A DNA stretch of 56,264 bases, the filler included, from Jimgerdemannia flammicorona (lineage: Eukaryota): NCBI GenBank assembly GCA_003990765.1. It is 3 parts of 3 records of this genome, joined end to end, with 100 filler letters (N's around TTAATTAATTAA, not from the genome) between each part and the next. Parts side by side here need not be neighbours in the genome. Positions count along the whole stretch, not along the records: positions 18,792 to 37,480 come from RBNJ01002135.1; 2 more parts are not named here. The stretch is one strand, 5' to 3'. Positions 1 to 56,264 of the stretch are shown piece by piece. A program made the translations under genes and the position numbers. Within the stretch, counting starts at the first letter, position 1. The number at the start of each line of letters is the position of its first letter. The notes beneath the pieces were generated by a model that worked only from the letters and a program-made list of their open reading frames with translations, was not told where the DNA came from and searched no databases.

Positions 1-3000
1 CCCCAACCCTGCCACCAGCTATTCAAAATGTCCAACAGCAACCATTCCCACTGGGCCATCTTATCACCAACCCCGACCCAACGCCCTCCCTCAAAGACAT
101 AAACCCAATACCTAGCTAACCTGACCCACATAGCTAAAGCCCAACTGAGGGTCAGCCATTCGTCTCCAACCCCCCCCACCAGTCACTGGTGCAGTTCTCC
201 CCATCTCCCTCCTCCCTCTCCTGCCATGGCAACCGGCCCCACCCTGTCCATAATATATCTCCAAAACTCCCCCAAAACCTCACATTCACCAAGCCAATGT
301 TCAGGCATTTGTACCACTCCTCCCTCCTGACCCATATTGAAACAATCCTCGCACTCGAATACCCCACCATCTACTAAGTATCCAGACCAATAATTCAACA
401 TCACATTCTGCCATAGGACCCACCACTACACCACTCAGAACTTGGGGAGCAGCCACTGCCACACCTGTTTGCTCCAGAGCCAGATTCCATTCCAATCCCA
501 CTCCTCCCCGATTCTGACCCTCTGCCAGGCTACTGGCCACAGGTCTCCACCTAGGCCCTGCAGACACTTCAGACCCTCGCCAAGCTGAAAGTCCTCCACC
601 AGAACACCACCCATTAGAAGCCTGTCTCACCTCCACATCTGTGGTCCCCAAACCTCCTCGGCCTCATCACCTCACCACCAAAGTCCAATTTTCTTAGCAC
701 CATCCACCACCCCCTACCAAAAGCCCGTAAACCACATCCTCCTGCTCTCTTCCATGGCCACCATCATGAGCAGGTCACCGGAGCCACCACGAGGGGAGTA
801 CCAAACCTCCCACAACCTCTGCATGAGTGGTACCCACTCCCGACCTCTGAGCTCGCTCGCCTTTCACAGCCACCAGGCTCTCAGACATAGAAGCCACTTA
901 GTAAAGTCCACTAGGCCCAGCCCACCTCTTTCCAAGGGCAGTGTGAGCACCTCCCAACTAACCTGGCTTTGCCGCCCTCCCCAGATCCATGACTTCGCCA
1001 TCTTCAACAACCCCTTGACCACCCAGGCTGGGAAATCCAAGTGATATCCAACATACCACAGCTTCGGCATCCAGTACACATTCAACACCATCACCCTTCC
1101 GGCAAGGGACATATGCCGGCCTCCCTACCACAGCAAAACATTACCCCACTCCAGAAGTTTATAGTCCCACCATGCCCAGGGAAGAAGAGATCTGAATACC
1201 AAGAAGTAAATCCCCAAGTAGCACACTGGTTCACCAGCTGGTACCACCATCCCAATAACATCGCCACCAACAATTCCAGCACCCAGCACCAGCATCTCAC
1301 ATTTGTGCCAGTTTAGTTTAGCACCAGAACCCTGCTCATACCATTCCACAGTCCTCTGTAACTCTCTCACATCCCCCAAGGAGCCCAGCCCGACCACCAT
1401 ATCATCAGCAAAGGCCCCCACCTTCCAGTTTACCCCTAAAATGTCCAAACTGCCAATCTTATGCCGAATCCTGTCCAGTAGTGGCTCCAGGGAAAGGGCA
1501 TACAATATGGGTGACAGGGGGTCCCCTTGTGGAACCCCCCATCCCAGGGAAAAGGTCACCCCCCTGTGGCCATTGATGACCAATACCACCTGACTGTCCT
1601 CCAAGAGGCAGATTAATGATCCTCGAAACCCCAGGGGGATATCAATCTGCTTCAGCACTCTCTCTAGCCATATTCTCTGCACTCTATCATAAGCCTTCTC
1701 TTGGTCCAGAAACACTAGTCTGCTGTCCACCCCTATCACCTGGGTATCTTCAATCACTCCATGAACCCAGGCTATCCCATCTCGAATCAACTGACCTCCG
1801 ACAAACCCACATTGCTCCACACTAAGCACCTGCTGAGCGATACCTTGCAATCTCATTACCAAGATTTTTGTCACCAGTTTGCAGTCCATGTCAAGAAGCA
1901 TAATTGGCCACCAGTTCCTCCAATCCTCTCGCCTACCCTTATTCTTATAGAGCAAGGAGACAAGCCCTAAGCACTGTCCCCCAATCCAGGCCCCTGACCA
2001 AAGAACTCCATCACATATAGCAGTCATTTCCTCTAGTACCTCACCCACCCCAGTCATCTTCCGCCAAAAATCCCAGGGAAGTCTATCCTCTCCCAGGGCT
2101 GTCCCCTTACTCATTGAAGCCATAACCCTGCAAATCTCCTCGCCACTCACTGGGTCCCCCAATGCCCCAAGTCCCATTGCAGGGTCTGGGTGGCAATCCC
2201 CCAACTGCCTTTCAACATCCAGAGCATCCAGTCCCCCTTCCTCCTCACTCCAAAGATTTCCCCACTGGGTTCACAATAGGCCCAGAATTGCCGGAGTCTC
2301 TACCACTAGCTCACTATCCTCATTCAAAACTCCCTCCCACCTCTGCCTCATTCATCGTGCTTGTAACAACTGTGACAAGAACCTGGTAGGCCTCTCCCCC
2401 TCCTCAAGCCCCTACCACTGCAGGCAGGCCACCATTCCCTGCAACTACTCCTCCTCCTTCCTTTATAGCACCCCTTTGAGCTCCTCCACCTCCTGCCGGA
2501 TTCTCGCAATATGCCAATCAGCCATGGCCCCATCCTCCAGCACTCCTGCCCATCTCTCCATGAGTGCTGCCAGATACTGCGAGGCCCACCATACCTGTCA
2601 CCTTCACTGGGCATACTTTCCTTTCTCTGCTTCCCTCCAATATCCCTGAGCCTTTGCCTTCAGCCTTCTCCAGCGGGCCCCAATCTCCAGACCTTGTTCC
2701 CACCACCTGCCGATATTCCCCACCACTTCCATTTCCCATCCCTCCCACAACACCCTATCCTCTAACAAGGAAGAATTTAGCTGCCAATGTCCAGGCCCAT
2801 CCTCATTTCCCCCAAACCTCCTCCCTCCAAGCAGCCCCCAGTGATCAGACCATGGACACCATATGACTTTCAGTACCAACCAGATATCTGCTCCCCAACA
2901 CTCTGCCGTTAGAACCCAGTCAATCCTAGAGCCCAGTCCTGCCACCCAATGGGTGTACACCTGCCGATCAGCCCACAAATGTCTTCCTGAGTCCACTAGA

Positions 3001-3521
3001 GAACACAACCTCTCCGTCTCCAACCAGTCACCCAATCCACTACTTTCACCCTGCACACCTCTCCCTCCATCAGTTCTGTTCAACTCCTTATCCCGTACCA
3101 TGTTGAAGTCACCCCCCAAACAGTCAAACCCAACTTCTCCTAACACACCAGCCTCTTTCAAGCTGGGAATCCATTCCACCCTCTCCCCTCTCTCAGCTGG
3201 GCAGTAACAGGACCCAACCATCAGCAAGCCCCATCCAGGCCTCCTCCACACTCCCCACACCACCCGAGACCCCCAATGTCCAATGTCCCCAATATCCCCT
3301 ATCCCTTTCTGAATGAGAATACACACTTTCTCCCTCCAAACTGCTGTGCCCCCCCATTCCTTAGTCTAATTCTGTAAGTCCACATCTGCCTCATAACAAA
3401 CATCCTACAACAAGAATAGGTCTGCATCCAGTCCCTTAAGCCAACCAAATATATACTTCCTCCTAGCCGCCCCCCATAACCCATTAATGTTCAATGAGAA
3501 TATCCTAGTTGTACTGTTCAT
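1..3521 (-). pseudogene. LINE-A ORF2 (APE endonuclease, reverse transcriptase, zf-RVT-like C-terminus), disrupted
   Basis: Starts MNSTTRIFSLNINGL at 3521. APE motifs: GGDFN, SRIDW, WSDH. RT motifs: LDQEKAYDRV, GVPQGDPLSP, FADD, YLGI. C-terminus ECEDC...PEHWLGEC. Several stops and frameshifts. Confidence 0.92.
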
Positions 3522-3552
3522 ATTGAAGAAATGTTGTAATAGAGACCCCAAC

Positions 3553-5409
3553 CTATAATTCCATGCTCATCTCATCCCCTGCCAGATCCAAGCACCGCTC
3601 AGCTTCCAAGTCACCCTTCGCAATATCCTGAGCATTCAGTGCCCCCAAGATTTCCTGGTATTCTACCCTGTCTATCTCCTCCATATCTACCCGGTAGTCC
3701 AAGCAGACTACATGCCACTTCTCCAGTCCCTTCCTCGAATTCCACAAGAAAAGTGCCCTGTCACTTGCAATTCTCCTAAGTTCTTCCTCACGCTGATCAT
3801 CAACTTGATATTCAACCAACTCCAGGAGGACAGCCAGGATCTCATTCCTCATCTTCCTCAACACCTCCTTCCCCCGTAGGATCTCCTCCCAATGCCTCTC
3901 CTCCATCATCCTGAAGTCCTCACCCCACAGCTCTTCAGCCGCTATCTCTTCCAGGGTCTTCCACATCCACTTCTCCTCATCCACTGCCTCTGCCACCCCC
4001 TGAGCGATTTGTCCCCCATCCACCTCAGAGTCCACCAGCACGCTCCTCCTCACTGACTCATCCCACTCCTTATCTGGCACATCCATCAGCTCCTCCTCCC
4101 CCTCTGCCCCATCCAGAACACTATACTGAGGGTGCACACCCTCACCCATTTTGGCATCTGCCTCCAAATTGCCCTCCCTTCCCTCCTCCACTCCAATCTG
4201 AGCCCCGTCCCAGGCCATCTCTCCCCCCTCAGCCCAGGCACTCTCCTGCAATCCTGCAACTCCCTCCCCTGAGCTTCTACCAACCCTACCCCCACCCTCC
4301 ATCCGGACCCTCTTCCCATCCACCTCCCCCACCACCGTCCTGGCCTCAAACTCCTTTCAGGCCAATCTCCTCCTTGCAACCACCCCTTCCAGGTCCTCCA
4401 GAGCCTCCAACAGGTCCTCCTCCTCCTCCGGCATCCCCTTCACCCATGTGACCTTATACTCCACTGGTCCCCACCTCAGCATTGCTGGCCAGTCCCTCGA
4501 CTTCCCCGTATTCTCCTTCCCAGCCAGCCTCACCCTGACATCAACATCACCAGTTCGCAGCTCCATGCCCTCCTAGACCTTGAACCCAACATCCACAATC
4601 TTGTCATACTCCTTGATCACCTCTACAACCAACTCCCTGGTCCTTTCCTTCAATACAGTAGGGAGGTCCAACACCGTCAACTGCACCACTCGGGGGTCCC
4701 AGTGCATGCACTGGGCCATAGGGACCACAACCCTACCAACCATCACCCCCTTCTTCATGGCTGCCAACAAGGCATCTTCCTCCTCGAACCCCACCTCAAC
4801 CCCTTCTTTTCCCCTCAAAAACTTCACTGACACTGCTCCCTTAGCCTCCTGTGCCACCAGCCCCAAAATCATCCTCGCCATCACTGCTAAGCCTCGGAAG
4901 CACATTGTGACCATGAATTCTGACCTCGACTTCTTGAGTAATGGGGCTGACACCATGCCCATCACCCCATCTGTCAGGTCCCCGGGCCTTGTGCCCACTC
5001 CCAGTCCTGAATTGCCAACTGCCATCACATCTGAATTTTTTGCTAGATCTCCAGTCACAGCCCCATCAACAGTCACATCTCCAGCCCCTACTCCTGCTCC
5101 TCTCCTGCCACCTGAGACTTCCCTGGGTACACCTCCCTGTCCCCCAGCAGCAGCTGTTGACACCATCCCCAGGCCCAGTCAACCATCAAGGCCTGAGGCC
5201 ATCTTTCCCATTCTGACCTTGTCAGCAAAGGTCAACCTCTCCCCTCCTCTCTGTCTCAGCCTGCCTCTCCCTCCACCACCAGGGCCTCAGCTAGCCATCG
5301 AGGCCCCTGGTATTCCCAAACCATCTCCCCTCCTCCCCACCTGCTGCCAGCCGAAGATGCCATCTCCCCCCTGGCCAGTACACTCACCAGTTCGATCATT
5401 GCCATCCAT
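3553..5409 (-). pseudogene. LINE-A ORF1 (RRM-like nucleic-acid-binding protein), disrupted
   Basis: ATG at 5409 (MDGNDRTGE...). Fragments 4573-5166, 4357-4566 and 3553-4335 are homologous to ORF1 of LINE-B and LINE-C (SVKFLxG, WDPRVVQL, RTGDVDVRVRL). The RRM assignment is inferred from position and pattern. Confidence 0.8.
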
Positions 5410-5490
5410 ATTGATAGTCACTGGACACTAAAAATGTAGTAAAAAGTGTTATCTGAGTCTTGTGTCACCCGAATGTTACTGGTGAAAGAG

Positions 5491-6790
5491 TCGTAATAAT
5501 AGTTCTCTGCTATCAAGTCTCTCTCTACTCTCTACCATTAAGCCTCTATCAGTTCTCTACCATCAAGCCTCATTAATAAGAATTCAGCAGTAATGAACCT
5601 CTATTGATAATTCTCTACCATCAAGCCTCTATTGACTGTTCTCTACCATTAAGTCTCTATCAATTGAGAATAATAGTTCTTTGCCATCAAGTTTCTATTA
5701 ATTGAAAATTTAGCAGTGATAATAGTTCTCTGCCATTGAGTCTTCATTAATTGAGAATTTAGCAATAATGATAGTTCTCTGCTATTGAGCCTCTATTGAC
5801 CATTCTCTGCTATCAACCATTCTTAGCTATTGACTATTCTCTACCATCAACTGTTCTCTGCCATTGACTATTCTCTGCTATTGGATCTCTATTAACTGTT
5901 CTCTACCATTGAGTCTCTATTGACCATTCTCTGCTATCAAGAATAGCAGTAATGAGCCTCTATTGACCATTCTCTATACCTCTATTAATGAGAATTTAGT
6001 AGTGACAATTCTCCATCAACAGTTCTCTACCATCAAGCCTCTATCTATAATTGAGCCTCTATTGACTATTCTCTGCCATTATGTCTCTATCAATAAGAAT
6101 TCAGTAGCAATAAGCCTCCATCAATAGTTCTCTGTCATTGAGTATCCATTAATGAGAATTCAGCAATAACAAGTCTCTATCAATGAGAATTCAGTAGCAA
6201 TGAGCCTCTATTGATCATTCTCTGCTATTGACTATTCTCTATTATTGACTATTCTCTGCCATCAAGTCTCCATCAACTATTCTCTGCTATCAAGTCTCTA
6301 TTAACTATTCTTTACTATTGAGTCTCTATTGATCATTCTCTGCCATCAAGTCTCTATTGACTGTTCTTTACTATTGAGCCTCTATTAACTATGCTCTACT
6401 ATTGAGCCTCTATTGACCATTCTCTGCCATCAAGAATTCAGCAGTGACAAGTCTCTATTGACTGTTCTCTGTACATCTATCAATGAGAATTCAGTAGTAA
6501 TAAGCCTCTATTGACAGTTCTCAGCCATTAAGTATCCATTAATGAGAATTTAGCAATAATGAGCCTCCATCAATGAGAATTCAGTAGTAATGAGTCTTCA
6601 TTGACCATTTTCTACCATTAACTATTCTCTACCATCAAGTCTCTATTGACTATTCTCTGCCATCAAGTCTTTATTGACTATTCTCTACCATTGAGTCTCT
6701 ATCAACTATTCTCTGCCATTGAGTCTCTATTGACTATTTTCTGCTATCAAGCCTCTATTGACTATTTATTACTATCAAGTCTTCATTATA
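5491..6790 (+). repeat. Degenerate modular minisatellite array A (~27-30 bp units such as ttctctgccatcaagcctctattgacta and aatgagaattcagcagtaatgagcctctatc)
   Basis: Dozens of visibly reiterated units that differ mainly by transitions. Confidence 0.9.
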
Positions 6791-6819
6791 TATATAATAT
6801 AATTATAAAAATATATTTA

Positions 6820-7372
6820 TCTGTTGAAGTATATCTTCACCAGTCTAATATCTTTTATGATTTTTGCCAACTTCAAATAAAATACATACCTTCTATAAAA
6901 ATATTACTACCATTTTTGAATATTATTCTTCAGATATAGCTAGATATCTAATAGTGTCCAGAAGAAATTTGCTCACCATTAAACAAGCACCTCTACTTTT
7001 TTTTTGTAAAAGTTATTCTCTTTTTGGTCTCTATCTATATCTAAGATCATTATTAGCATTGAAAACAGCTTTATCATAAGTAATTAAGATATATTGTTCT
7101 CTAAATAGAATGTTATATAATAATGATTGAAGATCTTGATTATATTTAACCATTAATAATTCTCATCCAGCTAGTTGTTGTAAAAATTATTTATGATAAG
7201 CTTTAATATCTATACATTCATAACTATCAATATAAATTTCTTTTCTGTATTTACTATAAATATATCCCATTTTGATTATCTATCTTCTGACAGTTTCTTT
7301 ATGAATAGTTGTCACTTATATTGATAGATTAAGTGTTGGAAAAATCTCTATCTCCAAATATCTTTTAAGTAT
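6820..7372 (-). pseudogene. Decayed IS630-Tc1-mariner-type transposase, catalytic-domain-proximal part (C-terminal end missing)
   Basis: Minus-strand translation TIHKETVRR*IIKMGY..KEIYIDSYE..ITYDKAVFNANND..LQKKSRGACLMVSKF..VGKNHKRY*TGEDIL. This matches, via transitions, the fungal Tc1-like pattern TARRW..G..YxDGHER..THDESxFxAND..KKGxGxSxMVSDF..GKNxDGYW. Confidence 0.75.
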
Positions 7373-7869
7373 TATAACATAGTGGACACTTACTCTTGAA
7401 AGTATGTCGGATTTCTGTATCTTGAAAACTTGACTGTTCTGACTCTTGCAGAGTCTCTTGAAGTTGCAGGGGAGGGTGGGTGAGTTCGAAGTGTATCTGC
7501 TCACACGCTTACTAGTTCCTTTGCTATCTCTTTGCTTTTGAACTATTTCGATCTGAGGTTTATTCACTCTAAGATACTGGGTTATTTATATAAGTTTTGC
7601 TAGCTATAAGGTGGCTAAGTTATAACTATGTTTTCTGTGAGTCAGCAAGTATAAATTCTCTACATCTGTCAGAATCTTTATGATTGTGAAGGATTTACAT
7701 CTGTAGAATTTCTACAGTTGCCAAAGTTTCTACAAATGTTAAAGTTTCTACATTTGTAAAATATGACTGCTATTTGTAAGGCTAAGCTATATTGGGAATT
7801 GGATTCAGGTACTACAATCAAATGTCTAATTCTCCTGATTCATGTTACTAATTCGGATTGACCATCACA
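7373..7869 (-). repeat. El1 3' LTR
   Basis: Direct repeat of 13646-14142. Termini t(g>a)taac...catcaca. Minus-strand TATA-like and AATAAA signals near 7555-7592. Confidence 0.93.
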
Positions 7870-7880
7870 ACTTCCTCCTG
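7870..7880 (-). promoter_or_regulatory. El1 polypurine tract
   Basis: Minus strand caggaggaagt directly abuts the 3' LTR. Confidence 0.7.
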
Positions 7881-7910
7881 AATAGGTGATTCATCCCTAA
7901 AGTATCCTAT

Positions 7911-8372
7911 TCACTCAAACTCCCAGGCTTCTACAATCTGTATCTCCTTGTACTGTGCAATTTGCATCATCATATTCTTCCAATGTTGTCTCCTAATCTG
8001 TCTGAAATCTCCTGGGATTACTTCTTGAAGATGAGCTAGAGCTGACTCATCATCTTTGAATAATTTGTGCACTCTCTTGGTGATCGTGATCTGAATGTAG
8101 GTGAGCTGACATTCTTTAATCTAGTCTTTTTTCCCCATCTTTGGATTTGAATTCAGTAGTTGTCCTAACTTGAAGTATTCCTGAAACTCAGTTTGTATCA
8201 GATAGGCTTTGAAGTGTGAAATTCATGATAGGTGGGTCTGGACTATACTTTGTATACTACCAAAGGATTCCTCCATTGTTGGTAGTTTGGTAGAATACTA
8301 TTGTCTCTCTATGGCTCATTGGGCAGTACTGGTGATCTTGAGGGCAGCTATATTACTTTGTTGGCTGGTCAT
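7911..8372 (-). pseudogene. El1 accessory ORF3 (~150 codons, env position, unknown function)
   Basis: The ATG overlaps the end of pol. Reads MTSQQSNIAAL...KAYLIQTEFQEYFKLGQLL...TKRVHKLFKDDESALAHLQEVIPGDFRQI...AWEFE*. Contains stops and one frameshift. Motif spacing matches El2 ORF3. Confidence 0.6.
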
Positions 8373-11300
8373 GGTACTTCTTGAGTCTGTTTTGGTGGAT
8401 AGTAGTGGGGATGATTGTGTCTGAGAGTTTTCATAGCCAAAAGGTAGTCCCTTTTATATCTTGTACAAGGTAAGGTCCTTTCCACTTGGGCTCCAGTTTT
8501 TATGACCATAAAGCTTCTACCATATTCTAATACACTAGGACTTTGTCTCCTATCTTGATAATCTCCAAGAGTTTGTGGGGTTTTTCCACATTCCTCTATT
8601 GTAGTGTCTGCGCCTTGGTTATGTAATCCTCAGCCTTCTTTCTGATTTGGTGTAGTCTCCATATTTCCATATCCACATATTTCCATACAGCATCTCTATT
8701 GGATGATAGAGTTCCCTGAGAACATTCTTCTCCAAACAATATTTCTCGAGGGATAAAGTGGATGCTTTGTGATCAGATATCCTGGAGAGCAGATAATACT
8801 ATTAGCAGATAGTGATCCCAGTTCTTGTAGTTATCGCAGATCTTAGCAATAATATTCTTGAGGGTCTTGTTAGTCCTTTCTACTTATCCGTTTCCTTGAG
8901 GGTGATATACTGTAGTCTGAATATGCTGAATCTTGTACTTCTTGTAGAGAACTTCAAAGAACTGGTTTACAAATTCTGTTCCTCTATCTGTAGTTACTTG
9001 CAATGGGGTCTTGAATCAGCAGATAATTTCTTTATAGAAGAAATTGGTGATTGACTGTGCATTGGCTTCCATGAGGGGTCCTGCTTCTATCCATTTTGTA
9101 AAAAGGTCTATAATGATGATGATGTATCAGTTGCCAGTCAAAGTCAAGGGTAGAGGGCCGATTACATCTATTGCAATGTGGGCAAATGGACTGGTTCTAT
9201 GTGTGCTGATCCTGGGGCTTGATTTCGTTGGTCTTGTTTCTGTTTCTGGCATTTGTTACAGGTCTTGATGAATTGTCTGATATCTTCCTCCATCCTTAGC
9301 CACTATATTGTTCTTCTTGTCTTGTCATATGTATTCGTTCCTCCTAGATGGCCAAGTTCATATATTGATTTCATTGCTTGCTCCTTCTTGTATTCTGGTA
9401 TGACTAGTAGTTTTCTTTTTTTCAATATTTCTCCATCAGTTTCGAATTGTTTCTATGTTCTATTGATAATCATTTGTGTCTATTCTTCCAGATGTTGGGG
9501 CATCTTTTGCTGTCCCAGATATGTGATAATTCCATAGTAGAGCTCCTTATTCATGATTGATTTATTGGTTAGAGGTAGTTCAGGGTGTCCATGAGAGGGC
9601 ATCTGTATTGGCATTGATTCTTCCAGAGTGGTGTACAATGGTTACATCATAAGCTTGTAACTTCATTATCCATCTGGCATAGATTCCTTTAGATTGTCTA
9701 GTTGTCAGTAGCTAGGTGAGAGCTGAGTAGTCTATTTGGATGGTGAAGTGTCTTCCAGCCAAGTAGTAGTGGAACTTTTCTATGGCCTAGATGACTGCAA
9801 GGTATTCCAACTTATAGGATTATTATTCTTTTTCAGCTCCTTGGGTTCCACAGCTGAGGTATGTGATGACATGCTCCACTTTATCTTTCTTTTGAGCTAG
9901 GTCTGCTCCTAGTCCTTGTGTACTTGCATTAGTCTGTAGGATGAATTCTTGAGTCCAGTCAGGTCTTCTGAGGATGGGTGCCCAGGTCAGTCTAACCTTG
10001 AGTTCATCAAATGCCTTTTGTTGTCTGCTAGTCTACTGGAACTTGGTATCTTTCTTGTTAAGTTCATAGATTGGTCCTGCAATATTAGAAAATCCTCTAA
10101 TAAATCTGCAATAATAGAAGGCAAGTCCCATAAAGGCTTGGGCTTCCATAACAGTGGTGGATCTTGGGTATGCTGCCACTGCTTGTATCTTGAGAGGGTC
10201 TGTGTGTATTCCATTTCAGTTGATGATGTGACCAAGATAGGAGATCTCGATTTCTGTGAATTTGCATTTCTTGAGCTTAATGTATAGGCCATGCTCTCTC
10301 AGTCTTTCCATTATCTGCTGGATGTGCTGCAGGTGTTCTTCTGGTGTCTGGCTGTAAATGATTATATCATCAACATAGACCATCATCCATCTTCCCATAT
10401 TATAGCAGAAGATTTTGTTCATCATTTGCTGGAAACTTGCTGGTGCATTGCACATTCCAAATAGCATTCATAGGTAGACATAGGTTCTGTCTGAGATGAT
10501 GAAAGCTGACTTTTCACTTGCCATGTCTGTAAGTCCAATTTGGTGGAATCCTGAGTATAAGTCCAAAGTACTGTAGTACTGTGCTTCATCTCTCAGTGTT
10601 ATGAGGATGTCATTGATGAGGGGCAGTGGTTGGCGATCCTTCTTGGTAACCATATTGAGCTTTCTGTAGTCAACACAGAGTCTTGGAGTGAATTCTCCAG
10701 GCTTGCTGCCTTTTTTCAGGGCTAGTATAATAGGTAAGGACCAGGGGCTGCTGGCTTCTTTAATGATGCCAGCTTCTTCCATCTGCTTAATTTCTTCTCT
10801 GAGCCATTCTTGGTAGGCTGGTGGGACAGGTCTTGCCTTCTGATAAATTGGTTCAGTGTCTCCAGTATCTACTTCATGATAGTAGTGTGGGGTCTTTCCT
10901 TTGATATCCTTGAAATCTGTGGCAAGGACATCTTCAAATTTGTGAAGTATTTCCTTGAGTTCTTTCTTGAGTAGAAATTTATTTCTGATGGTATAGCTGT
11001 GCTTGCTTGTGTTTTCCTCCTTATTATGCTCGAGTTCGGTGATCTTGGTGCTGGTGAATACTCCTCTTCCTGTGGATCCAAATCCTTTCTTTCCTCTTTT
11101 CATTTCCTCCAGCTTCTTAACTTCTATGATCTTTGGTTGTAGGATCGGAAAGATCAACATTTGCACCAATCGGTCTTTCTTCTTGACTGGAAATGGGATT
11201 GTAGGATTGTGATTCCTAGCAATGAGTAGAATTTCTCCAGTATAGTCTGAATCAATGACTCCTCCTTTGATTGTGATTTTGCTTCTAGCCAGGCTGCTTC

Positions 11301-13561
11301 TTATCTTGAGAATTCTGACATGATCCTTTGGGATGGTCATCTCCAGTCCAGTTGTGAGTAGGGTGGTTGTCTGGGGTTCCAGTACAGTCTCTTCTACTAT
11401 AGCAATGTCCATTCCAGCTGCATTTTCTGACTTGTATTCTGGCAAGACTGCATCAGGGTGGATCTTTCGAATCTTGATCTTGATTTCTTCTTCATCATCA
11501 TTGTCCTCCAGGAGGGCTGGTAGTTCATTATCTTCCTCCTTCTTTTTTTCCCTGATCTGTTTTTTGAGAGCTTTCTGCCTTCTTTTCTGATGGATCTTCT
11601 TGATTCCGATGGTGCACTAGTAGCAATCATTGACATACTCCATATAGTATATCTTGATCCCATGAGGACAGACTCCTTGTGGGACATAATCTTCTGCGAT
11701 CTTCTTACACCATTCTTCTTTACTCATTCATCCAACTTTCTTCTTCTTTGGAGTGGTCACCATATAAGCTTTCTCTTGCTCACTCTCTTCTTCCTCTATG
11801 TCAGGCAGGACTCCTTTGTTGACATTGATGGGAATTCATATCTTCTATCCCTGGTAGGTGATCTACATCTTCTGAGCATTGAGATTGATTACTGCCTTGG
11901 CTTTGTAAAGCCATTGATTGCTGATGAGGATGTCATAGTTGGTGGCATTGGTTACAATTACATCTACTGGGATGATTGCTCCTCCAATCTTAATGGGAAC
12001 ATCTCAGATCTTTCCCAGAGGTGTGGCTCTTGTATCATCAGCTGTGACGAACACCAGCTTAGTTGCTTCTTCCATATCCCAACCTAGGTGGTCTGCTGCC
12101 TTCTTGCTGAGGAGACATCCTCCTGCTCCTATATTAATGATGACTTCAAAGATTCTATCTTTGATTTGGCATATTGCATAAGCAGAGGTTTTGCGATTAT
12201 CCTCACTTTCTTCTCCTGAGTCCTCTTGAATGTTATTGGCCTCGGTTATCTTCCATCCTTGTTCCTTAGTTATTTCGGCAAGTCCAAATCTCATTTGCTG
12301 TCTGAATGTTGGGATTTCTGCAAGTTGACCAAAGGTTGCATTGACTTTTTGTTGACTGAGGTCTCTGAAGATATCATACTTGAAGGTCTTGGTCTTGTGA
12401 AGCTTCTTTTCTTTTTCTCCTTCACTGGCTGGAGTGGTTCCTCAGATAATATCTTGAACTGCTTGCTCCAGCTCCATATCTTGGTCCATCTCTTCAGCTT
12501 GGCTTTCTGTAGCAGTTTTCATCTGCTTTTCCACTGGGTTCTTCTTGGGTCTTCCTGGTGGTCTCTTGTAGGGTTCTTTGCAAACATCCTTCTTGGTGGT
12601 CTGAGCAGGATAGGCCTCTCATTCCTTTTCATTGGATTCTCCAATTTCTTCAAAGGTGATTGTGTTAGCCTGTTCCTTATTTCTAGTAGCATTGCTTGGT
12701 TGGGCCTTGTACTTAGTTTCACTCATACATTCATATGAGTAGTGGCCTTCTTCTCCACAAGTATAGCAGGTGCCTTTCTTCTTGTCTGAGGTGGCGGCAA
12801 ACTTCTGAACAGGGCGGCAGTCTCTTCCTCGAATTTCCTTTACCATATCTCCCAGGTGAGTAGTTATTTTGGCAAACCTTTTGGCAAGTTCCTTCATAGG
12901 GTCACTATTCTTTTGCTGCTCTATAGCTTTTGGCTGAAGTATATTTCAATTAATCATTGTGATAGGGATTACACTGGTTGTCTTGGGTGTTTTGATTTTG
13001 ACTCCTGTGATCCTTTCCATTGTATGGTCTTGTAGATATCTGGCTATCCAGTATCGCTGAGTATAGGTGACCTTCTGTGGCAGATCCAGAATCACTGGTG
13101 ATGAGTGGATGGCCATGGCTATCTCTGGGTAGAATGAAGGTTGCTTTGGCTACTTGGTCTCAGATAGCATCAGCATAATCCACAAGGATTATCTGATATT
13201 AGATTCTGGTGTAGAATATGTTTGGATCTTCACTCATTCCTTGGCATGTTGTATTGAGCTGATCCTTCAGAGCTTGCTTGATCTCATCTGTGTAGTAGGT
13301 GTTTTGAAGCCAGGTCTTCTGTACTATTAGTATAGTATTAGCATCATTTCTCACATAGTTTGTAGCTGTGAATGCTGCTCTTGCAGGGCCTTGTAGGCTA
13401 AAGAGCATAAGGGCTACTTGCTGTACTGCTATCAGGGTCCTTACAGTGGCATACTGCTCGAAATTATCAATGAAGATGATGATTGATTCATCTGAGGTAT
13501 ATCTATGGAATACTGGTGGTCTCATATCTATCTTGTCTGGGTATTGGGGCTTGGTTTGTAT
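8353..13561 (-). pseudogene. gag-pol: El1 gag-pol polyprotein, disrupted
   Basis: Gag RPPVFH..DESI..FI and zinc knuckle CYTCGEEGHYSYEC. Decayed protease IINIGAGGCLLS. RT LCVDYRKLN, LDLYSGFHQI, FGMCNAPASFQ, YVDD. RNase H and integrase, ending WKGPY...HQNRLKKY. The start position is approximate. Confidence 0.9.
11068..11480 (-). CDS. dut: dUTPase domain within El1 pol, between protease and RT
   Basis: All five trimeric dUTPase motifs are present: AGMDI, RSSLA, GVIDSDYTGEI, DRLVQ, RGKKGFGSTG. In frame with RT (ORF 10468-11445). Confidence 0.93.
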
Positions 13562-13625
13562 GGTTGTTTGGGTAGTGACAGTTGTTCGTTGTTCAGCTTG
13601 AAAGTGAGAGATTCATCTTGAATTA

Positions 13626-13642
13626 CCAGCCAATGGGCACCA
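13626..13642 (-). promoter_or_regulatory. El1 primer-binding site (tRNA not assigned)
   Basis: TGGTGCCCATTGGCTGG starts 3 nt (ACT) inside the 5' LTR. A decayed copy is at the same position in El3 (about 42341-42357). Confidence 0.65.
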
Positions 13643-13645
13643 AGT

Positions 13646-14142
13646 TGTAATGTAGTGAATGCTTACTCTTGAAAGTACGTCAGATTTCTATATCTTGAAA
13701 ACTTGACTGTTCTGACTCTTGCAGAGTCTCTTGAAGTTGCAGGGGAGGGTGGGTGAGTTCGAAGTGTATCTGCTCACAGGCTTACTAGTTCCTTTGCTAT
13801 CTCTTTACTTTTGAACTATTTTGATCTGAGATTTATTTACTCTAAGATACTGGGTTATTTATACAAGTTTTGCTAGCTATAAGGTGGCTAAGTTATGACA
13901 ACGTTTTCTGTGAGTCAGCAAGTATAAATTCTCTACATCTGCCAGAATCTTTATGATCATAAAGGATTTACATCTGTAGAATTTCTACAGTTGCCAAAGT
14001 TTCTATGAATGTTAAAGTTTCTATACTTGTAAAATATGACTACTATTTGTAAGGCTAAGCTATATTGGGAATTGGATTCAGATACCGCAATCAAATGTCT
14101 AATTCCCCTGATTCATGTTACTAATTCAGATTGACCATCACA
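13646..14142 (-). repeat. El1 5' LTR
   Basis: tgtaatgtagtg...catcaca, 497 bp, a direct repeat of 7373-7869. Confidence 0.93.
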
Positions 14143-14400
14143 GTATTTTAGGAGTTGCTATAAATTTGTTATTATGTAAATAAGTTTTAACTGTATATTG
14201 AACATTTATCTCTTCAAGAAGACTTTTAACTTTTGAATGTTTTTCTTATTTAATAGTAGAAATAAGTCATTCATCAATCCAATCCTGTCCCCATTTCTGT
14301 AAAAGTTTTGTATAATAATATCTATGGTTGACACTTTCTGTAATAAGATTACTAGTCTCAGAATTACTATAATGATTATTTCTGAGTATCAAAATACTGT
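14143..14400 (-). pseudogene. Decayed Tc1/mariner-type transposase, N-terminal part (continues at 7372)
   Basis: Reads KLLQKWGQDW...EKHSKVKSLLEEINVQ..YLHNNKFIATPKI, matching the GKHxKxxSLLxDEDV..YLRxNKF pattern. Joins in frame across the El1 TSD. Confidence 0.65.
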
Positions 14401-14448
14401 AAGATATTATAAAGTTACAAAATCATAGATAGAGATCTTTTGTTGTTT

Positions 14449-14650
14449 TTAAAATTTTTTGTAGTACTCCAATATGAATATCATCATTGTTATCATCATC
14501 ACTCTCTTCTTCTTCATAGTTATCAATTTCATCTTCATCTTCAATATTATCATCTTTATCTTCATCATCTTCATCCTCAGTATCATCCTTACTATTATTA
14601 TCTTTCTTCTCTTCCTCATCTTCATTATTCTCTTTCTCTTCATCATTATT
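14449..14650. repeat. Low-complexity (TCA/TCT)n tract; reads as Asp/Glu-rich on the minus strand
   Basis: Visible trinucleotide-like repeats. May be part of the transposase N-terminus. Confidence 0.6.
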
Positions 14651-14969
14651 TTTATTTCTATAATTAATTATATATATTATTAGCTCTTTTAAATTTTTAT
14701 ATAAATTAATAATTTTCCTTATACCTTAATATATTTGGATCATTGCTATATTCAGATGGAAGTAGTAATGGTTATGATGAAGCTTGGGGAGTTAAGAGAC
14801 TTGAAGATTGTAAAAAAATTATCTTATACATATCTTCAATAATTCTTTATCTTTTTTAATATCAAATCTCCCTCAGTTGTATTACTTGTTTTGTCAATCA
14901 TCTCATTATTATATACTATACTATATATAATATAAAGTAAGGTTAATATAAAGATTTGTAGAATTCTTA

Positions 14970-16140
14970 TTAATTGAGACTTGATAGCAAAGAATAGTTG
15001 ATAGAGGCTCAGTGACAGAGAATAGTTAATGAAAGCTCATTGCTGCTGAATTCTCATTGATAGAGACTCAATGATAGAGAATGTTCAATAGCAGAGAACA
15101 GTTGATGGCAGAGAACAGTTGATAGTAGAGAACAGTTGATAGAGGCTCATCACTACTGAATTCTCATAGATGGAGGCTTGATGGCAGAAAATGGTTAATA
15201 GAGACTTGATGGCAGATAGAGGCTCAATAGCAGAGAACTATTGATAGAGGATTGTTACTGCTGAATTCTCATTGATGGAGGTACAGAGAATGATCAATAG
15301 AGACTCATTACTACTGAATTCTTGATGGCAGAGAATAGTTGATAGAGGTTTGATAGTGGAGAATAGTCAATAGAAATTCAATAACAGAGAATAGTCAATA
15401 GTAGAGAATAGTTAATGGTAGAGAATAGTTGATGGAGGCTCATCATAGCTGAATTCTCATTGATGGAGACTTGATGGCAGAGAACAGTTGATAGAGGCTC
15501 ATCATTACTGAATTCTCAATGGTAGAGAATAATTGATAGAGACTCATTGCTGCTAAATTCTCATTAATAGAGGCTCAATAATAGAGAATAGTTAATGGAG
15601 ACTTGTTACTGCTGAATTCTTATTAATGGAGACTTGATGGTAGAGAACAGTCAATAGAGACTCATTGCTGCTGAATTCTCAATAGCAGAGAACAGTTGAT
15701 GGAGGCTCAATGGTAGAGAATAGCTAATAGAGACTCAATGGTAGAGAACAGTTAATGGAGACTCAGTGGCAGACAATAGTCAATGGAGGCTCAATGGTAG
15801 AGAACAGCCAATAGAGACTCATTACTGCTGAATTCTTATTGATAGAGACTTGATGGCAGAGAATGATTGATAGAGACTCAATAGTAGAGAATAGTCAATA
15901 GAGGCTCAATAGCAGAGAATTATCAATGAAGGCTCAATAGTAGAGAATAGTCAATGGAAGCTTGATGGCAGAGAACCATCAATAGAGGCTCAATGGTAGA
16001 GAAATATTGATAGTGGCTTGTCACTACTGAATTTTCATTAACAGAGAATAGAGATATAATGGTAAAGAATAGTCAATAATGAGGGCTTACTAATATCATT
16101 AATTCTCATTAACAAATGCTTGTTATAGTGAAATTCTCCT
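14970..16140 (-). repeat. Minisatellite array B, same units as array A in inverted orientation
   Basis: Units gatggcagagaatagttgatagaggctc and ctgctgaattctcattga are reverse complements of array A units. Confidence 0.9.
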
Positions 16141-16241
16141 TGTCAATAGTTTGATATAGTAGTTCCATCAGACTAATATATATATATATAAGATTATAAT
16201 TTTACATACCTTGTTTGAAGTATGGATAGATAAGTATTATG

Positions 16242-16313
16242 AGAAGAGAAGAGTGTTGTAAGAAGAGGAGAGTATTGTAAGAAGAGGAGGGTATTGTAAG
16301 AAAAGAAGAGTGT
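16242..16313 (+). repeat. 19-bp tandem repeat (agaagaggagagtattgta), about 4 copies
   Basis: Directly visible. Confidence 0.7.
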
Positions 16314-16374
16314 ATAGTTAATATTAATACATTTTGACATAAATCAATATTTCTAAGTTTGATAGATAAGTGCT

Positions 16375-18622
16375 AGTGAGCCTTTATAAGTCTTTCACAG
16401 TAATGAGTCTCTATCAACTATCTCCTACTATTGAGAAGAATTTAGCAGTAATGAGCCTCTATCAACCATTCTCTACTATTGAGCCTTCATCAACTATTCT
16501 CTGTCATCAAGCCTTTATCAATGAGAATTTAGTAGCAATGAGTCTCTATTGACTAATCTCTGTCATCAAGCCTCCATTAATAACAATTTAGCAGTGACAA
16601 GTCTCCATTGATAGTTCTCTGCTATCAAGGCTCTATCAATGAGAATTCAGCAATAATAAGCCTCTATTGACTATAGTACTCTTGCAAATCTGACTTAGGG
16701 CTAAGAATAAACCTAATATTTAATCTAAGTATTAAAAAGGTATTTGATTTAATAAAAATATATCCAATTTTAATAGTCTTAGGCTTGTTTGAAAGCTATT
16801 AATTGTAGGTTTCCAACTCATATATTTTTATTAGTTTTAGATGTATTTTCATTGAGTTATTAAATTTTAAATATTATATTGAGTGGCAAATTTATTCTCT
16901 CTAGCTTAGAATCTATAAATAGACTGTATTTTCAAAATACAATAACTTTATAAAAATACATTCAATATTAATAGTATTATATCTTTTAGAAAACCATAAT
17001 AATTACATTCCAACTAATACAAAATTATTAAAATTAGATATATTTTCATTAGATTATTATATTTTTAACACTTATAAGTAATGGGTTTATTTGAATTCTA
17101 CAGCAATGAGCCTCTATCAATGAGAATTTGATAGTAATGAGTCTCTATTGACTATTCTCTGCCATCAAGCCTCTATTAATGAAAATTTAGCAGTAATAAG
17201 CCTTCATTAACTATTCTCTATCATTGACTATTCTCTGCTATTGAGTCTCTATTGACTGTTCTCTGCCATTGAGTCTCTATTGATATTATCTGTCATTTAA
17301 CCTCTATTGACCATTCTCTGTTATTGAGCTTTTATTGACTATTCTCTGTTATTGAGCCTCTATTGACTATACTCTATCATCAAGTCGCCATTAACTATTC
17401 TCTATTATTGAGCCTCCATTAATAAAAATTCAATAGTGATGAGTTTCCATCAATAGTTCTCTATCATCAAGTATCTATCAATGAGAATTTAGCAGCAATA
17501 AGTCTCTATTAACTATTCTCTACTATTAACTATTCTCTATTATCAACTATTCTCTACTATTGAATCTCTATTGACCATTTTCTACCATTGAGCCTCTATT
17601 AACCATTCTCTACCATTGAGTCTCTATTGACCATTCTCTACTATTGAGTCTCTATTAACTATTCTCTGCTATTGAACCTTCATTGACTGTTCTCTGCCAT
17701 CAAGCCTCTATTGACTATTCTCTACTATTAAGCCTTCATCAATAAGAATTCAGTAGTGATAAGTCTCTATCAGCTATTCTCTACTATTAAGTCTCTATTG
17801 ACCATTCTTTGCCATCAATTCTCCATTGACCATTCTCTACCATTGAGCCTTTATTGACTATTCTCTACTATTGAGCCTCTATCAATTATTCTCTGCTATT
17901 GAGAATTTAGTAGCAATGAGCTTCTATTGACTATTCTCTACCATCAAGTCTTTATTAATAAGAATTCAGCAGTAATAAGTCTCCATTGACTATTCTCTAC
18001 TATTGAGCCTCTATCAATGAGAATTCAGTAGTAATGAGTCTCTATTGATCATTCTCTGCTATTGAGAATTCAGTAGCAATAAGTTTCTATTAACTGTTCT
18101 CTACTATCAAGTCTTCATTAATGAGAATTCAGCTATAATGAGCCTCCATTAATCATTCTCTGCCACTGAGCCATCAATGAGAATTCAGCAGTAATGAGTC
18201 TTTATTAGCTATTCTCTACTATCAAGCCTCCATTGACTGCTCTTTATCACTAAGTCTCTATTAACCATTCTTAGCCATTGAATATCTATTAATTGATCTC
18301 TGTCATAAAGTCTCCATTAATGAGAATATATAGTAACAAGTTTTTATCAATGAGAAATTGAGTCTCTATCAATGAGAATTCAGTAGTGATGAGCCTCTAT
18401 TGACTGTTCTTTACCATTAATCATTCTCTATCTATTGACTATTCATTAATAAGAATTTAGCTATTCTTTATCATTGACTATTCTCTGCCACTGAACCTCT
18501 ATTGATCATTCTCTATCATTGAGTCTTCATTAACCATCCTCTGCCATCAAGCTTCCATTAGCCATTCTCTGTCATTGAGTCTTCATTAACTATTCTCTAC
18601 TGTTAAGTCTCTATTAACTAAT

Positions 18623-18625
<3 letters not shown>
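16375..18625 (+). repeat. Minisatellite array C (same orientation as A), interrupted by an AT-rich insert at about 16675-17095
   Basis: Same modular units. Runs into the contig-terminal poly-T (about 18626-18691). Confidence 0.9.
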
Positions 18626-18691
<66 letters not shown>

Positions 18692-18791
18692 NNNNNNNNN
18701 NNNNNNNNNNNNNNNNNNNNNNNNNNNNNNNNNNNTTAATTAATTAANNNNNNNNNNNNNNNNNNNNNNNNNNNNNNNNNNNNNNNNNNNN
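18692..18791. other. Assembly spacer N44-TTAATTAATTAA-N44
   Basis: A 100-bp gap containing a six-frame stop linker at 18736-18747. Confidence 0.98.
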
Positions 18792-18965
18792 CTTATTATC
18801 TATAAAGAAAAGTCTAGATAATATCTCAGATACTACAGCCTAGGTATCCAGGATATGTTCAGCACTATATTACCCTTCCTACCAATGAGATATGATACCC
18901 ACTCTAGTTTAGGAGAGCATTTCCCCATTTCTCAGTTTTCACTTCTATTACTCTCTGGGTAATAA
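18792..18965 (-). mobile_element. Decayed LINE-D fragment (RT C-terminal region), left of the El2 insertion
   Basis: Similar to LINE-A about 1030-1190 and continues at 28112. Confidence 0.7.
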
Positions 18966-19777
18966 TATAATAACTCTCACTTCTACCCCTCTCTTATTCT
19001 TTGGATAATTAGGGAAGTGGACTATTACTTAGGGACTTAGTATACAATGTGTACCAAGAAGCCTTCAGTTTGAGGAAGCACTCACTTATAAGTAGTTATA
19101 GTGGCAGTGCCTTATCTTTCAAAGGTCTTTTTCTGGTTTGCCTTCTGTTTCAAAGGTCTTTCTCTTGTGCCCTATTTCGAGGGTCTTGTTCCTTGCTGTG
19201 CACAGACTGAATTCGCCTTGGAATTCAGGTTCAATGGGTTTACTTAAGTCTTTGGGGATTTATATACTAGTCTCAGTTCTGGCAGAAGTTAGCTAGGCTT
19301 CTGGAGTTTAGTCAGAAACACTAGAGTCACTTAGATGTCATTATTAAGACTCAGGGGAATGTGTGTGTGTGGGGGAAACTTGATTCTTATATCAAGGACT
19401 GAACTAAAACTGCTTTATTTCGAATAGAAACTGGGGGGTATTTATGCAAGTTGGTCTGCGATTTCTGACTAAGTATGAGTGACTAATTTGGTAACTATAA
19501 TGAGGTTTGTGATCATGACCTTTGTTAGGTGGTTTTTGGTAAAGAATATCTTTATGATCAGGACCTCAATTACTAGGCAATGATCAGCAGCTGTGACAAC
19601 TGTTGCTGTGGCACCGATTATTGGGGATAAGCTGGATATTGTTTTCTACATCGTTTTGCATCATTCATTCATTATTCATATGCCAAGCTTGATCATATGA
19701 TGACATTATCGTCGGGTCACGTGATTATTCATGATCATTCATTGCATCCCATCTGTTCACTCATTCGTTCTATTACA
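18966..19777 (-). repeat. El2 3' LTR
   Basis: Direct repeat of 27301-28111. Termini t(g>a)taat...attaca. Confidence 0.95.
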
Positions 19778-19790
19778 TCCTTCCCCCCTT
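19778..19790 (-). promoter_or_regulatory. El2 polypurine tract
   Basis: Minus strand aaggggggaagga abuts the 3' LTR. Confidence 0.85.
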
Positions 19791-20156
19791 AGAAATCAAC
19801 ATCCTCATTGATGGAGAAATTGAGAACCAGGGGAGAGAAAGGTGGGGAATCCTCCTCAGGGTTGTTACCATCTTCTTCAGGGACAGGGGGGGTGGTTACT
19901 ATGGCTTGCTGTCCAGGATGGAGAAGTCAATAAGGTCTGCAAATAGTTCTTACATTGGGATAGGTACTGGTATAGGGGTTCTCCATCTGATGTGGTTGGG
20001 GCCATCCAAGTAGAGCTCTTGATCTTCATGCCTGGGAATATCCATTTGAATAGGTAGTCCTTCAAAAAGGTTAGAGAGGCCTTGAAGCTATTGGTCAGGG
20101 TTGTCATTCAAGAGGGGACTCCAGTGGGGCTTGATATCAGTAGACTTGAGGACAAT

Positions 20157-20615
20157 CTAGGAGTTGGCTTCTTGGGCAACCTTGACTTCTAGGGCATTGA
20201 CCTCAAGGAACAAGAGGTTCTGGAAGTCCTTCAGTTGTATGTAGTTGAGGTTGGGGATTGTAAAGAGTGCATGGCACATGATTTGATGGATCTTCTTGGC
20301 AAGTCTTTGCTCATGCCTGTCTAGGTGAGTCCAGTCAGAGATCTGGTCTGTGGATAGGCCATTTGTGTGTTGGAGAAGCTGGTGACCAATTTCATATTCA
20401 TGCCAGATTTCTAGGCAGCTGGTAGCAAGGTAGGCCCTTTCAATAAGTTCATGGTGGTCAAGGACATACTGTCCTAGATCTGGGCTGGAGAGGTTAAGGG
20501 CCTCTGAGTGGTGGTTCCTTCCTTGGATAGCAACCTGGATGTGTCCAAAGAGGCAGTCAATCTGGCTTGGGAGGGGCTGGCTATGGTAGGCAGTTTGGCA
20601 GTAGGTGGCAGGCAT
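20157..20615 (-). CDS. El2 accessory ORF3, 152 aa, unknown function
   Basis: Stop-free frame from ATG (MPATYCQ...). Clear homolog at 43151-43689 and a distant homolog at 7911-8372. Confidence 0.75.
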   Translation of the reverse strand: MPATYCQTAYHSQPLPSQIDCLFGHIQVAIQGRNHHSEALNLSSPDLGQYVLDHHELIERAYLATSCLEIWHEYEIGHQLLQHTNGLSTDQISDWTHLDRHEQRLAKKIHQIMCHALFTIPNLNYIQLKDFQNLLFLEVNALEVKVAQEANS

Positions 20616-21304
20616 TCTTGTCTTGTCTTTTCTTTGTGAGGAGAGGGGGATGATAGTTGCAGGGTATTCTTGCCTTGGGTATTTATACTTATTCACCTGT
20701 CTGATGTGACCTTCCTTTGGTCACACTTTCTGGCAAAATGCATGACCTGTTGCTGTAAGCGGGGCATGTGCTAGTCACATGAGAAAATCCTGATTTCAAA
20801 GATATCATCACTTATAATTATGGTTACACAGAGTTAACAGGTCTTGGTCCACTTTATTTTTGCCTGGTTGGTGCATTTGCGAGGACTGGCCATCCTTGTC
20901 TAGGGCGAGGGCTCCCATTGTTGCGGCTGGAGCTTCAAACCTCTTGGAAATAGACTTTCTTATAATCTAAGGCAATTCCTAGTAACAATATCTGTCATGT
21001 GGATGGACTTAGACTGGTTTTGACATTGTTGGCTTTCCTAAGTTTCACATGAAGTGTCCGTCATCATCCAGTGGAGATGACACAGATGGCATAAAATAGA
21101 GTTGTTCAAATGTATTTTGCTATACTGTATGAGATTGTTCTTTTGCTCAGGTATCTTCTTGTTGGTTATCCATAGTGTTCCTTTTTCTCACAATATTTGG
21201 TATTATATGTTTCCAGATAAAATATGTGGTATCCTTCTGCTCACTGTGTACTCCTATACTTAGAGCTGTAGTTCCTTCCTTTGCTGGGGGGTGAGTGTTT
21301 CCAT

Positions 21305-21463
21305 GTAGTCCTGGAGGGCTTCACATGCATTCTTCAGGGCTTCTTCTTTTTCCCAAGTGGCATCATGAGTGGGATAACCCTTCCACTTGATCAGGAAAAA
21401 GCACTTGACTGTTTTGGGGTATTTGTGGACCTTGTGGTTAAGTACTTCCTTAATTTCAAATTC
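21305..21463 (-). CDS. Integrase C-terminal chromodomain
   Basis: EFEIKEVLNHK...FLIKWKGYPTHDATWEKEEAL; the aromatic-cage residues F, W and Y are retained. Confidence 0.9.
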
Positions 21464-24400
21464 CTCATGATCATTGATCCTAATTGGGGGTGGTGGTGGA
21501 ACTGTACACTCGGGGAATGGGTTCTCATAGTAGTCCACCAATTGGCTGATATGGAATACTGAGTGTACTTGGATATTGTGGGGAAGTTGCAACTTGTAGT
21601 TAACTTCAATGAATTTTTCCATAATCTTGTATGGTCCAATTCTTCTAGCATGGAGTTTCTTGGCTGGTTGTTATACCAGGGTGTCTGGGTGGAGGTAGTC
21701 TGTTCTAAGTATGACCATGTCACCAATATTGTAAGAGGCTTCTCTTCGCTTCAAGTTTGTGAACTTGGTCTAGTAGTCTTGTGCTTCTATGAGAGCATCT
21801 CTTGTCATTTACGTAAGGTCAGAAATGGTCTTGGTCAGATCTTGGGCTGCTGGGACTGCTGATTTCGCAGTAGTACTTGGGGTCCTTGGGTGTTGACCAT
21901 GGTTCAGAAAGAATGGCATCTTCTTTGTGGAGGTTTGCTGACTGTTATAGGCAAACTCAGCATGGGCTAGGCACTTGTCCCAATCATTTTGCTTGTAACA
22001 GCAGAAGATGCTAAGCATCCGTTTGAGAGTCCTGTTGGTTCACTCAGTTTGACCATCAGTCTGAGGGTGGTAGGCAGTAGAGAACTTCAGCTTGGTTCCA
22101 TGGAGGGAGAAAAATGCCTTCCAGAAGTTGATTGTGAACTTGGCATCTTGGTCAGATACAATGGTGCTAGGCATGCCATGTAGCCTGAATACTTGATTGA
22201 GGAAAATCTTGGCAATCTCTAGTGCTGTAGTGGTGGTCTTGGTGGGTACAAAATGGGCTTGTTTACTTAGGCAGTCCATGAATACCACAATGGCATCCCA
22301 TTCTGCCTTGGTCTTGGGGAGTTGGACAATGAAGTCCATTGCAATCTGGTCCCAATTGTGACTTGGGATAGGCAAGGGTTGCAGGAGTCCTGCTGGTAGC
22401 TTGTTACCACTTTTGAACCTTTGGCATATCTCACATGAGATCACAAAGTCTTTGATATCCTTGGTCATCTTTGGCCAGTAGAACTCTCTTGAGAGGAGGT
22501 TGTAGGTCTTTTTGAAGCCAAAGTGTCCTGCTGCAGGAGTATCATAGAGTTCCTGCATGATCTTGAGTCGCAGAGTATCATTGTTGAGTACAACCACTCT
22601 GTCATGGTCCCTATAAATAAGTCCATCACAGTAGGTGAATCTCTTGGCCATTTGCCTCATGGATTCTGGAACCTCAGCCTCTGGGTCTTGGCAGAATTGA
22701 AGGAAATTCATCAGGGGGCTGTCTTGCTGGTAGCCCTCCTTGATCATTTGGATAAGGTCTCCAATTACTTTGACCATGAAGACAAGTTCATCTTCCATAT
22801 ATCTGGAGAAACCATCAGCCACATGGTTGGTTTTGTCTGGGATATACTTGATTTTCATATCAAAGTTGGCAATGATTTCCATCCAGCGGGCTTGTCTGTG
22901 GGTCAGTATAGACTGTATGTGAATATACCACAGTGCATGGTGATCAGTGTAGGCCACAAATAGCTGTCCTAGGAGGAAATGACACTATTCCTGGAGTGCA
23001 GTGACAATAGCCAGGAGTTCCTTCTCATGGGTGGTATACTGGGTCTTAGCTGGCTTGAGCTTTTGGGAAAGGTAGGCCACTGGGTGGTCTTCTTGACTGA
23101 GTACTGCTCCAATAGCAATGTCAGAGACATCTGTGGTCAGAGTGAATGGTCTGGTAGGGTCAGGTGCAATTAGCACTGGGGCCTCAGTAAGGAGTCTCTT
23201 GAGATAGTCTATAGCCAGGGTGCATTCAGGGGTCAATTCAGCTTTGATGTTTACTCCTTTGTGTGCCAGACTGGTTAATGGAGCTGCAATAGCAGAGTAT
23301 CCTTGGATAAACCTTCAGTAATAACTAGCAATACCCAGAAAGCACTGGAGTAGCTTGAGGGTAGTAGGGATAGGGATATCCTTAAGAGCTGATACCTTTT
23401 GGGGGTCCACATTGATACCTTCAGCAGAGATGATATGTCTTAGGTATTCAATCTAGTCTTGGTAGAACTTGCATTTGCTCATCTTGGCATAGAGCTGGTG
23501 TTCTTGCAGGAGGGTCAGTACCTGTCTGAGATGGGTGTAGTGTAGCTCTACTGTCTTGCTGTAGATTAGTATATCATCAATATACACAAGGACACAGATG
23601 TTGAGGAGTGGTCCAAAGATGTCATTCATCAGATACTGGAATGTTGCTGGTGTATTAGTCAATCCAAAAGGCATGACTCGGAACTGGTAGTGTCCAAACT
23701 ATATTTGGAAAGCTGTCTTCTCAATGTCCTTCTCATCAATGAGAATCTGGTGGTAGCCATTTCGCAAATCCAGTAGAGAAAAGGTCTTGGCCTTGAAGAT
23801 TTGGTGTAGCAACTCATCAATCCTGGGCAAGGCATACCAGTTCTTGATAGTGATCTTGTTGAGGGCTCTGTAGTCAATACACATTCACAGAGAGCCATCC
23901 TTCTTCTTGACAAATAGAATGGGGGCTCCAAATGGAGAGTGGCTGGGTTCAATGTATCCTTGGGCTAGTAGTTTGGTCAATTCATCCTTGAGGGTCTTGA
24001 GCTCAGGTTGAGCCAGTTGGTAGATACTCTTGTATGGGAGTTCAGATTCTGGAATATGATCAATTCCATGTTGGATTTGGTGCTTGAGTGGAAGTCCTTG
24101 AGGATCTTGGAATACATCTTGGAATTCTTCAAACAGTTCTTGAGCTTCTGTTGGAATTGGGCTGCTTGTAGCTTCAGTGACTTCTTGTACTGTACAGATG
24201 AAGTAGGTGTTTCCCTTTTTTTGAGAGAGTCTCTTCATTTGAATGGTAGAGATGATTTCGATTCCTTGGTGGTTGGTACCTTCCTAGAGTGTCAGGGTGA
24301 TCTTTCTCCCTTTGTGGGTCAGGTTAACCTCATTGGTTCTCCAGTTGATGTCTGGGTTGTGCTGGGTCAACCAGGCTTTTCCTAAGATAATATCTTGTCC

Positions 24401-24973
24401 TGGGAGGTCTACAATGCTGAAATTCAACTTTTCTTGATATTTGCCAATCTTGAGCAAAAGGTCTTCACAGATCTTGGTCAATGGTGCAGTCTTTCCATCA
24501 CCAAAGATAACACTTCTTTTCTCAGTAGTTGGTCTGCTTCAGGCTCCAATTCTCTTGGCAGTCTTGGTGCTGATGTAGTTTTCAGTAGCACCACTATCAA
24601 GCAAGACATTGACATTTTGTCTGTAGACTTGGCCTGTGAACTTGATGCAACTGTCCTCCTTCTTGATGGTATTGAGCTCTTCATCCTCATTGTTGTCCCA
24701 ATTGCTGTCAGTCTCCTCGAAGTCAGTTTCTCCCCATCCTTCACAAGGAGGGTTGTCTTGTTTGGGTTCCTCAGCCTGTTGAGCTTGGTGTTTCTCAGAT
24801 TGAATTTTGAAAACTTTGGAGAGGCATGCATGGCATTCATCAACATATTCCATGCAGTACATTTGAATAGAATGAGGGCATCATCCACATGGTGTATAAC
24901 CATCTGCAATTCTCTTGTACCAGTTTTCATCATCTTCCTTCATGGTAGTGACCTTTTGACTGGGAGGTTTGTT

Positions 24974-25385
24974 GGTAGATCCAAACCCTTTCTTGCCATG
25001 GTCTGTCTGGGAGAGTTCGGGGACTTCTTCAATAGTGAGATCTTGATGGATTTCTTCAATAATTGCTTGGGTAATTCTTTGGCCTACTTTGACTTCAAAT
25101 GATGTGTCTCCAAAATTTTGCAAGATGACACAGATTTCGCCAGTAAATCCTTGATCAACTACTCCTCCTCCTAGCCCAATGTTGAACTCTTTGGCTAGGC
25201 TGCTTCGCTCAGTAAGGTGGATGTATGTACCTCTGGGAGCTTATATTGCAATTCCTGTTCGCACTGTAGCATTGGTACTTGGTGGGATGGTGAGGTCTTG
25301 GCTGCTATAGAGGTCATATCCAGCATCAGTTGGGTGGGCCTTAGTGAGGATGGTAGCCTTGTACCATATCTTCTGTACTTTGATG
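24974..25385 (-). pseudogene. dut: dUTPase domain within El2, between the gag zinc knuckle and the protease (one internal stop)
   Basis: Motifs AGYDL, ERSSLA, GVVDQGFTGEI, QRITQ and HGKKGFGST. Confidence 0.92.
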
Positions 25386-27283
25386 ACATTCTTGGGGTTC
25401 TTCTTTCCTGGGCCTTCTCTAATGACAGTAATATTCTGGTTACTGGGTTCACCTGTTCTATTCTTTTTCTCAGGGCATCTGAATGAGATGTGTCCTGCCT
25501 TCTTGCAGATGAAACACAATCCCTTTTCGCAGAGCTGCTTCTTTTCGTCCTCGGTGGGAGGTCTGGGTCCTCTGGGGTTTCGCTGGTTCCTTTGATCATA
25601 TCTTTGATCATTTCTCTGATCATTTCTCCTGGTAGGATTTCTCCTATCTTGGTTATCCTTCTTGTGTTCTTGATTTCGTGGGGCTTGTGCAGCAAGGATT
25701 TCACAGGCTCTTCTTTGTACTTGGGCAAAACACCATGAGTAGTGGGGACATCCTTGGGGAAGACCTTGTTCCATGATCTTCTGGGTGAGCCAGTCTGGTA
25801 GGGCTGCAAAGAGATGGTTGGCTCTGGTACCATTGATGGCCAAATTGTTCTCCTGATAGATAAGTCCAACAGTTTTGAGATAGGCATCCATTCTGGTGGC
25901 AAAGGTCTCTAGATCCTCTTCGCCATTCTTGTGGAACTTCATCTGGGATAGTTTGTTCAAAGTTTCTTATATGTTGGCTGCATTTCGGAATTTGGTCAGT
26001 AGCAAGGCCTTGAGTCCTGGGCCTGCTTCATGGTCATCCCAACCTGGTCTATTGTTGCCAGGTACTTGTCCATTGACTTGAGGGCAGGCTTTCCATGTTA
26101 CTGAGTGTTGTTCCAAGGTTCACCAGAATTCAGCTGCTGTTCCAGTGAAGAATGTGGCTACTGTTTCTACTTGTGCTGCTGATGTGGCAAACAGCTGTTG
26201 AAGGGTGCTGTTCTGGTTGTTGGTGAGTATTCCTATAGAGACTCGGTTGTCATTCTATTGGTTTACTCAGTAGCCTGTGTCGACTGCATTGATAAAGTTT
26301 TCAATGTCACTGTTTTTTCCACTGAATGTTGGAATTCGCAAGGTCTTGATTGGTTTGTTCTGTTCAGCAATCTGCCCTACTATCCCTGCTAGTACTGCTA
26401 GCTGGGTGGTCAGTGCTGTAATGTTGGCATCTACCATTATGTTGACTATTGGTGGTGGGCCTGTTGGGGTAGATTCTCCTGAAGATTGTTCTGCTTGGTA
26501 GGGTTGTGGTGCTGTATGACTTGGAGTTACTTGATTCCTGGATATTAAGTCAAAGAGTCCTGTGAGAGAGGGTAAACCAAACCTCTGTATAGGTGGCTGA
26601 GTTGGTTCTGGGGTCTGATCTTCTTGACCTGTAGTTCCTTGGTGACTATCATCAGACTAGTAATCTGTAGAGTCTTCGTCTGACTCCCTTCCATGATGAG
26701 ATAGTGCATCCTCATACTGACTAGGTCCTTCAAAGAGGATATCAGTCTCTGGCTGGGTTGATAGGCCTGCTCCTTGTTCAGCAGTAGGGGATGGGTGGCC
26801 TGCTTGCTCGTTCTCATACCTAGTTATGGCAGAGGTGTAGTATACAACTAACCTGTAGTAGAGGGAGGTCTTGGTTGGGGTATGATGATATCTGTCAGAG
26901 GCAATCCACTCAGCAGCTGCTTCTCTTGCAGCAGGGGGTGTGATATAATCTAAAAAATCCTGGGTGGCTGCAGTAGTAGATTCTGAGGTCCTAGTGATTC
27001 CAATGTGTCCTCAGAGGAGTTCATAGAACCTATGGCAGCTAACAATATTCCTAAGTCCTGGGTGGTATGTCCTAAAGACCTGATATAAATCTCTATAAGC
27101 CTGGTCAATTACAAGCTGGCGGATGTCTGTGTCTGTAGTTTCCTGGTACCACCTGGTCCTAATGGCAAGGGCTTCTCTGACTCTGGTTTGAGGATCCACA
27201 GTTGGTTCTGGAGGTTACTCCTGTCCAAGGTTGGTCTTGTTCCAACTTCAGGAGTATGTTCTTTGGTGCCTGCTTGATTAGTA

Positions 27284-27297
27284 ATCCACTGCTACCA
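27284..27297 (-). promoter_or_regulatory. El2 primer-binding site, initiator-Met-like
   Basis: TGGTAGCAGTGGAT, 3 nt inside the 5' LTR; resembles the complement of eukaryotic tRNA-iMet 3' ends (TGGTAGC...). Confidence 0.7.
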
Positions 27298-27300
27298 AGT

Positions 27301-28111
27301 TGTAATAACTCTCACTTCTACCTCTCTCTTATCCTTTGGATAATTAGGGAAGTGGACTATTACTTAGGAACTTAGTACACAATGTGTACCAAGAAGCCTT
27401 CAGTTTGAGGAAGTGCTCACTTATAAGTAGTTGTAGTAGCAGTGCCTTATCTTTCAAAGGTCTTTTTCTGGTTTGCCTTCTGTTTCAAAGGTCTTTCTCT
27501 TGTGCCCTATTTCAAGAGTCTTGTTCCTTGCTGTGCACAGACTGAATTCACCTTGGAATTCAGGTTCAATGGGTTTACTTAAGTCTTTGGGGATTTATAT
27601 ATCAGTCTCAGTTCTGGCAGAAGGTAGCTAGGCTTCTGGAGTTTAGTCAGAAACACTAGAGTCACTTAGATATCATTACTAAGACTCAGGGGAATGTGTG
27701 TGTGTGGGGGGAACTTGATTCTTGTATCAAGGACTGAACTAAAACTGCTTTATTTCGGATGGAAACTGGGGGGTATTTATACAAGTTGGTCTCTGATTTC
27801 TGACTAAGTATGAGTGACTAATTTGGTAACTATAATGAGATTTGTGATTGTGACCTTTGTCAGGTAGTTTTTGGTAAAGAATATCTTTATGATCAGGACC
27901 TCAATTACTAGACAATGATCAGCAGCTGTGGCAACTGTTGCTGTGGCACCAATTATTGGAGATAAGCTGGATATCATTTTCTGCATTGTTTTGTATCATT
28001 CGTTCGTTATTCATATGCCATGCTCGATCATATGATGATGTCATTGTCAGTTACGTGATCGTTCGTAATCGCTCATCATGTCCTATCTGTTCACTCATTC
28101 ATTCTATTACA
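27301..28111 (-). repeat. El2 5' LTR
   Basis: tgtaataactctcac...ctattaca. Confidence 0.95.
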
Positions 28112-29480
28112 AATAAGGAGCCATATATCAAAAAATTAATCCCCAGATACTAAACTGCCTCACCCACTAGGACAATTGTTCTGATCACATCTCTACCCAC
28201 CAATCCACCACTGAGCATCAGGGTCTCATACTTATATCTGTTGAGCTTAGTCTCTGAGTACTCTTCATACCAATCCACTGTCCCCTTTAAGGTAGCCACA
28301 TCCTCTATAGAGCTCAATCCAACTATTATATCATCTACAAATACTCCCACCTTCTAATTTACCCTGAGAACTATAAGCCCCTCTATGTCTAATTCTGTCC
28401 AGCAAGGGCTATAAAGATAGAGTATAGAGAATAGGTAATAATGAATCACTCTCTTCTCAGAGGAAATAATACTCCTCTATATTCATTAATCAGGATTACC
28501 ACCCAACTCACCTCTAACAGACTGATCAGAGACTGCTGAAAGCTCAAAGAAATATCAATATTCTTTAGAACTTTATCTAACCATACTCTTCACATCCTAT
28601 TATAGGTCTAGAAAAACCAATCTATCATCTACCCTAGCAGCCCTAGTCTTCTCAATAATGCTATAGACTTACACCATCTTGTTTCAAATCAGGCAACCTC
28701 TAATGAAGTCCCTTTGTTCCTCTCCCAGCATCCTTTGAGCCCTTCTCCTGCAACTAAGTAACAATGATCTTCATTACCAGCTTACAATCAATATCCAGAA
28801 GCATAATCAGTCTCCAGTTCTTCTACTTCTCTCTCCTCTCCTTATTCTTAAATAACAGAGCCACCAGACCCAAGTTCTGTCCTTCTATCCACCTTTCTGA
28901 TTCAATAATCTCATTATATATCTGCTTCATCTTCTTCAAAACTATCTTCACTTCAACCATCTGCTTCTAGAAATTCTATAGCAGGCCATCCTTCCCCAGT
29001 GATGTTCTAAGGCTAGTCTCTGCCAAGATCCTAAGAATCTTGCCCCCTACACTGGCCCCCCCAGTCCTTCCAGCTCCTCTGCTGGACTTGGGTACTAGTT
29101 CTCCAGATGCTGCTCAATGTCTAGTTCATCTGCCCCACCCTTCTTCTCACTCCACAGTATCTCCCCCCACTCACTCAGCTAATCCAAAATGTCCTGAGTT
29201 CTCACCACCAATATCTCTTCTCTATCCAGCATATAATCCCAACACTGCCTCACCCTTCTAACTCTAAGGAGTCTCAACAGAAACTTCATTGGCCTTTTGC
29301 TTTTCTCTAGACCCTGCCATCTTAGCCTGGCTACCATATCCTGTATCTGCTCACTCTCTTCTACTCTCAGTATACTCTGCAGTTTCTCTACCTTCATTTT
29401 AGTATACTGAACTCACTAGTCCTCTGCTTCTAAAACCTCTAACAGAACAGACTAGTCCACTCTTTCAGAAGTCTTTCTAA
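28112..29480 (-). mobile_element. Decayed, 5'-truncated LINE-D fragment (RT region)
   Basis: Reads GVFVDDIIVGLSS..WYEEYSETKLN and ARLRWQGLEKSKRP, homologous to LINE-A/B ORF2. Confidence 0.8.
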
Positions 29481-29889
29481 TCTATATAATGCCCATTATA
29501 TATATCTTTTTTTTACTAATTACTCTAGAGTCTTCTAAAAATCCTCAACCAGTACTAGTCTAATTACTAAGAGTACAGCTTGTGAATACTTCAGAAGTAC
29601 CAGCAGACCTACTATCAAGAGATCTGATCTAGCCAGACAATACAGAAGACTCTGTTCAAACTTTTGATAAACTTATAAAAGAACTTAAAGTTTCTCCCAT
29701 CTCACTCTTATCTAAACCAGCAGATCCTCTAAGTCCAGTACCTTCAAGAATACCAAGAGGAGTATCAGTATTCTAAAGACTAAGTATATGTCCTTCAAAC
29801 TCCTTAACTTACAGTAGTTCAACCAGACTTTATATATTTATAAAAAGTAAAATAGATTTAGAAACTAAAGAAGAACTAGAAGACAGTAA

Positions 29890-30500
29890 TGATGAAATGA
29901 CAGTATCAATACCTACATTTATAGGATATCTAGAAGAAGACCCAAAGAAATTCCTAGATACTCTTGAAGGAATTACAGCTCTGAAGAACCTTGCTCTCTG
30001 AAGACAAATTGTAGTCTTCAAGATTCAACTGAGGGAACTAGCCAAAGAAATCTTCAACAGAATCTTAAATGATTCAAACTCAGACCTAGGATAAGTCATA
30101 GCTGATGTAAACTACTTTGTAGACCAGTATAAAGCCATCTTCCACTGACTCATTGAGAAGTATACAGAAACATAAACTCACTACAAAGTCTAAGAATCTA
30201 TTATAGATATGAAGATGAATCTTAGAGAGTCTCTATAAGTATTCTTTACAAGAACTCAGAAGAGAATGTATGCTACTAGTTTCAGTACTACTAATCAAGA
30301 TATCATTGATTTAGTAATCTTTATAAATGGTATTCCTCCTAACATTGCTCAGTATATCTTTACCCTTGGTATTAAGAAGTCTGATGAATAATTAGATGTA
30401 GTTCAAGAATACTTTGATGTTAAGTAAGAAATTACTTGAAATAACAATAAGAGAGAAGACAAAGAAGACCTCTTGATCAAGACTCTCTAAGGAATTCTCC
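29890..30500 (+). pseudogene. Decayed retrotransposon gag-like sequence; its host element is interrupted by LINE-B and resumes at about 36887
   Basis: MTVSIPTFIGYLEEDPKKFLD..LRELAKEIF resembles the gag N-terminal PxFxG..EDPxxF pattern. Many stops. Confidence 0.5.
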
Positions 30501-31008
30501 AAGAAAATCTAAGAGAAAAAGAATCTACAAATGAATAGAAGAATAAGAATGAAATCTATGACCTCAGTTCTAAATTAGACCAATTGGTTGAGCAAATTGG
30601 AAAACTCACTACATGTAAAAATTGGAGCTATATATAAGAGAGAAGATGATAGAATTAAGATTCAAAAAGGCCAAGCCAAGAAATCCACAAAAAGGACTCT
30701 GAAGATCTATAATCTAAAAGATAATATCCTAGCTCTCATTAGATATATAATCTGCCAAGAATGGACAAAGGATGTCATCAACTTCATGAAAGCCCTAGAC
30801 TTTACTGAAAGAAGAGAAATTAGCTATCTCTGAGATCCCTCTATTGGAGCCAGATGGTTGTATTTTGACATTAGAGCTTGGAGACTTATAACTATAGAAG
30901 TCTCAGCTCAAGAACAGCCTGCTCTCAGCAAGGCTATTGCACAGTATGTCTTACTATACTCTGAAGCCTGATCCTCAAAAAAAAGTCTACAAGAAAGATA
31001 TAGTCTAT

Positions 31009-31052
<44 letters not shown>

Positions 31053-31099
31053 GTCACTTGGACTCATCCTTTATTACACCCATCTATCCCATAAAAGTA

Positions 31100-34000
31100 C
31101 AGTGAACCCACCCCCTATCCAATCCCCCTAGGGGGGCCCCTCTCTTCTACCCCTTCTTGATGAAACACCACTCTATTGAATACAATCCCCACACTCCCAC
31201 CACTGTGTTCGCATATCCTCACCACCAACCCTCACCATCACCCCCCTGAAGGGCCCCAACCTAGCCACCATCCCATCATCAGATCCCCTAACAGCTCCTC
31301 CCACCTTAGAACCTTCTTCTGCAGACCCATCCACCACCCCTCCTCAAATACAAATAGCCAATGTCCTGCCAAACCCACCCAAACTGCTAACACCCACCCC
31401 CCCCACTAGCCAAGATCTTAAGACCTCTCAGTGATCCCCTTCACCCACCAGCCTGCACTCCATGCCCAGTCTATTCCCTATTTCAACCCAAAAGTCCCCC
31501 AAAACCTCACACTCCCCCAGCCAATGTTCTGGCATCTGCACCAAACCCCCAGCTTGCCCTACAGTGTAACATTCCTCACAATCAAAATAGCCACCATCCA
31601 CCAGATGCCCGGTGTGGAAATTCAGCATGACATTCCTCCACAGCATTCGCCACCACACCACCTAGAACTTGGGGGGAAGCCACTGCCATACCTCAGCACT
31701 CCAAGACCAGATACCTGCCCTGTCCCACCCCTCGCCAATCCCAACTGCCTGCCATCTGCTTGGCCAAAGATCCTGGCCAAGACCCTGCTGATACTCCACT
31801 CCATCACCAATGTCAAAGGCAGCAAGTGGAGTACCCCCCAGTAGCAGTCTATCCCATCGCTACATACTAGGTCCCCACAATACCTCCCTCTCATTGCCTT
31901 GCCAGCACAGCCCAATTCTGTGTACTCCATCGACCACACCCCACCAAAAGCCCTTAAACCTCAGCCTCTGAATTCCATTGAGCCCTACCAAAGAGAGTAG
32001 ATCTCCTGATGACCCTCAGGGGGAGGTTCTTATCTCCCACACCTTCTGCAGCAGAGGCACCCAACCCCCTCCTCGCAGTTCAGCCACTCTCCTCAACCAC
32101 CAGGCTCACAAGCAGTGCAACCTCTTAGGGAAATCCACAAGGCCAAGACCTCCTCTGACCACCAGTGTCGCAAGAGTATCCCAACTGATCTGGGACCTCC
32201 TCCCTGCCCAAATCCAATCTCTAACCATCTTTGTCAACCTCTTCACCACCCAAGCTGGGAAGTCTAGGTAGTAGGCCACATACCACAGCTTGGGGAACCA
32301 ATATGTATTCAGAATTGATACCCGCTCTGCTAGAGAGATATGGCGGCCTCCCCAACCTCGAAGGGCCTCCCCCCAAACAGCCACTCTGCTCTCCCACTAC
32401 ACTCTTGGTAAGACAGAGCCATATACAGAGAGGAAGATGCCCAGATACCATACCACCTCACTAGTAGGGACAATTGTTCCAATGATGTCCCCACCCACCA
32501 GCCCATTCCCTAACACTATAGTCTCATACTTATGCCAGTTGAGCCTTGCCCCAGAGTGATCCTCATACCATTCTACCATCTCCTTAAGTGCCTCGACATC
32601 CGCCACAGACCTAAGGCCAACCACCATATCACCTGCAAAGGCTCCCACCTTCCATACTATGCTGTAGATAGAGAGTCCTACCACCTTCTGATAAATCCTA
32701 TCCATCAATGGTTCCAGTGAGAGGGCATAAAGAATAGGGGACAGGGGGTCCCCCTGAGGAACCCCTCTTCTCAAGATAAATGCCAGACCATGGTGACCAT
32801 TATACATCAGTGCTGCCTGACTGCCCTCTAACAGATTCAACATAGAAGTCTGAAATCCTGGAGGAACACCAATACAATCCAACACCTTGCCCAGCCAAAC
32901 CCACTGGACCCAGTCATAGGCCTTCTCCTGGTCCAAGAAGACCAACCTTCCATCCAGACCACAAGCCCGGACCCCTTCAATGATACCATGCACCCATGCA
33001 GTCCCATCTCTTATAAGTCTGCCTCTAACAAAGCCCTGCTGCTCCTCCCCCAGCACCTGTTGGGCAACCTTCTGTAGCCTTGCAACAACCACCTTAGTCA
33101 CCATCTTCCTGTCCATGTCCAAAAGCATGATCGGCTGCCAGTTCTTCCAGTCTTCTCTCCTCCCCTTGCCTTTGTACAATAAAGCCACCAGCCCGAGGTC
33201 CTGCTCTCCAACCCACTCACCACTCTGAAGAACAAGATCACAGAGAGCAGTCATCTCACCTAATATGCCAGGGACCTTAACCATCTTCTTCCAGAAGTCC
33301 CATGGTAGTCCATCCTCCCCTGGTGCCATTCCATTTTTAGTTGCCACAAGGATGCTCTGGACCTCCTCAGCTCACACCAGCAAGGCCAAGTCATCCAGTC
33401 CAGCTACTTGCAGTGGCCTCCATTCCCCTAATGTCTCTTCAATAGCTGCCTCATCAGCACCCCCTTCTTCCTCACTCCACAAACCCTACTATCTCTCCTT
33501 CAAACCCCCTAAGATTTGTTGCATGCCATGTACCATGTCCCCATTGGCATCTAGGACTCCATCCCACTGATGTCTCACCCTCCACACTTGGAGCAGACAG
33601 GACAAATACCTAGAAGGCCACTCACCCTCCTCAAGCTCCTGCCACTATAGCCTAGCAGCCATACCTCACATATACACCTCCTCCTCTTCTCTCAAAATCT
33701 GTTGCAGTTCCATTATCTCCAGTTTAATATGTGCTAACCTCCAGTCCTCCACTCTAGCAGAAGTAAGCAAACCTGCCCAATCCATTTGCAATCTCCTCAG
33801 CCTGTTGGAAGCACACCTTGTGTACTTCCTCCTCTGTCTCCCAGCCTCTCTCCCAGCCTCTCTCCAATAAACCCTCGCAGCCTCTTTCAATCTCATCCAA
33901 TGGACACCCACTGACAAACCCTCACACCTCCAGCAAGACACCTTCGCCTGAATGTCCTCTACCTATGAATCCCACAACCCCTTCTCAGCCAGCAGAGAGG

Positions 34001-34748
34001 AGTTAAGGTGCCAATGTCTGGGTCTATCTCTACTCCCCCCAAACTGCCCCTGTCCCAACAGTCCCCAGTGATCAGACCATGGGCACCATTCCACCTCCAA
34101 TACCTTCCAAACATCAGACCACCAGTATTCTGCCATCAGAATCCAGTCAATCCTTATACCTAAGCCATTCACCCAATATGTATAGACCCTGGAGTTGCCC
34201 CATCATGTTCTGCCCATATCCCCTAAGGAGCTCAGCCTCTCTACCTCCTCCCATGCATCCAGGCCTCCACTTCTCTCTCCTGTACCCCTTCCACTATCAG
34301 TTCTGTCCAGATGCTGATCCTGGACCATATTAAAGTCCCCCCCAAGCACATTAATCCCTTCTGCCAAGAGAAAACCCCCCTCCAGCAGCTCTCTAATCTA
34401 TGCAATCCTCTCACCCCTAACTGCAGGGCAGTAGCAAGAGTCAACCCTCACTGACTCCCACCCCAGCTGATGCCAATCTCCCCAGACCAAGCAATCACCC
34501 CAGCTCCCAATACCCCCCAAGTCTCCTCTACCCTTCCTCACCAGGATTGCCACTTTTCTAAACCAAGCAGTAGCCCCACCCCATTTCCTAGTCCACTCAA
34601 CCTGATTGTCCTCATCCTCACACCAAACATCCTGCAGTAAAAAGAGATCAGCCTCCAATCCCTTGAGCCAATTAAAAATGTTCTTATGCTGCCCAGATCT
34701 CCTTAGCCCATTCACATTCAAAGAGAAAATGTTGGTTGTACTTTTCAT
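31100..34748 (-). pseudogene. LINE-B ORF2 (APE-RT-zf), disrupted
   Basis: MKSTTNIFSLNVNGL, IRIDWIL, WSDH, LDQEKAYD, GVPQGDPLSP, FDCEEC...PEHWLGEC. The 3' end is approximate. Confidence 0.9.
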
Positions 34749-34779
34749 AAGAAATAATGTCATATACCAATCCCATCCT

Positions 34780-36817
34780 CTATAAGTCCACATTCGGCCC
34801 CTCCTGCACCAAGTCCAAGTCATGTTCAGCAGCTAGTTCCCTTTCTCCAGCTTTCTGTACCTCCAACCCTCCCAGAAGTTCTACCATTGCCCCATCTTCG
34901 TGCTTCTCAAAGTCCTCATGATATTCCAGACAGGCCTCCTGCCAGAACTGCAAGCTATGCCACTCCACCCAACAGTATGCCACCCACTCCCCAGCGACCA
35001 CTGCCAGCTCAGCCCTCCTCACCTCATCAACCTCATATCCCTCCTCCTCCAGGAAAATCGAAAGAATCTCCCCCTTCAGTGCCTCCACCACTCCCTCACC
35101 ATGCAAAACCTGTGCCCAGTGCTTCTCAGGCATTATCCACAGGTCCACTTCCCCCAAAGTCTCAGCCATGAGGTTATCCATCACCTTGCTCATCTACAGC
35201 AAGTTCCCCACCTCCTTCCCTCCCAGAGTCCCCAGCTGTCCTACATCCAACATCATGGTGTCAGCCCCTATACTGGCAGCCTCATCCCACTCCTCCTCAG
35301 GGACATCCACCAGCTCATCCTCACCAACCACCACCATCTGACCCTCTTTTTCCACATCTGGGACCCCAAAGTGCACTCGCTGGGCCCCCTCCATCAGCGT
35401 ATCCTCTGTTGGCCACCTCTTTCCAGCTGGGCCCCTCCTGATAAGTGGGGGGGAGGTTGCATCCAGCTCTGGCTTCCAGACCTCGAAAGTGCTGTCAGTA
35501 AAGGGGTTCTTGCTCAGCATCTTTTCAGCCCCTTCCTTGCCCACCTCCTCCTCCCCAACCTCTTTACTTGCCCAAACACTGGCTTCAACCCCCCCAGACC
35601 CTTCAGCTCCCACTGCCTTCTGCTTAGCCTCTACATTCATACTTGCAAGTAGCTCTCTCTGCCTCCAGCACCCCTGTGCCCACTCCCACTGCTTCCTGTC
35701 AGTACAGATGTATTTCCCATCCACCACCTCCAGATGCATCGACTCCTCATATACCTTCCAGGCCCTTGCCCTTCTCTCTACAGCGCCACTCATCTCCTCC
35801 AATGCCTCCAACAAGTCCTCCTCCTCCTCCTCACTCCCCTTCACCCTTGACACCTTACAGATGAATGCCCCCCACATCAGTATGGAAGGCCAGTCACTTG
35901 CCTTCCCTGTGGCCTCCTTGCCCACCAGCCGAATCCTGACATCAATGTCACCTGTCCTGATCGTTGTCCCCTCCCACATCTGAAAACCGATATCCACCAC
36001 ATCACTATACTCAATCATCACCTCCTCCACCCTCTTCCTAGTCTCCTCCTTAGTCACTGTGGGCACCCTCTTCACCAGAAGCTGCACCACCCTGGGGTCC
36101 AATCGCAAGCACCACACCATGGGAACTACCACCTCCCCAACTACAACACCAGTCTTCAGTACCTCATCCAGTGGACCTGCCTCCTCAAAGCCCACCTCGA
36201 CTCCCTCCAGACCCTTCAAGAACTTCACTGAGGCCACCCCAGCCACCTGCTTCGAAATAAGCCCCAGAACCATCCTCGCCATCACTGCTAAGCCCTGGAA
36301 GCACAAGGTCACTGCAAACTCCAAGATCAACTTCTTGAGCAATGGGGTCACCACCAGCCCCGTTATACCATCTGCCAGGTCCCCCTTCTGCATTGGGAAC
36401 CCCTGCCCCACCTGGCCATCAGCTATCATATCTCTTTTTTTTTCCTGATTCCCTGTCACTCCCATCAACAGTCACACCCCCAGCCACAGCACCTCCAGCC
36501 CCTATGCCTGCACTCCCTGCTGGAGCACCACTCTCCTTCCCAAGACTCACCTTGCCCTTCCCCTCAGCAGCACCAGCCCTATTACCAGCTGGCCACCCAC
36601 TCTCCTTGACCTTGTCTGTGAAGCTCAGGAGACCAGATCTTCTCCTACTGCCACTGGACACTGGTCCCCCTCCAGAGCCTTCTCCATTCTTTGGTCCTCC
36701 GAAGGCCCCCATCTCCAGGCCATAACCCCTCCCCACCTGCTGCCAGTCAAAGGCCCTAGATCCACCTGACCTAGTATGCACACTGGTATGGTCATTGCTC
36801 TCTATATTGCTAGTCAC
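34780..36817 (-). pseudogene. LINE-B ORF1, disrupted
   Basis: Fragments 36419-36817, 35194-36468 and 34780-35193 are homologous to LINE-A ORF1. Confidence 0.8.
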
Positions 36818-37480
36818 CTTTCACCAAAACGATGTCAAAAGTGTTGCCTGAGTCTTGTGTCACCTGAATGTTACTGGTGAAAGGTGTATAGTCTATAATC
36901 TTTGTAGCCTTTGAGTTGAATCTACATATTTGCCCTGAAAGTATAATACTCTTTGATATAGAACTTAGCAGGCAGCCATCCTAAGGAATATATATTCAAC
37001 TGATCTCAAGATCCAAACTTGCAAAACAAGAAGTCACTACAGAAGGAGATACAATAGACTCTGAATACACAGGTAAAAATAAGATCATCTTGAAGAATAG
37101 TAATACTGAATAGATTTGAATCTACAGAGAAGAGAAAATTTTCCAAGCAGTCTTCATCAAGATTGAGATACTCCAACTTCAGAAAGTTCCCAAACTGACC
37201 CAAGGCACAATATAGATTAAAAGATTTAGGAGCTTAGATAAGAAGAAAGTATATCTCCTTCAAGTCAACTACTTTAAGAAGAATATACTCCAATAAGTAT
37301 ACTACCAATCAGTCAAACTCCTCAAGAATCTCATTCTAGAAATAAGAGAGCAGACCATCTTCAATATCTTTATACCACTAGACCCCAGGAATCTCTTCTT
37401 CAAAATAAATGAAGATCTCAAAAACCTTGATATAGAAGGACATATATTCTCAGATAAGATGAATCCTTTTTTTTTTTTTT

Positions 37481-37580
37481 NNNNNNNNNNNNNNNNNNNN
37501 NNNNNNNNNNNNNNNNNNNNNNNNTTAATTAATTAANNNNNNNNNNNNNNNNNNNNNNNNNNNNNNNNNNNNNNNNNNNN
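37481..37580. other. Assembly spacer N44-TTAATTAATTAA-N44
   Basis: Identical design to the spacer at 18692-18791. Confidence 0.98.
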
Positions 37581-38734
37581 CATTTTACAGACTCAGAGTC
37601 TTGTAGATTTTAATTGGAAGGGAATCTAGACTATATAGGCCAAAACCCTCCCCCACCACCCATCAAGTACTGCCCCCTCATTAATCTAGACTAGCTATTG
37701 TCCAGCAGTTTGACTATACCAGACACAGCAGGACTTATGTTGACCTGTACCTTATTCTGTGCATCATGCTCTTCCTACTATCAGAGAGAACTCAGCCATA
37801 TACCAATGACTGAAAGCACACACCCAAGACTCCAATGTATGTACAAGACCATGCCCAAGCTGAATAGAATAGCTCCTGCCACCCCAAAGAGAATGACAGG
37901 TAAAGAAAAAACCCTTATCAAAGTATATTACAGTGAGTAGGGCCTGGTTCTCTCAAATGAGGTAAGTAGAGGACTTATATGAGAGACAGGAGGAGACCCC
38001 CAATACTCCACTACTCAAGTCTGTGGGCCTCAATCACATTGCTGTGTCAGCTCTCAGTTCTAGTTAAATGCAGCCAAGATGTCTGAAATGGGTAGCCTTG
38101 GGCCCTCCAACTCCCTCTAATGACTGGTGCCCAATCTGCTGAATTGCCAAAAGAAGCTGAGAGTGACACCTACTATCTAACCACTCCACACCAATCAAAA
38201 GGCCCCACTGAAGCAGTATCTGCCCCAGCCCTGATGACTGCCTCCAGCCTAACACCCTACTGGTTTACCATAATTGCCCTTCCACCTATCTGTGATGACC
38301 ATCTCCCCTCCCATTCCAACAACATCCAAAAAACAGTCATCTACACCAGAACTGCACTCACCAGAAAGCTCACCAAAGTCAGAGGGCTCTATAATAGGCA
38401 CTGAGGACCTGCAGATAACCTATACTGAACACTTGATACCCAAGGTTGGCTGACTTTCTATATAACCCATGATGCACCAAGACAATACCTTATTGGCAAC
38501 AGTAAAAGGAAGAAGGCACTATACCAAAACAGGTATACTCCAGATGCAGCCAAAGGTATCAGAATCTGCAAAAGAGTGGAGAAGACACTGATCTAATATC
38601 AATAAAGAGGCAACTTATCACCATTGCCCTCCTCCCACTATGCCTATTTGGGTATAGCAAACCAACCTAAGATATAGGGGGTAATAATAAGAGAAAGGGG
38701 ACTCAGAAGGTTGCCTACCAAACCTTGTAACTAG

Positions 38735-41700
38735 TAAGATAGTGGAGAAAGGAGCTGTTCTTAGTGATTGCATTGAACTTTCTATAATCAATGCAGAGTC
38801 TTAGAGTAAACTCTCCAGGCTTGCTTTCTTTCTTTAAAGTAAGAACAATGGGTGAAGCTCAGAAACTAATAGCTTGCTTAATGATACCAGCTTCTTCTAT
38901 TTTCTTAAGTTCTGCTCACAGCTATTCTCTGTAGACAGATAGTATGGGTCTGGCTTTCTAGTAGATGGGCTTGGTATCACTAGTATCAACTTTATGGTAG
39001 TACTTGAGTTCTTGATTGTGGATATCCCTAAAGTCTGTGGCAAGTACTCCTTTATTCTGGTACAGGATCTTGAGAAGTTGTTCTTCTAAGAGAAAGTTTT
39101 CTCTAATAGTATATGTGTACTTATTCTGGTTCTTATCTGTCTTATACTTAAGTTTGGTAATCTTGATAGCAGCATAGGCTCCTCCTCCAGTAGATCAAAA
39201 GTCTTATTCTTCTCTCTTAGTTTTGATGAGTTTGATGGCTTCAGTGATCTTAGGCTTCTTGACTTCATAGATCAGTATCTGGCCAATTCTATCATGCTTC
39301 TTAACTTTGAATAGAGTGGTGGAGTTGTGATTCCTAACTATAAGGAAGATCTCACTAGTATAATCAGAGTCAATGACTCCTCCTTCAACTGACATTTTAC
39401 TCTTAGCCAAACTGCTCCTGGTCTTGATAATTCTGATATAGTTCTCTGGTAACTTGACTTTAATTCCAGTACCAAGTAGAGTAGTGGTCTGTGGTTTGAG
39501 GATAGTATCTTGGATACTGGTAAGGTCTAGTTCTATGGCTTCTTCAGTCTTATATTCTGAGATCTTGGCTTTAGGGTGAAACTTCTTGACCTTGAGAGTA
39601 ATGTCTAGTTCTTGTTTCTCCTCATCATTGCTATCAGCTTAAAGCTCTAAGGGCTGGTCATCTTCTTCAGCTTTCCTTTTTGCTTCAGCAGCTTCTTACT
39701 TATGTCTTTATTGATAGATTTTTCTGACTTTACTGATATAAGACCAGTAGTCATTCAGATGTTTGAAGTAGTACATCCTAGCACCATAGAGGCATCTTCT
39801 TTGAGGAGTATAGCAATCAATGATCTTGTTATACTACTACTCATCTGTGAGCTTATTGTCTTGCTCTTATTCTTATATACTAAGTATATGAAGACTTCTG
39901 TATTCTCTTATCTCCTTTCTCTATATCTGATAGTACTCTTTTATGGACATTAATAGAGACTTGTATCTTTCTTCCTCTATAGTTGATCTGTATTTTCTGA
40001 GCATTGAGGTCAATGATAGCCTTGGCCTTGTGAAGCCATTAATTACCAATGAGAATATCATAGTTAGTGGTACTTGTAATAATCACATCTACTGAGATGG
40101 TAGCTCCTCCAATCTTGATGGAGACTTCTTGGATCTTGCCTAGGGGGGTAGCTCATATACTATCTGCTGTGACTAGTACTCCAAATGAGTCAATCCAGAT
40201 GAGATTTGGATGGGATTCAAATCAACTATTGTTTTGATTTCCAAATTAGACAATTAAATATTTACATCAATAACTCAGTAAATAATTATCTAAATTTAAT
40301 TTTCTTGATATCATTTGAAAGCCCTTAATAAGGCCTTTCTAATGATACCAAGAACATTAAAATCAGATTATGAATTACTGATATATTAAGAAAAACATTC
40401 TATTTGACAAAATTTTCAAAATTGGTATATCAAAGAATTTCCAAAATTGGCAATTCAGACATTTTCCTTCATAACTCAGCAATGTATGCTCCAATTTCAA
40501 TGTTCTTGATATCATTAGATAGGCCTTATTAAGGGCTTTCAAATGATACTAATATTATAAAATTTGGATGATTATTCATCAAGTTATTGATATAAACATT
40601 TAATTGTCTAATTTGGAAATCAAAACAATGGTTGATTCAAATCCATCTGAATGGAATTCAATCCAAATCGATTCAAATTCAATCCAGATTAAATTAACTC
40701 ATTAGGAGCACTAGCTATGATAAAGATCATTTTGGTGGATTCTTTAATATCCCAGCCTAGGTGGTCAATTGTCTTCTTACTTATAAGATATCCTTCAGTA
40801 CTGGTATCAATGATAGTATCAAAGATATAATCTTCAATCTGATATTAAGTATAAGCTGTGGTCTTACACTGATCTTCAGATTCTTTGCCTAAGTCATTTT
40901 GTTTATCTTCTTATACATTGTGAGCTACTATGATCTTGTACTCTTAGTTCTTGACTATGGTTGCAAGTCCTACTCTTAACTACTGTCTGAAAGTAGGGAC
41001 TTTCACTAGTTGTCCAAAAGTAGCATTGATCTTCTGTTTCTTGAGATCCTTGTAAATATCATACTGGTAGATCTTGGTCTTATACAGCTTCTATTCTTTC
41101 TTACTTTCACTCTCTCCTGAGACTAGATTAGTGCCTTCAATAATTTGGCAGGCAGTTTCATCTAACTCTATGTCTTGATCAATCTTCTCAAGTTGGGTCT
41201 TACTTTGAATAGTGATGATTGAGGTCTTTTTTAGTCTTCCAACTGACTTGCTATTGTTCTTCTTATTATAGGGCTTGGACTGGGTTCTGATACCTTTAGT
41301 AATAGAGTAGAATTTAGACTCCTCATAGTATTCTTTATCATCAGTGTCACCAATATCCTCAATAACTACTACATTGATTTGTTCTCTGGTTCTGGTAGTA
41401 TCACTTGATTGAGCTCTACACCTTGTTTCAGTTATGCAATTCTTTACATAGTAGCCTTCTTCTCTATATTTAAAGTATATGATGGTGCATTCTTCTGTAG
41501 TAGCTGCAAACTTCTGTATTGGTCTCCTGTTGGCATCTTATACTTCTCTAATAATATCACTAAGGTATGCAGTTATCTTGGCAAACTGCTGGGGGAGCTT
41601 CTCCACTGGATCAGCTTTGGTTATCTTGAGGGTAGGTGGGGATGGTTGTCTGTTAATAGCTATGATGGATATGATACTGGTTGATTTTGATGGCTCTATC

Positions 41701-43016
41701 TTAATGCCAGTTATTTTTTCCATTGAGTATTTAGCAGGGTATCTGGTAGTTCAATATCTCTGTGTAAAGACCACTTTCTGATCAAGGGTCAGAGCAGCTA
41801 GAATAGATCAGATTGCTAGAGTAATATTATAGTGGACTCCTTTTAGAAAGGTTGAATCAGCTATCTGTTTCTTAAGAGCATCATCATAGCTAGCCAAGAT
41901 AATCTGGTGGCAGATTCAGATATAGAATGAGTTGGAATCTTCACTGAGTCTCTGGCAGATAGCATTGAGTTAATCTTTGAGAGCTTGCTTAATCTCTTCA
42001 GTACAATATGTAGTTCTGAGGAAGTTCTTCATATTGGCAAGTTTGGCTGCACCAGTATCAGTAATAGTGACTATATTGAACTTATCTCTAGTAGGTCCTC
42101 TGAGGCTAACTGGTAGAAGAGCCAATTATGCATCTATGGTGAGAGCTCATATAGTGGCAAATTGTTCAAAGTCTTCAATAAAGGTCAGGATTGACTTTTT
42201 AGTAGTAAATCCATAGAATATTAAGAGATATATTTCTATCTTATCTTGAATTCTTATAGGGGGTGACTCTTGTAGTCAGGGTAGTTATGGTAGTAGTTGT
42301 TCATTTTTTAGCTTGAAAGTGAGAGATCCTAATTGTATCACCAGCCAATAGACATCAAGTTGTCATATAGTGGATGCTGAGTCCTTCAAATACTTCAAGA
42401 TATATCTCTTAAACTAACTACAAGTTTGTTATAAGCAAGTTCTTATTAGAGTACCTTCCCAAGGTCTTATAGTCCTCAAACTTCTTATCTTTAAACTGTC
42501 TTATTATCTCTTAGATTGCTTATATAAAATTGAGTATAAGTAAACTGAGAGAACTGAGGAGACTGACTTTAATTCAAAGAAAATGAGAACAAAATATAAT
42601 TCAATAGTTGCTAAGATATAAAGCTAAATATAAATTCCAATAACTAAATAAATAAGATACTAAAATACAAAAAACTTTGGTTGTAAGTATAAATTCAAGT
42701 ATCTATACAAATAGTTACATAAGTTCAGAATACTAGTAGATTTCAGTTGTATAAGAAAAAGATGCCAGAAGATTTAGATGTTTAGATAAACAGTTATATA
42801 AAGAACTCAGAGCAGAATGTTCAGAACTCTGGAGACTTTATCTTCATCACTATTATTAAAGTTAGAGGTCAGGGACAGAATGTCTTTGAAGAAGATGAGA
42901 TTAGCAAATGTTTCATCTGTTTTGCATATATTACACATTTTGTGTACTTCATATATGTCACCAATTAGTAGAATGATATCATAACTGATGACATTATCAT
43001 TAGTAATGTCATCACA
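38735..43016 (-). mobile_element. El3: older, 3'-truncated relative of El1 (5' LTR, gag, PR, X, dUTPase, start of RT)
   Basis: Colinear with El1 from about 10620 to the 5' LTR. dUTPase GGVIDSDYTSEIFL at about 39190-39600. Putative LTR 42361-43016 (tgtcat...catcaca) with a decayed PBS. Confidence 0.85.
40174..40713. mobile_element. hAT-like MITE (540 bp) inserted in the El3 protease region
   Basis: TIRs tagtactccaaatgagtcaa and ttaactcattaggagcacta. 8-bp TSD gctgtgac (40166-40173) and gctatgat (40714-40721); El1 has a single gctgtgac at the equivalent site. Long subterminal inverted repeats. Confidence 0.85.
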
Positions 43017-43150
43017 TTTGGTAGTGGTAGAGAGGAGAGTAAGGAGATCCAGAACTCTCCAGTCTATGAGGTTCTCCTCTATAAAGTAGAAGATGAAGGT
43101 AGGATTTTGAGGAGGTCTGACTTAGATACTGAGGTCTTGGAATACTGAGA

Positions 43151-43689
43151 TTAATTCCTGTAGGAATTGATCAGAATAATTCTTAAGGATGAGATTTCAG
43201 AACCTCCTACCTCATCACTTTTGAGGATGATGGTGGATTGGACTTCTGTGGTCACTATGACCTCTAGTATATCTGTGTAGTAGGCTGACAACTCCTTGAA
43301 GTCTGAGACTCTGGTATACTCCAAGTTGAGATTAACCAAGATATATATCTGAAGATCTGATAGATCTTTTTGGCTATTCTCAATTTGTATGCAATTATGA
43401 GGATAGTATTTTATATTTCTTAGAGACTGGCCTCAGGGAATTTCTGGCAGAAGAGATTTCCTATTTCATATTCCTACCATATCTAGAAGCATTTAGTAGT
43501 AATATTGATCCTTGTTTCCATTTTATAGTGATTGAGAATAAAGTGTTAAGGGTCACTAGTACTCAGATTGAGACTAGGAGTCCTTCTTGTGTAGGTCCTC
43601 ATGGCTCTCTTGATATCTTGAAATATCCTTTCTTGAACTGAGGAGTCTTGGTAATTCCTGAACCTTAAGATTTGGCAGATGGTAGATAT
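43151..43689 (-). pseudogene. Third copy of the accessory ORF3 (element El4), decayed
   Basis: SLNLSTSD..CF*IW*EYEIG..RIAKKIYQI..NLEYTRVSDFKEL..LEVIVTTE aligns with El2 ORF3 ALNLSSPD..CLEIWHEYEIG..RLAKKIHQI..NLNYIQLKDFQNL..LEVKVAQE. Confidence 0.75.
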
Positions 43690-44239
43690 TTTGTTTATAG
43701 TAAGTCTTTGAACTATTTTGGGATTTTGTAAGTCTTGTTTGAGTTGCTACTACTGTAGTTCCTTAGTTCTTCTTTTATATTTCTTGAGGTATATATCTAT
43801 CTTGTGGTCATGATAACTCATGGTTGGCCATTATTACTTATCTTGTAGCCTAGATGAGTTATGCTATATGATCTTCTTGTGCTCCAATCTAGTGGCTTGT
43901 AAGGAAAGACTGGCTTCTATAATAATATCATCATTCTGAGGTCACTATTATAATATATATATAGGTTAGCTTAGATTGTAAAGCACTAGTTCTGAGAAGT
44001 AGCCAAGGTGAGATATTCTTTAATTATTACTAATGATATTGATGATGTTGACTGAGTTATTTATATTTGTGATAGATTCTTTAAGAGAAGCCTACTTATG
44101 AGTGAGAGTAACTTCTACTGCTACTAAATTAATATAAAACTATATACTGATAGAATTAATATATTATAGATAATTAAGATTGACTATCAGCTCTAAGTTC
44201 TGAGTTTATATAAGAAAGTACTAAGTTCCAATTACCTGT

Positions 44240-44504
44240 TGTAGTAGTATAGTCTAAGTATCACTTTCAGGTTTTTATACTAATAGTAGAGGTACTATAC
44301 TTATATCTTAAGTTAATTAAGCTCAAAATTGTTAATAAGTTAGATCTGAGGATTCTTAGATAAGAATACTGCTTTATTCTTATAGTTAGTAAAAGTAGAG
44401 CTAAGGTTATAATATACTCAGTATAGAGAGTATTTATACAGATTCAAAGCTATGACTAAATATAGTATACTTGATATATTTATATATTGTTATACTATAT
44501 TTGA
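44240..44504 (-). repeat. Putative LTR portion of El4, interrupted by the VNTR retroposon
   Basis: Begins tgtagt. Carries actgctttatt (44368-44378) and gtatttatac (44430-44439) in the same order as the poly(A)-signal and TATA motifs of the El2 LTR. No partner LTR found. Confidence 0.4.
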
Positions 44505-45720
44505 TTTTTTTTTTTTTTTTTTTAGGCTATAGCCTCATTTATTAACTATCTATAACATGCCACATGTCCTCATATAACATTAGTAACCCCATTCCACTCT
44601 AATCTCAACCCACTTTCATACTCACCCAGTCTTGTATCTTTAGAGTGTAAGTTGCAACCTCACTGCCCAAGTAACTAGATCCTCCTACCCAGCCTGCCCC
44701 ACCTAGTAGGTATGGGTTGTGAGCCCCAACCACCTCAAGTATTTGGCATCTAGTATACCTGACCTACCCCTATTAGTACCTCCTATCTTACTCATCTAGC
44801 CTGTCTTGCCTATCTTGTCCATCTTGCCTACTTGTATTACCCATATTACCATCTTGCCATCTTGTCCATCTTGCCTATCTTGCCTATCTTGCCCATCTTA
44901 CCTGTCTTGCCTGCCTATTGCCCATGTTGTCCATATTGCCTATGTTGCCTGTGTTGTCTATATTGCCTGTGTTATCCATTTTGCCTATTTTGTCTATTTT
45001 ACTCATATTGCCTATCTTGCTGTCTGCTCATCTTGCCCATGTCACCTATCTTGCTGTCTTGTTTGTCTTGCCCATCTTGCCTATCTTGCCCGCCTGTATT
45101 GCCCATATTACCTATATTATCTGTATTGCCTGTATTGTCTATGTTGCCCATATTATCTGTATTGTCTGTATTACCCATATTGTCTATGTTGCCTATATTA
45201 CCTGTGTTGCCCACCCATATTGCCCATATTGCCTGTATTGCCCATTTTGTCCATTTTGCCCATTTTGCCCATCTTGCTCATATTGCCTATCTTGCCATCT
45301 ACCCATCTTGCCCATGTCACCCATCTTACTATCTTGTCATCTTACCTATCTTGTCTATCTTACCTGTCTTGCCCATCTTACCCATCTTGCCTATCTTGCC
45401 CATGTCACCTATCTTGCCATCTTGCCTGTCTTGCCTGTCTTGCCCATCTTGTCTGTCTTGCCCATCTTGCCTGCCTGTGTTGCTCATATTGTCTATATTG
45501 CCCATGTTGCCTATATTGCCCATATTGCTTATATTGCCTATTTTGCCTATTTTGCCTATATTGCCTATCTTACTATCTGCCCATCTTGCTTATGTTACCC
45601 ATCTTGCCATCTTGCCATCTTGCCATCTTACCCATCTTGTCTGTCTTACCCATCTTACCCATCTTGCCCACCTATGTTGCCTGTGTTACCTATGTTGCTC
45701 ATATTGACTTAAAAGATTAC
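44505..45720 (-). mobile_element. Non-autonomous poly(A)-tailed retroposon with a 9-bp VNTR body
   Basis: Poly-T at 44505-44523, minus-strand AATAAA at about 44535-44540, and TSD tactatatttgat at 44493-44505 and 45724-45736. Confidence 0.75.
44780..45708. repeat. Degenerate 9-bp minisatellite (cccatcttg / cctgtcttg / cctatattg)
   Basis: About 100 visible units. The ORFs called here are by-products of the repeat. Confidence 0.92.
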
Positions 45721-46029
45721 CTGTACTATATTTGATATCTATAACTGCTAATTAGAGAAATTTTTATAGGAATTTCCAGTCACTTATAGATATATGTATA
45801 ATGATTTATTACATTATTCAAATTAATATCAATTTATAAGAGAATAGTCTAACTATTAACTCTCTAAACTCAATAATCAATAATACTTTTTTTTTATTAC
45901 TACTATCTATATTAATCTAAATTTAATACTTCTTATAGTTATTAACTATAATAATAATCTTCTTTAAAATACTTATATATTAATATATATAAAGTTTAAG
46001 AGATTTTTTTATTAATTCTTTTTTAATAG

Positions 46030-46830
46030 TATAATATACTAGCTCAATAAAGATAAATTATAAGGTCAGAGCTACTATATAAATTGGCTTGAGCCCCCAG
46101 TTACTTTGTCAAAAGTAATAAAATATTTAATGATTTCTGATACAAATTTATATAATATAGATAATTTAGACAATTTTCTTATTAAGATGAGTTTTCAAGA
46201 TACAGATGATTTCCTTATAAGAGAGGTGGTAGTAATTTTTATATAATGTAAGTGATTTCCTTCTTGAATAATTTCTATATAGTACAAGTAGTTTATATAT
46301 AATAATCTCTATATTATATAAGAGATTTAGTAGGCTTTCTTATTAGGTAGCAAGTTGACATTTTGGTAGATAATGTAAATTCTTCCTAAATTGACATTTT
46401 ACTTAAAAATAGTAGATTTTCCTTAAGCAGCAGATTACTTGGTAAGGTTCTTTAGGCTTAGTCTAGTAAGTATACTAAAATATAACAAACTTCTCAAAGT
46501 TATATCAAAGATTGCTTTATTTATACAAATAGATTTACTATAAAGGTATATCTTATACTAGACTAGCTTTGAGTGGTAGACTTCTTTATATTGAAAAGAA
46601 GACTAAAGTAGAAAAGGAATAAAGCTTACAATCTCCTAGAAGTAGCTTTAGAATAGACATTTCTCTTAAGTATTATAATCTTTTTTAGATCAAGGAGCTC
46701 TTGGTAGATATATCTCTCAATATATAATAAATAAACTTTTCAGACTGAGGTTTATTTACTTAAATCTCTAGGGTATTTTATATAGTTGTAATTACTATCT
46801 AATTACTATATAGCTAACTATAGAATATAC
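46030..46830 (-). repeat. Decayed copy of an LTR-like family (related to 47159-47500 and 55013-56250)
   Basis: Shares the terminal gctcaat..ttgagccc..agttactttgtcaaaag motif and the ttttcagactgaggtttatt...gctaactataga block (46737-46823 vs 55961-56047). Confidence 0.65.
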
Positions 46831-47158
46831 AATAATACTATTTAAAAAAAGAAGTAACTAAATATATCTACTGAGTACAGATATATCTAATGAATATAGA
46901 TATATCTGATGGATACAGATGTATCCTTAGGATATAGATCAATAAACCTAATTTAGTATCTTTGGCTAATTATATAAGTAATAATATATGTGAGTAATTA
47001 GATATAAATAACTATACTATACTGAGTATATATATTATCTAGCTATACTATATTATTTATTTATCACATCAGTCTATACTAAAGAGTAGTCTGTCTTCAG
47101 AATATCCTTTAGTCATTATTGTAATATCTATAGACATCTTCTATATCTATATCTATAC

Positions 47159-47500
47159 TATAATATATTAGCTCAATAGAGATAATTATAAGGTTAGAAC
47201 TATTATGTAGATTAGCTTGAACCCCTAGTTACTTTATCAAAAAGTAAATTTTCAATAGTTTCTCTTAGAAATGAGTATAAGTTCTCTATTTTATATAATA
47301 TAGATAATTTCAGTAATTTTCTAATTAAGTAGTAATTTTCTAAGTTGTGTGATATTCTTTCTTAAATAGTGAAGAATACAGATTCTTTCTGAATTAACAG
47401 ATAAGATATAATAGAATTCTCTTCTGGCTTATCTGACAAGCAGACCAAAAATATAATAGACTTCTTTATATTAAAAAGTAGACTAGAGTATGAATTAAAT
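47159..47500 (-). repeat. Second decayed partial copy of the same LTR-like family
   Basis: Same ~80-bp terminal motif, plus tagacttctttatatt.aaaag shared with about 46577-46600. Confidence 0.55.
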
Positions 47501-47879
47501 ATCAAGCTTACAATTTGTTAAAATATCTCAGTTATAGTAACTTGATATATAGTAGTATAGCCTAACTACATCATTATATAAATATCATTAATCTTAATAT
47601 ATAAAAGTATGACTTACTTAATTAATAAACAATTACTACTTCTTTCTCTCTATTTCATAATAAAAGATTATAAGTCCTACTAGTAAAAGTAGATAATAAT
47701 AAAGATATTCCTCTAATATATACTATACTATATTATATAATGTTTACTACTATTACTAGTAAAAGTACACCAGTTCTAAGTAATATAAGTAGAATAGAAT
47801 CTAGAATAGGTACTAGTATCTATTATAATAGTCATGACTATGACTATTCCTACAGTAGCACTAATAATAGTAAAGAGGA

Positions 47880-48901
47880 TAATTCTTATCTTTGATGGTA
47901 GAGATTATACTATATAGATATACTATATAAAGAATCTCTTGAAGAAATATAGTTTAGAGAACTACTGGAAACCACAGGTACAAATAATAGGATATAATAC
48001 TGTAAAGAATTACAGAGTACTAAGAAAGATTATATTCATCCTTTTGAATATATAAATGAAACTCATCATCAATATTATAATAGTAAATGAAACCTAGAAG
48101 ATCTTATATAATTACCACTAACAGATATCTGTATTAAACAGATTCTACTTGAAAGTACAACTGTTCAATCTCTAAATAAAGTTCAAAAAGAGTATCTAGA
48201 ACTATGCCAATTATATTAATAATCTGATAAATTAAGTGAATTCTCTTTCTATGTTGGCAGATACTATTAAGGATGAAGACAGAGTTCTGATCCTTATATA
48301 AGGCCTTCTTAAGATATATAATATAGTTGTCACTACTATGAGGGAATCCAGTAAGCTATCAGACTATAAGTATATTATTACAAGCCTTTTAAATGAGAAA
48401 TCAAGACTGGGCAGCAATGATAATGAGAATGGTGATGAAAAAGTATTCTATAGAGTATATAGATAAGTCAAAGACAAGTAAGGCAAAGAATGAGAGCAAA
48501 GCCAGCAGTATAGTAGTCAGTATAATAGTCAATGAGCTAAATTTAATAGTAAATACTTCTACTGTAATAAGTATATATACTATGAGTAAGACTGCAACTA
48601 TAAAAAGAAAAAAAAGAGTAATCAATAGTAATAAAGACAATAGTAGACAAACACAATAGATACTAATAATAATAGAAGCAGCAGTAGTAGAGGTTTATTC
48701 TTTATAGAAGTAGCAATCTATCTATATATAGAGAGAGAGATAGAAGCAAATTTAGAAAAAACTTTTACACTAACAAAAAAATTGATATAAGCACTAGTAT
48801 CAATATAAGCTATATATCTAGCAGTATTAATATATATAGCAAAGAGATCTGGCTAATGGATTCTAGTACAACATAATATATAATAGTATATTATAAGTAG
48901 T
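47880..48901 (+). pseudogene. Heavily decayed Ty1/copia gag-protease remnant, split by LINE-C
   Basis: IFDGRDYTI*..L, ET*KIL..NRFYLKVQL, IKDEDRVLILI*GL..Y..VVTT..LLNEKSR, decayed knuckle KYFYCNK....*DC, and protease WLMDSSTT*YI (from WxxDSGATxHM). Confidence 0.75.
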
Positions 48902-49099
48902 TTTTTATATATAAAAAGGTCTGAGACCAGACTCCTTTTGCTTGAACCATTCAGAGTAAGCTAAGCCACATGGACATCTTTTCACAACAAGCAACATGTT
49001 TTCAAGTTTTCCTGTTATCTATTCTGGTATACAAGATGCAGCAGGAGTCTAGCTACAGTAGACAATAAGTCTCATCTGTTTCAGTGGAGTTTTCGTCAG

Positions 49100-50948
49100 A
49101 TGGCGACCGAGGGTTCATCAAGCTCTGAGCATTTGGAGAGAAGGAGGCCTGGTCTGGGTCTCCCTAAGAGTTATGTGGTGACAGTTGGAGCTGGTGTAGG
49201 GGCAAGAGGAGTGGGTGATCAGGGGAGACAGGCTGGTATTGAGAGTTGGCACACAGTGATGGGGGGCAGGAGGGCAACTATTAGGTCCATGGGGGTAGAG
49301 CAGAGGAGACATAGTGTTGATAGGGGTGGGAGTCAGGTGACTGGCCAGGTGACTGATCAGGTAACAGATCAGGTGTCTGCTAGGGGCCAGGGGTCCGGAA
49401 GTGGTGTGGCTGGGACTAGTATTCCTGGGGCTGGGCTGGTGGCTAGGGTGACTGCTGGAGTGTCAGAGAACAGAAAGAAGGTGATGATGGTAGCAGGTTC
49501 CAGTGAACTGGTGGTATGTCCCTTCTTCCACAAGTCAGTGTCAATGTGGGCCATTTCAGCAAATTTTCTGGGACTGGGGATGTCTGCTAGGGAGGTCTTG
49601 TGGCTAGTGAGAGAGGAGATTGCAGGGACAGAGTCAATGAAGTTCATCCCATCAGCTGAGACAGTTGAGATAGGATTTGTCGAGGAGGAGGAGATGGTGA
49701 AGGCCTTGGAGAAAGGGCTGGTCATCAAGAGCATCAAGGTTGGCATGGCAAGATGCCTGAGATGGGACCCACAGGCAGTGCGACTGGTGATTGAAGGACT
49801 GCTAACATTGGGGAGACAGGAGATCAAAGGAATGGTGGTGGAGGCACTGAGGACATTTGGTGAGATGGTTGATTTTGGATTCATGTTCTGGGAGGGGACT
49901 AAGCTGAGGAATGGCAATTGTGAGGTGATGGTAAGGCTGGAAGGCAAGGAGGCCACAGGGCAAGGGAGGGATTGGCCAGAAGTAATTCGTATCAGAGAGC
50001 AGGAGTGCAAAGTATGGAGAAGGAAGAGTTCTGAGCAGGAGGAGGAGGAATTACTAGTTGTCCTAGAGGAGAGAGAGGCTGTGAAGGAACTGTGAAAGCA
50101 GAGATAGGAGGAGTTTGCCAAAGACTGGATCTGGATCCCAACAGATAGGAGGAGGAAGAGATAGCAAAGAGCAAACTAGGAGTGCCTGCAGACAGTCCTC
50201 CAGGGCTCAGAAAGGGAGGAAAAGGAAAGAGTGGAGGTGGCCAAAAATCAGATGGAAGAGGTGAAGACAGCTGAGGTGTCCTTTATACAACTAGGGGGTG
50301 TGGAGAACTCTACTCATGCACTGGTAAAGGGGAAGTGGGCTGATAAGGAGGAGGCGGCCACTGGGGGCTTTGAGGAGGTTATCGAGGTGGTACTGGAGAC
50401 CCAGTTGGAGGATGTTCACATGGCAGAAGTGGCAAATATTCATTGGGAATGCCCAGAAGCAGGCAAAGTGGTCTGGCTGGAGAAAGGCACTAAGGAGGAT
50501 GACCTGGTGGATGTGGTATCCGATGTATTGGTAGATAGAGAGATGCTACAGAAGCTGAGTAGGACCCTGAGGCTAGCCACCCCTGGGCCCATGGTGATGA
50601 TGGCAGATGACTGGTATCAGGCAGTGCTCGAGGAACTTGCAGAGGAGAATATCAAGGAAGTGGATATATTCAATAGATTGCAAGAGGCCTGGGAAGGGTT
50701 TCTCAATGTGGTATGTATTGCAGGGGCCAAAGTTGGTGACAGCGATGGTAGCAGTGCTTCTGGATGATGAAGGATATGAGATAGATGAGGACCATATGGC
50801 TGATATCAGGAAGGTGGCATCAGAGCAAGTGGAGGCCTTCTGCAGTGGTAGAAATGGAGCCCATATCTGGAGAGCTATCTGTAAGGAATGGAAGACAATA
50901 ATCTGTGGTAGGGCTGAAAAGGTGGTGGCAACTCCAGCTGAGCTTTAA
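49100..50948 (+). pseudogene. LINE-C ORF1, disrupted
   Basis: MARCLRWDPQAVRL and KLRNGNCEVMVRLEGKEATG are homologous to ORF1 of LINE-A and LINE-B. Confidence 0.8.
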
Positions 50949-50960
50949 ACATTTATATCC

Positions 50961-53900
50961 ATGATGATGAACAGTCTATGTATATTATCGCTAAATGTAA
51001 ATGGTTTGTGTGATGGAGTGAAGTGAAGGCATTTGTTTCGGTGGCTGAAGATCAGGAGGTATAATGTAGTATTTCTGCAGGACATTCAGGTCTATGGGGA
51101 GCAAGATTATGAGGAATGGGGCAAGGAATGGTATGGTAGTATAGAGTGGAATGAGCAGGTGGGCATCTTGGTTGGCTTGGGGAGAGGAGAGCTGAAGGAG
51201 GTTGAGATATATAGTGATTGATTGGTCTGGGGGAGATTGAAAGGAGGAGCTGGCAATGGACTGGTGGTTGGCTCTGTGTATCTGCCGGCAGTTGGCAGAG
51301 AGTGAAACCAATGGGTGGAAGGTTGGCTGGATTGGGGAGGCTGAGATGAGATTGGGCTGGATGTTCTGGGGGGGGACTTCAACATAGTGCATGACAGGAC
51401 ACTAGATAGGTCTGATGGTGGAGTTGGTGTGGCAGTTTCTACAGAGCTCTCATGATGGCTTTAAGGTGAGAAGGAAATGGGATTGGTTGATGGAGTATGA
51501 CAACATCAAGGTGAGAAGTCAGGGCCATTCACTAGGTGGCATCTGGTCAGTGAGGATTTGGTTGGTATGAGGATTGACTGGATTCTGATAGCAGTATGCT
51601 GGGGCAATGTTTTGGACTCGACAGAGGTGTGGTAGTGTCCCTGGTCAGATCACTGGGGTGTGGAGGTGTGTGGGAGATTCCAGGCAGCCAGTGGCAGTGG
51701 AGGCAGATGGAGACTTAATGTGGCACTACTCAAGAGACAGATGGAGCAGGACCAGTTTGTTGAAATTGCAAGAAGAGAAGTGGTACGGTGGAAGAACAGT
51801 GGCCAGTCAATAGCACAGTGATGGGGGAAATTTAAACATCTGGCAGGTGCATATTGGCATGATGTAGGAGAGGTAGCTGGGAGGGAGCAGAAGGATAGAG
51901 AAAGGAGAGTAGAGCAGGGGCTTCACTGGCGGCTAAGACTTCTGGAAGGAGAGAACTCCTCAGGGATACAATGCTCCCTGTTGATCAAGGAGGTGGCTGA
52001 GTTGTGGTCAGATTTGAAGGTGGCAGAAGATAGGGTGGTGGATGGGTTGCTGATAAGATTGCGAGCAAAGTGGTTGGAAGAAGGTAAGCGACCCACCAAA
52101 TACTTGTCCAGAATACTGAGAACTAGGAGGGTGCAGCATAGCTGGGCTTCAGTGTTGTAAGAGGATGGAACTGAGGTGACTGATATCACAGATATGCTTG
52201 GGGAGATCTTTGGTCAATGGTGCACCCTATGGCAGGATGATAGAGGGCTGGTGGAGAGAGAGACAATGCTGAAGGCTCATAACAATTTAGTTGGCAGCTG
52301 GCCAGTAGTGGCAGAGCCTGCAATTGGTGGGGTAGTAATGAGTAGAGTGACCCTTGAAGAGGTGTTGGAGGTTCTGAGGAAAGTGCAGACTGGTTCATCA
52401 CCAGGGGAGAATAGACTGCCTTGGGAGTTCTGGAAGGAGTTTCGAATGGAGTTTGGGGCATAGCTCATGGAAATGGTGAACTTTATGCTTGGGGAAGGCT
52501 GCTGGATTGACAATGGCTCCTTAGGGCTAGTCTCTCTGCTCTATAAGAAGAAAGGGGACAGACATGTGTGGCGGAACTGGAGGCCCATCATATTACTGAA
52601 TGTGGATAGGAAGTTGGTTTCCAAGATACTGGTAGGGAGAATGCAACAATGGATTGGCTGATTGGTGGAACAGCAAGGGTTTGTGAAGGGGAGACAGATT
52701 CAAGACAGCACAGCCTGGATGCAAAATGTCTTGGAGGGTTGTAGAAGCCAGCAGGTGGATGGAAGAATGGTGTTCTTAGACCAGGAAAAGGCATACAACA
52801 GAGTGTGGTGGAACTACTTGGAGGTGGTTCTACAGAAGGCCAGGTTTGGCATGGGGGAGGCTCAAAAACTGATGGGTCTGGTACGAGGATGCTGGGCAGC
52901 AGTGTTGATGAATGGGTGGAGTGGCCCAAAGTTTTTCTTAGGGCAAGGTATGCCACAGGGGGATCCACTTTTACCCCTGCTTTATATTTTATCTTTGGAG
53001 CCCTTGTTGGTATGGCTGAAGAGGAGGCTTACCAGGTTGAAGATGGGGGAGGTGATCTGGAAGCTGGGGGCCTTTGTGGATGACATGGTGGTAGGGTTAG
53101 GCAGTGTGGAAGATGTGGTGAGCCTGCAGGAAGAGATAGGACAGTATGAGATGTTGGCAGGGGCAAAGCTGAACTGGGGCAAGTGTGAGACCATGGAGCT
53201 TAGAGCTGGCTTGGGGGAGCATGGATACTTTGGACAATTAGTTGGTCCTGGGGAGGTAGTTCAATATTTGGGTATCTGGTTCTCGGTATATGGGACAGTG
53301 CTGCCGAAAGAGTGGTGGTGTGGATTGGTACAGAAGTGGGAGAATGCCTTGGCGGGCTGGTCTGGGAGGGGCTTCTCTTTGGTTGGGAGGATTGTAGTCT
53401 TGAATGTATATTGGTTACCGAAGCTGTAGTACTTGGGGTACCACCTGGACTTTCCAGAATAGGTGGTGCAGAAACTGAAGAAGGTGGTCAAAGGATGGCT
53501 ATGGCAGGGAAGGAGACTATAGATTAGTTGGGAGGTAATGGTGATACTGAGGGCAGATGGAGGTCTGGGGCTAGTGGACTTTAGAAGGTGTCTGAAGGTA
53601 CTTCGGAGCTGGTGGGGTTATCGAATAGCAGAATTAGGAGGGGAGGGTTGGAGCAAACTGGCTATGGATAACTGGAAAGTTAGGTTCTGCCCCCAGAGTG
53701 AGGTTCAGAAGGATATGCAAGGTCTGCTCCAGATTGAAAGGGTTGGCAGGTTGTGCTATCAGGGATTCTGGTGGGGTATTGTGGAGGCTTGGCTAGCAAT
53801 GAGACTTATGGGTCCAGAGCCTGGTAAAAAAGAGGAGGACCCAGAACAGCAATGGTGGCAATTTGGTGTGATGCGTATTGGCAGCTGCCTGTTGGTTGAA

Positions 53901-54590
53901 TACTCTCTAACTGGGGTGATGGAGTGGATCTGGACAGGTCTGCTTGAGAGGTGGCCAGTTGGTTGGTAGAAGGCTGGGTTTGGAGAAGAGTGGGAGTGGG
54001 GTCGGGTTTGGGGCTGGGGGACCTCACTACTCAAGATTGCCCCACCTAAGCTCTGGGTAGTATGGTGGCGATTTTTGCAGAGGAATGTCATGTTGGGGTA
54101 TAGGACAGGGTGGATGGTGGATGATGGTGTAAAGGAATGTAAGTGGTGCTGTGAGCTAGATGGGAGAGTGGTGCAGATGCTGGAGTATGTTCTGGCAGCC
54201 TGTCTAAGGGTTGAAGGATTTTAGCAGACATTAGAAGGTTATTGGAGAGAAGAGAGTGAGCAGGCAGGGGGCCCCACTTGCCAGGTGATCAAGCATCGAC
54301 TGGTGGGAGACATTGGGGACATCTGGGGAGGTCTGGGTCAGATCATCGACATCTGAGTGCTGATGGCAGTGTACTGGCGATGGGTGTTCGAGAGAGATCC
54401 TTGGATGGGAATTAGAGAATTGGTAGAGTAGTGGAAGGGGTTGCTTTTGGAAGTGGTGTAAGGGTGGTGGTATCAGGAGAAGAGGCACCAGTTGGGGGCC
54501 ATGAAGAAGGTGTTAGACATTATTCAGAGGAGTCAGGAGCACCTCGTACTTGGTGAGAAGGGGGTGAGGTGGAAAGAAGGTGTAGGCTGA
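50961..54590 (+). pseudogene. LINE-C ORF2 (APE-RT-zf), disrupted
   Basis: MMMNSLCILSLNVNGL, LGGDFN, RIDWIL, WSDH, WRPIILLN, LDQEKAYN, QGDPL, FVDD, YLGI, KECKWC. Confidence 0.9.
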
Positions 54591-54737
54591 TGAGCTCTTC
54601 CTTGTATTATGATTTCATAGTCAAGGGTTGGGTTCATTATTGTTCTAAGGTAATTGATGGAATACATGGATAGTGTAATATAGACTAGTGGAATAAAGGA
54701 AGTCCAAGTGACTATAAAAAAAAAAAAAAAAAAAAAA

Positions 54738-55012
54738 TTTCTATATATAAAAAGTTCAAGTACCCCATATCTATCAAACTGGATAATAATAATATTAATA
54801 TATACCTGCATGAGAATATTGATAAACTCTCAGACATCTTTATAGATACATATATTACATATTCTAGATATAGACAAGAATCTCTTCTTAATAGGCCAGA
54901 TGATGGCTCAAGGAGATAAAAGAGTAAATATATACTCAAACAGTGTGATGGTAATCTATCTAAAGAATAATAAGAAGTTAATATATATATTAAAAAGATA
55001 AAACCTATATAT
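54738..55012 (+). pseudogene. Continuation of the copia protease region after LINE-C
   Basis: LHILDIDKNLFLIGQMMAQG resembles the copia VLhVPxLxxNLxSxxxL..G pattern. Confidence 0.55.
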
Positions 55013-56250
55013 TGTAATATGTCTGGCTCAATGGAGACAAATTACAAGGTTGGGGGTTGATGTAGTTTGGCTTGAGCCCTCAGTTATTTTGTCAAAAGCA
55101 ACAAAATGTTCTAAGATTCTAGAGGTCCTTGGTGTTTAGTGGTATAATAGTTAAAATCTGGATACTATGCAAGTGGTTTCCTTTTTGGGACAGGTTCTTG
55201 GGTGTAGCGATGATTTATGTATATGTGTGTGAATGAATTTCCTTCCTGGGTCAACTGAGAATACCACAATTTTGTATAGTAAGGCAATTTCCAAAAGTAT
55301 GCAATTTCTGAGTGACAGTCTTGGTGTGATGATCTCTGTATAGTATAACAATCTCTCAAGTGTGACAGTCTAGCATTTAGTGGTTCTCCTTCTTGAGTAG
55401 CAGTGATCTCTATATAGCATGGTGGGTTCCTTATGCAGAACATTCTGACAATTTGGTGGAAAACTCGATTTGGCTCACTGGGAATAGAGGATGTCATGGA
55501 TCCTTCTTACTGGGAATTGTACTGGCAGTGGATAACTCAATAACTTGGGCTCACTGGGAACAAATAACTCAGATGTTATGGGAACTCAGATAGCATGAAT
55601 CAAGTTCTTCTGGGAATGCAGATAACTTGAAAATGGCAGATGATGCAGATTTGGCAGGCTTCTTGAAAATGGTGGCTTTAACTGGGAATTAACTCAGATA
55701 GCATGAATTCTTCCTGAATTAGCTTCAACTGGGAAACAGCAGCAAAGTTCTTCCTTGAACTTGGTGGCAAAATCTTCAAGCTTTGTATTGGAAAGTAGAC
55801 CAGAGTGGAAAAAGGGAATCAATGCTCACAATCTCCTAGTAGTGGCTATAGAGCAGGCATTTCTCTTAAGTATTGCAATCCTTCCTGGATCAAGTGGCTT
55901 TTGGCAGATATATCTCTCGAAGTATAATAGGCAGACTTGTCTTTTGCTTTTTGGATTCAATTTTCAGACTGAGGTTTATTCACTCTTATCTCTGGGGTAT
56001 TTTATACATTGTAGTTGCTATCTGATTACTATGTAGCTAACTATAGATCTGCTACTTATGGTGTTTTGGTAAATGGTCACTATCTGGCAGACAGCTACTG
56101 TCCAGGGAACAGCCACTGTTCACATTATTCCCTTCTTTGGCTATCTGGTTATTTATACATTTTCTGCAGTAATGGTTGCTGGTTACTATGCTATACTAAT
56201 GTTTATGTCACCTGGTTAGGTTTTGAGATTGCTATGTTTCAGGGTTTGTC
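55013..56250 (-). repeat. Best-preserved copy of the long LTR-like family, truncated by the contig end
   Basis: Starts tgtaat. Contains ctgaggtttattcactct plus a TATA-like motif, a module also present in the El1 LTR. Homologous to 46030-46830. Confidence 0.6.
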
Positions 56251-56264
56251 TTTTTTTTTTTTTT

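Follow-up and report, generated by a model that had tools for sequence, protein, structure and literature searches.

A short Cys/His segment, lying between dUTPase and protease (PR) in Ty3/gypsy elements of Jimgerdemannia flammicorona (assembly GCA_003990765.1), raises the question of whether it is a domain in its own right and what it might do at the junction of these two enzymes. A preliminary description of the window (i.e., the whole 56,264-nucleotide stretch of DNA analyzed here) had proposed an unrecognized, mobile zinc-binding module that is always placed between dUTPase and PR and is functionally tied to one of them. We refer to this short Cys/His module as X, and to the three Ty3/gypsy elements of the window that carry copies of it as El1, El2, and El3. 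Our reading, to which we assign a probability of about one half, is that X is a mini-domain, probably binding zinc, of a PR/dUTPase linker family known so far only from dUTPase-carrying Ty3/gypsy elements, and that it may serve as an accessory knuckle tethering dUTPase.

Three copies of X on the minus strand of the window

The copies of X were located as follows.

24824..24922, minus strand: X core of El2, 33 aa (translation; C-P-H-x12-C-x2-C, one in-frame TGA)
24770..24952, minus strand: X of El2, full domain as aligned (N-terminal helix, knuckle, and start of the C-terminal helix; alignments and AF2 family model)
11614..11712, minus strand: X core of El1, 33 aa (translation; one in-frame TAG)
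39738..39836, minus strand: X of El3, decayed (translation; ligand positions H, C, and C are now Y, Y, and Y, and P is now L)

Translation of the minus strand at the three coordinates yielded, letter for letter and in-frame stops included, the peptides that had been reported before, and the plus strand gave unrelated peptides. Alignment also reproduced the earlier hand count, i.e., 18/33 residues (55%) are identical between the X of El1 and that of El2 without gaps. The El3 peptide matches that of El2 at 9/33 residues and that of El1 at 11/33, and its three Tyr codons (TAT, TAC, and TAT) each differ from CAT, TGC, and TGT, respectively, by a single G>A or C>T change. It lies at the corresponding position, with a PR fragment on one side and dUTPase on the other, in line with its earlier designation as a decayed third copy. 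When the whole window was scanned in six frames with the family profile described below, El1 scored 74.9 bits over 11557-11727 and El2 71.3 bits over 24770-24949 (both are seeds of that profile), El3 scored 5.4 bits (E 0.005) over 39699-39854, and no fourth copy of X was detected.

Among the segments that we compared between El1 and El2, X is the most alike (55%), followed by RT (44%), dUTPase (40%), RNase H (39%), H2C2 (37%), PR (25%), and the integrase (IN) core (24%), the last two being the lowest. Judged by the 30 database proteins that share the same Cys/His pattern (see below), the likeness of the two X peptides exceeds chance.

The host elements are decayed Ty3/gypsy elements with mirrored domain orders

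All three elements lie on the minus strand, and the features that frame X are listed below.

18968..27602, minus strand: El2 element, minimum extent (300-nt LTR cores 18968-19267 and 27303-27602; direct repeat 96% identical, spacing 8335)
24974..25360, minus strand: El2 dUTPase, upstream of X (Pfam PF00692, E 3.6e-29, residues 1047-1175 of frame 19500-28498)
24311..24670, minus strand: El2 retroviral-type aspartyl protease, downstream of X (RVP_2, E 2.8e-7; gag-asp_proteas, E 2.4e-7; residues 1277-1396)
25469..25519, minus strand: El2 gag/NC CCHC zinc knuckle (Pfam zf-CCHC, E 0.0011, residues 994-1010; sequence CFICKKAGHISFRC)
22409..22582, minus strand: El2 integrase H2C2 zinc finger (Pfam PF17921, E 9.9e-21)
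7372..13944, minus strand: El1 element, minimum extent (300-nt LTR cores 7372-7671 and 13645-13944; direct repeat 94% identical, spacing 6273)
11857..12192, minus strand: El1 protease, upstream of X (Pfam RVP_2, E 4.3e-6, residues 1270-1381 of frame 7000-15999)
11068..11448, minus strand: El1 dUTPase, downstream of X (Pfam PF00692, E 2.5e-24, residues 1518-1644)
39985..40131, minus strand: El3 protease fragment, in another frame, upstream of X (RVP_2, E 1.7e-4, residues 1623-1671 of frame 36000-44997)
39186..39569, minus strand: El3 dUTPase, downstream of X (Pfam PF00692, E 7e-21, residues 1811-1938 of frame 36000-44999)

El1 and El2 show the hallmarks of Ty3/gypsy (Metaviridae) elements, i.e., LTR pairs together with CCHC, PR, RT, RNase H, and an integrase that follows RT. 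Pfam maps place the El2 domains, in one frame, in the order gag, NC CCHC, dUTPase, X, PR, RT, RNase H, IN (H2C2, core, SH3), and chromodomain, and those of El1 in the order CCHC, PR, X, dUTPase, RT, RNase H, and IN; El3 is a 5' fragment only, which retains part of PR, X, dUTPase, and the beginning of RT. The mirrored arrangement noted before (PR-X-dUTPase in El1 and El3 versus dUTPase-X-PR in El2) is thus borne out. The dUTPase assignments are firm, with PF00692 scores of 101.6 (El2), 85.9 (El1), and 74.8 bits (El3) against a cut-off of 22.

El2 has 20 in-frame stops in 1747 codons, all in one reading frame with zero frameshifts. Its two LTRs differ by 12 transitions and 0 transversions, and those of El1 by 17 transitions and 2 transversions. 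An intact fragment, P0028, is identical to El2 at 444/480 residues over gag-dUTPase-X, and C>T/G>A changes alone explain 27/36 of the mismatches, including all 4 stops in that region. To judge from these sequence differences, El1, El2, and El3 are dead, and their decay is of the cytosine-deamination (RIP-like) kind, i.e., by C>T/G>A transitions.

X belongs to a protein family with conserved Cys/His ligands

Searches with the flanked module retrieved few but informative relatives. The dUTPase-X-PR segment of El2 led to one protein (P0004) out of 1736 candidates, an intact distant relative that is 33% identical overall and carries C-P-H-x12-C-x2-C between dUTPase (566-693) and PR (826-955). The PR-X-dUTPase segment of El1 led to 23 proteins out of 4063 candidates. 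A dUTPase was found in 23/24 of the proteins from the two queries, and X in 6/23 of these dUTPase-bearing polyproteins (P0004, P0005, P0006, P0007, P0008, and P0010, all six of which are included in the scoring profile); the other 17/23 lack X, with scores of at most 1.9 bits.

We then used a family profile built from eight X sequences against 1.84 billion representative proteins (E<=1e-3). Thirty proteins matched, the best at 3.3e-13, and all have the same Cys/His pattern. The seeds of this profile came from the PR-dUTPase query and most of its matches are short fragments, so that the sample on which co-occurrence can be judged is narrow and related. With the X region by itself as the query, a word-based search of 5.8 billion proteins returned zero candidates, a look-alike search of the ESM Atlas with the X of P0004 and with the knuckle-array fragment P0044 gave no usable match, and among JGI metagenome contigs 158 pattern matches were found, 0 of which were confirmed by tblastn.

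The preliminary description had made its case dependent on Cys and His being kept in intact members, and the four ligand positions are indeed conserved across 36 aligned database sequences. More specifically, the first ligand position is Cys throughout (36/36); the second is His in 27 sequences, Cys in 8, and Tyr in 1; the third is Cys in 35/36 and Tyr in the remaining one; and the fourth is Cys in all alignable sequences (28/28), the other 8 being of the CxC type, which the aligner gapped. A Glu after the hairpin is conserved in 30/36, and conservation beyond the ligands extends to W/Y-x-K-x-I, G-Y-x-P, and aromatic-x-x-E. Three spacing subtypes can be distinguished: subtype 1, C-P-H-x12-C-x2-C, to which the window copies belong; subtype 2, C-P-H-x10-C-x2-C; and subtype 3, C-P/A-x-C-x5-[C/A/Y]-A-E-x2-C-x-C. 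P0031, a close relative of El1, has X followed by dUTPase. The subtype-2 relatives P0008, P0043, P0044, and P0053 carry tandem CxH...CxxC knuckles in 2-4 copies, and P0009 and P0010 have additional C/H motifs within the same linker. The mean net charge of X is +1.3 upstream, +0.5 in the core, and -0.4 downstream, i.e., near zero for the domain; subtype 1, as found in the window, ranges from neutral to acidic, and subtype 2 has basic residues ahead of the first Cys. At the level of sequence, then, X is a real protein family with conserved ligands and a distinct four-ligand Cys/His module that probably binds zinc.

Predicted fold of X

AF2 modeling of X from a 38-row alignment gave a pLDDT of 94.3 and a pTM of 0.74. 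According to DSSP, the model comprises a helix at residues 11-21, a bridge 29/35 around C-P-H, and a long helix that starts at residue 46, right after Cys45, which is the first Cys of C-x2-C. In the AF2 model of the dUTPase-X-PR fragment P0039, X has a pLDDT of 79-85 and the flanking segments fall below 50. That multi-domain model, based on an alignment of only 10 rows, has a pTM of 0.33 and a PR part with pLDDT <40, and it offers no confident docking of X on dUTPase. On these models, X is predicted to behave as an independent folding unit.

The fold would be treble-clef-like, with knuckle and hairpin supplying ligands 1-2 and the N-terminus of a helix supplying ligands 3-4. As predicted, a module of ~45-60 residues, probably binding one zinc ion, would start with an amphipathic N-terminal helix, followed by a knuckle, C-P-H-G (or C-P-x-C-G), that would give two ligands; a short hairpin bearing an aromatic residue and the conserved Glu would come next, and a C-x2-C (or C-x-C) pair would open a long, charged helix. 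A structure search of this kind had been suggested before; run with Foldseek on the predicted X, it returned no known match, i.e., nothing at E<=1e-3 in either PDB or BFVD. Among 48,161 chains compared by VIA-align, the highest Z was 4.5, with none >=5 and mostly generic helical matches.

X differs from known zinc modules of retroelements

In a Pfam scan of eight X members at E<=10, only scattered single-member matches were obtained (Phage_zn_bind_2 at 0.0055, BACK, and Nal1_C). Among PDB sequences, the best match was finger 1 of muscle LIM protein, which is non-significant (E 0.23) and covers the first knuckle only. In a full-text literature search, together with passages of PMC2864245, no description of the X motif was found. 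The earlier suggestion that X may be undescribed is consistent with the lack of a consistent Pfam match among the 8 members (E<=10) and of a match in the literature searched. X is apparently a domain family not described before, one whose kind is familiar: retroelement polyproteins commonly contain accessory zinc knuckles, and X adds no new principle to them. It does correspond to a 45-60-residue segment of Pol for which Pfam at present has no model, and a family profile would close this gap for gypsy elements of the fungal type.

The two zinc modules with which X might most readily be confused are both separately present in the same polyproteins, in agreement with the earlier statement that X is neither the gag CCHC knuckle nor the integrase finger. 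With zf-CCHC (PF00098), X shares neither the defining pattern nor a match at E<=10 in 8 members: the spacing of PF00098 is C-x2-C-x4-H-x4-C, versus C-x-H-x10/12-C-x2-C or C-x2-C-x5-[C/A/Y]-x4-C-x-C for X. The integrase H2C2 finger (PF17921/PF09337) resembles X, as predicted, in being a zinc finger of Pol whose terminal C-x2-C coincides with a helix start, but it has the pattern H-x3-7-H-x23-32-C-x2-C, is located at the IN N-terminus, and occurs separately in El1, El2, and P0004. The X of El2 sits >700 residues upstream of the true H2C2. As a family, X lacks the features that define PF17921, and its alignment matched the elements' own integrase H2C2 fingers by hhalign with a probability of 0.3% over 7 columns.

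A LIM domain (PF00412) consists of two contiguous fingers with eight ligands, C-x2-C-x16-23-H-x2-C-x2-C-x2-C-x16-21-C-x2-C/H/D. The CP-x-CG-x-x-VY-x-AE of LIM finger 1 resembles the first knuckle of X (the PDB sequence match at E 0.23), but X has one predicted zinc site rather than two, lacks the H-x2-C-x2-C-x2-C continuation, has only four conserved ligand positions, and gives zero Pfam LIM matches.

Closer parallels are found at the level of domain architecture. According to PMC1802613, the NC-dUTPase fusion protein of Mason-Pfizer monkey virus binds oligonucleotide, and a zinc knuckle in such betaretroviruses is covalently joined to a trimeric dUTPase, in the gag-pro region beside the protease. 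The NC(CCHC)-dUTPase-...-PR order of El2 and P0028 is the betaretroviral order. Unlike X, betaretroviral knuckles are canonical NC knuckles (C-x2-C-x4-H-x4-C) N-terminal to dUTPase, with no sequence similarity to X, which the elements carry besides NC and on the side of dUTPase that faces the protease. In rotifer Juno LTR retrotransposons, according to passages of PMC5408684, dUTPase lies between PR and RT and is followed by an extra Zn knuckle; here, too, an extra Pol knuckle is tied directly to dUTPase. By description (passages of PMC5408684), Juno differs from X in that the knuckle comes after dUTPase and before RT, and in that the host is a bdelloid rotifer, i.e., an animal. For fungal Gypsy elements, passages of PMC2864245 place dUTPase at the Pol N-terminus or between PR and RT (Postia placenta PosPlaTy3-3/-4/-5, Phanerochaete, and Tuber Tmt1) and suggest that it was acquired independently. 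These sites match those of El2 (Pol N-terminus) and of El1 and El3 (between PR and RT), respectively. The main text of PMC2864245 names just CCHC and HHCC Zn motifs, and the word "zinc" occurs in it 0 times.

X lies at the junction of PR and dUTPase wherever both are visible

Both neighbors of X are visible in eleven sequences, and in all of them X is at the PR/dUTPase junction, with the order dUTPase-X-PR in four (El2, P0004, P0039, and P0051) and PR-X-dUTPase in seven (El1, El3, P0005, P0006, P0007, P0008, and P0010). The alignment of P0036 continues into a D-S-G-A-S-G protease motif. A Pfam neighbor was present in 14/30 of the profile matches (dUTPase then X in eight, X then dUTPase in three, and PR then X in three), and local profiles added P0046 (X then dUTPase) and P0056 (PR then X), for a total of 16/30; the remaining 14/30 are fragments without an informative neighbor. 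X beside RT, IN, or gag alone was not found among the 16/30 matches with a visible neighbor. Thus, a co-occurrence check, which had been called for, shows X only in dUTPase-bearing elements, within a narrow and related sample that includes many fragments. The claim that X is always between dUTPase and PR holds for every visible neighbor, but its weight is reduced in that perhaps only two or three independent events are involved.

Junctions devoid of any Cys/His module exist in both orders: in P0022, dUTPase and PR are separated by 44 residues, and in P0018, PR and dUTPase by ~10 residues. The distance from X to dUTPase ranges from ~25 to ~295 residues and that from X to PR from ~40 to ~570 residues. 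More specifically, X is 39-64 residues from PR, on its dUTPase-facing side, in El1, El2, P0004, P0006, P0007, P0030, and P0056, and in subtype 2 it is 110-570 residues from PR and ~25-40 from dUTPase (P0008, P0010, P0037, and P0048). The functional tie to dUTPase or PR that had been postulated is weakened by the X-less junctions in both orders, by the 17/23 dUTPase polyproteins that lack X, and by the varying distances. Given the X-less junctions, the variable linkers, and the few independent lineages, such a tie is therefore plausible only.

It also bears on the claim that X is always between dUTPase and PR that a polyprotein offers three possible junctions; if X were placed a second time independently, the prior for its falling in the same one would be about one in three.

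Lineages that carry X

El2 and P0004 form one lineage (A), being 61% identical in RT and 42% in PR, and El1 groups with P0005, P0007, P0008, and P0010 in another (B; PR 39-59%, RNase H 44-52%). Between lineages A and B, identities are 41-48% for RT and 20-38% for PR, and the order of PR and dUTPase is swapped, in support of the earlier assertion that two different gypsy lineages carry X. In the dUTPase tree, which has an arbitrary root and weak support (74/75) at its deepest split, El1, El3, and P0031 were placed with P0005 on the lineage-B side (support 98/93), and El2/P0028, P0004, P0039, P0036, and P0049 in another clade (95/96) that also contains dUTPases from X-less elements.

The X of El1 departs from this grouping: it is of subtype 1, like lineage A, whereas the PR, RNase H, and dUTPase of El1 side with lineage B, other members of which carry subtypes 2 and 3. 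Likewise, X is 55% identical between El1 and El2 versus 33% between El2 and P0004. At the DNA level, 64/99 nt are identical between the X of El1 and that of El2, with 13 transversions; any transfer between the two is therefore not recent, and the term "mobile" is not borne out. The distribution of X fits ancestral retention of subtype 1 as well as it fits old exchange. Movement of dUTPase and X as one cassette is excluded by their inverted order between lineages, and it is also contradicted by El1, in which dUTPase belongs with lineage B (98/93 with P0005) and X is of subtype 1 like A.

Possible roles of X

For the question of what dUTPase does in LTR retrotransposons, the occurrence of X beside dUTPase only, in two lineages of opposite order, provides a concrete handle in the form of four mutable ligands. 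By analogy, X may act as an accessory zinc knuckle of dUTPase, a role that we consider possible and put forward tentatively. X would then remain attached to dUTPase after polyprotein processing and would serve as a tether, either to nucleic acid or to the replication complex (nucleocapsid and reverse transcription), the analogues being the betaretroviral NC-dUTPase fusion and the extra Zn knuckle beside the Juno dUTPase. We favor tethering because X was seen only with dUTPase, because subtype 2 has knuckle arrays, which are typical of nucleic-acid binders, as well as the basic residues ahead of the first Cys, and because of the NC-dUTPase and Juno precedents. Speaking against it are the near-zero net charge, the existence of X-less junctions, and the placement of X on either side of dUTPase. 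In its strongest form, which we think unlikely, X would be a dedicated adaptor connecting dUTPase to the nucleic-acid template/reverse-transcription complex or to the protease precursor, and an independent module moved or retained across gypsy lineages. If this adaptor reading were true, the repeated pairing of knuckle and dUTPase (in betaretroviruses, Juno, and X) would point to a general need to tether dUTPase to its substrate complex.

Alternatively, although we find it doubtful, X could be a passive, zinc-stabilized spacer or hinge without a ligand of its own, its long charged helix separating a trimeric dUTPase from a dimeric protease, such that both enzymes would be free to oligomerize and cleavage sites would be kept exposed. 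The constant location of X at the junction of two oligomeric enzymes, its predicted autonomy between flanks of low AF2 confidence, the long K/R/E/Q-rich helix that follows it, its near-neutral charge, and its variable distance from both enzymes are all consistent with a spacer. However, the related P0018 and P0022 work with junctions of 10-44 residues without X, conservation of X beyond the ligands (55% between El1 and El2 versus 44% for RT) exceeds what a spacer needs, and the tandem knuckle arrays of subtype 2 likewise argue against it.

Two further readings we regard as improbable, each to a similar degree. In the first, X recognizes a protein of the host, e.g., for targeting, for import, or to evade silencing, such that elements of the same host would keep a similar X; this would agree with the 55% identity of X across lineages within one genome (El1 and El2), versus 33% for the lineage-mates El2 and P0004, and with the subtype-1 X of El1 in an element whose PR, RNase H, and dUTPase group with B, but ancestral retention of subtype 1 explains the same pattern and no partner is known. 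In the second, X is a regulator of PR that resembles a pro-segment and delays or promotes PR dimerization and autoprocessing, as the transframe region of HIV-1 regulates both in its own protease. The 39-64 residues that separate X from PR in El1, El2, P0004, P0006, P0007, P0030, and P0056 would suit such a regulator; against it, the X of subtype 2 is 110-570 residues from PR and only ~25-40 from dUTPase, PR is universal in LTR elements yet X was seen only alongside dUTPase, and PR is weakly conserved between El1 and El2 (25%), with X the most conserved segment.

That X is no domain at all, i.e., that decayed sequences look alike by chance or that the NC CCHC or integrase H2C2 was duplicated and then degenerated, is very improbable and for practical purposes refuted by the profile search, ligand conservation, subtypes, and hhalign: the peptides are short, the window copies bear stops, El3 by itself is non-significant (5.4 bits), and the C-terminal "...V-x-x-C-x-x-C" superficially resembles the end of H2C2, but these points are outweighed by 30 database matches down to E 3.3e-13, ligands kept in intact ORFs, an hhalign probability of 0.3% over 7 columns against H2C2, zero zf-CCHC or H2C2 matches at E<=10 in 8 members, and an AF2 pLDDT of 94.

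Apart from any role of X, its three spacing subtypes are a possible marker of recombination between retroelement lineages.

Decay of El1 and El2

Between the two LTR copies of El2 (18968-19267 versus 27303-27602 of the window), we counted 12 transitions and 0 transversions, and the El1 pair (7372-7671 versus 13645-13944) differs by 17 transitions and 2 transversions. Every El2 stop that could be compared with P0028, an intact protein fragment near-identical to El2, is of the C>T/G>A type. Judged from sequence, the near-exclusive transitions in both LTR pairs, together with these El2 stops, are read as a RIP-like or deamination signature.

PR-dUTPase linkers in related polyproteins

In database relatives carrying subtype-2 X (spacing C-P-H-x10-C-x2-C), the linker between protease (PR) and dUTPase (dUT) was found to hold 2-4 C-x-H-...-C-x2-C knuckles in tandem, examples being CPHG..., CAHD... 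and CNH/CQH.... The tandem-knuckle regions are as follows:

P0008, residues 334-470
P0044, residues 128-290
P0053, residues 58-300
P0043, residues 29-120

In P0009 and P0010 the linker extends over 550-600 residues, and another motif, C-x4-C-x8/9-H-x2-C with basic residues after it, recurs about four times there:

P0009, residues 850-1030
P0010, residues 880-1100

X was absent from P0009 by profile, though these repeats are present. No predicted zinc module of any kind separates dUTPase from the adjoining protease in two chromodomain gypsy polyproteins, P0022 (a Phlebia brevispora protein according to its source name) and P0018:

P0022, residues 63-335: dUT, 44 aa, PR
P0018, residues 1-185: PR tail, about 10 aa, dUT

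Other features of the window

El1 is bordered on either side by tandem-repeat arrays of 14/28/45-nt period, as if a satellite array had been its insertion site:

6086-6815, one flank
14924-16080, other flank

A further array, of period 9 nt, spans 44763-45735; all three + frames are simultaneously open across it, giving ORFs of 311-314 aa, one of which had no Pfam match.

Three ORFs match the reverse-transcriptase domain RVT_1 and resemble copies of a LINE-like, non-LTR element with a strongly G-rich coding strand:

1128-2270, - strand, E 6e-25
32400-33371, - strand, E 2e-22
52662-53426, + strand, E 3e-16

GC-rich blocks (0.50-0.53) of extreme GC skew enclose all three, the + strand skew being about -0.45 at 1-6000 and 32000-36000, and the skew about +0.45 at 50000-54000.
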